Shown here in pieces: positions 1 through 38,020 of a stretch of 38,020 nt of DNA. The stretch covers positions 1-38,020 of the forward strand of contig JBDRDZ010000037.1 of NCBI GenBank assembly GCA_043820165.1, in the 5' to 3' direction. Below the pieces are notes generated by a model. The model was not told the DNA's origin, ran no database searches, and saw nothing but the letters and a program-made list of their open reading frames with translations. This DNA comes from Patescibacteria group bacterium (GTDB lineage: Bacteria > Patescibacteriota > Patescibacteriia > UBA9934). Numbering within the stretch: the stretch's first letter is position 1; every line of letters starts with the position of its first letter. Both the position numbers and the translations under genes were made by a program.

Positions 1-1
1 C

Positions 2-1300
2 TTCATTGCTGATTTTGATCAGACCAAAGTCATTGTCGGTGTACCAAACACTTTTACCAAAGCTTGGCTTGAAAAAAAGTATCATCGTGACATTTTAGAT
101 TCACTAAGAAATATCACCGAACAGGACATTAGGCTCCTGGAGTATCGTGTTGAAACACGCTCCGTCGCCCCGATGCCTGTTGTTTTAAATCCAGGAGAAG
201 AAATTATCCAACCCGAACCAGTTGAGCGAGAAGATTTTGGCTTCACGACCACCGCTCACGTGGCGGCACGAGAAACTATCGCTATAAACAATACTTACAC
301 CTTTGATACTTTTATTGTTGGTAAACAAAATGAACTAGCCCACGCGGCTTCTCAGGCGGTTGCCGCCCAACCAGGCGGCACCTATAACCCTCTCTTTATA
401 TATGGTGGTGTCGGGCTAGGAAAAACCCACTTGCTCCACTCGGTTGGAAATGAAGTTTTAAGCCGTAACCCAGATGCTCGGATTCTCTACGTTACCTGTG
501 AACATTTTACCAATGATTTTATCCAGGCTGTTCGTTCTGGAAAGGCTAAAGAGTTTAAAGATCGCTATCGAACGGTCGATCTGCTCCTAATTGACGATAT
601 TCAGTTCATTACCGGCAAAGAAGGAACCCAGGAAGAATTTTTTCACACCTTTAACACTCTTCACCAAGAGAATAAACAGATCGTTATTTCTTCTGATCGG
701 CCACCAAAAGCTATCGCCTCACTAGAAAAACGTCTGCTTTCACGTCTAGAGTGGGGCATGCTCGTTGATGTTGGCGCACCTGACCTTGAAACCCGTATTG
801 CTATCCTAGGGATCAAGTGTCAAGAGCGAGGAGTTGCCCTTGATCGAGATATTCTTCACTTTGTCGCCTCAAACATCAACTCAAACGTTCGTGAACTTGA
901 GGGCGCCCTAAACAAGATCGTCGCTTTTCACCAATTCAAAAACATTTCACCAACAGTTGAGACGGTTAAGCCGTTAATTGCCAGCTTTGACGTTAATAAC
1001 ATCAAAAAAACACTTTCCCCAAAACAAATTATTCACACCGTTGCCGAATATTTTGACATTCATATCGAAGATGTCTTGGGCAAGAGTCGAGAAAAGCGTC
1101 TAGCTTTTCCACGTCAGATCATTATGTTCTTGCTACGTGAAGAAATGAAAAGTTCCTACCCGACTATTGGTAGTGAGCTGGGCGGCCGCGACCACACTAC
1201 TGCTATGCATGCCTTTTCAAAGATATCGAGAATGCTTAAAGAAGATGAACAACTAAAGCGCGATCTTGAACTCATTAAGCAGAAGCTCTATTCAAGATAG
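2..1300 (+). CDS. dnaA: Chromosomal replication initiator DnaA (N-terminus runs off the 5' window edge)
   Basis: The frame of the 173..1300 ORF stays open back to nt 2 (FIADFDQTKVIVGVPNTFTKAWLEKKY..., DnaA domain I-like), so M173 is internal. Walker A GGVGLGKTHLL, Walker B LLLIDDIQF, NVRELEGAL sensor motif, C-terminal DNA-binding region GGRDHTTAMHA. dnaN follows. Confidence 0.95.
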   Translation, partial: FIADFDQTKVIVGVPNTFTKAWLEKKYHRDILDSLRNITEQDIRLLEYRVETRSVAPMPVVLNPGEEIIQPEPVEREDFGFTTTAHVAARETIAINNTYTFDTFIVGKQNELAHAASQAVAAQPGGTYNPLFIYGGVGLGKTHLLHSVGNEVLSRNPDARILYVTCEHFTNDFIQAVRSGKAKEFKDRYRTVDLLLIDDIQFITGKEGTQEEFFHTFNTLHQENKQIVISSDRPPKAIASLEKRLLSRLEWGMLVDVGAPDLETRIAILGIKCQERGVALDRDILHFVASNINSNVRELEGALNKIVAFHQFKNISPTVETVKPLIASFDVNNIKKTLSPKQIIHTVAEYFDIHIEDVLGKSREKRLAFPRQIIMFLLREEMKSSYPTIGSELGGRDHTTAMHAFSKISRMLKEDEQLKRDLELIKQKLYSR

Positions 1301-1562
1301 CCTAAAGGGGGTGAGGATAAGTACAAAATTTTGCTAACCCGCAAGTGGAAAAACAGGTGTACAACTGTGGTATAAAACTATCTGATAATAACCAACTAAA
1401 TACATCCACACTTCACCAGACTAGATACACAGTACTTCTACACTTTTACACAAGCGAAAGAATCACCAAGATCTGCCAAGAAAGCCACTTATCCCAATTA
1501 TTAACACCCCTTATTATTACTACTATATATAAATTAGATTTAATTAATAAATAATAAGCCCT
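1301..1562. other. Candidate oriC in the dnaA-dnaN spacer
   Basis: 262-bp non-coding spacer in the classic dnaA-dnaN position. Degenerate DnaA-box-like 9-mers: TGAGGATAA 1312..1320 (1 mismatch to TGTGGATAA), AGTGGAAAA 1344..1352, ACATCCACA 1402..1410, TTATCCCAA 1489..1497 (2 mismatches each). Very AT-rich tract at about 1500..1560 (ttattattactactatatataaattagatttaattaataaataataa) could be the unwinding element. Confidence 0.5.
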
Positions 1563-2699
1563 GTGAAGTTATCTGCCACTAGAGAGAACCTTTATCAAGG
1601 TCTCGCGATTACAAGTCATATCAGTACTAAGAACGTTAACCTACCAATTCTTAGTAACGTTCTCATGCAAGCTGATAAAGGAGGGCTAAAACTTATTTCA
1701 ACAAATCTTGAAATTACGATCACTTGTAATATTCGAGGTAAGGTTGAACAGGAAGGTGAATATACTATTCCTTCGAAACTATTTTTTGATTATGTCAGCC
1801 TGTTACCCAATGAAAGAATTGATGCTGACTTACACGATGACGCATTATCGATTGTTTGTGGTGATGCTAAAACAAAAATCAAAGGCATTGTAGCCTCTGA
1901 ATTCCCTTTAGTACCACCAGTGAAGTCTGACTTGACCTATTCGGTTTCAGTGAACGAGCTTAAAACTGCACTCTCACGCGTTCTGTTCGCCGCTGCGACC
2001 AACGAGGCTCGTCCCGAGCTGGCCGGCGTCCTACTTGCCTTTAATCATCCCACAAGCGGTGCTGGCACACTAACACTAGCCGCCACTGATAGCTATCGTT
2101 TGGCAGAGGCAGTTGTGAAACTCTCTAGTGGTGGTGGAGAGGTTAGACAAATGATCGTACCACAACGAACACTTTCAGAGTGGAACCGAATATTAGGCGT
2201 CTTTAAGGATGACGTTGAAGCACCAGTAGCAGTTGAGATTGGGCTCTCGGGTAATCAAATTGTTTTACGATACGGCGGGGTTGAGTTGTCTTCATCAATC
2301 ATTGAAAAAAACTACCCTGACTATAAACAAATTATTCCTAAAACCGTAAAGACAGAGATTGTTATTGATCGCCAAGAATTTATTCAAGCCATTAAGGCCG
2401 CTAGTTTATTTTCAAAAACCGGACTTTATGATGTTGGTCTAAAAGCGACAACCGGGGGGCTCGAACTCTCAGCACTAGATGCTGCCAGAGGTGAAAATAA
2501 GGTACTCCTAGCCAGTGAGATGACAGGCGATGAAAACCTGATTACGCTGAACTTCCGGTTCTTGCTCGATGGCGTTAACGCAATGGATTCCGCAAAAGTT
2601 AGATTGAAGATGATTGATGGCGCCAATCCGTGCATTGTTGTCCCAGAGGGCGCCACGGATGAGAAATATCAGTATATCGTCATGCCAATCAGGCAATAA
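1563..2699 (+). CDS. dnaN: DNA polymerase III beta sliding clamp
   Basis: 378 aa, GTG start, directly downstream of dnaA. Clamp-typical N-terminus (MKLSATRENLYQGL...NLPILSNVLM), ATDSYRLA motif, C-terminal YIVMPIRQ. Confidence 0.93.
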   Translation: MKLSATRENLYQGLAITSHISTKNVNLPILSNVLMQADKGGLKLISTNLEITITCNIRGKVEQEGEYTIPSKLFFDYVSLLPNERIDADLHDDALSIVCGDAKTKIKGIVASEFPLVPPVKSDLTYSVSVNELKTALSRVLFAAATNEARPELAGVLLAFNHPTSGAGTLTLAATDSYRLAEAVVKLSSGGGEVRQMIVPQRTLSEWNRILGVFKDDVEAPVAVEIGLSGNQIVLRYGGVELSSSIIEKNYPDYKQIIPKTVKTEIVIDRQEFIQAIKAASLFSKTGLYDVGLKATTGGLELSALDAARGENKVLLASEMTGDENLITLNFRFLLDGVNAMDSAKVRLKMIDGANPCIVVPEGATDEKYQYIVMPIRQ

Positions 2700-2720
2700 A
2701 TTTAATATGGAGTAGAAAAA

Positions 2721-2746
2721 AACAGGCTCCTTCGAGCCTGTTTTTG
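2721..2746. terminator. Bidirectional intrinsic terminator between dnaN and the convergent PBP gene
   Basis: aacaggctc-cttc-gagcctgtt perfect 9-bp stem, with an A-run upstream and a T-run downstream. Confidence 0.8.
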
Positions 2747-2747
2747 A

Positions 2748-5702
2748 TTATTCTGTTTCAGATTCTTCCTCCCCGGGCGGTGGCTCGACCAACTGCAGGG
2801 CGGCATCAACCTCCTCAGCTGGCAGTTCGCTAATCATAACTCGGATTGGCGCGGCGTCTACCACCTCACCGTCGCTAGTTGTTGCCGTGGCTTTAATCAG
2901 ATATTCGCCAGACTCAGGAATTGCCCAATTGATCACATTAATCGATGTCAGGTCCTGAAGGTCGCTGACGACAAAACTACTACTTGCAGTCCAAAGGTTT
3001 TGAGCCATGACTGACAGGGACCGCAGACTGCCTGGTGAGGCAACCTCGATTACGATTTGATAGTTTTCCTGAGTTCTTTCTATGACTTGATTGTTGTATG
3101 GATTAGAGATTGATATTCCATTAGCAGAACCGGACTCGATAACTTTGATCGAAATTTCTTTACTACCCTGATTATCAACATCATCGTAGGCTGTGACAGT
3201 CAGCGTGTGTGAACCTTCTGATACCCAGCTTGGTAGGGTCATGAAAGTTCCTGTTGGGTTGGTATCCATCCAGGCAAAATTACCATCGATGAGGTACTCG
3301 ACTCGACTAATTGATCGGCGAGCGTTGACTTGAAGGCTGATGCTAAATGAGCGACCAACTTCATCGCTGCCGGAGGGGCTGAGAATACCTACCATTGGTT
3401 TGTTGGCAGCAGTATGAACATCGTCTTCTTCCTCAGGGATTTCGCAAAGCTCCATTGGTACCTCGTCTTCTTTAAGATTTTCATTGCGCTTAGTTAGATA
3501 GCTAGCTATTCCGGCTTCCCAGGCGCTATAGTGTGGATCTTTGGATGGATTTTTTGGCGGATCACCAAGTGGATTTGAACGATCAACAAAGTAAAGTATG
3601 GAGTGATATTCGCCGCAATTCTTTTCTTCGCGGAAGCGTTCCGGAGTTTGATCAGTGGCTAATTTCCCTGAGGCTGAATCGATAATCACACGTTCACTTG
3701 GGATGGCGCCGTCCAAGATTGATTTACCAGTCGATGGAATTTTTGGTGCCGTAAAGCCTTCGACCGGTGTGCCTTCTAGTGCCCGGCGCATGAATTCGTT
3801 CCAAATTGGAGCGGCTACGGTTGATCCACCTGAGCCGCGTGACATTGCTGCACCGTTAGTATTGCCGGTCCAGACACCAGCTACTAAAGACGGCGTATAA
3901 CCGACAGTCCAACCGTCGTTGTAGTCGTTGGTTGTTCCGGTTTTAGTGGCAACTGGCCGTCCTGGCAGAGTTAGTAAACCGCCAGCGCCAAAGAAAGGTG
4001 CTCGTGCCCCGTCGTCTGACAGCACATTGGACATCATTCTTGTGATATTTTGTTCAAGTACTCGCTTACCACCATCATCTTTGTGCTCTTCTAGTATTTT
4101 CCCATTTGCGTCCTCGACTTTTAAAATAGCAACAGGCTCGCGGTAAATACCTTCTGAGGCAAAAGTGGCATAGGCGGCGACATGATCGAGTAATTTGACT
4201 TCACCACCACCAAGCACAATTGCCAGGCCGAAATTTGAGCGATCTCCAAAGGTTGTATAACCGAGCCGTTCAGCAAAATCTATGCCCTGATCGACACCAA
4301 CTAGGTAGAGCATCTTGACGGCTGGAATGTTGAGCGATCCTTGCAGAGCCTTGCGAACAGTGATTGGTCCGCGCTCGCCTAGATCGTAGTTTTTAGGAGT
4401 GTACGGGCCAGTAGCAGTAGGAAAAGATGTTACTGTATCCCAGAGAATTGTGTTTGGTGTGTAGCCCTTTTCAAAACCAGCTGAGTAAATGATCGGTTTG
4501 AAACTTGAACCCGGTTGTAGCGGTCGTAAAGCTACATTGACCTGTCCGTCAATTTCATCATCGAAGTAATCAACCGAGCCAACCATGGCTAAAATTTCAC
4601 CAGTGTTTGGGTCGAGAGCAACCAGACCAGAGTTATTAAAACCGTGGCTTTCCGACCGTGCCTCCTTGTTGTTGGCAACAGCTTCCTCGGCAATTCTTTG
4701 TTTTTCAAAATCCAATGACGTCGTTACTTTAAGGCCGCCTTGTTCAACAACCCGCTGTCCGTAGGTTTCTTCAAGCTGCTCTTTAACCCAAAGTACAAAA
4801 TGCGGTGCGTCAATACCGGAAAGTTTAAGATTGACCGGTGTATCTTGCGCCAGGGCAGCGTCTCGATCAGACTCAGAAATATAATCGAGGTCGGCTAGGC
4901 TGTTAAGGATCCAATCGCGCCTTACCTTCAGCTTTTCCGGATCGTTTAAAAACATGGTTGGCGCCTGCGGTAGAGCAGCAACCGTTGCGGCTTCGGCTAA
5001 GGTTAGATCTTGAACGTGTTTACTAAAATAAGCCTGGGAAGCTGACTCAACGCCATAGTTGGTTGAGCCATACGGGATCTCGTTTAGATAAAGTTGAAGA
5101 ATCTCGTCTTTAGTGAAGCGTCGTTCTAGAGCCATCGACAGAATAATTTCTTTGATTTTACGAGTGTAGGTTTGCTCGGTGGTTAAGATGGCGTTTTTGA
5201 CTAACTGCTGGGTGATCGTTGAGGCACCTTGGCCGGTCGGGTCAAGTGTAGTGACGTTAAAGAGAGCTGCACGTAAGATACCTTTGTAATCAATACCACC
5301 GTGCTCATAAAATTTTCTATCCTCAGCAACCAGAGTTGCCCACTGCATGTAGTCAGGAATTTCTTCGATCACGACTAGTGTGCGCTTTTCATCACCAGCA
5401 ATCTCATAAAGTAGATGCTTGCCATCGCGATCATAAATTTTTGTTGATTGTGCCACTTCTCGGCTTTGCAGCGAGTTCGGGTCAGGTAAGTCTTTTGATA
5501 ACCAGGCAAAAAGTCCTAAAAAGACGATGGCGCCAAAGAGACATAAGGCAATAGCGGCAAGAACAAGATTTTTTAGTAGGCCGCGCTTTTTAAACTTTTT
5601 AAAAAATCTACCTAGAAGATATTTTGCCTTATCGAAAAATTTTCCGCCCTTTGGTAGGCGAGGTTTTTTCTTCTGTGAGGCCCAAGTTTGACCTGATTTC
5701 AT
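2748..5702 (-). CDS. Class A penicillin-binding protein (PBP1A-type glycosyltransferase/transpeptidase) with C-terminal Ig-like domains and acidic tail
   Basis: 984 aa. N-terminal basic tail plus one TM. GT51 motifs VAEDRKFYEHGGID and GASTITQQLVKN. Transpeptidase SSFKP (SxxK), SLN (SxN), KTGTT (KTG). About 230-aa C-terminal extension with two beta-rich Ig-like segments, ending in EPPPGEEESETE. Confidence 0.9.
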   Translation of the reverse strand: MKSGQTWASQKKKPRLPKGGKFFDKAKYLLGRFFKKFKKRGLLKNLVLAAIALCLFGAIVFLGLFAWLSKDLPDPNSLQSREVAQSTKIYDRDGKHLLYEIAGDEKRTLVVIEEIPDYMQWATLVAEDRKFYEHGGIDYKGILRAALFNVTTLDPTGQGASTITQQLVKNAILTTEQTYTRKIKEIILSMALERRFTKDEILQLYLNEIPYGSTNYGVESASQAYFSKHVQDLTLAEAATVAALPQAPTMFLNDPEKLKVRRDWILNSLADLDYISESDRDAALAQDTPVNLKLSGIDAPHFVLWVKEQLEETYGQRVVEQGGLKVTTSLDFEKQRIAEEAVANNKEARSESHGFNNSGLVALDPNTGEILAMVGSVDYFDDEIDGQVNVALRPLQPGSSFKPIIYSAGFEKGYTPNTILWDTVTSFPTATGPYTPKNYDLGERGPITVRKALQGSLNIPAVKMLYLVGVDQGIDFAERLGYTTFGDRSNFGLAIVLGGGEVKLLDHVAAYATFASEGIYREPVAILKVEDANGKILEEHKDDGGKRVLEQNITRMMSNVLSDDGARAPFFGAGGLLTLPGRPVATKTGTTNDYNDGWTVGYTPSLVAGVWTGNTNGAAMSRGSGGSTVAAPIWNEFMRRALEGTPVEGFTAPKIPSTGKSILDGAIPSERVIIDSASGKLATDQTPERFREEKNCGEYHSILYFVDRSNPLGDPPKNPSKDPHYSAWEAGIASYLTKRNENLKEDEVPMELCEIPEEEDDVHTAANKPMVGILSPSGSDEVGRSFSISLQVNARRSISRVEYLIDGNFAWMDTNPTGTFMTLPSWVSEGSHTLTVTAYDDVDNQGSKEISIKVIESGSANGISISNPYNNQVIERTQENYQIVIEVASPGSLRSLSVMAQNLWTASSSFVVSDLQDLTSINVINWAIPESGEYLIKATATTSDGEVVDAAPIRVMISELPAEEVDAALQLVEPPPGEEESETE

Positions 5703-5822
5703 AGTTTTCTTTGTGAAAAATAATACAAACAGCTGTTTCGATTGTACAGAATTATACGTAAAAATGCAATTCTAAGCATAAGTAAAAGTAGGCTAAAATT
5801 AGCCTAAATTCACAGCAGTAAG

Positions 5823-5851
5823 TTGACTTTTTAGTCATTTTGTGGTATAGT
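5823..5851 (+). promoter_or_regulatory. Sigma70-like promoter upstream of the 3D-domain gene
   Basis: TTGACT (5823..5828), 17-nt spacer, TATAGT (5846..5851), with extended -10 TGg. Confidence 0.55.
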
Positions 5852-5907
5852 GCTCATCCCTGGTTAATCCGGGGCTTTTTTTATTCCTATAAAAGGGATA
5901 TACACCT

Positions 5908-6453
5908 ATGAATAAACAATCAAAAAACCGTGCCTTAAAGACGGTTAAAAAATCGAAGTTTGAAATCGGCCTGATTTCAGTTATGGCAGTTTTGCTTGTC
6001 ATGTTTGCTGTCCCAACCGGCGAGGCCTTGGCTGACGAAAACGTTCAGTTTGAGAACCTCGACGAAGGCATTGCTCTTCGTGCACAGGTCATCCAAAATG
6101 CATTTACCCCGTTTGGAGAATTGCCTGAAGCCGAATTAGCTCCGCCGCTTTATTCGCGGGAAATGACCATTACGGCCTATAACTCTGTTGCCGCCCAAAC
6201 TGACTCAACACCTTGTATTGGTGCAGCTGGTACTAACGTCTGTGCTACCTACCAGTCAGGTACCAACGTCTGTGCGGCCAACTTCGTACCTAAGGGTACT
6301 TGGTTGGAGGTTGAAGGACTTGGCCGATGTCGAGTTGACGACCGTATGAACGCACGATATTACTACCGAGTTGACTGGTTTATGGACAAAAACGTTTCAG
6401 CTGCTCGCCAATTTGGCGTTCAAACACGAACGGTTTCAGTCTACCCATCGTAA
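5908..6453 (+). CDS. Secreted 3D-domain (MltA/RlpA-like double-psi beta-barrel) protein, putative cell-wall-binding or lytic
   Basis: 181 aa. N-terminal basic region plus TM/signal (IGLISVMAVLLVMFAVP). C-terminal MTITAYNSVAAQTDSTP...ANFVPKGTWLEVEGLGRCRVDDRMNARYYYRVDWFM...FGV matches the remembered 3D-domain pattern (TAY..QTD...G..v.g.G...v.DRm...iD). Confidence 0.6.
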   Translation: MNKQSKNRALKTVKKSKFEIGLISVMAVLLVMFAVPTGEALADENVQFENLDEGIALRAQVIQNAFTPFGELPEAELAPPLYSREMTITAYNSVAAQTDSTPCIGAAGTNVCATYQSGTNVCAANFVPKGTWLEVEGLGRCRVDDRMNARYYYRVDWFMDKNVSAARQFGVQTRTVSVYPS

Positions 6454-6462
6454 ATTAAACAA

Positions 6463-6490
6463 AAGACGGCCTTGCCAGGTCGTCTTTTGT
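6463..6490 (+). terminator. Intrinsic terminator after the 3D-domain gene
   Basis: aagacg...cgtctt stem followed by tttt. Confidence 0.6.
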
Positions 6491-6552
6491 GATGCTAAGA
6501 TTTAGTAACGAATCATCTTGATTCGATGTAACTACATAAGTAATCAATAAAT

Positions 6553-7131
6553 ATGAAAACAAAGATTATTGCATCAGCTCTCGGTATCATCTTGCTTGGC
6601 GCAGGGTGCTTGGGAGGTGGAGGCACAGATTCACCTGATAATAACGATACCGATACTGACGGTACAGCCGCATCAAATTGGGATTTGGCTTTCGACCTAC
6701 CCGAAGGCTGGATTGTCTCGTCTGACTATTCTGAAGGCTCGATTATGCCATCAGCAGAAGGTATCAGCCCCGAACTAACTGATATTGTGATTCAAAGCAC
6801 CGATAAGAACATTATGCTTAAAGAAATCGAAGATATTGAGTTGAGCGAGGATCAAATTGAAACCGAGAGCTATACTCGCATCCAAGTTTATCGCTATACA
6901 CCTCGTAAAAGCGTGCCAGATAATGCTGAAGATCTGGGCAACGGTTTTTACAAAGCTGAATTTTGTAAAGAAGGCGACGCGTGTGATGTCGGTGGTCGTA
7001 CGCGCTACGATTATTATTTCAGAACTGAACACAACCTCTTCGTTTTCTTGATTCATCAGAAAAACCAAGATATTCAGGCGGCCGAAGGTGTTATCTTGAC
7101 AGCGACTGAAACTGAATTTGCAGGACAATAA
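6553..7131 (+). CDS. Hypothetical lipoprotein
   Basis: 192 aa. Signal peptide with lipobox LLGAGC, then a Gly/Asp/Thr-rich linker (GGGGTDSPDNNDTDTDGT). No family recognised. Confidence 0.65.
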   Translation: MKTKIIASALGIILLGAGCLGGGGTDSPDNNDTDTDGTAASNWDLAFDLPEGWIVSSDYSEGSIMPSAEGISPELTDIVIQSTDKNIMLKEIEDIELSEDQIETESYTRIQVYRYTPRKSVPDNAEDLGNGFYKAEFCKEGDACDVGGRTRYDYYFRTEHNLFVFLIHQKNQDIQAAEGVILTATETEFAGQ

Positions 7132-7142
7132 AAAACAAAAAA

Positions 7143-7167
7143 TCGGACTTCAACGTCCGGTTTTTTA
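7143..7167. terminator. Bidirectional terminator between the lipoprotein gene and tRNA-Cys
   Basis: tcggac-ttcaac-gtccgg hairpin flanked by an A-run (7130s) and T-run (7161..7166). Works on both strands. Confidence 0.6.
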
Positions 7168-7169
7168 TT

Positions 7170-7244
7170 TGGAGGCCAGAGCGGGAATCGAACCCGCGCA
7201 TCGAGGTTTTGCAGACCTCAGCGTTACCACTTCGCCATCTGGCC
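7170..7244 (-). tRNA. tRNA-Cys (anticodon GCA), CCA encoded
   Basis: Reverse complement is GGCCAGATGGCGAAGTGGTAACGCTGAGGTCTGCAAAACCTCGATGCGCGGGTTCGATTCCCGCTCTGGCCTCCA. Acceptor GGCCAGA/TCTGGCC. Anticodon stem GAGGT/ACCTC with loop CTGCAAA. T-arm GCGGG-TTCGATT-CCCGC. Discriminator U as expected for Cys. Confidence 0.93.
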
Positions 7245-7323
7245 ATCAGGCTCGCAAAAATTTTTTGCAATTCTGTTGTCCGATATTATCATATTTCAAT
7301 GAATGAATCAACCCTTAAATAAA

Positions 7324-7346
7324 AGACCGGACTTGAGCCCGGTCTT
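7324..7346 (-). terminator. Intrinsic terminator after the 7349.. minus-strand gene
   Basis: agaccgg-acttgagc-ccggtct. On the minus strand it is followed by ttttattt. Confidence 0.7.
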
Positions 7347-7348
7347 GT

Positions 7349-7777
7349 TTATACTTGCTTTGTTTCCTGAAGAATCCTAATGATTTGATCAAGTGGCAGG
7401 GAAGCTAGATTTTTTGGCACTAGCTCTGAAATACTATTTTTTACATCTGTATGTAGCGCTTCAGTAATTTCATTTTTCAGCGCCTCCGGAACACAAAGAA
7501 CGATGACTTTGTAGTCCTGCTTGAGCAGATTTTGTAACCGAGCATTAAGATTCGAATACAGTTCTACTCGACTGTGCCGCTTCATTTCATCGATATCAGG
7601 CGGCCCTGAATTTGGTGTGCCCGAGGCCCGTTCCTCAGGTCTTTGAGTTGTAACGTTGAGTATTTCAAGCTCTTCGACCTCCTTTTCATTAGCTCCAAAA
7701 ATCTTTGCTAGCTCGTTGTTAGTGACGACGATTAGCGTTTTTTTCGGATAGCCAACATAATGTTCCGAGATCTTCAT
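7349..7777 (-). CDS. Hypothetical protein, possibly Host_attach / bacterial eRF1-like (baeRF) family
   Basis: The ORF is open to 7834, but that start would overlap the divergent promoter. M20 (MKISEHYVG, ATG at 7775..7777) is preferred. The pattern TLIVVTNNELAKIF...RHSRVELYSNLNARLQNLLKQDYKVIVLCVPEALKNEI...LVPKNL resembles the Host_attach layout (w.lvad...ari....F...la..L....d.lvlvapp..lg.lr). Assigned from memory only. Confidence 0.45.
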   Translation of the reverse strand: MKISEHYVGYPKKTLIVVTNNELAKIFGANEKEVEELEILNVTTQRPEERASGTPNSGPPDIDEMKRHSRVELYSNLNARLQNLLKQDYKVIVLCVPEALKNEITEALHTDVKNSISELVPKNLASLPLDQIIRILQETKQV

Positions 7778-7858
7778 ACATATTAATACTATCAGACTTG
7801 GATATATTTTGCACGTTATTTCAAGGTTAATCAAAGTTTTGTGATATAATTTGCCTGT

Positions 7859-8566
7859 ATGATAGGAGGTTCATGGAGAAATCGCATCGAGTCATCTATC
7901 CGAGAGATAGTTTTTGGGCTCGAGGACAGTTTAGTCTCGACTCTTGGAGCTATTACCGGCATTGCGGCTGGGACCGGTAATTCCTTTGTAGTTATCCTCT
8001 CGGGGGTTGTTTTGATTTTTGTCGAGGCGGTCTCTATGGCGGCCGGCAGCTATCTTTCGTCAAAATCAGCTCGAGAAGTTTATGAATCTAGGCTCAAGCA
8101 AGACAAATCCAGAATTTTGCAGGAACGAGTCAGTGACGATGAATCGTTGCATGATATGTTGCAACGAAAAAGATTTTCCAAGCGTGAGATTGAAATTATT
8201 TTTGAAGCGCTCTCCAAAGAAAGAAAGATGTGGCTCCGTGAGGTAAAAAGATCCGAGTATCGCTTTGCGCCAAGTGTTGCCACTAACCCAGTTCGTTCCG
8301 GAATCGTTATGGGCGTATTTTATTTAATCGGTGGCATTTTTCCTCTGCTACCATATTTATTCCTACCAGTTTACTCAGCTATCACGCCTTCAATATTGAT
8401 CAGTGGCATCTTGCTTTTTGCCCTCGGAGTAGCTAAAGGCAAAGTAGTTAATACTCATCCGCTCAAAAGTGGACTGGAGATGACGGTTATTTCATTGTCA
8501 GCAGCTATTGTAGGCTTCCTGGTTGGTCGATTAGTTGCAGACATCTTTGGTATTGAGATTGTTTAA
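7859..8566 (+). CDS. VIT1/CCC1-family iron/manganese transporter
   Basis: 235 aa. N-terminal IREIVFGLEDSLVSTLGAITGIAAG (VIT signature G..D(G/S)lvs.l.l..G.a), central cytoplasmic helical segment, three C-terminal TM helices. ATG lies 8 nt after a TGaTATAAT extended -10 (7842..7850), so the mRNA may be leaderless. Confidence 0.8.
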   Translation: MIGGSWRNRIESSIREIVFGLEDSLVSTLGAITGIAAGTGNSFVVILSGVVLIFVEAVSMAAGSYLSSKSAREVYESRLKQDKSRILQERVSDDESLHDMLQRKRFSKREIEIIFEALSKERKMWLREVKRSEYRFAPSVATNPVRSGIVMGVFYLIGGIFPLLPYLFLPVYSAITPSILISGILLFALGVAKGKVVNTHPLKSGLEMTVISLSAAIVGFLVGRLVADIFGIEIV

Positions 8567-8567
8567 T

Positions 8568-9566
8568 ATGTTTTTACATCGACTTGGTAAAGCGCACGCC
8601 CCTGATTTTCCAAAGGGATTGAAATGGTTTAACAGCAAAGCACTAACACTCAAACAACTTTCAGGTAAACCAGTCTTGATCGATTTTTGGACCTACTCAT
8701 GCATTAACTGCCTACGTACGCAATTATATTTAAATGAATGGCAGAAAAAATATTCTGATAAAGGTTTGACGATTATCGGTGTACACACACCAGAGTTTGC
8801 TTTTGAAAAAGATCCAATTAATGTTGAACGAGCCATAAAGAAAAATAAGATTGACTATCCTGTTGTTCTCGATAGCGACTATCAGATTTGGAATCTATAC
8901 GTTAACCGCTGGTGGCCTCGCAAGTTTTTAATTGATCATCATGGCTCGATAATTTACGACCATGTTGGTGAAGGTGGCTATGCTGAAACTGAGGCTGCAA
9001 TTCAAAAATCACTACAAGCCATAGGGGTGACTGATTTACCATTAATCAAACCCGACGTTTCCATGGGTGGCGGTATTTGTTATCGCACCACGCCCGAAAC
9101 GTATCTTGGTTTTGTACGCGGTCGGTTTGGAAATGCAAATGATTTTATCCCTAACTCAGAGCAAATTTTTACTAACGAAGGTGATCATGTCGAGGGCATT
9201 GTCTATTTACATGGCCATTGGAAGATTAGCGGAGAATCAACGCAACATACAAAAAAAGTAGCGGGAGCTATTGAGTATCTGGCTTTGAAATATAGTGCTT
9301 TTTCTGTGAATCTGGTTATGGGAGCAATTGATGGTAAGTCTAGTAAAGTTATTTTAGAACTTGACGGTCAAAGGTTGCCTGAGGACATGATTGGTGATGA
9401 TGTGAAATTCGACAAAGACGGTCAATCCGTGGTAACTGTAAGCGAGCAAAGAATGTATCGACTGGTAGACGCAGACACTTATCACAGCGGGACATTAAAA
9501 ATTCGTACTGAATCAAATAACCTTGAGCTCTTTGCCTTCACTTTCGGCGGCTGTAAAGGAATGTAG
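8568..9566 (+). CDS. Thioredoxin-fold redoxin protein (DipZ C-terminal-type, CxxC) with C-terminal beta-sandwich domain
   Basis: The start at M12 of the listed ORF (ATG 8568) abuts the VIT stop. LSGKPVLIDFWTYSCINCLRTQLYL...GLTIIGVHTPEFAFEKD...YPVVLDSDYQIWNLYVNRWWPRKFLID matches the TlpA/DipZ-like thioredoxin pattern, with active site C-I-N-C. Confidence 0.75.
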   Translation: MFLHRLGKAHAPDFPKGLKWFNSKALTLKQLSGKPVLIDFWTYSCINCLRTQLYLNEWQKKYSDKGLTIIGVHTPEFAFEKDPINVERAIKKNKIDYPVVLDSDYQIWNLYVNRWWPRKFLIDHHGSIIYDHVGEGGYAETEAAIQKSLQAIGVTDLPLIKPDVSMGGGICYRTTPETYLGFVRGRFGNANDFIPNSEQIFTNEGDHVEGIVYLHGHWKISGESTQHTKKVAGAIEYLALKYSAFSVNLVMGAIDGKSSKVILELDGQRLPEDMIGDDVKFDKDGQSVVTVSEQRMYRLVDADTYHSGTLKIRTESNNLELFAFTFGGCKGM

Positions 9567-9659
9567 TCAAACTTACAAACAAAGCTGATGCTTGTAAGTT
9601 TGCGTACATTCAGATCCCCCCGATCGCACCTACCTAACTTCCCACCTTCTGGAGGCTGT

Positions 9660-10406
9660 ATGCTGGAAGATCTTTCTCTGATCGAGCTCGACGACGAGTT
9701 CTGGACGTTTTACGCACAGATCTACGATAAAGGTACGGCCACACTATTCGGCTATCGTCAGCTGCTCGAAATGGTCATAGGACGCCTGAGGCTCCAAGAA
9801 AGGTCTCGGGTGGTCGATGCCGGTTGCGGCACCTTCAACTACGGTCTGGCTGTTCTTGAGCGGGTTCCGAAGGCTTGGATCATTGGGCTGGAGAAGAACC
9901 CGGCCATGATTCGCGTCGCTCACGCTAAGCTCGGCAGTGGGCTGGAGAAGACCCATGTTCTTTGTCACGATCTCGATAAGGAGCCTTGGCCACGAATTGC
10001 CAAGAATGCGGATGTAATTCTCTCGGTCAACAGCCTTTACGCTCTGAATGACCCCGTTGACTTCTTGACCAGTGTTTTCGAAGCTCTTAACCCCGGTGGT
10101 CAGTTGCTCTTGGTCAACTTGAGCAATCCATCAACCAGGGCGGTTCTAGAAGCTCACGACAAGTGGCTGAGGACCGAGGCTAGTGAGTCCGAGAGGTTTG
10201 ACGACGCTAGTCTAGCTTGGGCTCGTGACATTATCGTCGTCATGAATCAGCATATCGCCCGTATCTCGGCTGGTAGTGCTTTGCATGTTCTAGCTCCAGA
10301 CGACCTTGCTCGTCTCGTCAAAAACGCTGGTCTCAAGATCAACGAACTGATACCCAGCGTTTACAACGGCACCTGTGTGCTGATCGACGCCGAAAAGCCA
10401 CAATAA
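9660..10406 (+). CDS. Class I SAM-dependent methyltransferase (GC-elevated gene)
   Basis: Preferred start is ATG 9660, preceded by GGAGG (9651..9655). Motif I VVDAGCGTFNYG, post-I IIGLE, motif II/III ADVILSVNSLYAL and LNPGGQLLL. Confidence 0.8.
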   Translation: MLEDLSLIELDDEFWTFYAQIYDKGTATLFGYRQLLEMVIGRLRLQERSRVVDAGCGTFNYGLAVLERVPKAWIIGLEKNPAMIRVAHAKLGSGLEKTHVLCHDLDKEPWPRIAKNADVILSVNSLYALNDPVDFLTSVFEALNPGGQLLLVNLSNPSTRAVLEAHDKWLRTEASESERFDDASLAWARDIIVVMNQHIARISAGSALHVLAPDDLARLVKNAGLKINELIPSVYNGTCVLIDAEKPQ

Positions 10407-10414
10407 GTCCTCAC

Positions 10415-10446
10415 CGCACCCCTCACCGGGTGCGGACATTTTTTTG
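10415..10446 (+). terminator. Intrinsic terminator after the methyltransferase gene
   Basis: ccgcaccc-tcacc-ggggtgcgg type 8-bp GC stem (10415..10435), followed by acattttttt. Confidence 0.75.
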
Positions 10447-10501
10447 TTTAATAAAAAATGGTATAATGCGCCACCGAAGACGTCCTTTCAACGAGGTAAC
10501 A

Positions 10502-11224
10502 ATGTATCCGATGACGACATGGCAAGTAGGCGGTCGTGTCCTTCGGGCCGGCCTCGTAACAACACAACGTGAACGCGAAGCGTGCTATCAACTGAGGTAT
10601 GAGGAATATCACGATCGTTTGGGACAGATCCCACCAAATTCCAGTGGACTCGACATTGACTGGTGCGATGCACACTCAACCCACATGATGGTCGTGCTTG
10701 AGGGCGAGAATAAATTGATTGGTACTTCTCGTAGTATTCCTTGCGACAAGGGCTATCTGCTGGCAGGGAAGTCTGACGAGGGGCCATGCCACTTCTCTGG
10801 GGAGCCATTCAGGTTTCCGTATAAACATCCACAAAATGGTCACTTGCTGCGACCTGAAGAAACTACTGAGATTTCTCGCTGGGTTGGCCGAGCTTTACCG
10901 CTTGGCAATGGAGATTTGGCGCTGGTTTCGATGTTGCTCTTGGAAGCTACGCTGCAGTACTCTCGTAATGCTGGTGTCAAACACTGGGTTTGTGCCATCA
11001 CCGATCGCCCATGGCGCAATGCTTGTGCTGACGGCTGGGGTTTCATTGAGCTCATCCGTCGACCCGATGGTAAAGCACATCCCTATGTCAAGGCTGATGG
11101 TCAGGTCATCCCAGACGCTGAAGTTCGTGTTTGCCTTTTGCCGATTCCTGATCGGCCAGAGAAAGATTATCTATGTCGACGAGTCATCGAGACTAATCGA
11201 TCAACACTCAAGAGGGCCGGGTGA
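10502..11224 (+). CDS. GNAT-fold N-acyltransferase of the LuxI/FeeM/OlsB-like (N-acyl amino acid synthase) type
   Basis: Preferred start is ATG 10502, with GAGG at 10493 and a TGgTATAAT extended -10 at 10459..10467. LRAGLVTTQREREACYQLRYEEYHDRLGQIPPNSSGLDIDWCDAHSTHMMVVLEGENKLIGTSRSIP fits the remembered signature (..a..lRy.vy...lg.......g.e.D.yD..s.H.lv......iGt.R..). A later EISRWV motif is also present. Family call from memory, not searched. Confidence 0.5.
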   Translation: MYPMTTWQVGGRVLRAGLVTTQREREACYQLRYEEYHDRLGQIPPNSSGLDIDWCDAHSTHMMVVLEGENKLIGTSRSIPCDKGYLLAGKSDEGPCHFSGEPFRFPYKHPQNGHLLRPEETTEISRWVGRALPLGNGDLALVSMLLLEATLQYSRNAGVKHWVCAITDRPWRNACADGWGFIELIRRPDGKAHPYVKADGQVIPDAEVRVCLLPIPDRPEKDYLCRRVIETNRSTLKRAG

Positions 11225-11279
11225 GTCCTCTTCTTTTTTTATGGTATACTTTATTGAGAATTAATTGAGAGTAGGAGGT

Positions 11280-13421
11280 ATGCAAACCGTAATTGTCCTG
11301 TTGGACTTATTTACTTTTTTAGTAGGGCTCAGCCTCGGGCTCTATGTTTTTTCACGCAATCCAAAAAGCCGCATTTTCCAGATGTTCATTGTGGCTACTC
11401 TAGGAATGGTTGGTTGGAATTTAACCATTTTTTTGTTGCTGGCTCATATTGGACCAACCTTAATCATTGGTAAACTTTCTTTTTCTTTGGCAACGCTAAT
11501 GATGACCGGTTTTGCGTGGTTCATTTTTATTTTTCCGACCAAGATGCGGGGATGGAAGACGTTCAGTGTTATCTTTGCACTTCTCGGAATCGTTTTTTTT
11601 GCCGTGCCACTCACTCCGTGGTTTGTTACGACAGTTACAGTGGAAAACGGCTTTATCATCGGGGATCTCCATCCGATTATTTTTCCAATCTGGTTTTTTT
11701 CATACGTGATTTCACTATTGGTTGTCTTTTTCTTTTTAGTTGGGCGTACAACCAAGGCGGTTGGAGTAGACAAGTATAGGCTCCGACAGATTTTATTAGG
11801 ATTTTCTTTGTTTCTTTTTCCGATGCTGGTGACAAATTCGTTCTTGCCGATGTTTTTTCAAGATTTTCGATTTAATAACTTAGGACCAGCTTTCTCGATT
11901 TTACTTTTTATCTTCTTAGCTAATGCAATTTTGAGCTATCGACTTTTGGATATCCGTTGGGTATTTGGAAAAAGTATCATCTTTACAATTTTAACAGTTC
12001 TGGTGCTGTGGTTTGTCACCACGATTTATCTCTTTGTTTCTGGATTGTTGACAGACACCTACACATTCTTGGTGACAGCACTTTTGATTTCGATTTCGTT
12101 TGAACCTTTATTTCATTTTCTTGATAAATCAGTTTCAAGGTTAATCAACCTGGGTCGTTATGATGCAAAAAAGGTCACCAATGAAATTTTTGACATTGTT
12201 CGTATGGAGGGAGACTTGTCTCAACTCATGACAAAAATCAATAGTAGTCTTGAAGAATGTCTAGCAGCCACAAAAATTGGTGTCGTCATTTTAAAAACCG
12301 ATACAAACAAAATTGTAGATTCAAATATTAAGGGCTACTCTCAAACGATTTTAAAAAAAGTTGCGGTTTTAGCTACAATTGCTAAGGAAAGAAAGTTTAG
12401 TATCATCGAAGTTGGCGAATTGAAGTGGCAAGGTAGCTTTCATGCCGATCACAAACAGCAAAAAATCGACACCAAACACATGGCTCAACTTAATGAAGTC
12501 GGTGTTGAGGTGGTTATTCCACTTGAAGTCGAGAAACGTTTGGTTGGCTTGATTTTTCTCAATCGAAACCATGTTTCTAAAATTTTGCGCAGTCGCGACA
12601 TTACCTTCTTAGAATTAATTCGTTCAGGTGTTTCGCCAGCGTTTGAAAATGCAGCAAAATTTGAAGAAATAAAGGGTCTATACATGGAGCTGTCACAGCT
12701 CGATAAAGTTAAGTCAGAATTCATTCACGTTGTTTCGCATCGGTTCAGAACACCACTTTCAGCTATTCGCTGGAATTTGGAAAATGCGCTTGAGACTAGT
12801 TCTAAACTTGATCAAGAGACTAAATTAGCCATAAAGGACAGTCACGATCGAACTATTTTTCTTGTTAAAACGCTTAATCGACTTTTTGATACTCTGGCAA
12901 TTGAAAGCGGTAAATTTAAAGTTGAGCTGGCGTCGTTTGGGGCCAGAAAAGCTTTTGCTGAATTGATTGATCGTTTTGCAAAGATGGCTCGGGAGCATAA
13001 ACTAAAGTTTGATGTATCGATTTCGCCAGTCAGTATTATGGGCGATGAAGGGCGTATCGTTGAGGTCTGCGATCATTTACTTTCTAACGCGGTTCAGTAT
13101 AACTCTGAGAGAGGACGAGTATCATTTAGCGTGAAGCGAACCAATGATCATGTTGAGATTCGTGTTTCTGACTCAGGGATTGGCATTCCAAGTAACGAGA
13201 TCGACAAAATTTACGACAAGTTTTTTAGGTGTCGGAATGCCGTGTTGGCGTATGCAGACGGAGCTGGTATTAGTCTTTACATCGCTAGACATATTGTCAA
13301 GCTGCATAAAGGTGACATGACGGTAGAATCGGAAGTCAAGAAAGGTACAACGGTCACGGTCAAACTGCCGGTGCCTTCAGCAAATAAACACCGATCAAGG
13401 AAGGCGGCGAAAAACAAGTAG
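11280..13421 (+). CDS. Sensor histidine kinase with N-terminal 7TM sensor region (orphan, no response regulator nearby)
   Basis: Preferred start is ATG 11280 after AGGAGG. About 7-8 TM helices (HisKA_7TM-like). Central GAF-like region. H-box FIHVVSHRFRTPLSAI, N-box LLSNAVQYN, G1 SDSGIGIP, G2 GAGISLYIARHIV. Confidence 0.88.
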   Translation: MQTVIVLLDLFTFLVGLSLGLYVFSRNPKSRIFQMFIVATLGMVGWNLTIFLLLAHIGPTLIIGKLSFSLATLMMTGFAWFIFIFPTKMRGWKTFSVIFALLGIVFFAVPLTPWFVTTVTVENGFIIGDLHPIIFPIWFFSYVISLLVVFFFLVGRTTKAVGVDKYRLRQILLGFSLFLFPMLVTNSFLPMFFQDFRFNNLGPAFSILLFIFLANAILSYRLLDIRWVFGKSIIFTILTVLVLWFVTTIYLFVSGLLTDTYTFLVTALLISISFEPLFHFLDKSVSRLINLGRYDAKKVTNEIFDIVRMEGDLSQLMTKINSSLEECLAATKIGVVILKTDTNKIVDSNIKGYSQTILKKVAVLATIAKERKFSIIEVGELKWQGSFHADHKQQKIDTKHMAQLNEVGVEVVIPLEVEKRLVGLIFLNRNHVSKILRSRDITFLELIRSGVSPAFENAAKFEEIKGLYMELSQLDKVKSEFIHVVSHRFRTPLSAIRWNLENALETSSKLDQETKLAIKDSHDRTIFLVKTLNRLFDTLAIESGKFKVELASFGARKAFAELIDRFAKMAREHKLKFDVSISPVSIMGDEGRIVEVCDHLLSNAVQYNSERGRVSFSVKRTNDHVEIRVSDSGIGIPSNEIDKIYDKFFRCRNAVLAYADGAGISLYIARHIVKLHKGDMTVESEVKKGTTVTVKLPVPSANKHRSRKAAKNK

Positions 13422-13430
13422 CAAAACCAA

Positions 13431-13464
13431 CAGCCTGGTGCTTTGACACCACGGCTGTTTTTTT
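13431..13464 (+). terminator. Intrinsic terminator after the histidine kinase gene
   Basis: cagcctggtg...caccacggctg stem (one bulge), followed by ttttttt. Overlaps the nifS promoter. Confidence 0.65.
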
Positions 13465-13471
13465 CTAGAAT
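13443..13471 (+). promoter_or_regulatory. Sigma70-like promoter of the Fe-S operon
   Basis: TTGACA (13443..13448), 17 nt, TAGAAT (13466..13471). ATG at 13480. Confidence 0.55.
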
Positions 13472-13479
13472 ACACTCCT

Positions 13480-14691
13480 ATGGGAAAACATCAGATATAT
13501 CTAGACCATGCCGCAACAACGCCGATTGATCCACGCGTTCAAGTAGCAATGATGCCGTATATTGAAAAGGATTTTGGCAATCCCTCTAGTTTTCACTCGG
13601 CTGGAAAAATTGTTAAGGATGCACTTGATTCGGCTCGTGAAGCCATCGCCCAGTCTATCGGAGCAAATTCCAATGAGCTGATTTTTACTTCCGGTGGCAC
13701 TGAAGCAAATAACTTAGCCCTGCTCGGTTTAGCAAGAGCCTGCAAAAAATATGGCAAGCATATTGTTACTGTCAAAACCGAACATGAATCAGTATTAGAG
13801 CCTCTGGAACATTTAGCCAAGAAAGAAGGTTTTGAGGTAACTTATTTAGATGTTAATGAGTATGGTCAACTTGATCCAAAAGCAGTTTTGGCAGCGATTC
13901 GACCAGAGACGATCTTGGTTTCCATCATGCTGGCAAACAACGAGATCGGTACGATCGCTCCGATTGGCAAAATCGGCGGCATGATTCGACGCGATCGCGG
14001 TAAGCGACAGAGCGACTATCCGATTTTTCACACTGACGCTTGCCAAGCTTTGGGTGCACTAGAAGTTGACGTACAGAAATTAAACGTTGACATGATGACG
14101 ATCAACTCCTCGAAGATTTATGGACCAAAGGGAGTGGGTGCGTTATATGTTAAACGTGGCTTGAAGCTCGAGCCGATACTTTTTGGCGGGGCGCAGCAAC
14201 ACCGCGTACGCCCAGGTACGGAAAACGTGATCGGTATCATTGGTTTTGCCAAAGCTGTTGAGTTGGCTATTATGGAAAGAACAAAATATGTGGCTCATGT
14301 TGAGCCATTACGGGACGATCTTGAATCACGTCTACTTAAAACTGTTGCTAAAACTCGGCGTAACGGTGATCCAAAGAATCGCCTACCCAACATCTCCAAT
14401 ATTTCCTTCATGGACGTTGAAGGCGAGGCGTTGCTGCTCTATCTTGATGCTCAGGGAGTTTACGCTGCCACTGGCTCGGCCTGTACTAGTGCTAGCTTGG
14501 AGCCAAGCCATGTCATTTTAGCTACTGGTTTACCATATGAAGTGGCTCATGGTAGCATTAGATTTAGCCTAGGGCGGGACACTAAATCCAAGGATATCGA
14601 TTACGTTCTCGAAGTATTACCAGCGCTTGTTGCTAAACTGCGGCAGATTAGCTCGGTTAGTGTTGACGAGAAGTATTATAAAAATTCATGA
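13480..14691 (+). CDS. nifS: Cysteine desulfurase (NifS/IscS class I, PLP-dependent)
   Basis: 403 aa. IYLDHAATTP N-terminus, TSGGTEANN, HTDACQA, PLP-lysine motif INSSKIYGPKGVGALYV, active-site loop ATGSACTS. Confidence 0.93.
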   Translation: MGKHQIYLDHAATTPIDPRVQVAMMPYIEKDFGNPSSFHSAGKIVKDALDSAREAIAQSIGANSNELIFTSGGTEANNLALLGLARACKKYGKHIVTVKTEHESVLEPLEHLAKKEGFEVTYLDVNEYGQLDPKAVLAAIRPETILVSIMLANNEIGTIAPIGKIGGMIRRDRGKRQSDYPIFHTDACQALGALEVDVQKLNVDMMTINSSKIYGPKGVGALYVKRGLKLEPILFGGAQQHRVRPGTENVIGIIGFAKAVELAIMERTKYVAHVEPLRDDLESRLLKTVAKTRRNGDPKNRLPNISNISFMDVEGEALLLYLDAQGVYAATGSACTSASLEPSHVILATGLPYEVAHGSIRFSLGRDTKSKDIDYVLEVLPALVAKLRQISSVSVDEKYYKNS

Positions 14692-15362
14692 GTAATCATC
14701 AATCAAAATCAATTAAAGGTAGTGGCGGCGATATTGTTAGTCACGATAAAAAACAATCTTGGTTTTATTCTGACGAAGTTAAAGACCATTTTTTCAAGCC
14801 GCGAAATTTTTTGGACGGCGAGATCAAAGAAGGTGATTTTAACGCCATGGGTAAAGTTGGCTCACCGGCCTGCGGCGATGAGTTGCGGGTTTGGCTATTG
14901 GTTGATGCAAAGACCGAACGCATTAAAAAGTTTAAATGGAAGACATTCGGTTGCGGCTCAGCTATCGCTTCGACTTCAATAACTTCGGTAATGGTTACCG
15001 AAGGTAAAGGGATGACGCTTCAGGAGGCCCGGAACATTAAGCCGCAGGATATTATGGCTCGCCTTGGTGGATTGCCACCGCGTAAGTTCCATTGTAGCGT
15101 GCTCTGCGACAAAGCTTTGCGCGACGCAATCAATGATTATTATCGTCGCAGTGAACAATTTGATAAAATTGAGGTAGAGGCAGCACACTTAATCGATCCA
15201 GTAGCAAAAGTCACTGATCAGGACATCGAAGAAGCTGTGCTCGAAGGCGCTATCACGCTTGACGAAGTTCAGGAGAAGACTAAAGTAGGCATAGGGAATC
15301 CCGGAGTTCTACCGGCAGTTGAACAACTCATTCGTTTTTATCGAGAAAAATATTTTGGTTAA
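14688..15362 (+). CDS. nifU: NifU/IscU-type Fe-S scaffold with a Cys-less BFD-like C-terminal extension
   Basis: ATGA overlap with nifS. Three scaffold cysteines in GSPACGDEL, FGCGSAIASTS, FHCSVL. The C-terminal 60 aa (VTDQDIEEAVLEGAITLDEVQEKTKVGIGNPGVLPAVEQLI) looks like a BFD/NifU-central domain but has no cysteines. Confidence 0.88.
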   Translation: MSNHQSKSIKGSGGDIVSHDKKQSWFYSDEVKDHFFKPRNFLDGEIKEGDFNAMGKVGSPACGDELRVWLLVDAKTERIKKFKWKTFGCGSAIASTSITSVMVTEGKGMTLQEARNIKPQDIMARLGGLPPRKFHCSVLCDKALRDAINDYYRRSEQFDKIEVEAAHLIDPVAKVTDQDIEEAVLEGAITLDEVQEKTKVGIGNPGVLPAVEQLIRFYREKYFG

Positions 15363-15363
15363 T

Positions 15364-15630
15364 ATGAAAATTACTATCAAAGTTGATCCTGATCTTTGTA
15401 TCGGGGCTGCAAGTTGCGTCACCGTCGACTCCAACACATTTGAACTCAACGACGAAAATAAGGCCGAGGTCCTCGACCATGGCCAGGCACCAAACCAACC
15501 AACATACGAACGCACCATCGAAGTAACAGAAGAAGAAAAGGAGAATATTATTTTGGCTGCTCAATCATGTCCGACATTAGCTGTTTTTGTTTATGACGAG
15601 GACGGTAAACAACTGTTTCCAGAAGTATGA
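15364..15630 (+). CDS. Small ferredoxin, probably single [3Fe-4S]/[4Fe-4S] cluster type
   Basis: Start at M16 of the listed ORF (ATG 15364), 2 nt after the nifU stop. CIGAASC...SCP cysteine pattern (Cx2Ax2C...CP). Confidence 0.75.
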   Translation: MKITIKVDPDLCIGAASCVTVDSNTFELNDENKAEVLDHGQAPNQPTYERTIEVTEEEKENIILAAQSCPTLAVFVYDEDGKQLFPEV

Positions 15631-16805
15631 AGCAGTACTTGATCATCGGTGGCGGCATTGCTGGCACTACAGCAGCAGAAGACATTCGAAAGCGTGATCC
15701 AGAAGGGGAAATAACGATTATTGATGCTGAGCAGCATCCGTGTTATTCACGGGTGCTGTTATCGCATTACGCCAAAGGTAAAATCGAACGTGAGCGACTT
15801 TTTTTAAAAAAATTAAACTGGTATCAAGAACACAATATTGAGCTGATGAGTGGCGTTACAGCTATCAAGATTGATCCTCAGAATAAATTCGTTCATACCA
15901 ACGAGGAACGAGAACTACCCTACGATAAATTATTGATCACCACCGGCGGTGAGGTGACTTTACTACCGCAGGACATGCGCGGTATCTCATATTTGCGGAC
16001 ACTCGATGATACTGATCATCTCTGTCAGCTTATTAAAGAGCAAAAAAATTTGCCAGAAGGTGAACAACAGACAGTCGTCTTGGGTGGCGGGTTTATTGCT
16101 TTGGAGTATGTCAATATTTTTGCCGCTCACGGCATTCTGCCAATAGTGGTCATGCGGTCCGGTGGTTTTTGGTCACGCACTTTGTCTGAACATTCGCAAA
16201 AAGTATTATTAGATCACGCTCAGCAAAGCGGACTCAAAGTTATAGCAAATACACCGCATAACGAGATCTTGGGAGACACGGAATTCATCGGGCTTAAATT
16301 AATGAATGATCAGGAAGTACGGGGGCAGATTTTAGGTGTTGGTATTGGGTTACACTTTGATATCTCAATTATAAAAGATGCTGGCATCAAAGTTGGTAGT
16401 GGGGTACTGGCTAATGAGTATTTAGAAACTAACTTACCAGATATTTACACAGCTGGTGATATTGCAGAATATAATGACGTGATCCTTGGTCGAACGATTC
16501 AGGCTGGTAATTGGATGAGCGCATTGATGCAGGCACGCGCCGTGGCTAAGACCATGACTGGGGAACGTACACGTTTTGAGCTAGTTTCATCTTATTCAAT
16601 TGATTTGCTTGGGCTTGAAATTGTCTTTGTTGGGGATACATCACGTCAGTCAGCAGATTCAGTTATTCAACATGTTAGCGAGGAAAACCGGTCCGTTGAA
16701 CTCTTTATTCGGGATAATTGTTTAGTTGGCGCCATCATGATTGGCGATGTCACTGAACGTCAAAAGATTACAGATGCCATAAAAGCTAAAAAGATGTTAG
16801 AATAG
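15627..16805 (+). CDS. FAD/NAD(P)-dependent pyridine nucleotide-disulfide oxidoreductase (ferredoxin-reductase-like)
   Basis: ATGA overlap with the ferredoxin gene. FAD GxGxxG IIGGGIAGTTAAE, NAD(P) VVLGGGFIALE, TAGDIAE motif. Confidence 0.85.
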   Translation: MKQYLIIGGGIAGTTAAEDIRKRDPEGEITIIDAEQHPCYSRVLLSHYAKGKIERERLFLKKLNWYQEHNIELMSGVTAIKIDPQNKFVHTNEERELPYDKLLITTGGEVTLLPQDMRGISYLRTLDDTDHLCQLIKEQKNLPEGEQQTVVLGGGFIALEYVNIFAAHGILPIVVMRSGGFWSRTLSEHSQKVLLDHAQQSGLKVIANTPHNEILGDTEFIGLKLMNDQEVRGQILGVGIGLHFDISIIKDAGIKVGSGVLANEYLETNLPDIYTAGDIAEYNDVILGRTIQAGNWMSALMQARAVAKTMTGERTRFELVSSYSIDLLGLEIVFVGDTSRQSADSVIQHVSEENRSVELFIRDNCLVGAIMIGDVTERQKITDAIKAKKMLE

Positions 16806-16829
16806 GAGAACCAATTTTCAAAGAATTTT

Positions 16830-17891
16830 ATGACAGACAACACTGCAGAATATAAAAAATATGACACGCAGAACATTTGCGAAGCCAACGAATTGCTTCC
16901 CGAACAAGTGCGTGTTGCCTGGGATGGCACCCGAGAATTAAAAGTTCCAAAAAGTTATAGTCAGGTTAGAAATATTGTTTTTATTGGCATGGGTGGTTCT
17001 GGGCTCGGAGCTGATCTGATAAAAGGTTCGATATTTAGTCGACTGAAAGTGCCTTTTGAACTTTTCCGCGGTTACAATTTGCCAGGCTATGTTGATAAAA
17101 ATTCTTTAGTGATTCTTTCGAGTTTTTCCGGTTCCACGGAAGAAGTGCTCCACGCTTCTAAGGTGGCAAAGGAAAGAGGTGCTAAACGTTTTGTAATTGC
17201 CTCTGGCAGCAAGCTAGCAGCTTATGCTAAGCGTGAAAAAATTCCGTCATATATTTTTGTTCCAGGTGAACTTGCTAAGCAGCCGCGCTTAGGGCTAGGC
17301 TTTTCTGTCGTCGGCGTGCTCGGGTTTTTACAAAAAGCCGGGTTAGTCAAAATAAGTGCTAAAGAAGTGAAGGCAATGCAAGAAGCTATGAATGACGTTG
17401 TCGATAGTTGTGCGGTAGATGTTCATTCAAAAGAAAATCCAGCTAAGATTGTTGCCGAAGCGCTGATGCAAAGAGCGGTGTTAGTTGTTGGAGCTCAACA
17501 TTTAACTGGCAACGCTCACGTATTAACTAATCAAATTAACGAATCTGGGAAACAGTTTGCAATGTATCTAACTTTACCGGAGCTGAACCATCATTTTATG
17601 GAAGGTTTGACTTATCCAAAAAAGTTTTTCAGTCAGTTTACCGTGCTGATGATCAAGTCTAAACTGTATCATCCGCGGGTTCAAAAAAGATTTGATATTA
17701 CAGCTGAAGTTTTTGAAAATCAGGGCGGGGATGTAGTTGAGTACACAGCCAACGGTGAGACTTTGTTAGAAGAGATGGGAGAATTATTGCAGTTTGGGAG
17801 TTTTATGAGCTGCTACATGGCGGTATTGAATAAGGTTGATCCATATCACATTCCGTTTGTAGATTGGTTTAAAGAGAAGATGGGTAAGTAA
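16830..17891 (+). CDS. Bifunctional phosphoglucose/phosphomannose isomerase (SIS-domain, archaeal-type PGI/PMI)
   Basis: 353 aa. SIS motifs FIGMGGSGLGADL and SFSGSTEE. ELNHHFMEG region typical of the PGI/PMI family. Confidence 0.8.
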   Translation: MTDNTAEYKKYDTQNICEANELLPEQVRVAWDGTRELKVPKSYSQVRNIVFIGMGGSGLGADLIKGSIFSRLKVPFELFRGYNLPGYVDKNSLVILSSFSGSTEEVLHASKVAKERGAKRFVIASGSKLAAYAKREKIPSYIFVPGELAKQPRLGLGFSVVGVLGFLQKAGLVKISAKEVKAMQEAMNDVVDSCAVDVHSKENPAKIVAEALMQRAVLVVGAQHLTGNAHVLTNQINESGKQFAMYLTLPELNHHFMEGLTYPKKFFSQFTVLMIKSKLYHPRVQKRFDITAEVFENQGGDVVEYTANGETLLEEMGELLQFGSFMSCYMAVLNKVDPYHIPFVDWFKEKMGK

Positions 17892-17897
17892 AAAAAA

Positions 17898-17924
17898 GAA
17901 CGGGCCGCAAGGTCTGTTTTTTTG
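17898..17924 (+). terminator. Intrinsic terminator after the PGI/PMI gene
   Basis: aacgggcc-gcaa-ggtctgtt stem (with G-U pairs), followed by ttttttt. Confidence 0.6.
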
Positions 17925-17988
17925 TTTGAAAATAAGTATCGGCGACCCAGGACAGATGTCCCAGGCCGCCGATCGCGGTTGAAGGCCC

Positions 17989-19956
17989 CTACGGACCAAA
18001 GCGCCAGCTTCTCTGCTTGGACTTGCAGTGCTCCGGTTGTCTATCAGCCGGCTGCTCCAGACAGCTGTACACCTTGTATTTGGCCGAGATGCTCGTGATG
18101 GTGCCATAGCCACCGCCAGCACAGGCGAAGATGAACAGCAGGGCGACGGTTGCCCAAGTGACCCAGCTGATGGTCCGCAAGATCGCCTTGATCTTGAACT
18201 CTTCGGAAATCCGCCAGGCCCAGTGACGCATCATCTCCGCCAGGAGGCCAACGAGACCACCGATAACCACAGCTGCCATGGAACCAGCGATCCCCATATT
18301 GAAGTAGTAGACGCAGGTGACCAGGATAGTCACGACGAAGCTGATGATCGTCCAGGTGGTGCCCAACATGGCCATACCTTCGACTCGTTTTGGCGTCACG
18401 GCTGGTGTGGTCGATGACGACGAAGGTGCGGTCGCCACTTCCGGAGTACCAGGCAGCAGTTCGCGCATACCCTTGATGACCTTGATGGCCAGTTCGGCCA
18501 CCATTTTGGCCTTCTCCATCTGGAGAACTGAAGCGATGAAGCGCAGTCCTCCTAGTATGGTGTTGTGCATCATGTCGAGCAGGGCGATCGAAAAGCGACT
18601 GATTAGCGTCGCGACCAAGCCAGCCAGGTGGATGATCCAAACGCCGAGCATGAGAGCGGCCCAGAGGCTGAAGTAGAGCTGGCCGTTGTAGACGTACCAG
18701 AACTGGCCAGTGATGCCGAACATCTGCTGTACCGGGTAGTTGACGAACAGCAGGATCAGAGTCGTCCCGGTCAACACCAGATAGCCACCGACGGCCAGCA
18801 CTAGCGAAACCACGAAGATGCTGACCCAGCTGATGATCACCGCTTTGGCAATATTCTTGACCCAGCCCCAAATGCTCGAAGCAAATTCTGGACCCATGGT
18901 CTTGACCTTACTGAGCAGGTCGGCCTTGTAGACCTTCCACTCAACTCGATCAACACTGGTGAACTTATCGTCGAAGGTGTCGAGCACCCCTTTGATGTGG
19001 AACCAGGCGCTGTCCTGCAGCGCTTCATCGTCGCGTCCGACGTGGCGGATCACGGCCAGAAACGGCCGGTATCGCTGCAGCGTCGTGTGGATAAGATCGA
19101 GCTCAACTACGGGCAAGGGCAGATTCTTGCGGTCCGCCTCAGCTACCTGCAGAATGGCTTCGAGCGCGTCGTTGTACTCATCTGGCGTCAGTTCGGGCAG
19201 GAACTCGACGACGTGTGGCTCGGCCAGTAGACCGGCGTGGTGAGCGTCCATGAGCGTGTTGGCTCGTGTTGGCTCGTTGATGATGTCACGAACTCGCAGG
19301 TCAAAGATGCCTTCGAGCACGGCCAGCGACTTGCGCTGTTCCGGAGTGATGACTCCGATCAGGGTCGGCGAGCTATGTGCTTCCGGCTCGGTCTTGATGA
19401 TACCAGCAGCGAATTCTGGTCCGAAGCAAATCGGGCAGATCGGTCGGTGCGGGTAGGTCTTGAACATGGTGTAGATGCTGCCGGTGAAGGCATTGTGCAC
19501 CTTGGCACCAGCACAACCATCCGTCTTGTGGATCGGATCGTACTCGTGATCACCGGTACAAGCCTTGCCAGGCTCGGTGATTTCTTGGTGAACCGGACTG
19601 CCGTCCTTGACTGATTCGAAAAGCTTGTCCTTGAGCTCCTTGCTCGTGAGGTCCTGACGCTTGAGCATGCGCTCAATGCCAGGAGCAATGGCTTTGATGC
19701 CGCCAGTCAGCGGTACTCTAATCAGTCCCGGGATAGCTGGCGTGGCCTTAATGGTCTCGCCAATTGTGGTCAAACCCACCGAGCGGATACTCGGATCCAT
19801 GGCGATCACCGCTTCGGCAATCCACCAGATCACCCCGCCCATCTTTTTGAGCTTGTTGACATCGGTATCGGCAATAGCTGTCTCGACCTTTTCCTGAATT
19901 TCGTGCTCGGCGACACCGCCGAAGATGCTGCCGAAGTTTGGGTTTCCATGGGCCAT
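17989..19956 (-). CDS. Hypothetical 655-aa polytopic membrane protein with Cys/His-motif N-terminal domain (GC-rich island)
   Basis: Long ORF with AAGGAGG 5 nt upstream of the ATG and strong G/C-ending codon bias. About 340-aa soluble N-terminal part containing GKACTGDHEYDPIHKTDGCAGAKVH and HRPICPICFG. Then about 6-7 hydrophobic helices, and a Ser/Thr/Pro linker (TPEVATAPSSSSTTPAVTP). No family recognised. Confidence 0.75.
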   Translation of the reverse strand: MAHGNPNFGSIFGGVAEHEIQEKVETAIADTDVNKLKKMGGVIWWIAEAVIAMDPSIRSVGLTTIGETIKATPAIPGLIRVPLTGGIKAIAPGIERMLKRQDLTSKELKDKLFESVKDGSPVHQEITEPGKACTGDHEYDPIHKTDGCAGAKVHNAFTGSIYTMFKTYPHRPICPICFGPEFAAGIIKTEPEAHSSPTLIGVITPEQRKSLAVLEGIFDLRVRDIINEPTRANTLMDAHHAGLLAEPHVVEFLPELTPDEYNDALEAILQVAEADRKNLPLPVVELDLIHTTLQRYRPFLAVIRHVGRDDEALQDSAWFHIKGVLDTFDDKFTSVDRVEWKVYKADLLSKVKTMGPEFASSIWGWVKNIAKAVIISWVSIFVVSLVLAVGGYLVLTGTTLILLFVNYPVQQMFGITGQFWYVYNGQLYFSLWAALMLGVWIIHLAGLVATLISRFSIALLDMMHNTILGGLRFIASVLQMEKAKMVAELAIKVIKGMRELLPGTPEVATAPSSSSTTPAVTPKRVEGMAMLGTTWTIISFVVTILVTCVYYFNMGIAGSMAAVVIGGLVGLLAEMMRHWAWRISEEFKIKAILRTISWVTWATVALLFIFACAGGGYGTITSISAKYKVYSCLEQPADRQPEHCKSKQRSWRFGP

Positions 19957-20108
19957 GAGGCCTCCTTGTTTTCGAAAAGGGGTTTGGAATTGTGTAGGGG
20001 TTGTGTACGAGCGACAGCGGCCGCACCGTACGGTAGATGAAATGAACGCAAAAATTATGTTATTCAGGACCGACTACACAAAAGAAATTAGCCCTGAATT
20101 AACAGTCA

Positions 20109-20137
20109 ATATTATCATTATTTTAGCTAATTGTCAA
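20109..20137 (-). promoter_or_regulatory. Sigma70-like promoter for the 655-aa gene
   Basis: Minus strand reads TTGACA (20132..20137), 17 nt, TAATAT (20109..20114). Implies a 5' UTR of about 145 nt. Confidence 0.5.
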
Positions 20138-20261
20138 TGAAAAGTACTTACAGCGCAAAGGTGCGGGTTTTTTACTTTTCTTTAGGTTTTTCCAAAGAAA
20201 AGTAGATACTGGCCGCTTTATGCTGCAAAAAGATAATCACGCCTAAAATAGGCGTATTTGC

Positions 20262-20290
20262 TTGACAAAAGGCCATTTTTGTGCTATATT
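20262..20290 (+). promoter_or_regulatory. Sigma70-like promoter for the 259-aa secreted-protein gene
   Basis: TTGACA (20262..20267), 17 nt, TATATT (20285..20290). Shares TTGACAAA...GCTATATT with the tRNA-Leu promoter at 37885. Confidence 0.55.
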
Positions 20291-20390
20291 ATACAGTCAG
20301 TTTTGACCGTGGAAACCTGCTTTCAAAGGCGGGAATTCATGCGTTCTTCACATGAAATAGCGATCCATGAGTCGCTTTGCAGGAGATGCC

Positions 20391-21170
20391 ATGCATTGGT
20401 TTCTTTCTTGGTTCGCCATCCTCGTCGCCACCCCGGCTCTGGCTCAGAACCAGCCTAGCCACAAGAAGGACAGGATCGTCTGCGCCAACGTGCCGCCAGT
20501 TGTCATCACCCCGCGGGGCGGTGGCTTCCTCGGCATTCCCTACATCATGATCGGCAAGAAGGCCTGTCGCGAGGCCGAGGCTGATGTCATTCCCAGCGAG
20601 TCGGCGCCGTCATCTCTGCCCCAGGTGGCCGGGATCGACACCAACAAGCTGAGCTACAACGCCCTCGACCGTGCCCTCGGTCGTGAGCCGCGTGACCGCG
20701 CTGGTCAGATCGATCCGAGCGTCTGCTTCGAGGACGCACCGCCGGTCGGCTGGGAAGCGATTCCTGGTCCGCAGCGCCTGGTCGTGCAAAACAACACCGA
20801 CTCGGCGCTCGAGATTAAGGTTTTCACCCATCGCGGTGAGACCAAAGTCGAGACCGCGGTTGGCTTCGTCGGCTTCCCCGAGTTTGAAGGCTACCATTTG
20901 CCGACGCTCGTCGAAGGTCACGGTAGTGTGTTGCCGCCGCACACCACCTGCTACACCAGGCTGCCGACCAATCGCTCTGGCGTCTGGTCAGTGCAGGCCG
21001 AGCAGCTCGTGCACAGCGGTGACTTCGGCGAGTGGGTTCAGGACGGCGAGTCCTTCACCTATTCCGTGCCGCTCGTCGCCGATGGTTCGCAAAAGACCTA
21101 CGGCGTTCGCGATCGCGGCCAGCGTCAGTCGCTGATCGTCTTTCGCGCCAGCGTCTTCCGTACCCCTTGA
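20391..21170 (+). CDS. Hypothetical secreted protein (GC-rich island)
   Basis: Preferred start is M9 of the listed ORF (ATG 20391), preceded by AGGAG. Signal peptide MHWFLSWFAILVATPALAQ. GC-rich codon usage. No family recognised. Confidence 0.7.
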   Translation: MHWFLSWFAILVATPALAQNQPSHKKDRIVCANVPPVVITPRGGGFLGIPYIMIGKKACREAEADVIPSESAPSSLPQVAGIDTNKLSYNALDRALGREPRDRAGQIDPSVCFEDAPPVGWEAIPGPQRLVVQNNTDSALEIKVFTHRGETKVETAVGFVGFPEFEGYHLPTLVEGHGSVLPPHTTCYTRLPTNRSGVWSVQAEQLVHSGDFGEWVQDGESFTYSVPLVADGSQKTYGVRDRGQRQSLIVFRASVFRTP

Positions 21171-21185
21171 GCGCCTCGCGCTCTG

Positions 21186-21208
21186 CCCCCGTTGCCTAGC
21201 AGCGGGGG
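21186..21208 (+). terminator. GC-rich hairpin after the secreted-protein gene
   Basis: cccccgttgc-cta-gcagcggggg 10-bp stem. Only a weak T-tract follows (attgtgtttg). Confidence 0.5.
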
Positions 21209-21222
21209 ATTGTGTTTGTAAT

Positions 21223-21262
21223 AAAAAAAACACAGCTCGTGAAGAGCTGTGTTTTTGTTTTT
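21223..21262. terminator. Bidirectional intrinsic terminator at the island / pilin-array junction
   Basis: aaaaaaaa-cacagctc-gtgaa-gagctgtg-tttttgtttttttt. Perfect 8-bp stem with an A-run and a T-run. Confidence 0.85.
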
Positions 21263-21263
21263 T

Positions 21264-21665
21264 TTATGTAGTAAGTCCAGCGGTTTGCAATGCTGTGATA
21301 ACAAACTGTGAAACTGCGTAAGCACCCAAGGTGATGACCAAACCAATGATTCCGTTGATCATCCACTTTTTCGCTTTCTTCACCTGCTCGTCATTACCAC
21401 CAGCTGTCATCCAGAGAAATCCAGCGTAAAGGATGATGACAAGTAGAATGATACCCAGAAAGCCGAGAACGGCACTGATTAGCGTACCGATTAACTGCGG
21501 TAGAGTTGTTGTACCAAAACCGGCTCCGGTCGGCCCGGCAACAGTTCCGAGGTCTGTGGAAATGTCAATCTGAGCGTGTGCGCTCAAACCCCAAGCTCCA
21601 AGCCCCGCAATGACCATAAGGCCTACCAGGGCGGCGCGCGATAAATAATATTTTGCGTGGCTCAT
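21264..21665 (-). CDS. VirB2/TrbC-like 'T4SS pilin' family small membrane protein, paralog 1
   Basis: 133 aa. Signal peptide, variable segment, then LLVIILYAGFLWMTAGGNDEQVKKAKKWMINGIIGLVITLGAYAVSQFV (two TM helices joined by a basic loop). Confidence 0.75.
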   Translation of the reverse strand: MSHAKYYLSRAALVGLMVIAGLGAWGLSAHAQIDISTDLGTVAGPTGAGFGTTTLPQLIGTLISAVLGFLGIILLVIILYAGFLWMTAGGNDEQVKKAKKWMINGIIGLVITLGAYAVSQFVITALQTAGLTT

Positions 21666-21698
21666 AATTAAAGTTAATTAATTTTGAATATTTATATT

Positions 21699-22061
21699 TT
21701 ATTGAGCTGCTTGAATAGATGATACCACAAAGTCAGCAATGGCGTAAGCGGCAATTGTGATGACTAGTCCTATAGCCGCGTTCATGATCATCTTTTGAGC
21801 TTTTTGCAGTCGATCTTTATTGCCACCCGCAGTCATCCACATGAAACCGGCGTAAACGACCAATAACAGAAAAACAATACCAAGCGTTGACAGCAAAATT
21901 CTGATAACTACACCGATGGTTGTCAACAGATCCATGCCCTCGGCAGTGCCATAGACTTCAGTGCCGACAGTATCGACTTGAGACAAAAAATTCTGGCCGT
22001 GTGCTATTGCCGGCAGTGTCATGACGACAATTATTGCTATTGTCAAGAAAGTTCGTTTCAT
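21699..22061 (-). CDS. VirB2/TrbC-like pilin family protein, paralog 2
   Basis: 120 aa. Signal peptide, then LLLVVYAGFMWMTAGGNKDRLQKAQKMIMNAAIGLVITIAAYAIADFV. Confidence 0.75.
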   Translation of the reverse strand: MKRTFLTIAIIVVMTLPAIAHGQNFLSQVDTVGTEVYGTAEGMDLLTTIGVVIRILLSTLGIVFLLLVVYAGFMWMTAGGNKDRLQKAQKMIMNAAIGLVITIAAYAIADFVVSSIQAAQ

Positions 22062-22063
22062 AT

Positions 22064-22432
22064 TTATCCCGCTAGAGCCAAGAAGATGTACCTGGTTAGG
22101 CCATAAGCCAGCAAAACGATCACTAGACCAAGAAGCGAATTGGTAAGAATGCTTTTTGCTTTCTTAAGTGTTTCTTCTTTGCCACCGCCGGTCATCCAGA
22201 GTAATCCGCCGTAGATGATTAAGATGAGAAAGATGACGCCAACCAAACTAAACAGGGGATTAATGATTCTAGCACCGATATAAGTACCGAAAGCCGTGGT
22301 TGCTTCGTTAGTATCGTAGCCCGCTGTGTTGGCGGTTTCTTTTAAACCGATATCATCAGGAGAAATCTGCGCAAAAACAAAATTCATCGGTAGTAGAATT
22401 GATAGTAGAGTCAGGGCGAACAGTTTTCGCAT
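22064..22432 (-). CDS. VirB2/TrbC-like pilin family protein, paralog 3
   Basis: 122 aa. Signal peptide, then LILIIYGGLLWMTGGGKEETLKKAKSILTNSLLGLVIVLLAYGLTRYI. Confidence 0.75.
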   Translation of the reverse strand: MRKLFALTLLSILLPMNFVFAQISPDDIGLKETANTAGYDTNEATTAFGTYIGARIINPLFSLVGVIFLILIIYGGLLWMTGGGKEETLKKAKSILTNSLLGLVIVLLAYGLTRYIFLALAG

Positions 22433-22480
22433 AGCGGAAGGCCGGGAAAATTCCTAGCCAACCGTCATTCGAGAACCTAA

Positions 22481-22909
22481 TTAGTTTGAGGCTTCCAAAA
22501 GTGAGGAAACAACGAAACTGGTGATGGCGTATGCGGAAAGGATGATTGCCAAACCGATAACACCGGCAATCAAGAGCTTTCTGGCCTCGCCAACCTTCTC
22601 GTCGTTGCCACCAGCGGTCATCCACTTGAAACCGCCCCAGAGAACGATAACCACAGCGACAATTCCGAGAAAGCCGAGCACGATATTGATAATATTACCA
22701 ATAGTGCTTTGCAACTCAGCCGTACCAAGACCGGTCGCCGAAGCGAATGTCGGGTCGATGAGGTCGGCCTCGGTGAGACCATCGGCATCATCTGCAGTTT
22801 CGGCGTCCTCGTCAGCCGCGTAGACAAATGAGGTAGCAGCCACAAATGGCAATGCTAGCATTAGGCCGAGCGTGAGGCTAACGGCGATACGAAGTAATGT
22901 ATTAGACAT
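22481..22909 (-). CDS. VirB2/TrbC-like pilin family protein, paralog 4 (acidic N-terminal segment)
   Basis: 142 aa. Signal peptide, acidic stretch ADEDAETADDADGLTEADLIDP, then VVIVLWGGFKWMTAGGNDEKVGEARKLLIAGVIGLAIILSAYAITSFV. Confidence 0.75.
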   Translation of the reverse strand: MSNTLLRIAVSLTLGLMLALPFVAATSFVYAADEDAETADDADGLTEADLIDPTFASATGLGTAELQSTIGNIINIVLGFLGIVAVVIVLWGGFKWMTAGGNDEKVGEARKLLIAGVIGLAIILSAYAITSFVVSSLLEASN

Positions 22910-23005
22910 ACTTGCAAGTTATGAATTAAGTGATCACTTAGAACACATCCTACAGGCACTTTCGACAAGCGGAACGTAGCTGTGGGATAGGCTCTAAAAT
23001 AATGA

Positions 23006-23359
23006 TTATGGAGTTGGATTCGTTAGAACTTCTGGTGTGAGCAGCGCCTGGAAGATGGTATTGGTAATGACATACGCTGAGGTGATGACTACTATACCAA
23101 GAATCGCCCAAGTCAGCACTCTTTTTCCTTTGTCAATATTTTCCTGTCGGCCGTTGGCTGTCATCCAGATTAATCCGCCGTAAATAAACATGACCAAAGC
23201 GATCGTGCCAGAAATAGCCAGAACACCGGAAATGACGCGACCAATAATAACTCGGACGTCGGTGGTGCCCAGCGGATTCGTGAGCGTCACTTGGGCGGCC
23301 GCGATATATGGCACTAGAGCGCCAAAGAGTAATACTGCCAAAACTCGCAATCGTTTCAT
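23006..23359 (-). CDS. VirB2/TrbC-like pilin family protein, paralog 5
   Basis: 117 aa. Signal peptide, then LVMFIYGGLIWMTANGRQENIDKGKRVLTWAILGIVVITSAYVITNTI. Confidence 0.7.
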   Translation of the reverse strand: MKRLRVLAVLLFGALVPYIAAAQVTLTNPLGTTDVRVIIGRVISGVLAISGTIALVMFIYGGLIWMTANGRQENIDKGKRVLTWAILGIVVITSAYVITNTIFQALLTPEVLTNPTP

Positions 23360-23420
23360 ACGTCAAAATTATAGCACGAAAGCGGAAAAAGACCCTGTTG
23401 ATTGATTTATAATCAAATAT

Positions 23421-24131
23421 TTACGGACCAGGAGTCGGGTTATTGGTTTCAAAAGGCACATCAAAATCACGAGTTTCAGGAACTGGATCTGGGAAAATAC
23501 AGTCGCCAAGGCTGAGCGGGCTTCCGGGCGAGTTAGGGTCAATGCCGTAGTAGTGGCAGATTTCATTACTACTACAAGATACTAACTCTCCGGTCGCAGG
23601 ATCTGTTCGCGCACAATAGCCTGATCGGGGTGAAGAAGGTGCAGTGTCGTCTTGACCTCTAATGACATCTTCGAGATCTCCAGTTGGAATATTACCAGTT
23701 TTGAGTACGGAGATTAGCAGGGTTACGCCGGTGTAGGCAAAAAAGACAATTAAAATTCCAATAACTGCACCGACCATGGTTTTTTTACCTTCATCGATAC
23801 GATTTGGATTGCCAAGCGAGGTCAACCAAGTGACGCCGCCAAAGACGAACATGGCAACAAGAATGCTACCACTGATAGCTAGAATAAAAGTACCGATGTT
23901 GACCATGATCTGCAGAATATTCTCGAGTTCGCAGCGGCCTTGGTCGCGGCAAGCGCATGGCGTTCCTCGACTGGCACAAATACCAGCAAAAATAATGCCT
24001 TGCTCTTGTATTTTAGCAAAGGTAGAAACATCGTTTTGCGCTTGCGCTTGGTGAGGTGTTAGTCCGAAAAAACCTCCAGCCAAGACCAAAACGATTAATG
24101 ATATTTTTAGGCTAAACCTCCAAGAATGCAT
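23421..24131 (-). CDS. Divergent pilin-family paralog 6 with Cys-rich N-terminal segment and about 90-aa C-terminal extension
   Basis: 236 aa. Signal peptide, then AGICASRGTPCACRDQGRCELENI. Degenerate core VAMFVFGGVTWLTSLGNPNRIDEGKKTMVGAVIGILIVFFAYTGV. Then a Cys/Pro-rich tail (SGYCARTDPATGELVSCSSNEICHYYGIDPNSPG...GDCIFPDP). Confidence 0.65.
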   Translation of the reverse strand: MHSWRFSLKISLIVLVLAGGFFGLTPHQAQAQNDVSTFAKIQEQGIIFAGICASRGTPCACRDQGRCELENILQIMVNIGTFILAISGSILVAMFVFGGVTWLTSLGNPNRIDEGKKTMVGAVIGILIVFFAYTGVTLLISVLKTGNIPTGDLEDVIRGQDDTAPSSPRSGYCARTDPATGELVSCSSNEICHYYGIDPNSPGSPLSLGDCIFPDPVPETRDFDVPFETNNPTPGP

Positions 24132-24167
24132 ATTTGTATTTGGTGATTATCAGAACAACTTAATGAT

Positions 24168-24176
24168 ATTGTACCA
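24168..24176 (-). promoter_or_regulatory. Extended -10 element (TGgTACAAT) upstream of the pilin array
   Basis: Minus strand reads tttGGTACAAT about 35 nt upstream of the paralog-6 ATG. The -35 is weak. Confidence 0.35.
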
Positions 24177-24269
24177 AACAGAGAAGTTATTTTTTGACGG
24201 ACTGATAAGTACGTTGAAAAAATAACGGGGTTCTGTGAGGCACAAGATCGTTAATTTTCTGGCAATCAA

Positions 24270-25664
24270 TTAGTAAGTTTGTTGGACTCGATTAGCAGCT
24301 AACTCCATCGCATCGGCAGGATCCTCATACCGTGCCTTAAGGTAGTCGTCAATTAAGTTCTTCAGTGCATTTTCCGCGGCCGTGGCGTCTGAACCACGAT
24401 ACCAACTTTCAGCCGTTAATGTTTGAGCTGCAAAGATAGCGACTTGACCGTCATCGAGCTGGCTGTTTACGAGATTGCGCAGGGCTGTTGGTTTGTCAGT
24501 TCTATCTAGGTACGAAGTCACGTTTTCTGCCGAGCTGGCGAACATAAGGAAATCCCAAGCCCAGTTACTGTTTTTTGTATCGTTGGAAACCACCTCTAGC
24601 CAGTAGTTGGCGTAATTGACATCGCGACCACCTTCAATTTGTGGCATGCTTGCGACAGCAAAATTTAGACGCGGTGCTGCGGTGCGCAAGAGGGGGATGT
24701 GATAACTGTAGCCAAAGAAGAAAGCAGTTTGGCCATTGGCGAATGCTTCGAACGAGTTAGGATAATTTTCATTCCAGGTATAGACCTGTTTTGTTGGGTT
24801 GGCGTAGTCGGTGTAAAACTGTAAAGCATTCAGGCCAGGATAAAAGCCTTTGGGGGAGCCTTCCGGAACAGTATTGAAAGCGACGCGCCCACGGGCATCG
24901 GTCATTTGTGTACCGGTTTGCATCATGAGAAGAGACAGAATATCAGTCGATCGCTCGACGTTTTGGCTAGTTCCCAGAGCAGCACCGGATTGAGTAATAT
25001 TGCCATCAATGTCGTAGCTGGTTAGCTGAGGTATTACAGCCTGGAATTCCTCCCAATTTTGTGGTGGCGTCGGAATACCGGCGGCATCAAGCAAATCTCG
25101 GTTGTAAAAAAGAGCCAAACTATCCACGGAAAGCGGGAAGCCGTAAATTCTTGATTGTGCGTCCGATCTTGTGGTCGCTTTGTAACTAAGGACAGCATCT
25201 TTAGCGACTTGCTCGACGTAATCATTTTTTAGCGTTGTAATTGATGGCGTTGGTTTGGTGGTTTCAACAACGACCATTTCTTGACGCAAAGTGCCGCGCG
25301 TCTCCTGATTTTGAATAGTCACAGAAGATGGCATCGGCTCCATTAGATTTTGATATTCGTTCATCCAGGTATTGTGCATGGAGAAGATATCCGGACCGCG
25401 GCCCTCGGCAATAGCGCGCACTAGTTCTTCTTCATATTCATCGTAGCGCAGTTTTCTGTAGTTGATTTTTACATTTGGGTGCAGGGCACGATAGGCGTTA
25501 ATGATATCTCTAAAATCACCACTGTCATCAAAAACACGCCAGTAATTTAGAGTGACCTGTTCTAGTTGTTGACCGCCTCCGCCACCGCCAACGCAGCCTT
25601 GACCAGTGGTTAGAAACAGCGATGCAACAATTAAAAATGTGACTGGTTTTAAAAAGCGCCTCAT
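24270..25664 (-). CDS. ABC-transporter extracellular solute-binding lipoprotein (family 1, sugar-type)
   Basis: 464 aa. Lipobox TTGQGC plus a Gly-rich linker. Length and motifs (LNYWRVFDD..., PDIFSMHNTWM, FFFGYSYH) are typical of SBP_bac_1. No permease or ATPase genes are adjacent. Confidence 0.75.
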   Translation of the reverse strand: MRRFLKPVTFLIVASLFLTTGQGCVGGGGGGQQLEQVTLNYWRVFDDSGDFRDIINAYRALHPNVKINYRKLRYDEYEEELVRAIAEGRGPDIFSMHNTWMNEYQNLMEPMPSSVTIQNQETRGTLRQEMVVVETTKPTPSITTLKNDYVEQVAKDAVLSYKATTRSDAQSRIYGFPLSVDSLALFYNRDLLDAAGIPTPPQNWEEFQAVIPQLTSYDIDGNITQSGAALGTSQNVERSTDILSLLMMQTGTQMTDARGRVAFNTVPEGSPKGFYPGLNALQFYTDYANPTKQVYTWNENYPNSFEAFANGQTAFFFGYSYHIPLLRTAAPRLNFAVASMPQIEGGRDVNYANYWLEVVSNDTKNSNWAWDFLMFASSAENVTSYLDRTDKPTALRNLVNSQLDDGQVAIFAAQTLTAESWYRGSDATAAENALKNLIDDYLKARYEDPADAMELAANRVQQTY

Positions 25665-26530
25665 ACCTTTAAGTTTTTAAGATATTTTTTGAATTCTGTT
25701 TTTGTTTCCGGGTGTTTTAAGCCGAGTTCAACTTGAGCAACGAGCATGCCTAATTTATTGCCACAATTGTACCAAGTCCCATCGAAAGCACAGCCGTACA
25801 AAGCCTGACCTTCCTTGAGGTGTGTTTCAAAAGCATTAGCCAAACGAATTTCCCCGTCCTTACCGGGTTTTTGACTTTCCAGTAATTCGTAAATTCTTGG
25901 AGTGATAATATAGCGACCAATAACAATCAAATTTGATGGCGCTTTGTCGACTGGTGGCTTTTCAACAAATTTCTTCACCTCCCAGGTATTTTTTTCAAGT
26001 TTTGTTCCATCGATCACACCGAAATTTGAAACCATTTTTTTCGGAACCTCGTAGAGTGCGACAACAGGATCTCTATGTTTTTCATAAACGTTAATCAACT
26101 GTTTGATCGCCGGTACTTTGCCACCGATAATATCGTCACCAAATAGGACAGCGACCGGTTCATCACGGTCAATGAAAGGTAGTGCTGATAAAATTGCGTG
26201 TCCGTCACCGAGTGGTTTGGCCTGGCGAACGAAACCGAATTTTGCGAGCTTGCCAATTGCGGAAACTGTCTTGAGTTCCTCAAATTTTTTCCTTTGTTCA
26301 AGTCGGTATTCTAATTCGAAGTTACGATCAAAATGATCTTCGATTGCCCGCTTGCCAATCGAGGTCACAAAAATGATTTCCTCGATGCCGGCAGCAACAG
26401 CCTCCTCAACAATGTATTGGACCACCGGTTTATCAACTACCGGAATCATTTCTTTAGGCTGAGCTTTAGCAGCTGGCAGGAAGCGCGTGCCCATACCGGC
26501 CACCGGAATAATAGCTTTTCTGATTTTCAT
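25661..26530 (-). CDS. galU: UTP-glucose-1-phosphate uridylyltransferase
   Basis: 289 aa. KAIIPVAGMGTRFLPAAKAQPKEMIPVVDKPVVQYIVEEA, FVRQAKPLGDGHA, VEKP motif. 4-nt overlap with the downstream SBP gene. Confidence 0.92.
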   Translation of the reverse strand: MKIRKAIIPVAGMGTRFLPAAKAQPKEMIPVVDKPVVQYIVEEAVAAGIEEIIFVTSIGKRAIEDHFDRNFELEYRLEQRKKFEELKTVSAIGKLAKFGFVRQAKPLGDGHAILSALPFIDRDEPVAVLFGDDIIGGKVPAIKQLINVYEKHRDPVVALYEVPKKMVSNFGVIDGTKLEKNTWEVKKFVEKPPVDKAPSNLIVIGRYIITPRIYELLESQKPGKDGEIRLANAFETHLKEGQALYGCAFDGTWYNCGNKLGMLVAQVELGLKHPETKTEFKKYLKNLKV

Positions 26531-26667
26531 AATTATTCTTATGAATTCTACTGATTCAGTATATCATTTTTTTAGCGCTGATGTTAGGGGTTAATTTTTT
26601 CAAGTATTGATTTTTAAGTGGGCTGGTGATACATTGATATTTGCAAAATTAATTCGTTTTTTAGTCT

Positions 26668-27393
26668 ATGCAAAACTTAATAAAACGCTATCTTTTTGGC
26701 GCCGGGATTCTTTCCCTTTTTGTACTTTTGGGAGCTGGATGTTTTGGTGGGGAGGAGCCTTCACTTTCACTTTCAAAAACTACATTTGAACCAGGTGAGG
26801 AAATTGTTGTTAACTTTGTAGCTCTCGAGAGCTATGACTCGTCAGCTTGGGTTGGCATCGTTCCTGCTGATGTCGAGCATGGTGATGAAACCGTGAACGA
26901 TCAGTATGACATCGATTACGATTACATTGATGGCGCAACTTCAGGATCAATGACCTTCGAGGCCCCAAACCAGCCAGGTGATTATGATCTACGTATGCAT
27001 GACAATGACGTCGATGGCACTGAGGTAACCTATGTTTCTTTCACGGTAACTGCACCTGAAGTTGAAATCGAGCCAAGTCTGACTCTTGAAGAAACCGTTT
27101 ACGCTCCAGGCGACACTGTTACTGTAACTTTCACCGCACCTATTTCTTACGACACCACCGCTTGGGTCGGTATTGTGCCATCAGACACAGAACATGGCGA
27201 CGAAACTGTTAATGATGAGGCTGATCTTGGCTTCCAGTACCTGAGTAAGCAAACTGAAGGTACATTGACTTTCACCGCACCTGAGGATGTTGGTTTATAC
27301 GATTTACGCATGAATGATAGTGATACTGATGGAACCGAAGTCGCCTCAGTCACTTTTACAGTTGAAGTAGCAGAAGAAGAGGTTGAGGCGTAA
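26668..27393 (+). CDS. Lipoprotein made of two tandem 100-aa repeats of an unrecognised acidic domain
   Basis: Lipobox LLGAGC. Repeat 1 starts at nt 26758 (PSLSLSKTTFEPGEE...) and repeat 2 at nt 27073 (PSLTLEETVYAPGDT...). Shared core: SYD(S/T)(S/T)AWVGIVP.D.EHGDETVND...G(S/T).TF.AP...G.YDLRM.D.D.DGTEV..V.FTV. Confidence 0.75.
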   Translation: MQNLIKRYLFGAGILSLFVLLGAGCFGGEEPSLSLSKTTFEPGEEIVVNFVALESYDSSAWVGIVPADVEHGDETVNDQYDIDYDYIDGATSGSMTFEAPNQPGDYDLRMHDNDVDGTEVTYVSFTVTAPEVEIEPSLTLEETVYAPGDTVTVTFTAPISYDTTAWVGIVPSDTEHGDETVNDEADLGFQYLSKQTEGTLTFTAPEDVGLYDLRMNDSDTDGTEVASVTFTVEVAEEEVEA

Positions 27394-27463
27394 CGAGAAA
27401 TGAACTGCTTCATTTCGAGACGCCGAAACGGGCGAACCGATGTTCCTGTAGGGAACCGGCGAG
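27387..27463 (+). ncRNA. Structured RNA-like element, copy A (unclassified)
   Basis: Outer helix GGCGT (27387..27391) / ACGCC (27420..27424). Inner hairpin GAAATGAA-CTGC-TTCATTTC (27397..27416). Then a 36-nt block 27428..27463 that is 32/36 identical to 28783..28818 and contains hairpin GTTCC-loop-GGAAC. Strand and function are uncertain. Confidence 0.3.
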
Positions 27464-27490
27464 GGCAATCAGAAATCTAGAAACAAAAAA

Positions 27491-27516
27491 AGACTCGCTC
27501 CGGCGGGTCTTTTTTC
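27491..27516. terminator. Bidirectional intrinsic terminator downstream of element A
   Basis: aaaaaaa-agactcgc-tccg-gcgggtct-tttttt. Confidence 0.7.
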
Positions 27517-27768
27517 ATGGCGGTGTATTCGGGTCGTGATTTTATCAAAAAGGGCTTTTGAATTTATTAACTTTCTTGTCTATTATATCTACCGATTTAG
27601 AAAAGCCAATATTTCTTAACCGAAAAAATATAATTTGTGTAACATCCAAAATATTGTTAATTTGGCAGCAGAAATTTGTTTAATTTTTTAAAATTTTTTG
27701 GCAATTTATTTTAGATCGAGCGTAATTTATGTAAAATATAAACAGTTTGATAATTTAACCATGACAAT

Positions 27769-28017
27769 ATGGAAAAACAAGAAGGTGCTTTTAACCCACA
27801 AGAACACACACGTTGGGCAAAACAGCGGGCGCTTGAAATATTAAAACAAGGGGATCTCATGCAAGCAATCGATTCAATGGTAAGTGATTTACGTAAAGAT
27901 CCTACACGTCCGCCTGAACAGGTGAGAATGCTTACTATGATGGGCATGATTACAAGAAATGATCCTGCCTTAGATGAAAAGAAGGTAAGAGAGTTTATTG
28001 AAGGATTTGCAGAATAA
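27769..28017 (+). CDS. Hypothetical small helical protein (82 aa)
   Basis: Charged, helix-like composition. Followed by a clean terminator at 28065..28088, which favours this strand over the antisense 131-aa ORF. No SD seen and no family recognised. Confidence 0.45.
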   Translation: MEKQEGAFNPQEHTRWAKQRALEILKQGDLMQAIDSMVSDLRKDPTRPPEQVRMLTMMGMITRNDPALDEKKVREFIEGFAE

Positions 28018-28064
28018 ATTGCCAAAATTAATACAAGAGGTATATTGTTGACTACATCGAACAT

Positions 28065-28088
28065 AAAATCGCCCCTGAGGCGATTTTT
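28065..28088 (+). terminator. Intrinsic terminator after the 82-aa ORF
   Basis: aaaatcgcc-cctga-ggcgatttt(t). Confidence 0.75.
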
Positions 28089-28100
28089 GATTACTAGATA

Positions 28101-28665
28101 AACCACCAGCTTTAGCTGGTGAGTGCGTTTAAAGGCGAAGCCCTTGGGTTATAATAAAATCACCACACACGGAAAGGGGGTGATTTTATTATGTCCAATC
28201 GTAGGCTGTACTCATTAAATCATAGCACCTACGACTGTCAGTACCATATCGTCTGGATAACCAAGTGGCGAGGAAAGGTACTTACAGATAAGTATATCAA
28301 ATCTGAGCTAAAATCAATGTTTCGTCGTATTGCAGACTGGAAAGGCCTGACAATTTTGTCATGGCATGTCGGAGACGAACATGTACACATCATTCTCACG
28401 ATCCCGCCCAAGTATTCTGTTGCCTATGTCATCCAAGTCCTCAAAGGAAAGACATCCTCATGGATTAAGAAAAAGACTAAGAAACTTCCGAAGGGAAGTT
28501 TGTGGGTGCGAGGATATTTTGTCTCAACGATCGGTCTTGATGAAGCGATGGTTAGAAACTACGTTGACACACAACACGTCAACCATCAAGAAATGCCAAA
28601 ACTACCAATTTAACAGTCAGCAAGGCTGACAAACCGAAACCACCGGCGTTTAAGCCGGTGGTTGT
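28101..28665 (+). mobile_element. IS200-type (IS200/IS605 family, tnpA-only) insertion sequence. Boundaries approximate.
   Basis: Y1 HUH transposase gene flanked by related subterminal hairpins: CACCAGC-ttta-GCTGGTG (28104..28121) and AACCACCGGC-gtttaa-GCCGGTGGTT (28638..28663). Internal TATAAT at 28150..28155. No tnpB. Confidence 0.7.
28191..28613 (+). CDS. tnpA: IS200/IS605-family Y1 (HUH) transposase TnpA
   Basis: 140 aa. YHIVWITKWRGKVL. HUH motif in DEHVHIILTIPPKYSVAYVIQVLKGKTS. Catalytic-Tyr region LWVRGYFVSTIGLDEAMVRNYV. Confidence 0.9.
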   Translation: MSNRRLYSLNHSTYDCQYHIVWITKWRGKVLTDKYIKSELKSMFRRIADWKGLTILSWHVGDEHVHIILTIPPKYSVAYVIQVLKGKTSSWIKKKTKKLPKGSLWVRGYFVSTIGLDEAMVRNYVDTQHVNHQEMPKLPI

Positions 28666-28736
28666 TCATTTTTGACTCGCCCCTATCTTTTATAGCCAAA
28701 TGGGTTAACGATAAAAAATAGTCCTGGCGGAGAGGG

Positions 28737-28860
28737 GTTGCAGCGTAGTGAGCAGTAAACTGCTTTACTGTGAACCGCTGCAACGGGCGAACCGATGTTC
28801 CTAAAAGGAACCGGTGAGCCCCGGACCTCCCGATCGCCCGAACCTACGAGGGTTCTCATC
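28737..28860 (+). ncRNA. Structured RNA-like element, copy B (longer, unclassified)
   Basis: Perfect 9-bp outer helix GTTGCAGCG (28737..28745) / CGCTGCAAC (28776..28784). Inner hairpin CAGTAAA-CTGC-TTTACTG (28753..28770). Conserved 36-nt block 28783..28818. Possible GGGCGA (28785..28790) / TCGCCC (28834..28839) helix. Hairpin GAACC-tacgag-GGTTC (28840..28855). Not matched to any family I know. Confidence 0.3.
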
Positions 28861-28909
28861 ACCTCCTCAATAATGAAAAACAGCCAGTCTAACGACTGAC
28901 TATTTTTCA

Positions 28910-28999
28910 TGGCGGAGAGGGAGGGATTCGAACCCTCGAGACCCTTTCAGGTCTACAGCTTTTCGAGAGCTGCGCTTTCGACCACTCAGCCACCTCTCC
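28910..28999 (-). tRNA. tRNA-Ser (anticodon CGA), long variable arm, CCA encoded
   Basis: Reverse complement is GGAGAGGTGGCTGAGTGGTCGAAAGCGCAGCTCTCGAAAAGCTGTAGACCTGAAAGGGTCTCGAGGGTTCGAATCCCTCCCTCTCCGCCA. Anticodon stem CAGCT/AGCTG with loop CTCGAAA. T-arm GAGGG-TTCGAAT-CCCTC. Confidence 0.93.
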
Positions 29000-29026
29000 A
29001 AATATTATTGTTCTCCGAGGGTAGCA

Positions 29027-29058
29027 TAAAAAAACGATCGCGTCCACGGGGGCGCGAT
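29027..29058 (-). terminator. Intrinsic terminator after the AlaE-like gene
   Basis: 9-bp stem atcgcgtcc-acgg-gggcgcgat. On the minus strand it is followed by cgttttttt. Confidence 0.7.
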
Positions 29059-29534
29059 TAGACTTTGAACTTGGTTTTGAGTCGTTCGATGACACATTTG
29101 AGCCCATCGAGCACGAGCCCAAAAAAGGGGCCGACAAAAAAAGTCGTGACAGCGACAAAAGCGATAGCGTTCAAGCTGCTAACGATCCTTAATTCTGTGC
29201 CGAGAAAAGAACGAATGACTACCTGAACCACGATCGCTATCGTATAAAGAATTACATGGTAAAGACAGTAGCAGGGCGCGTCGATGATGACACGCTGTAG
29301 GCGATCAGTTGTCGTCAGTTTGCTGAGTTCCGTCTTTGAGACCTCGAGAAACCAGTCGCGGAAGCGATCATACTGACCGCCAAACGAGACCTTCGCGGTG
29401 ATGAACCAAATGCGGTTGGCGAGAAACTCACTTGGAGTCATTTCAGCAATATAGATGTCCACCGGCAAAGACGATAACGCTCCGATGAACATAGCTACAT
29501 AGCCGGCTGGGTTGGAGCGTAATCTTGCGAACAA
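29058..29534 (-). CDS. Small membrane protein, possibly AlaE-family L-alanine exporter
   Basis: 158 aa, TTG start. Overall layout and motifs (MFARLRS..., YDRFRDWF, C-terminal FFGLVLDGLK) resemble E. coli AlaE (MFSPQSRLRH..., YGMYRDLF, YGYFLDYCRR) as remembered. GC moderately elevated (hand count 31/60 at 29101..29160). Confidence 0.45.
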   Translation of the reverse strand: MFARLRSNPAGYVAMFIGALSSLPVDIYIAEMTPSEFLANRIWFITAKVSFGGQYDRFRDWFLEVSKTELSKLTTTDRLQRVIIDAPCYCLYHVILYTIAIVVQVVIRSFLGTELRIVSSLNAIAFVAVTTFFVGPFFGLVLDGLKCVIERLKTKFKV

Positions 29535-29586
29535 AAGCGACCCCCTTTGGGATCGAAATTATCACGCGTCAGACATTAAGTCAAAA

Positions 29587-30837
29587 TTATTTCTTAGGAA
29601 TAACACTCTTGCGTGGCATGCTTAAAATTGCAATCAATATCCAGGTCATAACGGCCAGATCATTTTTAAAATACGGCACATCAACCAGACCGTGGATAGC
29701 CATGGTGGTGAGAGCAGCAAAGGCGGCAAGTTTTAAAGTTGTTGAGTTTTTGATTTGTTTAGTTGTTGAAAAGCGGACAGTCTGAATTATCAGAAAAGCT
29801 AGCCAGAAAAAAGCGATCAGTCCGAGTAAACCAAGCTCGCTCCAGATGTTGAGAAAGATATTGTGTGGGTACTGAAAGATTTCGTAGAGCTTCGGATCAT
29901 GATATGGCTTGAGTACGGTTGGGTAAGCATTGAGTCCGGCGCCAAAGAGCGGGCGGTCAACTATCATTGCAACACTCTCTTGCCATTGAGCAATTCGAAC
30001 TTGGCCTGAGTAATCACGAAGCATAATCTTTTGACCAACAGCTGGAAAGGCGAGCGCTAGCAAAATGACGATGATGATCGCCTCAGCGGCTACTCGAATT
30101 TTAATCGTTCTTTTTGCCGGAGTTATTAGAAAAGTGATCAGAAGAGCGGCTGGTATTGCTACAAAAGCAGCCTCGGTTTGAGCGAGTAATATCGCTATCG
30201 CCCCAAGGACGATTACTGATGACCAAAAGATTCGATCAGTTTTGTTTTTTGTTTTGATAAATAACACAGTGCCAAAAGCGATGATTGGTGAAAGAAAGAG
30301 TCCTAGTGCATTAGGGTAATCAAATAGTCCGGTCGCTCTTTTTTCAATATCCCAGGGTGCAGGAATTCCCAGGCCAGAAGTAGATTGGAAAATGGCAAAG
30401 ACACTGAGGACGATTGCACTAACACCTAAAGCTTTGAGCGCATTTTGCCAATCATCTTTACCTTTGAATTGACTCTGCATCATTAAATAAACAAGCGCCG
30501 GTTCAATGAAATAAGCTTTCCAAATACCCAGGGCACTAAAAGTGTCACTGGCAACCACAACGCCGAACGAAGCGGCGGCGATCAAGAGCAACAGCGGACG
30601 ATACCATGGGCGAAAAGATTTGATATCAATTTTGTAGCCTTGATGGTTAATGACCCAGGCTAGGCCAGCGATCAAAATAAAAACCTCGAGGGCCGTGGTT
30701 GGCAGCGGACCAATAGAAAATCTGATTAGATATGTTGGCAAGAGTCCAGCTAGAACAATCAGGGCCAACTTAAGATCCCTCCAAGCTAGCAGGAGGAAGG
30801 TGGCAAAAGCGATAAGTAAGAGGATTGAAAAAATCAT
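29587..30837 (-). CDS. O-antigen ligase/polymerase-like (Wzy_C) polytopic membrane protein
   Basis: 416 aa, about 10-12 TM. RATGLFDYPNALGLFLSPII motif is typical of the O-antigen ligase family. 4-nt overlap with the upstream flippase gene. Confidence 0.7.
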   Translation of the reverse strand: MIFSILLLIAFATFLLLAWRDLKLALIVLAGLLPTYLIRFSIGPLPTTALEVFILIAGLAWVINHQGYKIDIKSFRPWYRPLLLLIAAASFGVVVASDTFSALGIWKAYFIEPALVYLMMQSQFKGKDDWQNALKALGVSAIVLSVFAIFQSTSGLGIPAPWDIEKRATGLFDYPNALGLFLSPIIAFGTVLFIKTKNKTDRIFWSSVIVLGAIAILLAQTEAAFVAIPAALLITFLITPAKRTIKIRVAAEAIIIVILLALAFPAVGQKIMLRDYSGQVRIAQWQESVAMIVDRPLFGAGLNAYPTVLKPYHDPKLYEIFQYPHNIFLNIWSELGLLGLIAFFWLAFLIIQTVRFSTTKQIKNSTTLKLAAFAALTTMAIHGLVDVPYFKNDLAVMTWILIAILSMPRKSVIPKK

Positions 30838-32279
30838 GGTTGGGAAATTGGTGGTTTTTCAGGCAGGAAGAGTTTGGCAACATCTTTTGGCCTGGGACCG
30901 CCAAGCGCGGCCAGGGCAATGACGTAGATGATGGTACCAAGGACAATCTCTGCTAATACATGAATCGTGGGAAACATCAGAAGCCCTAGAAACATAATAA
31001 TACTAGCAAGGCTAGCAATACAGAATGTTTTCATTTTTGGTCGAAACTTACTAACTCGCATAACAACGGTGAAGGTCAGGATCAAGATAAGAATTTCTGA
31101 AATTAAAGTCCACCAAGCGGCTGCCCACATACCGTAGATGGGAATACAAATCATATAGCCAGCAACAGTGACTACAGCAACGGCGAAATATGCCCAGGTC
31201 ATAATTCGCTGTTTGTTGACGGCAACGATGGCATGTCCCGAAAGTGAACCGAAGAAAACGATCGCTGCTGCCGGACCAAGAACCATCAGAATTTCACCAG
31301 ACTCTTTAAAATCTTCACCAGCGATTAGTGTCATCAGCGCTGGTCCAACAGCAATCGAGCCCAAAGCAATTGGCAAAGCTGCCACGCTGAAAAAGTCAAA
31401 AAAGTTTTGCATCTGTTTATGAAAACTTTCTTTTGCCTCAGCTGTTTTTTTACTCCAGGTAGCAACGAGCATGGGCAGTACAAGCCCCATGAACATTACT
31501 GGCACAGCAGCGATAACATCAACAACCTTATAAGCTGCACCGTAAATTCCGACTTCAGCTTCGCTGCGATAAAGCGAGAGGAAGACAATATCACCACGCA
31601 AATAAATCAGGTTAAAGAAAATCGAGGCGCCGATCGGCCAACTCCGACTGATGATATCTTTCCAGGTTGCCAGATTGAGTTTTAATCTCAGCTTGACGTA
31701 TCTGCCGGCGAAAATCAGGATGGAAATAAGCTGCAGGGCGTTGCCAGCTACGAGGATCCAAACAATACCCACCAAACTAAGTCCGAACAAAGGTGCAATT
31801 ATTGCACCAAGCAGGACGCCGCCGCGGTTGATTAGTTCGGCTAGAACAAATCGCCCGATGACTAATCGTTTTTGAAAAACGCCAACCAGCATTTGCGATG
31901 TTGTTCCAAAAAGATACGAAACAGCACCAACGGCAATGGCGATTTTAACAATGTTGTCGTATGGAAAGGCTAGCGCGACAATCGGTGCCAGAGCCAGGAA
32001 AAGTACAGCTGAAATAATACGCAGTGAAAGCAGGTTTCCAAGCAGATGCTCCTCGCGAGCTTTGTGCTCAGAAATCATCTGGGTTGTTGTCAGTGTTAGA
32101 CCAAAGTCAACGATCACGGCGAAGACGGAGAGAAAAGTAAGGGCGATAGTTAGCTGTCCATAGCCTGCAGTACCGAGATATCGTGCTAAGACAGCAACGG
32201 TCAGTAAACCAAAGAAAGTCGCCAACAGTTTGCCTGTTATTTGGAGCGCTGTGTTCTTAGCTAAGGCTTTTGTGGACAT
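30834..32279 (-). CDS. MOP-superfamily oligosaccharide/polysaccharide flippase (Wzx-like)
   Basis: 481 aa, about 12-14 TM. N-terminal KNTALQITGKLLATFFGLLTVAVLARYLGTAGYGQ is typical of Polysacc_synt flippases. Confidence 0.75.
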   Translation of the reverse strand: MSTKALAKNTALQITGKLLATFFGLLTVAVLARYLGTAGYGQLTIALTFLSVFAVIVDFGLTLTTTQMISEHKAREEHLLGNLLSLRIISAVLFLALAPIVALAFPYDNIVKIAIAVGAVSYLFGTTSQMLVGVFQKRLVIGRFVLAELINRGGVLLGAIIAPLFGLSLVGIVWILVAGNALQLISILIFAGRYVKLRLKLNLATWKDIISRSWPIGASIFFNLIYLRGDIVFLSLYRSEAEVGIYGAAYKVVDVIAAVPVMFMGLVLPMLVATWSKKTAEAKESFHKQMQNFFDFFSVAALPIALGSIAVGPALMTLIAGEDFKESGEILMVLGPAAAIVFFGSLSGHAIVAVNKQRIMTWAYFAVAVVTVAGYMICIPIYGMWAAAWWTLISEILILILTFTVVMRVSKFRPKMKTFCIASLASIIMFLGLLMFPTIHVLAEIVLGTIIYVIALAALGGPRPKDVAKLFLPEKPPISQP

Positions 32280-32400
32280 AGTATTATTAATATACGCTGT
32301 ATTAACGTTTATTTCTAGTTTATTCTACGTCGTGGTAACGTTTTCGATGTGGAAAACCTATGGTATTATATAAGGTGAAAAGAGCCTAAAATTACATTAC

Positions 32401-34248
32401 ATGAAAATCAATCAATACATACTTCGACATCCAGTGCTAAAGATCTTTTTAGGTGTGGGTTTTGCCCTGCTGTTTGTCGGATTTTTATTTTCAAATGCTG
32501 AGGCTGCTTCATCATACGAAACAAACGTTGTTTCGATGACTGGTAGTGGAGTGGTTAATATGATGCCGGGTGAACGAAAAGAGATTCGGGTTGAGTTTCA
32601 AAATACCGGTACGGCTATTTGGCACAACGACGGTGACGGTTACATCTCGGCTTATACGTATGATCCAAAATACCGTCGTAGCGAATTTGATCCAGGTACC
32701 TGGCTCTGGGGTGATCATTTGAAACGCATCGTTGAGTCAGAAGTAAAACCAGGCGAGAAGGCGACGATGATTTTTGAACTGCACGCTCCGGCAAAAACTG
32801 GTTACTACGAAGAAACGTTTCACCTGGCTGCGGAAGAAAAAGCTTGGGTGGCCGGTGGCAAGTTTACGGTCAAGATCAATGTTCAAGATCAAATTGTAGA
32901 GGAGCCAGAAGTTGTTGCCGATGATACTTCCTCGAATGATGGTTACGGTGCCGAACTCTCGGTGCGTACCGCAAGTAAGATTACTGCCATTGCCGGACGG
33001 AGCATTATTTTTACCGCTGGTTTCAAAAATACGGGTTCAAAAATTTGGAATAGTTACGGATTGTATAAGAACGATTTAGCTATCGCTGCTGGCGGTTCGA
33101 ATTTTGCTCACCCGTCTTGGGTTGGTGATCGTTTAGCGTATAACGACACCACGCCGGTTCGTTCTGGCGAGATGGCTGTTTTGTCTTTCGCCTTCGTGGC
33201 ACCGGCAACTAATGGATTACATACAGCTCAGTTCAATCTGCAGGCCAATGGTATTGATGTGCCCGGCGGTGTGATTGAAATACCGGTCGATGTTACTGGT
33301 GGAGCAGCTCAAGTTATTAATGATCCGGTAACGGAAGAAGGTGAGGAAGCAATCGAAGCCGTTGATTTGATCGCAGAGCCAATCATTCGTGTTGGTGTTT
33401 TGATTGTTGATGAAGAGACTGACGAAGAAGTGGTGATCACCTCGGATTATAGCGACTTTGAGCTTCGCGATACGCAGGGTAATCTTCTGGCAGAACTAAC
33501 CAAAGGCCAGCTTGTAACCGCCTACTATGCCCAGAACAAATATTTTTTCAATGTCGGACGCGGTCTGGAGAGCTCGACATACGGTCTGCGCTTTATCCCA
33601 AAAACAAAAGATGCAGTGATGAAGATCGCTAACTTTGATCGTCGTTTAACCCGCGGCGCCTACTATGCTGATAACGAGTTTCGAAACATTCTCGAACTAC
33701 GTTATAACGACTATAAAGATCGTACTTGGGTAATCAATGAGCTCGGCTTTGAATATTACGTTCGTGGTTTGACCGAGATTCCTAATTCTTGGAATATCGA
33801 AGCGCAAAAAGCTCAGGTTGTCGCAGCTCGGACTTACGCTTTCTATCATTGGGCACGCAACACCAGGCGGGTTAAGGAACACATGCATTTAGTTTCTAGT
33901 TCATCAGACCAGGTTTACAACGGTTACGGCCGGGAGGCGCGGGCCGCTAATTCAGTTCAGGCTGTGGTTGAGACCAATGGTGTTATTGCTATGTACCAAG
34001 ATGAAATTGCTATCACACCTTACTATGCTCGATCAGACGGACGGACACGGGATTGGTCAGACGTTTGGGCAGGTAATGTGGCTTGGTGTAAATCAGTCGC
34101 TGTTCCATGCGATCAGGGCAACACGCAGTGGGGCCATGGTATCGGCATGCCGCAAACCGGTGCCAAGTGCATGGCCGATAATGGTAACAGCTGGGAAGAG
34201 ATTATTAAGTATTTCTATACCGGAGTTGAATTGAAACGCAGATGGTAG
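32401..34248 (+). CDS. SpoIID/LytB-domain peptidoglycan-remodelling protein with two N-terminal Ig-like (NBR1-like) repeats
   Basis: 615 aa, signal/TM. Two about 110-aa repeats (F.NTG...W...). C-terminal SpoIID motifs YYVRGLTEIPNSW..EAQKAQVVAARTYA, DQVYNGYG, TPYYARSDGRT, GHGIGMPQTGA. Confidence 0.85.
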   Translation: MKINQYILRHPVLKIFLGVGFALLFVGFLFSNAEAASSYETNVVSMTGSGVVNMMPGERKEIRVEFQNTGTAIWHNDGDGYISAYTYDPKYRRSEFDPGTWLWGDHLKRIVESEVKPGEKATMIFELHAPAKTGYYEETFHLAAEEKAWVAGGKFTVKINVQDQIVEEPEVVADDTSSNDGYGAELSVRTASKITAIAGRSIIFTAGFKNTGSKIWNSYGLYKNDLAIAAGGSNFAHPSWVGDRLAYNDTTPVRSGEMAVLSFAFVAPATNGLHTAQFNLQANGIDVPGGVIEIPVDVTGGAAQVINDPVTEEGEEAIEAVDLIAEPIIRVGVLIVDEETDEEVVITSDYSDFELRDTQGNLLAELTKGQLVTAYYAQNKYFFNVGRGLESSTYGLRFIPKTKDAVMKIANFDRRLTRGAYYADNEFRNILELRYNDYKDRTWVINELGFEYYVRGLTEIPNSWNIEAQKAQVVAARTYAFYHWARNTRRVKEHMHLVSSSSDQVYNGYGREARAANSVQAVVETNGVIAMYQDEIAITPYYARSDGRTRDWSDVWAGNVAWCKSVAVPCDQGNTQWGHGIGMPQTGAKCMADNGNSWEEIIKYFYTGVELKRRW

Positions 34249-34250
34249 TT

Positions 34251-35312
34251 ATGAAAAAAATACTCGGACAAGTATTGATGCTTAGCCTGACGGTCGGATG
34301 CCTTATTCCGACCGTCACTTTTGCAGCCTCCGGTCCGCTTTTAGAAGTGTATAATCAACGTCCGGATTTACAAACTTCTTTTGAACCGAGTACTTTTCGA
34401 GCGATCGAAGGTACGGGTGCTGGATTTTTAATTGATTTAGAAGATTGGGCTCGGCAGTATGGCTGGCAGGAACATAAAGAATTGGCTGGATACGCTCCGG
34501 CCGTAACAGCGGTTGAGCCAAACGGTGTTGTGGCACCAGTAATTGAATCGTTAAATTATATCGTCATCGATGATGCTTCTGGCCAGATCCTGGCAGCTAA
34601 ACAAGCAGAAAAAGAATGGCCGATTGCCTCGATCACTAAATTAGTCACGACAAAAGTCGCTCTTGATCACGGCTTGGACACTGGCGGCATTGGCGCGATT
34701 GAAGAAGTTGATGACGTTGGTGGTTCGCGGCTCGCGGTTGCAGCTGGTACGCGCTTTACGATTTCAGATCTGCTTTATACGACCCTTGTCGCCTCAGCAA
34801 ATAATTCAGCGAATGCCATCGCTAGACTAAGTGGTGTGCCGCGCGAGTCGTTTATTATTTACATGAACAACTTTGTTCAATCGATGAATCTTTCGCATAC
34901 TCGTTTTACTGACCCAACCGGTATTGATGAACATAATGTTTCAACGGCACGTGAAATTGCCTATATCGCCAAAGCAGTTTGGCAGCATCAGGACATTCGT
35001 CGCATGTCAGGGACGACAAGAATTCATGTTGAGGCGTTAAATGACGAGGATTACATTCGGGATTTTAATAATACCAATCGTCTTTTATATGATTCAGCCT
35101 ATGATGATGTTTACGTAACAGCTGGCAAGACTGGATATTTGGACGAATCTGGTTGGAATCTGGTAGTTCGGATGCATCCGATGGGCGAGAGCGAGGCTAA
35201 GTCGGTTATCGTGGTTATCTTCGGAGCCGGCAGTAGAGCTAAAAGCTGTGACGATGCCCATGTACTTGCCCTTTGGGCTTGGCAGAATCATAATTGGACT
35301 ACGCGGAAATAA
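34251..35312 (+). CDS. Serine-type D-Ala-D-Ala carboxypeptidase (S11, PBP5-like)
   Basis: Preferred start is MKKIL (ATG 34251), just after the SpoIID stop. Signal peptide. SxxK in IASITKLVT, SxN in ASANNSA, KTG in AGKTGYL. Confidence 0.85.
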   Translation: MKKILGQVLMLSLTVGCLIPTVTFAASGPLLEVYNQRPDLQTSFEPSTFRAIEGTGAGFLIDLEDWARQYGWQEHKELAGYAPAVTAVEPNGVVAPVIESLNYIVIDDASGQILAAKQAEKEWPIASITKLVTTKVALDHGLDTGGIGAIEEVDDVGGSRLAVAAGTRFTISDLLYTTLVASANNSANAIARLSGVPRESFIIYMNNFVQSMNLSHTRFTDPTGIDEHNVSTAREIAYIAKAVWQHQDIRRMSGTTRIHVEALNDEDYIRDFNNTNRLLYDSAYDDVYVTAGKTGYLDESGWNLVVRMHPMGESEAKSVIVVIFGAGSRAKSCDDAHVLALWAWQNHNWTTRK

Positions 35313-35353
35313 AAAAAGTCCTCTTGGTCTCGATTGAGCCGGGAGGACTTTTA
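35311..35353. terminator. Bidirectional terminator between convergent genes
   Basis: aaaaaaa-AGTCCTC-(19-nt partly paired loop)-GAGGACT-tttt. Confidence 0.55.
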
Positions 35354-35929
35354 TTATTCCGCATTATTTTCAAACGCAGCTTTTTGTGAAGCATCACCAT
35401 GCCTTTGTTTGTCTTGGTGGACTAGAAAGAGAATTTTATTTTTTATCGCCTCCGGATCGTCGATTTGTTTGAAGTTGAATCTTTCACGCGTACCAGCTGT
35501 CTGGACATAGACATTGCCATAACTTAGAAAGGTTGCCCAAAAACCGGCAGTTTCTGCCGTGACATCCTGAACCTGATTCAAATGTAGGGTCGAGATAACG
35601 CGTTTGAACAGACCATGCTGTTCAATGTTGATAATACGTTCACTGGTTACGATCCAAGTATCAAGATAAAAATCAGTGTACATTGTCATTGCAATTAATG
35701 TCACAATCAGTAAGTAGGCTGAAATCACAGCAGCTAACAGAGGTGCAAAGAATTCATGATTTAACAGATCTGTCCCAGTTGTGCTAAGGATCACGACTAA
35801 CAGAACCGGCACTGCTAACATAGCAATCAAATAACCGAAAATTGATAATACCTCAACCCAGTGACGACGAATAAAAAGCACTGGCTTCTCGCCTCTTTCC
35901 TGGTTTGGAAGTTGATGCAAATTGATCAT
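35354..35929 (-). CDS. Membrane-anchored bacterial PH-domain (bPH_2, YdbS/YdbT-like) protein
   Basis: 191 aa. FIRRHWVEVL entry, two TM helices, then WIVTSERIINIEQHGLFKRVISTLHLNQVQDV...GNVYVQTAG pattern. ATGA-coupled to the upstream gene. Confidence 0.55.
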   Translation of the reverse strand: MINLHQLPNQERGEKPVLFIRRHWVEVLSIFGYLIAMLAVPVLLVVILSTTGTDLLNHEFFAPLLAAVISAYLLIVTLIAMTMYTDFYLDTWIVTSERIINIEQHGLFKRVISTLHLNQVQDVTAETAGFWATFLSYGNVYVQTAGTRERFNFKQIDDPEAIKNKILFLVHQDKQRHGDASQKAAFENNAE

Positions 35930-36189
35930 AGTAGTTCGTTGTTTGAATCGATGCTTGGAAAATAGTGTTCTAGATTCACTGTCGCATTCCAGTCAAATTG
36001 GGATAGAATTGCTAGGGTTAGGACAACCATAATTAAAAATGAAAAAATATAAACTCCCAGCACCGCCGTTGTCTTAGTTGCTTGCAAACCGAATTTAACA
36101 ATGTGGTAGAGGTTGAAAAACAGAAATAATGTCGACAACATCAAAAATAGACAGTAGGGGATGAGCAAATACCAAAGGTGGATGATCAT
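35926..36189 (-). CDS. Hypothetical small two/three-TM membrane protein
   Basis: 87 aa, hydrophobic. ATGA overlaps on both sides (with the ruvB stop and the bPH gene start) suggest real translation. Confidence 0.5.
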
Positions 36190-37205
36190 AAGTCTTCTAA
36201 ATGTTTTTGAGCTCGCTCAGTGATGATTCGACCACGCGGCGTACGCTCGATAAAACCGAGTTGGAGCAAGAATGGTTCGTAAATTTCCTCGATGGTTGAG
36301 ATTTCTTCTTGAGTAGCGGCTGCAAGAGTCTGGATCCCGACCGGGCCACCGCTAAATTTTTCTAAAATCGTTTCGAGGATTTTGCGATCAGAAGCATCAA
36401 GGCCAAGTGGATCGATAGCTAACATTTCAAGAGCTGCATTGGCGATTTGAGCGTCGAGTAAGCCGTCATGTTTGACATCAGCATAATCACGGACGCGTTT
36501 GAGTAATCGATTAGCGATACGTGGCGTACGTCGGCAGCGCGAGGCAATGGCGTCGCAGGTTGCTTGATCGATTTCAATCCCGAGAATATTAGCACTGCGT
36601 TTGATAATCTGACTAATTTCATCCGGCTGATAAAAGTCGAGTTGGAAAGTTACACCGAAGCGATCGCGTAACGGGGAAGATAGTAGGGAAAGACGGGTGG
36701 TCGCTCCAATGATGGTGAATTTTTCTAAGCCAAGTCTGAGTGTCCTAGCCGACGGTCCCTTGCCAACAATCAGATCAAGAGCGTAATCCTCCATGGCTGG
36801 ATACAATATTTCCTCGATTGAGCGGTTCATCCGGTGGATTTCATCGATAAAGAGAATGTCACCTTTTTTAAGGTTGGAAAGAATGGCTGCCAGATCACCA
36901 ACACGTTCCAGAGCTGGTCCGCTGGTGATTCGAATATGTGTGTTCATCTCATTGGCAACTACGTGTGCCAAAGTTGTTTTACCAAGTCCTGGGTTACCAT
37001 AAAGCAGCACATGTTCAAGCGGCTCCTCGCGTTTTTGGGCAGCTTGCAGAAAAATTTGTAGGTTGTTTTTTAGGTCTTTTTGACCAACAAATTCCTCCAG
37101 CCGTTTTGGTCGCAGGCCAAGTTCAAATACCTCCTCATCCTCCACTACCGCTTGTGAAACAACTCGGTCATCAAGCGGTTTTTGCTCTGCATTCGATTCA
37201 ATCAT
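36186..37205 (-). CDS. ruvB: Holliday junction branch-migration helicase RuvB
   Basis: [16 protein letters not shown], Walker [12 protein letters not shown], Walker [10 protein letters not shown], sensor [10 protein letters not shown]. The start is ambiguous: ATG 37205 (preferred) or upstream TTG 37241 as in the ORF track. Confidence 0.93.
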
Positions 37206-37256
37206 AGGTACATTCAGTATACCTGAAATCAGCCCGGACAAAAAGAAAACCCGGAC

Positions 37257-37799
37257 CTAGGGGTCGCGGGGAGTGGCTCGGGGCGATTCACGTGTGGCGA
37301 GTTCTGCCTCGATGCGGCTGTAAATGGTGGCGAACATCACAGTCTTTTCGTAAAGGATCGTCTCTGATTCTATCAAGGCTCGCTCTGACTCGAAGATCAG
37401 TTCGTTGCAGCGCCGGCGGAAAATCGAATGAGTCTTCAGATCCGGTTCAGCACCAGATCGGCGGAATTCATCTGCTGCTTGACGGGACTCAGTGATCTTG
37501 CTCCGGGATTCTGCAACGGCAGTTTGAACATCGCGATGCAGAGCGGTGAGCGTTGTGATGTAGCCGCTAAGTCGACGGCGCTCGCGATCTGACAGATCCT
37601 TGTTCAGAGCAAAGAGCCGTAGCTCCATGATCTCAGCGGTGATAGCGTAGTCGTTCTCGACAATCGTGTAGACCCGTACTCGGCCGTCCATTGCCTTGGC
37701 TAGTTGCTGTTCGCTGACAACATCCTGACAGGCAATGTATTCAGGCACGGGTTCTTGGGCTTGGGCCAACGTCAGATAGAAGAGGAGGTGAAGGAACAT
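37257..37799 (-). CDS. Hypothetical secreted coiled-coil-like protein (GC-rich gene)
   Basis: Preferred start is M14 (ATG 37797..37799), giving signal peptide MFLHLLFYLTLAQAQ. Arg/Glu-rich helical remainder. Hand-counted GC is 42/60 at 37261..37320 and 34/60 at 37561..37620, against about 23/60 in housekeeping lines. Confidence 0.6.
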   Translation of the reverse strand: MFLHLLFYLTLAQAQEPVPEYIACQDVVSEQQLAKAMDGRVRVYTIVENDYAITAEIMELRLFALNKDLSDRERRRLSGYITTLTALHRDVQTAVAESRSKITESRQAADEFRRSGAEPDLKTHSIFRRRCNELIFESERALIESETILYEKTVMFATIYSRIEAELATRESPRATPRDP

Positions 37800-37884
37800 G
37801 GGGTAGGGTCCTTTGTGGGAGATTGGAGGACACCGCAATCTAACATTGATTGATTATGCCGTCAATTGTGATTTATTGTTACCT

Positions 37885-37913
37885 TTGACAAACATTGGTT
37901 TTTCTGCTATATT
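37885..37913 (+). promoter_or_regulatory. Sigma70-like promoter of tRNA-Leu
   Basis: TTGACA (37885..37890), 17 nt, TATATT (37908..37913). The tRNA starts at 37934. Confidence 0.6.
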
Positions 37914-37933
37914 TCAGATCACAAATTAATTAA

Positions 37934-38020
37934 GCCGCGGTGGTGAAACTGGTATACACGAGGGACTTAAGATCCCTTTCCCGCAAGGGAGTGCGGGTTC
38001 GACCCCCGCCCGCGGTACCA
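37934..38020 (+). tRNA. tRNA-Leu (anticodon TAA), long variable arm, CCA encoded. Ends at the window edge.
   Basis: GCCGCGGTGGTGAAACTGGTATACACGAGGGACTTAAGATCCCTTTCCCGCAAGGGAGTGCGGGTTCGACCCCCGCCCGCGGTACCA. Anticodon stem AGGGA/TCCCT with loop CTTAAGA. T-arm GCGGG-TTCGACC-CCCGC. Confidence 0.9.

Follow-up and report, generated by a model that had tools for sequence, protein, structure and literature searches.

How a 3.3-kb stretch of GC-rich DNA came to lie between a PGI gene and a pilin array is the question raised by this Patescibacteria locus. In the window, which is the whole 38,020-nt stretch of DNA that was analysed, positions 17935–21225 have a GC content of 0.565, compared with 0.445 across the rest of the window. 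A sequence-only reading of this DNA had proposed a recently acquired surface or host-interaction module that might derive from a donor or host of high GC. The comparisons described below show that the segment is resident in one clade of the ultra-small Patescibacteria and is not a recent import. We consider it likely that it is an anciently resident, hyper-divergent and clade-specific cell-envelope module, which probably works with the adjacent pilus.

Composition of the segment

The segment deviates strongly from host windows of 3.3 kb in GC (z = 8.4; host mean 0.444, sd 0.014, maximum 0.472), and its dinucleotide signature distance gives z = 4.7. GC3 is 0.727 for the 655-aa ORF and 0.761 for the 267/259-aa ORF, compared with 0.30–0.60 in the other 35 ORFs. 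These deviations bear out the earlier claim of a compositional island; the hand counts behind that claim (37/60 and 23/60 G+C) were exact on recounting. The pile-up of long alternative-frame ORFs noted in the island is also real, with 3.6 ORFs of at least 80 aa per kb inside and 1.7 per kb outside.

Two divergent transcription units

The segment contains two divergent genes. BIG (17989–19956, minus strand; NCBI ABH846_01310) encodes a 655-aa polytopic membrane protein, and SEC (20391–21170, plus strand; NCBI ABH846_01315) encodes a 259-aa exported protein. The spacer between them is 434 bp, with a GC content of 0.41 overall and 0.30–0.38 in its core. Two near-consensus promoters, one of them resembling the tRNA-Leu promoter, had been reported in this spacer and are located as described. 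The BIG promoter (TTGACA-N17-TAATAT; 20109–20137, minus strand), located by sequence scan, has a TG ahead of the −10 box and has equivalents in relatives. The SEC promoter (TTGACAAAAGGCCATTTTTGTGCTATATT, TTGACA-N17-TATATT; 20262–20290, plus strand) matches 11 of 12 consensus positions and has an extended −10 box; its form is conserved in relatives and is the same as that of the tRNA-Leu promoter (TTGACAAACATTGGTTTTTCTGCTATATT). The DNA between the two −35 boxes (20138–20261; GC 0.38) is presumed to be untranscribed and includes a palindrome, ACGCCTAAAATAGGCGT, at 20239–20255, which abuts the SEC −35 box. Back-to-back promoters of the form TTGACAAAA..TGnTAnnnT are present in nearly every lineage, and the modules contain 15 promoters of this form, whereas flanking DNA of about three times that length contains 4.

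BIG and SEC each have a long 5′ UTR with a strong Shine–Dalgarno sequence, and each has its own GC-rich terminator. The predicted BIG 5′ UTR, which is counted from a predicted transcription start, is 146 nt (19957–20102, minus strand) and ends with AAGGAGG-N5-ATG. A stem-loop is predicted at the BIG 5′ end at about 20062–20099 (dG −14.1, z = −4.3), and a stem-loop is present at the predicted 5′ end of the BIG transcript in 13/13 cases; with transcription starts that are themselves predicted, these stem-loops do not differ significantly from those of the 4 available control promoters (p about 0.09). Terminator scans place the GC-rich BIG hairpin, with a 16-bp stem, at 17938–17973 (minus strand) within a 3′ UTR (17935–17988) of 0.67 GC, and the GC-rich SEC hairpin (CCCCCGTTGCCTAGCAGCGGGGG) at 21186–21208 (plus strand) within a 3′ UTR of 0.65 GC.

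The left border of the segment is a native A-run/hairpin/T-run terminator after PGI (17897–17925), which is the left copy of repeat family D3 (17889–17927). The right border is a native bidirectional terminator that also serves the pilin operon (21226–21256). Both flanking terminators had been recognised before, and the two GC-rich hairpins inside the island are additional. Searches also upheld the absence of integrase, tRNA and direct repeats at the borders: Pfam scans detected no integrase domain in the ORFs covered, no tRNA lies near the borders, and the only border repeat consists of the two native terminators, which resemble each other over 39 nt (72%).

BIG and SEC proteins

Among 1.84 billion representative proteins, BIG has 14 relatives (E 4e-74 to 2e-5), all in Patescibacteria. 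No member of this family matches Pfam, NCBIfam or PDB entries, BIG has no fold match to known structures, and neither BIG nor SEC matches Pfam, NCBIfam, PHROG or PADLOC models. Judged by such searches, BIG is, for the present analysis, the founding member of a family that lacks annotation and is restricted to a single clade of Patescibacteria. The two proteins had been called unrecognisable; this stands insofar as neither belongs to an annotated family, but the 655-aa protein does have its Patescibacteria relatives.

BIG consists of an N-terminal domain of about 350 aa, about 5–7 membrane segments and a tail with a Cys pair. The translation contains both of the Cys/His clusters pointed out earlier. 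They form a putative zinc-binding His/Cys3 motif, H143-x4-C148 ... C174-P-x-C177-F-G (residues 143–177; 19426–19530, minus strand). Among the 15 members of alignment A1, its H143, C174 and C177 do not vary and C148 is conserved in 90% or more; the AF2 pLDDT over this motif is 84–86. The motif may bind metal. It is absent in the most divergent BIG members (alignment A5). The only motif common to the whole family is DxxD (D326/D329), which lies in D326-T-F-D329-D330 just ahead of the membrane region (18967–18981, minus strand; alignments A1 and A5); across all 18 members of alignment A5, D329 does not vary and the conservation of D326 is 90% or higher.

The membrane region of BIG (residues 366–617; 18106–18861, minus strand) forms long helices in the AF2 model. 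A Kyte–Doolittle scan gives about 5–7 hydrophobic segments in this region, so that the 6–7 TM helices claimed earlier agree with the upper part of the range, while the lower count of 5 is also compatible with the hydropathy. In the C-terminal tail (18025–18063, minus strand), the family alignment identifies the Cys pair C632 and C644, and a CxxxPxxxxC-type pair recurs throughout the BIG family. TM-segment parity and loop charges suggest that this tail is probably outside the cytoplasm and that the N-terminal His/Cys domain would be cytoplasmic.

The N-terminus of SEC, MHWFLSWFAILVATPALA|QNQ, is signal-peptide-like, in agreement with the signal peptide previously assigned to this protein; the signal peptide corresponds to residues 1–18. 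An upstream ATG at 20367 is an alternative start and would yield 267 aa; SEC GC3 is 0.76–0.78. The conserved part of SEC is a C-terminal domain of about 160 aa (residues ~100–259; 20688–21167) with invariant C112 and C187 (alignment A4). Domain HMM searches detect this domain also in L002–L007, L176, L011, L014 and L177, and SEC has no Pfam or PDB match. BIG and SEC are separated in several sister lineages by a third gene, which encodes an exported coiled-coil protein.

Neighbourhood and distribution

Beyond the right border is a six-gene VirB2-like T4SS_pilin array (PF18895 matches; 21264–24131, minus strand), which is treated here as context and not as part of the module. PF18895 was tested directly on two pilin genes of the window and all six homologues are so annotated in related loci, which confirms the adjacent six-gene pilin array of the earlier description. 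The conserved block of this Uhrbacteria-like clade consists of HK-NifS-NifU-Fer4-rubredoxin reductase-PGI, the module, and six VirB2-like pilin genes-SBP-NTP transferase. Its distance from dnaA in the window is about 18 kb; VirB2 arrays near dnaA have previously been described in Patescibacteria (PMC12102498). VirB4 and other T4SS core genes are absent from the 38,020-nt window.

The BIG relatives P0004–P0008 and P0014–P0016 all lie within the PGI/pilin-array/SBP neighbourhood, and a BIG HMM reveals further members at the equivalent locus in GTDB representatives L011–L014 and in JGI contig L095. Indeed, every BIG homologue with readable context is in this neighbourhood, in independent assemblies from several projects. 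The position is conserved in relatives, and the families which occupy it are uncharacterised, not well-characterised housekeeping ones. No relatives outside this Patescibacteria synteny are found among the representative proteins or in phage, plasmid and viral collections.

The pilin array adjoins the module in L005–L007, L011, L012, L014, L095, L175 and L176; in L011, L014, L175 and L176 it is on the other side of the module but still adjacent. The sole exception where the pilin side is readable is L177, in which the module adjoins glycosyltransferase genes and not a pilin array.

Divergence and selection

The module diverges at least five times faster than its flanks: BIG identity is 20–35% where flanking proteins are 42–83% identical. 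Between L011 and L014, flanking genes retain 80–83% protein identity and 72–78% DNA identity, whereas BIG is 25% and the exported coiled-coil partner 37% identical, and the module DNA is unalignable. The module proteins are under net purifying selection, as dN/dS for SEC is 0.23 in comparison with its closest relative L001 (dS ~1), which also supports the earlier view that the two divergent genes are real.

PGI proteins of the 13 compared lineages are 39–64% identical to one another. BIG and PGI distances are weakly correlated (Spearman 0.19, Mantel p = 0.19), with BIG saturated and the PGI tree star-like. Because of this, vertical descent of the module is not proven and exchange of alleles inside the clade is possible.

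GC3 excess

Module GC3 is 0.62–0.88 compared with 0.36–0.59 in the flanks in 13/13 lineages compared; the rise over the flanks ranges from 0.16 to 0.48 and does not depend on flank GC. The increase in GC1 and GC2 is small (0–0.11); the shift is almost entirely synonymous. At third positions, A decreases from 0.24 to 0.09 and T from 0.33 to 0.17. All codon families are affected: Lys, Gln and Glu favour NNG codons, and four-fold codons that end in T become rarer. Codon adaptation to high expression was judged from this shift pattern alone; the pilin genes, which are presumably highly expressed, have no GC3 excess.

The GC rise tracks the two transcription units. GC is 0.57 and 0.63 in the coding sequences, 0.65–0.67 in the 3′ UTRs and 0.45–0.48 in the 5′ UTRs, and the DNA between the −35 boxes is at host intergenic GC (0.38 in the window and 0.29–0.43 in eight other lineages; pooled host intergenic GC, 0.371). 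The argument from transcription units is weakened by the shortness of this spacer and by the constraint that its promoters impose on it. Ordinary horizontal transfer does not explain GC-richness that persists in every lineage. A pressure from A/T to G/C, tied to both transcription units, might maintain the GC3 excess in place. The leading candidate would be selection for GC-rich, nuclease-resistant and long-lived mRNA, followed by GC-biased repair or conversion focused on BIG and SEC.

Alternative explanations

Recent horizontal acquisition of the 3.3-kb island from a high-GC donor or host would account for the sharp deviation of GC, GC3 and dinucleotide signature from the host, for the sharp borders at terminators, and for two proteins that appeared orphan-like in a word-indexed search. 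However, the module is at the same locus and GC3-rich in 13/13 lineages despite PGI identities of only 39–64%, its GC3 excess is independent of flank GC, and no donor or homologue outside the synteny was found among the 1.84 billion proteins and the phage, plasmid and viral sets. Its amino-acid composition is close to the host's (GC1 and GC2 are higher by ~0.05), its promoters are of host type in every lineage, and it is without integrase, tRNA or target duplication. The shared locus and the persistent GC3 excess refute recent import in practice, and the acquisition favoured by the sequence-only reading is scarcely credible. As the window is a single MAG contig, GC-rich reads of another organism might also have been mis-joined into it. 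This is of negligible probability: a chimera would have to change composition four times, with syntenic native genes to either side and a promoter spacer of host type in between, and this requirement, together with recurrence of the same arrangement in independent NCBI, ENA, JGI and Logan assemblies, exclude it in practice. More can be said for recurrent allelic replacement, in which a recombination hot spot would swap alleles of a clade pool via the conserved flanks and GC-biased gene conversion would lift GC3. Flank DNA of L011 and L014 is about 75% identical, yet this similarity breaks down exactly over the module. Module GC3 is uncoupled from that of the flanks, BIG distances do not follow PGI distances, and the pilin array is rearranged around the module in several lineages. 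In addition, the A/T-to-G/C shift in all codon families is what biased conversion predicts, and recombination has been linked to higher GC3 in bacteria (PMC4450053). However, the mid-tract inter-promoter DNA keeps host intergenic GC, and polymorphism in the module is not raised among the near-identical strains L007–L010. The effects reported for biased gene conversion in bacteria fall far short of a GC3 rise of 0.2–0.5. Descent with acceleration fits the mutual best match of BIG, and likewise of the coiled-coil partners, between L011 and L014, as well as the closeness of the window, L002 and L005 in both BIG and PGI. Allelic replacement also leaves the GC-richness of the shared pool unexplained. 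We regard it as possible but unlikely.

Two further alternatives concern function. BIG and SEC might be canonical but highly diverged T4SS subunits, BIG being a VirB6/PrgH-like channel and SEC a VirB5- or VirB8-like exported subunit. BIG is polytopic, and the module is linked to the VirB2-like array wherever the pilin side is visible, except in L177, staying adjacent even where the array is on the opposite side (L011, L014, L175 and L176). T4SS components of Patescibacteria are highly diverged, with pilin arrays near dnaA (PMC12102498). This identity is rather improbable given that none of the 15 family members has a Pfam match at E ≤0.1, although Pfam covers T4SS families, that there is no PDB sequence or fold match, and that the L177 module has no adjacent pilin array. 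VirB6 is not known to carry a large His/Cys domain in the cytoplasm ahead of its TM segments, and in this respect differs from BIG. Nor does core machinery normally diverge at least five times faster than its housekeeping neighbours. Alternatively, SEC might be a secreted toxin or bacteriocin and BIG its membrane immunity or export protein, in a fast-diversifying polymorphic antagonism locus. A small exported disulfide-pair protein and a membrane partner that diverge very fast, have atypical composition and possess their own strong promoters would suit such a locus. It is nonetheless very unlikely: no toxin, immunity or defence model was matched (PADLOC, Pfam and NCBIfam), BIG carries a conserved cytoplasmic domain and greatly exceeds the usual size of immunity proteins, and each genome has a single conserved copy at a fixed core locus. 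Orphan immunity arrays and C-terminal toxin swapping are absent, and the C-terminal domain of SEC is its conserved part.

Proposed envelope role of the resident module

A function for the resident module is suggested by its anatomy and neighbourhood; it has no homology to any characterised protein or fold. SEC would be exported via the Sec pathway and become disulfide-bonded once outside. BIG probably anchors or partners SEC in the membrane, with its tail outside and its putative zinc domain in the cytoplasm. The two proteins would then act at the cell surface with the VirB2-type pilus, contacting a host or partner cell; the role suggested originally, at the surface or in host interaction beside the pilin array, is plausible. 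We propose that an arms race at this contact interface would cause the rapid divergence of BIG and SEC. The outgroups L169, L018 and L029 have a pilin array but no GC-rich module; in L169 the array has PGI directly on one side and SBP-NTP on the other, the same order as in the window.

Composition of the module

In the window, which is a complete 38,020-bp contig of a Patescibacteria MAG, the GC-rich 3.3-kb module (17935–21225) carries two divergent genes: BIG, which encodes a 655-aa polytopic membrane protein (17989–19956, minus strand; ABH846_01310 at NCBI), and SEC, which encodes a predicted exported protein of 259/267 aa (20367 or 20391–21170, plus strand; ABH846_01315). GC content is 56.5% in the module versus 44.5% in the rest of the window (z = 8.4 against host windows of the same size), and the dinucleotide signature of the module deviates by 4.7 sd from host windows. 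GC at third codon positions (GC3) is 0.727 in BIG and 0.761 in SEC, whereas that of the remaining 35 ORFs in the window is 0.30–0.60. The compositional island proposed in the sequence-only reading, with its hand counts of G+C and its pile-up of alternative-frame ORFs, is thus borne out by proper computation.

The same pattern is found in 13 independent lineages, in which GC3 of the module exceeds that of its flanks by +0.16 to +0.48 (module, 0.62–0.88; flanks, 0.36–0.59), while GC1 and GC2 differ by 0 to +0.11 only. Module GC3 does not track flank GC3 across these lineages. In the window, the module is depleted in third-position A (0.09, down from 0.24) and T (0.17, down from 0.33); every codon family is shifted, AAG, CAG and GAG are favoured, T-ending four-fold codons also drop, and amino-acid usage stays near that of the host. 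The codon shift is a general move from A/T to G/C, whereas adaptation to the tRNAs of a moderate-GC genome would be expected to leave another pattern. RcGTA-like gene transfer agent clusters of Alphaproteobacteria are likewise vertically inherited gene clusters with a GC content persistently above that of the host genome, but their excess lies in GC1 and GC2, through amino-acid choice, with GC3 equal to that of neighbouring genes (PMC7360931); in the module the excess lies in GC3 and GC1/GC2 are barely moved.

Within the module, GC content is 0.57 and 0.63 in the coding sequences of BIG and SEC, respectively, 0.65–0.67 in the 3′ UTRs including their own hairpins, and 0.45–0.48 in the 5′ UTRs. 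In the 124 bp separating the two −35 boxes it is 0.38, compared with 0.37 in pooled host intergenic DNA, and the corresponding stretch in eight other lineages has a GC content of 0.29–0.43. As the inter-promoter DNA has a host-like GC content, the anomaly coincides with the two transcription units and does not form a single continuous tract. The spacer, however, is short and promoter-constrained, which weakens this argument.

Three other ORFs in the window are mildly GC3-rich, all far below the module: a methyltransferase gene (9588–10406; GC3 0.58), an AlaE-like exporter gene (29058–29534; 0.58) and an ORF for a 193-aa protein without a Pfam match (37257–37838; 0.60).

Relatives and residence at one locus

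Word-indexed protein searches, with BIG or with an 18-sequence profile, returned only BIG itself. Searched exhaustively with phmmer, 1.84 billion representative proteins yielded 14 relatives of 620–840 aa (E = 4e-74 to 2e-5). For each relative with readable contig context, namely P0004 (GCA_022565055.1), P0005, P0006 and P0007 (Logan, NCBI and marine metagenome contigs), P0008 (GCA_002998485.1), P0014, P0015 and P0016, the neighbourhood is identical to that of the window, in the order HK–NifS–NifU–Fer4–rubredoxin reductase–PGI / module / six VirB2-like pilins–SBP–NTP transferase. A search of 160 Patescibacteria PGI loci, gathered from GTDB genomes and JGI metagenomes, with an HMM of the BIG family revealed more divergent members at the same site in five loci (L011, labelled Ca. 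Uhrbacteria, L012, L013, L014 and L095). Three outgroup loci (L169, L018 and L029) have a pilin array and lack the GC-rich module; the array of L169 is immediately flanked by PGI and SBP–NTP transferase, its position matching that in the window. Given these module-less outgroups with a pilin array, the module seems to have been gained in the ancestor of a single subclade.

A GC-rich three-gene block also ends the five-gene pilin array of locus L061 (Ca. Uhrbacteria SI072_bin87; 2799–6728), with GC3 of 0.78–0.82 versus about 0.46–0.58 in the flanks. Its products are a 660-aa protein, whose N-terminal half is soluble and which has many TM segments, and two exported or anchored coiled-coil proteins. 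Comparison of the BIG profile with the 660-aa protein detected no similarity (hhalign probability 3%); the block and the module may be analogous, or else homologous but diverged past recognition.

BIG and SEC match no model in Pfam, NCBIfam, PHROGs or PADLOC, in agreement with the initial impression that neither belongs to a known family, and searches of profile libraries with all members of the 15-member BIG alignment and of the SEC alignment gave no consistent match; hits of one member each to Tet(42) MFS and OPT transporters were taken as noise from TM segments. Sequence and profile searches of the PDB gave no match below E = 0.2. No match to the module was found by DNA or tblastn in phage and plasmid collections, no relative among viral contigs, and none when metagenomes were scanned with the SEC alignment. 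No relevant publication on islands of this kind came up in a literature search. BIG and SEC are thus two new, unannotated protein families linked to the pilin arrays of an Uhrbacteria-like clade.

The abrupt borders, the sharp deviation in GC, GC3 and dinucleotide signature, and the function-less genes beside genes for surface structures are features of classical genomic islands, and recent acquisition from a high-GC donor had been proposed on such grounds. That proposal is rejected, since the module is at the same locus in each clade member examined, is missing only from more distant outgroups, and shows the GC3 excess across the clade. Searches of protein, phage, plasmid and viral collections revealed no homologue outside this Patescibacteria synteny, and hence no donor. 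As already noticed from the sequence, integrase, tRNA and direct repeats are absent from the borders: no integrase was detected in any ORF scanned with Pfam, the closest tRNAs are at 7170 and 28910, and the lone border repeat is a 72% likeness over 39 nt between two native terminators (17889–17927 and 21222–21260). The module also differs from classical islands in that its deviation is almost purely synonymous, is limited to two transcription units with host-type promoters, and has not eroded at this one locus despite deep divergence of the clade. It is therefore a clean counter-example to inferring recent horizontal transfer from deviating GC or codon usage: a large synonymous GC excess (GC3 up to +0.48) that is old, clade-wide and confined to two transcription units, yet mimics an island acquired by horizontal transfer, and that is new.

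The two terminators at the borders, TAAAAAAAA...TTTTTGTTT, are of the A-run/hairpin/T-run type, and their likeness is probably due to convergence of bidirectional terminators, not to target duplication. The sole mobile-element gene seen in the window encodes an IS200-like Y1 transposase (PF01797; 28191–28613), which lies beside tRNA-Ser(CGA) (28910–28999), 7 kb from the module.

The BIG and SEC proteins

BIG lacks a signal peptide. A mostly helical N-terminal domain (about 350 aa) precedes about five to seven hydrophobic segments with positively charged loops (residues 366–617). The AF2 model reaches a pLDDT of 44 from the single sequence and 64.7 with the 15-member alignment; the N-terminal domain is then modelled well, with pLDDT of up to 94 at residues 200–320. 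Foldseek searches with this model found nothing similar in the PDB (best E = 0.76, TM below 0.3) and, in BFVD, only insignificant likeness to helical tape-measure proteins (TM 0.16 or lower). In the 15-member alignment, R58, H143, C174, C177 and D329 are invariant and D326 and C148 are nearly so (C148, at least 90%). The Cys/His strings noticed earlier are present in the translation, and the H-x4-C...CPxCFG motif constitutes a putative zinc site; short beta strands are predicted around the ligands (pLDDT 84–86), conservation of the ligands does not extend to the most divergent members, and no zinc-finger model is matched by the N-terminal domain. The DxxD motif is the sole feature retained in the most divergent members. 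A Cys pair in the tail (C632 and C644) has equivalents that recur across the family.

The N-terminus of SEC, MHWFLSWFAILVATPALA|QNQ, is signal-peptide-like as judged by eye, and orthologues have similar N-termini. The C-terminal domain of about 160 aa is conserved, with C112 and C187 invariant in the SEC alignment, and its HMM matches proteins in ten loci (L002–L007, L176, L011, L014 and L177). In six of the clade's loci (L006, L007, L011, L014, L176 and L177), SEC is preceded by a separate exported Cys-rich coiled-coil protein. Two unannotated families are hence defined, with a third component in sister lineages, in close linkage to Patescibacteria VirB2-like pilin arrays.

Promoters, leaders and terminators

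Two back-to-back promoters of the form TTGACAAAA..TTTTnTGnTAnnnT are present in nearly all lineages. The two promoters, the terminators and the resemblance to the tRNA-Leu promoter, which has the same form, had been pointed out beforehand and were verified in the sequence. Fifteen such promoters occur in the modules, compared with four in about three times as much flanking DNA. From predicted transcription starts, the 5′ UTRs of BIG are 69–163 nt long and end in an AGGAGG-like Shine–Dalgarno sequence, and a stem-loop is predicted at the 5′ end of the BIG transcript in all 13 lineages (mean z −2.8). The difference between these stem-loops and those of control promoters, of which there are only four, is not significant (p about 0.09). 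An Rfam scan of the window detected three tRNAs only.

A perfect palindrome, ACGCCTAAAATAGGCGT (20239–20255), lies immediately upstream of the SEC −35 box and may serve as an operator or insulate the divergent promoters from each other. In the P0016 and P0012 subfamily, the 5′ UTRs (L175, 9877–10000; L091, upstream of 333) share a long and highly stable hairpin ending in GGGRCGCTYAGGCGTCCTTT, with dG of about −28 kcal/mol and z of about −5, which could be a conserved leader RNA element.

One near-consensus promoter, TTGACTTTTTAGTCATTTTGTGGTATAGT (5829–5857), lies outside the module; in the flanking DNA of the clade loci, about 130 kb in all, only four of this kind were detected. Downstream of it come a predicted stem-loop at the 5′ end (z −3.7) and an ORF for a 181-aa protein without a Pfam match (5908–6453). 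This ORF has an ordinary GC3 (0.45), so that a strong promoter alone is not coupled to high GC3.

Divergence of the module

BIG proteins are 20–35% identical between lineages whose flanking proteins share 42–83% identity. Loci L011 and L014 are 80–83% identical in flanking proteins and 72–78% in flanking DNA; BIG is 25% and the exported coiled-coil partner 37% identical between them, and DNA similarity is lost exactly across the module. Divergence of the module is thus accelerated at least five-fold over its flanks. For SEC, comparison with the closest relative (L001; 71% aa identity in the aligned part) gives a dN/dS of 0.23 at a dS of about 1, indicating that SEC is under net purifying selection and that the two divergent genes predicted initially encode real proteins.

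BIG distances correlate only weakly with PGI distances (Mantel p = 0.19), owing to saturation in BIG and to a star-like PGI tree; this weak correlation is compatible both with strict vertical descent and with allele exchange inside the clade. Polymorphism among the near-identical contigs L007–L010 is not concentrated in the module. A diversity-generating retroelement target was considered and rejected: Pfam scans detected no reverse transcriptase, the module shares no repeat with the rest of the window, and a search for a template repeat found none.

S-layer and major surface protein genes such as Lactobacillus slpA combine strong promoters and a Sec signal peptide with a long 5′ UTR that begins with a stem-loop, and their products show extreme sequence divergence between relatives. 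The module shares the strong promoters, the long 5′ UTR with its predicted stem-loop and the divergence, and SEC has a signal-peptide-like start. SEC, however, is a small protein of 259 aa without a known anchoring domain, and the codon shift of the module is general from A/T to G/C, unlike an adaptation to the tRNA pool.

Cause of the GC3 excess

Repeated import is effectively excluded as a source of the GC3 excess. Ranked first is selection on the transcripts for GC-rich, nuclease-resistant mRNA, which is consistent with an excess confined to transcription units, with GC-rich hairpins at the 3′ ends and with the predicted 5′ stem-loops. GC-biased repair or conversion at a supposed hot spot of recombination, which is ranked second, would explain the shift across all codon families and the collapse of similarity at the module; however, the spacer between the promoters is spared, and the effect in the module is too large, the reported influence of biased gene conversion in bacteria being far smaller than the rise seen here. 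Recombination is reported to go with raised GC3 in bacteria (biased gene conversion; PMC4450053), and the module resembles that case in the synonymous rise of G/C-ending codons in all codon families at a locus with unusual evolutionary dynamics, but differs in that its presumably untranscribed spacer is unaffected.

We tentatively propose, as a possibility that is open to considerable doubt, that the excess results from an undescribed process restricted to this locus in ultra-small symbiotic bacteria, either strong selection for GC-rich, long-lived mRNA or a repair or conversion bias coupled to transcription units, acting on a hyper-evolving host-interface module whose two new protein families would work with a VirB2-type pilus. 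If this is true, a compositional 'island' would be made and maintained in place, not by transfer. The module offers a tractable test bed for distinguishing biased gene conversion from mRNA-level selection behind GC3 heterogeneity in bacteria, as one locus can be compared across many lineages of differing background GC.

Association with the pilin array and proposed function

The six genes neighbouring the module belong to T4SS_pilin (PF18895; cut-off 26.6 bits), with scores of 40.9 bits at 21264–21665 and 35.2 bits at 23421–24131, and all six orthologues are annotated as PF18895 in L005, L006 and L007. In four loci the array is inverted and flanks the module on its PGI side (L011, 10188–16230; L014, 10202–16340; L175, 7317–12193; L176, 5490–12151), and the position of BIG relative to SBP is kept. 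Array and module have thus been rearranged around each other and are still adjacent. Locus L177 is an exception, in which glycosyltransferase genes, not the pilin array, adjoin the module.

VirB2 arrays lie near dnaA in Patescibacteria T4SS, and T4SS genes, as well as a pilin array in Ca. Southlakia epibionticum, are reported to be essential for epibiotic growth in Saccharimonadia (PMC12102498). The six-gene array of the window is similarly near dnaA, with the module genetically linked to it; BIG and SEC, however, match no T4SS model, and that paper describes neither this gene pair nor a GC anomaly (the term 'GC content' does not occur in it). BIG is polytopic and adjoins the six PF18895 genes, as a VirB6/TrbL (PrgH-like) subunit might; this assignment is unlikely, as the 15 BIG members match no Pfam family at E ≤ 0.1 and no PDB sequence or fold match was found. 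VirB4 was not found in the window. The contig starts with dnaA (173–1300) and dnaN (1563–2699), and cumulative GC skew rises over the whole window, indicating that it begins at the replication-origin region. The module is about 18 kb from that region, and BIG and the pilin operon, both on the minus strand, are probably head-on to replication.

The module is a resident, clade-specific and hyper-divergent unit with strong promoters that encodes a membrane protein and a putative exported protein and is linked to a VirB2-like pilin array. SEC would be exported and disulfide-bonded, and BIG, with its His/Cys domain presumably in the cytoplasm, may anchor or partner SEC. The pair might act at the cell surface with the pilus, contacting a host or partner cell, and an arms race at this contact could drive the rapid divergence. 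The two-gene surface or host-interaction module of the sequence-only reading survives in this conditional form, shorn of recent acquisition. As BIG and SEC are extremely divergent, they are candidate host-specificity determinants.

Elsewhere in the window, 7349–7834 encodes a baeRF_family12/Host_attach protein ('protein required for attachment to host cells'), which is also kept within this block of synteny in L006 and L007.

Follow-up and report, generated by a model that had tools for sequence, protein, structure and literature searches.

Six ancient, divergent predicted pilin genes of the VirB2/TrbC type in an apparent operon with galU and a sugar-binding lipoprotein gene in a Patescibacterium

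The window analyzed here, an entire MAG contig of 38,020 bp, carries an array of six consecutive minus-strand open reading frames at 21264–24131, which we number P1 to P6 from the last to the first transcribed (Table 1). A preliminary description of this DNA had reported six neighboring genes on one strand; their coordinates and lengths proved exact, and the six loop peptides quoted there agree with the translations letter for letter. The array is chromosomal and lies near the origin, about 20 kb from dnaA. The contig offers a view of 21.2 kb on one side and of only 13.9 kb on the other.

Table 1. Features of the pilin array and its transcription unit, in order of transcription
Feature	Position	Strand	Remarks
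Candidate sigma-70-like promoter upstream of galU, possible operon start	26558..26587	-	Consensus 9/12 plus TG extension; weak
galU (UTP-glucose-1-phosphate uridylyltransferase), first gene of the unit	25661..26530	-	TIGR01099 and Pfam NTP_transferase
Orphan sugar-type SBP lipoprotein (SBP_bac_1), 464 aa	24270..25664	-	Pfam 86 bits; directly upstream of the array
Predicted pilin paralog 6 (P6)	23421..24131	-	236 aa, first transcribed, Cys motif; PF18895 35.2 bits
Predicted pilin paralog 5 (P5)	23006..23359	-	117 aa, second transcribed; PF18895 38.3, TrbC 22 bits
Predicted pilin paralog 4 (P4)	22481..22909	-	142 aa, third transcribed; PF18895 42.7, TrbC 29.8 bits
Predicted pilin paralog 3 (P3)	22064..22432	-	122 aa, fourth transcribed; PF18895 36.6 bits
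Predicted pilin paralog 2 (P2)	21699..22061	-	120 aa, fifth transcribed; PF18895 24.0 bits
Predicted pilin paralog 1 (P1)	21264..21665	-	133 aa, last transcribed; PF18895 40.9 bits
Bidirectional intrinsic terminator	21226..21256	.	13-bp stem, T-runs on both strands; 8 nt past the P1 stop

The array forms the distal part of one apparent operon that begins with galU and continues with an SBP gene. Gaps between genes of this unit measure 2–138 nt (2–96 nt among the six pilin genes), and galU runs 4 nt into the SBP gene. No minus-strand terminator-like site was found in the intergenic gaps from galU to P1; apart from the strong terminator that ends both the pilin operon and a convergent 267-aa gene, there are only two weak sites on this strand, both inside the P6 coding sequence. 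Promoter-like sites such as the candidate upstream of galU are no commoner in this region than in shuffled sequence. GalU scores 329.6 bits against TIGR01099 (cut-off 326.8). The closest PDB relatives of the SBP are binding proteins of sugar ABC transporters, and a lipobox-like (T/S)G(A/Q/L)GC motif is present in 60 of 61 of its orthologs. No ABC permease recurs within 6 kb of the SBP gene across 61 loci, and a Pfam scan found no ABC transporter in the window; a partner for the SBP may still be encoded elsewhere in the genome. Among related loci, 57 of the 68 pilin-seeded ones with room for it have the SBP gene ahead of the array, and pilins follow the SBP in 65 of 68 SBP-seeded loci. A galU homolog directly precedes the SBP gene in 58/63 SBP-seeded loci and occurs in 54/81 pilin-seeded loci. 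In some close relatives (L005, L008, L011 and L028) the link between SBP and pilin genes is interrupted or rearranged. In the literature we found no report of a galU–SBP–pilin linkage, and the phylum-wide catalog of pilin arrays (PMC12102498) does not mention it.

All six proteins have the architecture described earlier: behind a signal peptide come a variable exposed segment and then a conserved hairpin of two helices. Hydropathy profiles show an N-terminal signal-type hydrophobic segment followed by two more hydrophobic helices in each, and signal-peptidase-I sites of the AxA|Q type are present in five of the six. For P4, the AF2 model predicts a signal-peptide helix (residues 2–33) and a hairpin (66–98 and 103–141) at pLDDT >90, with a disordered exposed segment. 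Pairwise identity among the paralogs averages 32% and reaches at most 44%. Paralogy is nevertheless far beyond chance, as seen from the PF18895 E-values of the six proteins (4e-5 to 6e-11) and from an 84-nt DNA repeat family, 61–70% identical, that spans the loop-coding core of the pilin genes. In the hairpin core identity is 35%, with P1 and P4 as the closest pair in the array (55%) and P2 and P4 at 49%, compared with 26% in the N-terminal part. The earlier view that divergence concentrates in the exposed N-terminal part holds only moderately; a conserved F..TGLG..DL motif is kept inside this very segment in 43 P4 orthologs. Composition varies as first noted: P1 is Gly/Thr-rich, P4 acidic and P6 Cys-rich, with eight Cys residues and none in the other five. 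P6 is the position-1 Cys-motif pilin of these arrays; it features a conserved IC..CxCRDxGxC motif, a TGxxP..IEDxI..TQ tail and a lineage-specific Cys-rich C-terminal extension.

By profile comparison, the six genes are assigned to the VirB2/TrbC superfamily of pilins, in its Patescibacteria branch PF18895, in agreement with the family proposed in the preliminary description. Searches with the Pfam models of both families gave significant matches. P1, P3, P4, P5 and P6 score 35–43 bits against PF18895 (T4SS_pilin; gathering cut-off 26.6 bits), and P2 falls slightly under it. With PF04956 (TrbC/VirB2; cut-off 27.9 bits) P4 passes, P5 and P6 (15.5 bits for P6) stay under the cut-off, and P1–P3 gave no reported match. 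Against NF045849, the model of a pilin-like protein of Mycoplasma ICEs, all 47 of 47 aligned relatives matched at E ≤ 1e-3 (best 7e-14), including four other paralogs of the window, P2 among them; P4 itself scores 36.7 bits, under the equivalog cut-off of 40, and hence belongs to a related family rather than being a member. An hhalign comparison of the P4 ortholog profile with verified Agrobacterium tumefaciens VirB2 was collinear, with the signal-peptidase site, the Gln at +1 and the W-M motif all in register, at E = 0.0012 and a probability of only 19%. A Foldseek search against the PDB gave no match at E ≤ 1e-3, solved VirB2/TraA pilins included, the fold being too simple to discriminate, and a profile search of PDB sequences found no pilin. 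NCBI names P4 'pilin'. It has 1,909 homologs at E ≤ 1e-5, and the relatives of the array proteins come from Uhrbacteria/Magasanikbacteria-type Patescibacteria. A type IV pilin (T4P) identity was rejected, as none of the six proteins matches N_methyl (PF07963) even at E ≤ 1 and their signal peptides are of the signal-peptidase-I AxA|Q type, not of class III. Separately, true N_methyl proteins are encoded near some related arrays, for example at L032:3147–3770.

The six paralogs are ancient, older than the species that carry them, and positionally orthologous across species. Related arrays, also present in the closed genomes OZ246408.1 and OY970357.1, hold at least two pilin ORFs in 77 of 80 loci, most often 5–6 and overall 1–13. 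For 445 of 491 pilins the best match lies in another genome, and only 2 of 1,430 within-array pairs reach 70% identity. The pilins of the window score 95–154 bits against genes at the same position elsewhere versus at most 92 bits against any paralog of their own array. All 14 top matches of P6 are position-1 genes of other arrays, 33 of the 58 reciprocal best hits of P5 are position-2 genes, and those of P3 center on position 4. Near-identical DNA tracts of the kind left by gene conversion were not found among the array genes. This ancient positional orthology favors fixed, specialized subunits over a rapidly varying cassette. Hence, where a heteromeric or variable filament had been suggested instead of simple redundancy, the heteromeric half of this suggestion gains support and the variable half does not.

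It had further been stated that no secretion genes lie within 15 kb on either side. None were found on the contig, but on one side only 13.9 kb are in view. A Pfam scan of contig ORFs of at least 110 aa (38 kb) detected no VirB4, VirB6, VirD4 or TrbL domain, and neither virB4, virB6, virB3 nor a T4CP gene turned up in 10 kb of flanking DNA around 80 related arrays. The case for coupling the array to a type IV secretion system (T4SS) is hence made by homology and by other lineages. ABY1 genomes contain VirB4-TrsD-VirB3 clusters and their VirB2 genes are flagged as not proximal (PMC12102498, Table S3); in ABY1-class relatives these clusters stand hundreds of genes away from the pilin genes (PMC12102498). 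In general, 2,417 of 3,035 assemblies contain VirB4, and pilin genes are not near virB4 in 813 of 1,948 (PMC12102498). Missing machinery is thus normal for this lineage, and the view is limited by the contig extent, so that its absence is no evidence of an orphan system.

In the preliminary description the family was called poorly studied and the function of its arrays experimentally unknown. Such arrays have been studied, having been reported as essential in Southlakia (PMC10633639) and cataloged phylum-wide (PMC12102498). Quinonero-Coronel et al. (2025) listed 441 arrays of 2–11 pilin genes in 383 assemblies, defined as at least two pilin genes in tandem or one non-pilin gene apart and of low mutual identity (PMC12102498). 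The present array falls under this definition with its six consecutive genes, and its identity values compare with about 25% (maximum 54%) within published arrays (PMC12102498). It shares with them the Pfam families (PF18895, PF04956), the tandem same-strand arrangement and the chromosomal location near the origin. Published arrays are mostly from Microgenomatia and Saccharimonadia and often adjoin virB4 (PMC12102498), whereas ours, of the ABY1 type, stands apart from virB4 and inside a galU–SBP–pilin operon. Moreover, the ABY1 genomes looked up in Table S3 of that work have only 1–3 pilin genes per genome, versus 4–13 per locus in the lineage studied here. In Ca. Southlakia epibionticum ML1, a series of pilins lies in the essential T4SS cluster SEML1_0006–0019 (Wang et al., Cell 2023, PMC10633639); they are essential by Tn-seq (PMC10633639) and number six (PMC12857230). 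Compared by description, both monoderm Patescibacteria thus have sequence-divergent, structurally similar VirB2-like pilins in this number, but the Southlakia genes are part of the T4SS cluster, whereas the array described here is without T4SS neighbor.

More distant systems share some of these features. Like diderm VirB2/TrbC/TraA pilins (A. tumefaciens T-pilus, PDB 8cue/8exh), the present proteins combine AxA|Q cleavage with a two-helix hydrophobic hairpin, and as in A. tumefaciens VirB2 a W-M motif ends helix 1, with P4 passing the TrbC cut-off. Unlike the diderm proteins, they occur in a monoderm host, have a longer, charged inter-helix loop (TAGGNDEKVxEAKK) and a longer and variable exposed N-terminal segment, and are not accompanied by a virB operon. 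The Mycoplasma ICE protein (Mbov_0395/MMCAP2_0565, NF045849) is likewise small, folds as a hairpin and belongs to a monoderm conjugation system of the MPF-FATA type; its gene, however, occurs only once and on a mobile ICE, in contrast to the chromosomal array of six. Several diverged tandem virB2 copies are found in Bartonella and Anaplasma, where they are read as antigenic or host-range variants in animal pathogens. Here we see ancient fixed positional orthologs, which points to fixed roles, unlike these variants.

From these data we propose, with moderate confidence in the scheme as a whole, that the array encodes Sec-exported VirB2/TrbC-type prepilins with distinct roles, assembled by a VirB4-powered machine and linked to carbohydrates. 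Following Sec export, signal peptidase I would cleave at AxA|Q to release mature proteins of 85–200 aa, which may reside in the cytoplasmic membrane as helical hairpins with both termini outward and the short basic loop (..GGN-DE-K..KKAKK) facing the cytoplasm. A monoderm-type (MPF-FATA-like) T4SS, powered by VirB4 and encoded elsewhere in the genome, might then extract the subunits and assemble them into a surface filament or conduit. Among the six paralogs, one or more would serve as shaft subunits and the others as minor ones, with the position-1 Cys-motif pilin as a candidate tip or base subunit. The six pilins probably have distinct structural roles, since orthologs and array positions are conserved paralog by paralog, and are unlikely to be interchangeable variants. 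Because galU and the sugar-binding lipoprotein gene appear to be co-transcribed with the array, we suggest that the organelle acts at the cell surface in concert with carbohydrate capture or glycosylation, consistent with the epibiotic, host-dependent lifestyle of the phylum. A VirB2-type pilus has so far been seen on no Patescibacterium (PMC12857230).

The tight linkage to SBP and GalU, and not to a motor, would also fit a role independent of any T4SS. The hairpin proteins and the orphan SBP might form a membrane or surface complex of their own, with only an ancestral tie to VirB2; this could be a module for nutrient capture or adhesion in which the SBP docks on oligomerized hairpins that replace an ABC permease. 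The strong linkage in both directions (57/68 and 65/68), the SBP without recurrent permease or a transporter in the window and the lack of T4SS genes near any of 80 arrays speak for this. We nonetheless regard it as unlikely, because all family evidence leads to conjugation-type pilins, PF18895 members lie inside T4SS clusters and are essential there in other Patescibacteria classes, and ABY1 genomes do encode VirB4-TrsD-VirB3. Furthermore, adjacency among related genomes can reflect inherited synteny, and the linkage is disrupted in the four loci named above.

Still less do we expect a cassette of interchangeable major pilins for surface variation or matching of host strains, a published hypothesis (PMC12102498) that draws on the analogy to Bartonella and Anaplasma VirB2 paralogs (PMC12102498). 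The strongly differing composition of the exposed segments and array sizes of 1 to 13 across relatives agree with it, but paralogs older than the species, kept at their positions, with just two recent duplicates and no gene-conversion-like tracts, do not, nor do the P4 exposed-segment motif and the single apparent transcription unit of six genes with no obvious switch. Very improbable in our view are generic small two-TM membrane proteins, such as regulatory or holin-like hairpins, misnamed 'pilin' by Pfam and NCBI. The Foldseek top matches are indeed generic helical hairpins, e.g., ATP-synthase subunit c, the Pfam name stems from annotation, not experiment, and the hhalign probability against VirB2 is low. 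However, two curated models, independent of each other and derived from conjugation systems defined by experiment, do match, i.e., TrbC/VirB2 (P4, above cut-off) and the Mycoplasma ICE protein (47/47 relatives). Signal peptide, Gln at +1 and W-M hairpin run in register with VirB2, and in other classes such genes are embedded in T4SS clusters.

To our knowledge, VirB2-like pilins occur in no monoderm T4SS other than that of Patescibacteria, and the only tractable species cannot do without them. Being ancient and conserved in order, the paralogs are probably specialized components of a single structure rather than alternative antigens. Throughout one large lineage their genes nearly always accompany those for GalU and a sugar-binding lipoprotein, and never the motor genes, which provides a testable tie between a putative pilus and carbohydrate capture or glycosylation. 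We may even speculate, although we hold this to be rather doubtful, that ABY1-type pilins make up a fixed heteromeric surface organelle of six subunits, coupled to SBP and GalU and no longer an accessory of a T4SS cluster. A filament of this sort, be it glycosylated or made for adhesion or carbohydrate capture, might draw nutrients from the host surface, whether or not a distant VirB4 takes part. The proposal that Patescibacteria use a T4SS pilus for uptake, not secretion, would then have a first concrete starting point at the molecular level. Pilin arrays as such are of a kind already described (2023–2025); added here are the antiquity of the paralogs with their positional orthology, the galU–SBP–pilin linkage and a GC-rich gene pair. 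This pair, which is rare and persistently GC-rich, lies directly downstream of the array.

The preliminary description of this contig reported six tandem, diversified VirB2/TrbC-like pilin paralogs (P1–P6), and the observation holds as a whole. All six ORFs lie on the minus strand exactly where they had been placed, and the loop peptides it quoted agree with the translations. Transcription runs from P6 to P1. Each paralog carries an N-terminal signal-type hydrophobic segment and two more hydrophobic helices, and an AxA|Q-type site terminates the signal peptide in five of the six. Pairwise identity averages 32% with a maximum of 44%, at 35% in the hairpin core and 26% in the N-terminal part. 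In the DNA, repeats of an 84-nt family (61–70% identical) span the loop-coding core of the pilin genes, and no long near-identical tracts were found among them. Amino-acid identity is only about 32% among the paralogs and does not exceed 71% for the best orthologs, so that synonymous sites are saturated.

Features of the pilin locus and of the other genes discussed
Feature	Position	Strand	Remark
dnaA-dnaN	173-2699		contig start
161-aa protein	7349-7834	minus	baeRF_family12, 'Host_attach'
N-acyl amino acid synthase and histidine kinase genes	10430-13421		
655-aa protein gene	17989-19956	minus	same strand as array, directly downstream of it
267-aa secreted protein gene	20367-21170	plus	convergent, directly downstream of array
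P1	21264-21665	minus	133-aa ORF
P2	21699-22061	minus	120-aa ORF
P3	22064-22432	minus	122-aa ORF
P4	22481-22909	minus	142-aa ORF
P5	23006-23359	minus	117-aa ORF
P6	23421-24131	minus	236-aa ORF
SBP gene	24270-25664	minus	464 aa, SBP_bac_1; Pfam and PDB relatives
galU	25661-26530	minus	TIGR01099 above cut-off
Two-TM ORF	27711-28106		131 aa
Y1 transposase	28191-28613	plus	PF01797, 112 bits
tRNA-Ser	28910-28999	minus	

In Pfam, P1, P3, P4, P5 and P6 score above the curated cut-off of the T4SS_pilin family PF18895 (35–43 bits versus 26.6), P2 stays slightly under it with 24.0 bits, and P4 also exceeds the cut-off of the TrbC/VirB2 family PF04956 (29.8 versus 27.9 bits). Among NCBIfam models, that of the Mycoplasma ICE 'Mbov_0395 family pilin-like conjugal transfer protein' comes nearest. 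On this model P4 reaches 36.7 bits, under the cut-off of 40, and the model matches 47 of 47 sequences in the ortholog/paralog alignment with E ≤ 1e-3 (best 7e-14). The type IV pilin N-methylation motif is absent from all six paralogs. P4 is entered at NCBI as 'MAG: pilin [Patescibacteria group bacterium]', and 1,909 homologs were found for it at E ≤ 1e-5.

Arrays of this kind are known. Southlakia epibionticum encodes a series of predicted pilins inside an essential T4SS cluster (Wang et al. 2023, PMC10633639), and a 2025 review stressed its six essential VirB2-like pilins, speculating about a pilus that would serve as a conduit through which the cell takes up material from its host (PMC12857230). 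The survey of Quinonero-Coronel et al. 2025, which used exactly PF04956 and PF18895, counted 441 arrays of 2–11 pilin genes in 383 assemblies with a mean identity of 25% and a maximum of 54%, and proposed adaptation to different host strains (PMC12102498). The window array is thus an instance of a described kind; what we add is its positional orthology and a galU-SBP-pilin operon. The function of such arrays had been called experimentally unknown in the preliminary description, which is partly out of date given the essential Southlakia cluster. According to the review, no pilus has been demonstrated so far (PMC12857230).

Upstream of the pilins lie galU and the gene of a sugar-type solute-binding lipoprotein (SBP), whose closest solved relatives are ABC-transporter sugar-binding proteins. 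Of 61 SBP orthologs, 60 keep a lipobox-like (T/S)G(A/Q/L)GC motif. galU overlaps the SBP gene start by 4 nt, the gap from the SBP gene to P6 is 138 nt, and successive pilin genes from P6 to P1 are separated by 61, 96, 48, 2 and 33 nt. A bidirectional terminator with a 13-bp stem follows 8 nt past the P1 stop. We found no minus-strand terminator-like sites in the intergenic gaps of the galU-to-P1 unit, and two weak ones inside the P6 coding sequence. In pilin-seeded loci with room, the SBP gene is directly upstream of the pilins in 57/68 cases, often at most 30 nt away. When metagenome contigs were scanned independently with the SBP as seed, 65 of the 68 loci with room had same-strand pilins downstream of the SBP gene (modal count 5), and galU lay directly upstream of it in 58/63; no recurrent ABC permease was found within 6 kb of the SBP gene. 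Judged by this gene order, galU, an orphan sugar-type SBP lipoprotein and the pilin array form a predicted conserved operon, a linkage unmentioned in the 2025 survey (PMC12102498) and likewise without a match in our literature search. As both samples come mostly from one lineage, and the linkage is rearranged in some close relatives (loci L005, L008, L011 and L028), inherited synteny is not fully separable from functional coupling.

A Pfam scan of all window ORFs of at least 110 aa found no VirB4, VirB6, VirD4 or TrbL domain, which bears out the statement that no secretion machinery is in view; the window covers the complete MAG contig of 38,020 bp. The contig is chromosomal and adjoins the origin. 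Besides dnaA and dnaN there are genes for PBP1, a histidine kinase, IscS/NifU, PGI, Wzy and polysaccharide synthesis, as well as for SpoIID, a D-Ala-D-Ala carboxypeptidase and RuvB. The same four domains were also missing from the 10-kb flanks of 80 related arrays, the best 80 of at least 577, where the families that recur as neighbours comprise further pilins, a T4P-like N_methyl protein, GT2, NYN, YchF and PNPase. The few large Walker-A ORFs in these flanks, candidates for a hidden VirB4 or VirD4, proved to be ABC transporters, FtsH, UvrA, MoxR and DnaA. With dnaA-dnaN at the contig start, about 20 kb separate the array from the presumed origin, in agreement with the published tendency of Patescibacteria T4SS genes toward the dnaA vicinity (PMC12102498). 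The DnaA ORF of the window (375 aa) has no DnaA_N domain, unlike DnaA in the related locus L078.

For comparison, species-representative genomes were searched with a three-paralog alignment, since a six-paralog alignment was too divergent as a seed. The best 80 loci of at least 577 relatives belong to Uhrbacteria, Magasanikbacteria and unclassified Patescibacteria MAGs, taxa that are assigned to the GTDB class ABY1 (Table S1, PMC12102498). Of these 80 loci, 77 contain at least two pilin ORFs, mostly 5–6 and up to 13, so that arrays are the rule in the lineage of the window. The closed relatives OZ246408.1 and OY970357.1 have arrays of this type as well. Many public MAG records (L002, L005, L007–L009, L011 and others) are titled 'uncultured Gammaproteobacteria bacterium' yet carry Patescibacteria-type arrays in the same synteny; the titles look like placeholder or mislabelled taxonomy. 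In loci with larger arrays of 8–13 pilins, a type IV pilin-like protein with an N_methyl motif and a conserved ~460-aa single-TM protein are recurrently encoded upstream on the same strand (L032:3147-3770, L054:1542-2933 and similar Magasanikbacteria-type loci), a hint that T4P-like and VirB2-like pilin genes may be placed together.

We consider it probable that the array encodes a heteromeric pilus assembled by a T4SS. P1–P6 would be exported by Sec and cleaved by signal peptidase I, and the mature pilins would enter the membrane as hairpins whose two ends face outward and whose basic loop faces inward. A distant MPF-FATA-like T4SS would then extract and polymerise them into a surface filament or conduit of heteromeric make-up, possibly in cooperation with carbohydrate capture by the SBP or with glycosylation from the UDP-glucose of GalU. 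That the proteins are generic hairpins mis-named as pilins is very improbable. The AlphaFold2 model of P4 (47-sequence alignment, pLDDT 80.6) comprises a signal-peptide helix, a disordered segment of ~30 residues and a two-helix hairpin (66–98 and 103–141, pLDDT above 90). In the PDB, Foldseek found generic hairpins only, nothing significant, and no pilin emerged when PDB sequences were searched with a profile; the hairpin fold is too simple for Foldseek to discriminate VirB2 similarity. We hence used hhalign against A. tumefaciens VirB2, its sequence verified against PDB 8cue/8exh. The match to the P4 profile is weak (E = 0.0012, probability 19%) and collinear, lining up the AxA|Q cleavage site, helix 1, the W-M motif and also helix 2 between the two. 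Together with the Pfam assignments, this supports the VirB2/TrbC-type interpretation of the preliminary description. A T4SS-independent, SBP-associated module would fit the conserved SBP linkage, but is unlikely. Three ABY1 genomes (Magasanikbacteria GWC2_37_14 and GWA2_37_8, Uhrbacteria GWC2_40_450) hold VirB4-TrsD-VirB3 clusters (Table S3, PMC12102498), and their VirB2 hits are hundreds of genes off and flagged 'VirB4 proximity: No' (PMC12102498). Missing local machinery thus gives no reason to call the array an orphan. In the same survey, VirB4 was present in 2,417 of 3,035 assemblies, and among the 1,948 with both VirB4 and pilin genes, only 1,135 had the pilin genes close to virB4 (PMC12102498).

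Diversified tandem paralogs might also serve as a variation cassette, a reading we regard as quite unlikely. The closest matches of each window pilin are same-position genes in the arrays of other species (95–154 bits), whereas paralogs of its own array reach at most 92 bits. Over all compared loci, the best hit lies in another genome for 445/491 pilins, identity of at least 70% is seen in only 2 of 1,430 within-array pairs, and reciprocal best hits group by position; by these comparisons the paralogs are old and ordered across species. First-position pilins form a distinct subfamily in which both a four-Cys motif (IC..CxCRDxGxC) ahead of helix 1 and the C-terminal tail are conserved, and a second Cys-rich extension in the P6 of the window is lineage-specific. 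In 43 P4 orthologs, conservation is 0.95 in the loop, 0.81 in the hairpin and 0.60 in the exposed segment, which retains an F..TGLG..DL motif. We therefore read the paralogs as specialised parts of a single structure rather than as an antigenic-variation cassette, a preference that these comparisons support. Of the 'heteromeric or variable' filament proposed earlier, the heteromeric part gains from positional orthology, while ancient paralogs that keep their position speak against the variable part. Exceptions to the otherwise ancient paralogy are two apparently fused double-pilin ORFs (L002:10780-11451 and L078:10985-11773; 223 and 262 aa, about double HMM score) and a rare recent duplication of L035 genes 2–3 with 90% identity.

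Downstream of the array, two genes stand out by composition (GC 0.57–0.63 and GC3 0.73–0.76, versus GC3 0.37–0.56 in neighbouring genes), and the block has sharp edges near 17950 and 21200. A one-off horizontal insertion can be ruled out, because relatives L003, L005, L008, L012 and L013 hold same-position homologs that are equally GC-rich (0.555–0.64 versus 0.43–0.50); these are only 21–34% identical over BLAST-aligned segments. In the 655-aa protein, a hydrophilic N-domain that carries invariant His and Cys residues (H143/C174/C177) is combined with 5–6 C-terminal TM helices. Pfam gives this protein no match even at E ≤ 1, a word-indexed search returned only the query itself, and an exhaustive HMMER search of 1.84 billion proteins yielded no more than 15 representative clusters. 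Foldseek on a mediocre AlphaFold2 model (pLDDT 64.7) gave no structural match. A VirB6-like role has no support from these searches, and we found nothing tying the pair to T4SS function.

Elsewhere in the window, an IS200/IS605-type Y1 transposase adjoins both tRNA-Ser and the two-TM ORF. The name 'Host_attach' (protein required for attachment to host cells) of the 161-aa protein may be relevant for an epibiont, though the family is release-factor-like. Finally, a GNAT/FeeM-like N-acyl amino acid synthase gene lies directly upstream of that of a 718-aa histidine kinase, and the two could form a signalling pair.

Follow-up and report, generated by a model that had tools for sequence, protein, structure and literature searches.

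Two similar hairpin modules lie downstream of a tRNA-Ser gene

The 38,020-nt contig JBDRDZ010000037.1 (assembly GCA_043820165.1), from a Patescibacteria group bacterium of the candidate phyla radiation (CPR), was analysed over its whole length, referred to here as the window. The tRNA and Rfam scans identified an intact tRNA-Ser(CGA) gene with encoded CCA on the minus strand (28910–28999), which is the proposed attachment site considered below, and two similar 89-base hairpin modules were found downstream of it. Read on the plus strand, the order is ORF241, unit A, a core, unit B and a second core shared with the tRNA gene. ORF241, taken from the ORF list (26668–27393, plus strand), encodes a secreted repeat protein whose last five or so codons (E V E A stop) run into the left edge of repeat A. 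Nearly all of its 92 homologues stop 1–3 residues past ..TFTV, whereas ORF241 itself has an 8-residue acidic tail.

A repeat search of the window revealed a direct repeat of 86 nt (27378–27463 and 28733–28818; 77% identity, 1,355 nt apart), and the alignment of its copies was ungapped across 89 columns (27378–27466 and 28733–28821). These two conserved blocks, both on the plus strand and defined by the repeat search, the alignment and folds, were designated repeat A and repeat B. An earlier note on this DNA had described two direct-repeat elements of shared architecture, and all of its sequence claims about them were borne out. Repeat A comprises a long hairpin (27382–27429), made up of an outer helix (27382–27390/27421–27429) and an inner hairpin (27397–27404/27409–27416) with the loop CTGC (27405–27408), and a second hairpin formed by a 36-mer (27430–27466), the basal stem of which is broken. 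In repeat B, where all pairs are intact, the corresponding elements are the long hairpin (28737–28784), its outer helix (28737–28745/28776–28784), the inner hairpin (28752–28759/28764–28771) with the loop CTGC (28760–28763), and the 36-mer hairpin (28785–28821). The 36-mer ACGGGCGAACCGATGTTCCTNNNNGGAACCGGNGAG occurs exactly twice in the window (27428–27463 and 28783–28818), with none expected from 100 shuffles, and a pattern search of the window verified that its two versions agree at 32 of 36 positions, as had been stated.

Each block is followed by a terminator-like palindrome and then by the 13-mer TTTTTCATGGCGG, in agreement with the earlier description. The palindrome after repeat A (27486–27515; inverted-repeat search and fold) is terminator-like in both directions, and the first 13-mer (27511–27523, plus strand) forms the left junction of a 1.2-kb insert described below. 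The last 6 nt of this copy (27518–27523, TGGCGG) are the complement of the tRNA end CCGCCA with no tRNA attached, and blastn detected no decayed tRNA to its right. After repeat B, a B-specific spacer (28822–28872) leads to a bidirectional terminator directly downstream of tRNA-Ser (28873–28910; 17-bp stem, loop TAAC on the plus and GTTA on the minus strand). The second 13-mer (28903–28915, plus strand) overlaps the real tRNA 3′ end and, because the gene lies on the minus strand, contains the complement of CCGCCA, as the earlier note had it. The spacer includes an inverted partial copy of the tRNA-Ser T-arm/acceptor region (28847–28868, 17/22) and the motif CCTCCCG, which in predicted folds pairs with a displaced copy of the tRNA end (see below).

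Identity between A and B is uneven, at 100% in the 13-mer, 89% in the 36-mer and about 70% in the long hairpin, where pairing is kept. The spacers and terminators of A and B showed no similarity reported as a repeat, a weak and non-significant blastn match being all that was obtained. The hexamer GAACCG is present 12 times in the whole 38 kb, and 5 of these copies fall in the 89-nt blocks A and B; it may be an arm-type repeat, which is a lead only.

The long hairpin has been maintained through compensatory changes

The outer helices reported previously do pair in both copies, but they should be redrawn as one homologous helix of nine pairs (GTTG....CAAC), which in copy A holds a tandem G.A/A.G mismatch. 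The observation that the inner stems differ and still pair around a common CTGC loop was upheld. Copy B has a longer hairpin of 14 pairs (28785–28821) with the 36-mer as its core; the basal stem of this hairpin is GGGC/GCCC in B and is destroyed in A (GGGC/GGGC). Across the 31 aligned pairs, four double-sided changes keep pairing (three in the inner 8-bp hairpin, one in the outer helix) and two one-sided changes both give G-U. Five cells are unpaired and all five belong to copy A, suggesting that A is a decaying copy. Sliding the 3′ partners by 1–3 columns lowered pairing from 92% to 28–44%, and the four compensatory changes compare with an estimated 0.6 or so under random placement of the 11 stem substitutions. 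The pairing statistic computed from the two sequences alone was reached by 20 of 500 shuffles. These data support the view that A and B are true paralogues and that the long hairpin has been maintained through compensatory changes, a pattern that is hard to obtain by neutral decay of a recent duplicate.

Such a pattern would be expected of a genuine structured RNA, the reading favoured in the earlier note. Each copy would then be transcribed on the plus strand and end at the next intrinsic terminator, with A as a 3′-UTR element of ORF241 and B as a separate RNA of about 200 nt, and the RNA would act through the 36-mer hairpin or through the 12-nt complement of the tRNA-Ser 3′ end that precedes B. 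Besides the four compensatory pairs, this reading is favoured by the one-sided changes being G-U on the plus strand only, by the terminator with a good U-run that follows both copies on that strand (on the minus strand the terminators sit upstream and would insulate the units), and by the folding of the B region, which is far better than that of shuffles (z = −5.0 to −7.3). The repeat also has no codon-position bias in any frame and is thus non-coding. However, the z-scores are similar on both strands and largely due to the terminator palindromes, the chance expectation for the two G-U observations is 25%, and a template-switch mutation can preserve the complementarity of a palindrome without selection. 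Furthermore, no sigma-70-like promoter was predicted directly upstream of B, and the broken pairs of A include the entire basal stem of the 36-mer hairpin. Paralogy and compensatory change stand, but with the apparent decay of A and the search results below, a structured RNA appears unlikely; it would in any case be compatible with an origin as mobile DNA.

Searches for further copies, RNA families and recombinases

At the gathering threshold, Rfam returned only the three tRNAs of the window and no family for A or B, and a permissive scan of 27300–29050 gave over A and B only weak sub-threshold matches (STnc100, 24.5 bits with a threshold of 47; istR, 21.7 bits with a threshold of 45). The earlier note's failure to place the motif in a known RNA family is consistent with this result. 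Exact-pattern scans for further copies of the 36-mer found none in 185,579 species-representative genomes, JGI metagenomes and IMG/VR, and a covariance model detected no further copy in 22 related or viral loci, 13 of them from relatives. For the structured-RNA reading this leaves two copies, both from a single locus on a single contig. When the 36-mer core and the predicted attP junctions, that of a B-type unit being GCTGCAAC-CCCTCTCCGCCA-TGAAAAATAG, were scanned for, the matches were only chance, coding or plain tRNA ones. In the collections scanned, no autonomous element carrying the 36-mer or the predicted junction was found, nor any related one that shares the att specificity, such as would mark a cis-mobilizable element. 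A Pfam search of 30 ORFs identified no integrase or recombinase in the 38-kb contig beside the IS200 Y1 transposase (TnpA).

Several known kinds of element were compared with the modules. The end hairpins of IS200 have no similarity to A or B, which speaks against IS200/IS605 ends or miniature elements derived from them. An integron attC site was dismissed because GTTG...CAAC has the reversed order on either strand and an integrase gene is absent. Neither ARAGORN nor Rfam RF00005 called a tRNA or tRNA pseudogene over A or B, and blastn with tRNA-Ser gave only a 12-nt copy and a 20-nt inverted T-arm piece. A genome-wide dispersed repeat family, REP/BIME-like or MITE-like and located near the tRNA by accident, would likewise consist of hairpin-rich, intergenic elements near gene 3′ ends. 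Such a family is nevertheless highly improbable, given only two copies in 38 kb, in the same orientation and both downstream of one tRNA, the lack of a copy in the 13 loci of relatives (covariance model) and of an exact-core match in any collection scanned, and the dissimilarity to the IS200 end hairpins.

Copies of the tRNA end bound the units, and a 1,201-bp segment lies exactly within the middle core

A displaced copy of the tRNA-Ser 3′ end, overlooked in the earlier note, is present on the plus strand at 28722–28736 (TCCTGGCGGAGAGGG, compared with TCATGGCGGAGAGGG at the gene). It directly precedes repeat B and is identical at 12/12 positions (28725–28736). The last 12 nt of the tRNA (TGGCGGAGAGGG) flank copy B on both sides (28725–28736 and 28910–28921), and these are the sole matches in the window, where 0.1 would be expected.

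Between the units lies a segment of 1,201 bp (27524–28724) with TGGCGG at both flanks. It contains an AT-rich tract, the 82-aa ORF82 (27769–28017, plus strand) and the IS200 tnpA gene (28191–28613, plus strand), together with the left-end (28102–28122) and right-end (28638–28663) hairpins of IS200, which resemble one another. ORF82 is bracketed by a perfect 15-nt inverted repeat (27696–27710/28013–28027), and its relatives, at 38–50% identity, are found on nine IMG/VR viral contigs. Deletion of 27524–28724 in silico restores a perfect tandem of two units (block, spacer, terminator and TTTTTCA TGGCGGAGAGGG), indicating that the segment was placed exactly in the middle core with duplication of TGGCGG. 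In this pre-insertion reconstruction the shared 13-mer extends to an identical 19-mer.

A tandem of this kind could also have arisen in situ, from a tRNA-Ser trailer that belongs to the host. In one slippage or microhomology event via the 5-nt AGAGG, present at 27378–27382 and inside the tRNA acceptor strand, the hairpins, terminator, TTTTTCA and TGGCGGAGAGGG would have been copied; the copies would then have diverged in place, with a later, unrelated mobile insertion between them, and the hairpins would be host features such as 3′-end or insulator structures between convergent genes. The clean two-unit tandem before insertion, with the junction GGAGAGGG|GTTG and AGAGG at both unit ends, agrees with this, as do the absence of a recombinase gene from the contig, the failure to find a copy elsewhere in the searched collections and loci, and the position of unit A, since one would expect host sequence past the last tRNA-end repeat that can be recognised. 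However, a single event followed by neutral drift does not predict divergence as uneven as 0% in the 13-mer, about 11% in the 36-mer and about 30% in the long hairpin, with terminators and spacers lacking detectable similarity. It also leaves unexplained the exact landing of the 1.2-kb segment on TGGCGG and the tRNA-end repeat around a different body in the relative L016 described below. We regard in-situ duplication as doubtful, with perhaps the same standing as a structured RNA.

A parallel arrangement in a distant relative

In L016, a locus from a distant relative whose neighbouring Wzy gene is 56% identical, the first feature downstream of tRNA-Ser(CGA) is a terminator that shares its GTTA loop with the one in JBDRDZ010000037.1. 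Next come, in this order, a hairpin-rich body of about 110 nt with an inverted T-arm fragment, CAAC, 15 nt that repeat the tRNA end of that genome exactly (7115 and 7271; 0 expected) and a second terminator. This insert of about 140 nt is different from the units of the present contig; its body cannot be aligned to A or B, so that any homology with them is putative. The tRNA-end repeat follows the acceptor-stem variant of each genome (CTCACC in L016, CTCTCC here). As a control, four other tRNAs in these loci were inspected, and none has a copy of its own 3′ end downstream.

Three contigs of relatives (L008, L012 and L017), from independent assemblies, break off at the 3′ end of this tRNA or no more than 5 nt from it. 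This fits population heterogeneity downstream of the tRNA, although contigs can also stop at conserved tRNA genes for trivial reasons of assembly. No empty site at tRNA-Ser(CGA) was seen among the relatives' loci examined. On two related phage contigs of IMG/VR, the 7-nt sequence TGAAAAA that comes after CCA here also stands behind a tRNA-Ser that is unrelated. It may simply be a common terminator A-tract, which weakens the 13-mer as an att core.

Discussion

The modules look more like the ends of small stacked DNA inserts than like a new RNA gene family. We give a probability of about 0.5 to a reading in which integrative inserts, miniature or decayed, are stacked at an att site in the tRNA gene and have A and B as their homologous end modules. 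An att-like duplication caused by integration at tRNA-Ser had been named as an alternative in the earlier note, and it fits the new evidence better than a structured RNA does, because copies of the tRNA 3′ end bound the units, a 1.2-kb segment of mobile DNA lies exactly inside one core, and the same architecture with a different body follows tRNA-Ser(CGA) in L016.

From these observations we infer a recombinase, an order of events and a role for the hairpins. A site-specific recombinase would cross over in the last bases of the tRNA gene (TGGCGG, plus strand); the incoming DNA would carry a terminator of its own and a tRNA end to replace the old one, which would be pushed outward as a direct repeat. 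Repeated events (tandem accretion) would produce the present order from ORF241 to the tRNA, in which inserts that are very small (about 150–190 bp) and carry no cargo are stacked at the tRNA-Ser(CGA) 3′ end. A third event would have brought the 1.2-kb mobile segment with its phage-related small ORF into the middle core, and IS200 may have hit this segment later or come with it. We likewise infer that unit A was inserted and is not simply the trailer that the host had from the start, since its distal (left) side carries no recognisable tRNA fragment beyond AGAG.

Under integration at the tRNA gene, the non-coding module of long hairpin and 36-mer hairpin would be located where the P arm of attP is expected. 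Covariation and the close match between the 36-mers would then be due to constraint on element ends during the divergence of A and B as mobile DNA or parts of it. The constraint could be imposed by binding of the recombinase or an accessory protein, or by a function as RNA or terminator that the element carries. The intact copy, B, would be the younger of the two, and A, which is decaying, the older. The mosaic conservation fits constraint at the level of the site, in relatives that have diverged, better than it fits a uniform neutral decay. To our knowledge, classical attP arms are not long perfect hairpins with covarying stems, which counts against this reading. A more specific and rather improbable version is that the units are undescribed, non-autonomous, cargo-less 'attP-only' mini-elements parasitising a tRNA-Ser(CGA)-specific recombinase in Uhrbacteria-like CPR, with A, B and the L016 insert as members. 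Each would supply a terminator and a tRNA end as replacements, and its arm would be recognised as a folded hairpin whose structure is conserved and whose sequence is free, as in integron attC sites.

At present the phenomenon is confined to two copies at a single locus, and nothing points to wider conservation. If the stacked-insert reading is right, a CPR lineage has a recombination hot spot at tRNA-Ser(CGA), and mobile elements with their att sites have been little charted in such lineages. It would also follow that apparent 'covarying RNA motifs' beside tRNA genes can be the ends of integrated DNA, which would call for caution in ncRNA discovery in metagenome-assembled genomes. Should the mini-element version hold, these units would be an integrase-dependent counterpart of MITEs.

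Among known systems, the Xanthomonas sRNA sX4 (Rfam RF02223) has a tRNA-Ser-like part and a trailer that pairs with the T-arm. Here, tRNA-Ser with 53 nt of trailer, including the inverted T-arm copy, matched it at a sub-threshold 37 bits (gathering threshold 70); however, the score comes mainly from the tRNA, and repeats A and B lie outside the match. Integron attC sites share covarying stems and short conserved motifs beside a recombination point, bracketing a small ORF, but the GTTG...CAAC found here is reversed relative to RYYYAAC...GTTRRRY (R″...R′) of attC, and the contig has no IntI gene or cassette array. In phage mv4 the attP site is 234 bp long, and its 17-bp core matches a tRNA-Ser gene exactly at the 3′ end of the latter (bioRxiv 10.1101/2023.11.06.565760). 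This attP is comparable to one unit in size, short core and use of the extreme 3′ end of tRNA-Ser. It differs in that its arms carry arm-type sites for a known integrase and no long covarying hairpins, and there is no sequence similarity.

Tandem islands with repeats of a t(m)RNA end, an adjoining conserved motif and integrase-less members are documented (PMC3146451; PMC5704250). Like the cis-mobilizable elements (CIMEs) of the Streptococcus ICESt1 family and the Dehalococcoides ssrA islands, the present units have att-core copies in tandem, carry no integration or transfer genes and show a conserved block right beside each repeat; unit B is placed between two 12-nt cores and the 1.2-kb segment between two copies of TGGCGG. 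Described CIMEs are, in contrast, kilobases long and derived from identifiable ICEs or IMEs, whereas these units are cargo-less, with no related autonomous element known and only putative mobility. The diagnostic signature of integration into a tRNA gene is a regenerated target together with a displaced fragment, the principle on which Islander is built (PMC4383910). Islander requires an integrase gene and kilobase-scale length, whereas the bounded units here measure about 150–190 bp without an integrase gene, and the identity block is short (12–15 nt; 6 nt at one junction). As in tRNA islands and prophage remnants, however, the tRNA-Ser is intact, its last 12–15 nt are copied shortly downstream in the direct orientation, foreign DNA (IS200 and the phage-related small ORF) lies inside the bounded region, and the signature recurs at the same tRNA in a relative.

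Genomic context of repeats A and B

The window, a complete contig of 38,020 nt, belongs to a Patescibacteria (CPR) metagenome-assembled genome (MAG). The contig starts with dnaA and dnaN, carries a T4SS-pilin gene cluster typical of CPR, and has its closest protein relatives in entries labelled Uhrbacteria or Patescibacteria. The paralogous repeats A (27378-27466) and B (28733-28821) are intergenic, flanked on one side by ORF241, which encodes a secreted repeat protein (26668-27393, + strand), and on the other by tRNA-Ser(CGA) (28910-28999, - strand). The last codons of ORF241 overlap repeat A, and its product ends in an eight-residue acidic tail, VAEEEVEA (window 27367-27393), past the usual homologue end; nearly all of 92 homologues stop at ..TFTV plus one to three residues, and a similar acidic tail was found in homologue P0016.

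The tRNA is adjoined by a gene for an AlaE-like 158-aa membrane protein (29058-29534, - strand; weak Pfam AlaE match, E = 9e-8). A word-indexed search of 5.8 billion proteins returned no homologue of this protein except itself, so the gene was unusable as a synteny anchor. Elsewhere on the contig, the stretch at about 18000-21200 has a GC content of 0.54-0.57, compared with about 0.44 elsewhere, and holds a 655-aa and a 267-aa ORF, neither with a Pfam match. In L006, a contig from a sister genome, the PGI gene and the pilin genes are separated by other genes than here, and this stretch may therefore have been acquired horizontally or belong to a variable part of the genome.

Repeats A and B share a paired structure

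The repeat search identified 27378-27463 and 28733-28818 as a direct repeat of 86 nt with 77% identity, and alignment of A and B by MAFFT gave 89 columns with no gaps. The sequence statements of the earlier note, which had proposed A and B as structured RNA elements, were all correct: the 36-mer occurs exactly twice in the window (none expected in shuffles), and a terminator-like palindrome precedes both occurrences of the 13-mer TTTTTCATGGCGG (27511 and 28903). Conservation between the two copies is mosaic, the 13-mer being perfect, the 36-mer 89% identical and the long hairpin about 70% identical with its pairing kept; no similarity between their spacers and terminators was detectable by repeat search or blastn.

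Thirty-one pairs were counted in the common structure. Four had changed on both sides with Watson-Crick pairing kept (three in the inner 8-bp hairpin and one in the outer helix), two had changed on one side to G-U, and all five unpaired cells were in copy A. When the 3' partners were slid by one to three columns, pairing fell from 92% to 28-44%. Of the 34 stem positions in the long hairpin, 11 are substituted, and its four compensatory pairs compare with about 0.6 by chance (our own estimate, from two sequences only), so the hairpin appears to have been maintained and not merely inherited; only 20 of 500 column shuffles reached the observed pairing values. In copy B, the 36-mer forms the core of a 14-pair hairpin, which the earlier note had missed, and the basal stem of this hairpin (GGGC/GCCC) is destroyed in A (GGGC/GGGC).

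These data bear on the proposal of structured RNA paralogues. Paralogy and a maintained hairpin structure were upheld, whereas a structured RNA family is a putative interpretation and a less probable one. A real + strand RNA, which could coexist with a mobile origin, is possible from the sequence: both G-U changes are valid on the + strand only, + strand terminators follow both copies, and the B region folds with z-scores of -5.0 to -7.3. However, copy A is damaged, conservation elsewhere was not found, and a predicted promoter directly upstream of B is absent.

The hexamer GAACCG occurs five times in the two 89-nt blocks (27434, 27453, 28772, 28789 and 28808), with a spacing of 16-19 nt, compared with only 12 occurrences on the + strand in all 38 kb of the window; a protein may bind at these repeated sites.

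Several other identities were rejected. In none of the six frames do the substitutions between A and B favour a codon position, and the codon changes are mostly non-synonymous, indicating that the repeats are not coding. A 75-aa minus-strand ORF (28683-28910) is almost certainly spurious; it begins at an ATG overlapping the CCA end of the tRNA and reads through the terminator and the whole of repeat B. No cloverleaf was detected in B, although a three-way junction with an acceptor-like stem was predicted in B only, and blastn showed no tRNA similarity past TGGCGG next to A, excluding a tRNA-like gene and a decayed tandem tRNA-Ser, respectively. The repeats bear no resemblance to the hairpins at the ends of the IS200 in the window. 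They are also not integron attC sites, as their outer helix has GTTG...CAAC, an order opposite to that of the attC end motifs, and an integron integrase is absent.

Copies of the tRNA end bound unit B and a 1.2-kb segment

Three further features had been missed by the earlier note. A copy of the tRNA 3' end directly precedes B: the window contains TGGCGGAGAGGG only twice (0.1 expected), at 28725-28736 and at 28910-28921, and with flanks included the copy matches at 14 of 15 positions. At 28847-28868, the T-arm and acceptor strand of the tRNA recur in inverted orientation, matching at 17 of 22 positions. A segment of 1,201 nt (27524-28724) lies between two TGGCGG copies. When this segment was taken out, a clean tandem remained, in which [hairpins - spacer - terminator - TTTTTCA TGGCGGAGAGGG] is present twice and abuts the tRNA, implying that the IS200/ORF82 segment entered exactly at the middle one of the tRNA-end cores. 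The att-like duplication from integration at tRNA-Ser that the earlier note had offered as an alternative fits these data better, in that tRNA-end copies bound unit B and the segment lies in the core.

The clean tandem could also be accounted for by an in-situ tandem duplication of the host trailer via AGAGG microhomology. Such a duplication, however, leaves unexplained why the two units diverged unevenly, why the 1.2-kb segment lies exactly where it does, and why the relative L016, described below, has a parallel arrangement.

The segment carries mobile-type genes, namely IS200 and ORF82 (82 aa; 27769-28017, + strand). ORF82 had no match in Pfam, PHROG or NCBIfam, and its only detected relatives, with 38-50% identity, are on nine IMG/VR viral contigs, mostly of high GC content; in the one contig inspected (L032), the relative lies among small unknown phage-type genes, near ParB-like and phosphohydrolase genes. 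ORF82 is bracketed by a perfect 15-nt inverted repeat, TTTTGGCAATTTATT / AATAAATTGCCAAAA (27696-27710 / 28013-28027), whose right arm overlaps the ORF82 stop codon; promoter-like hexamers are present at both arms. This repeat could represent the ends of a cassette of about 330 bp, or an operator/terminator pair.

Searches for further copies

Neither A nor B was assigned to an Rfam family at gathering or permissive thresholds, a check that the earlier note had called for. The 36-mer core was scanned as the exact pattern GCGAACCGATGTTCCNNNNNGGAAC (20 fixed bases, so that a relative with one change in these would be missed) in 185,579 species-representative genomes, JGI metagenomes and IMG/VR, collections that do not include the source MAG. 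The scan returned four genome matches and one metagenome match, and no viral match. The five matches, all regarded as chance, lie inside coding sequences that are unrelated and show no similarity in their flanks. The covariance model R1, made from A and B, found A and B only in the window and 21 other loci; two viral-contig matches to R1 (E = 0.19 and 0.55) were regarded as noise. Distant blastn searches of phage and plasmid collections gave no match to A or B. For unit B, the attP junction, as in a circular form, is predicted to be GCTGCAAC-CCCTCTCCGCCA-TGAAAAATAG. Scans of viral contigs for predicted attP junctions yielded coding or chance matches, or ordinary phage tRNA-Ser genes with TGAAAAA terminators. 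Of the source MAG, the searches read this contig only, and of its closest sister, GCA_043822465.1, only L006, which holds the closest ORF241 relative and stops inside it. Another ORF241 homologue (L007) is followed by a plain terminator, and the element is absent. Within the window and the examined loci, a dispersed repeat family is therefore unlikely.

A parallel arrangement at tRNA-Ser(CGA) in a relative

Syntenic loci were recovered with the neighbouring Wzy gene as the anchor. Contigs from three independent Logan assemblies (L008, L012 and L017) end no more than 5 nt from the tRNA-Ser(CGA) 3' end, and a fourth contig (L009) stops inside the tRNA, which suggests either that strains differ downstream of the tRNA or that assembly failed artificially at a conserved gene. 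Relatives with contigs that stop at this tRNA are from SRR28998480, SRR25010669 and SRR10996910. Only the scaffold L016 continues beyond the tRNA. There it has, in this order, a terminator whose GTTA loop is shared with the window; a hairpin-rich body of about 110 nt with an inverted T-arm strand copy (GAGGGAGGGAT); the tetranucleotide CAAC, which A and B have in the same place; its own tRNA end, repeated exactly over 15 nt (7115 and 7271; 0 expected); and a second terminator. The 15-nt repeat follows the acceptor-stem variant of its own genome. The L016 body could not be aligned with A or B. Four other tRNAs in these loci had no downstream copy of their 3' ends.

Two synteny arguments were dropped: the 194-aa gene by the tRNA in L016 has no BLASTP similarity to ORF241, and orthology between the terminators nearest the ORF in the window and in L016 was not upheld, as all pairwise terminator alignments were equally weak.

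In the window (28847-28999, - strand) and in L016 (7037-7225), tRNA-Ser(CGA) has a trailer with an inverted T-arm/acceptor copy, so that a transcript reading through into the trailer could fold back onto the 3' half of the tRNA. The Xanthomonas sRNA sX4 in Rfam has the same layout, a tRNA with a complementary trailer; its sub-threshold match here (37 bits compared with 70) is due to the inverted T-arm copy and otherwise rests on the tRNA itself.

Proposed inserts at a putative tRNA attachment site

Taken together, the tRNA-end copies, the 1.2-kb segment in the core, the mosaic conservation and the tandem and attP precedents lead us to read A and B as insert end modules. The most likely explanation, to which we give roughly even odds, is that insertion scars or mini-inserts are stacked at an attachment site in tRNA-Ser. 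A and B would then be homologous end modules, in the P-arm position, and would come from two miniature or decayed inserts that are related to each other and stacked at the att site, with B intact and A eroding; the compensatory changes would have arisen while A and B diverged as functional ends of elements. Against this reading, an integrase gene is absent from the contig, no autonomous relative was found in the searches, A has no recognisable distal tRNA fragment, and TGAAAAA after CCA is possibly just a common terminator start. In addition, classical attP arms, unlike A and B, are not known to be long covarying hairpins.

A regenerated tRNA gene with a displaced 3' fragment is a textbook mark of site-specific integration (PMC4383910). 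Tandem arrays with such bounding repeats have been documented, including integrase-less 'cis-mobilizable' members and a conserved repeat-adjacent motif (PMC5704250; PMC3146451). The 3' end of a tRNA-Ser gene is also where phage mv4 integrates, with an attP of 234 bp and a core of 17 bp (bioRxiv 10.1101/2023.11.06.565760), and each unit here is thus about the size of one attP.
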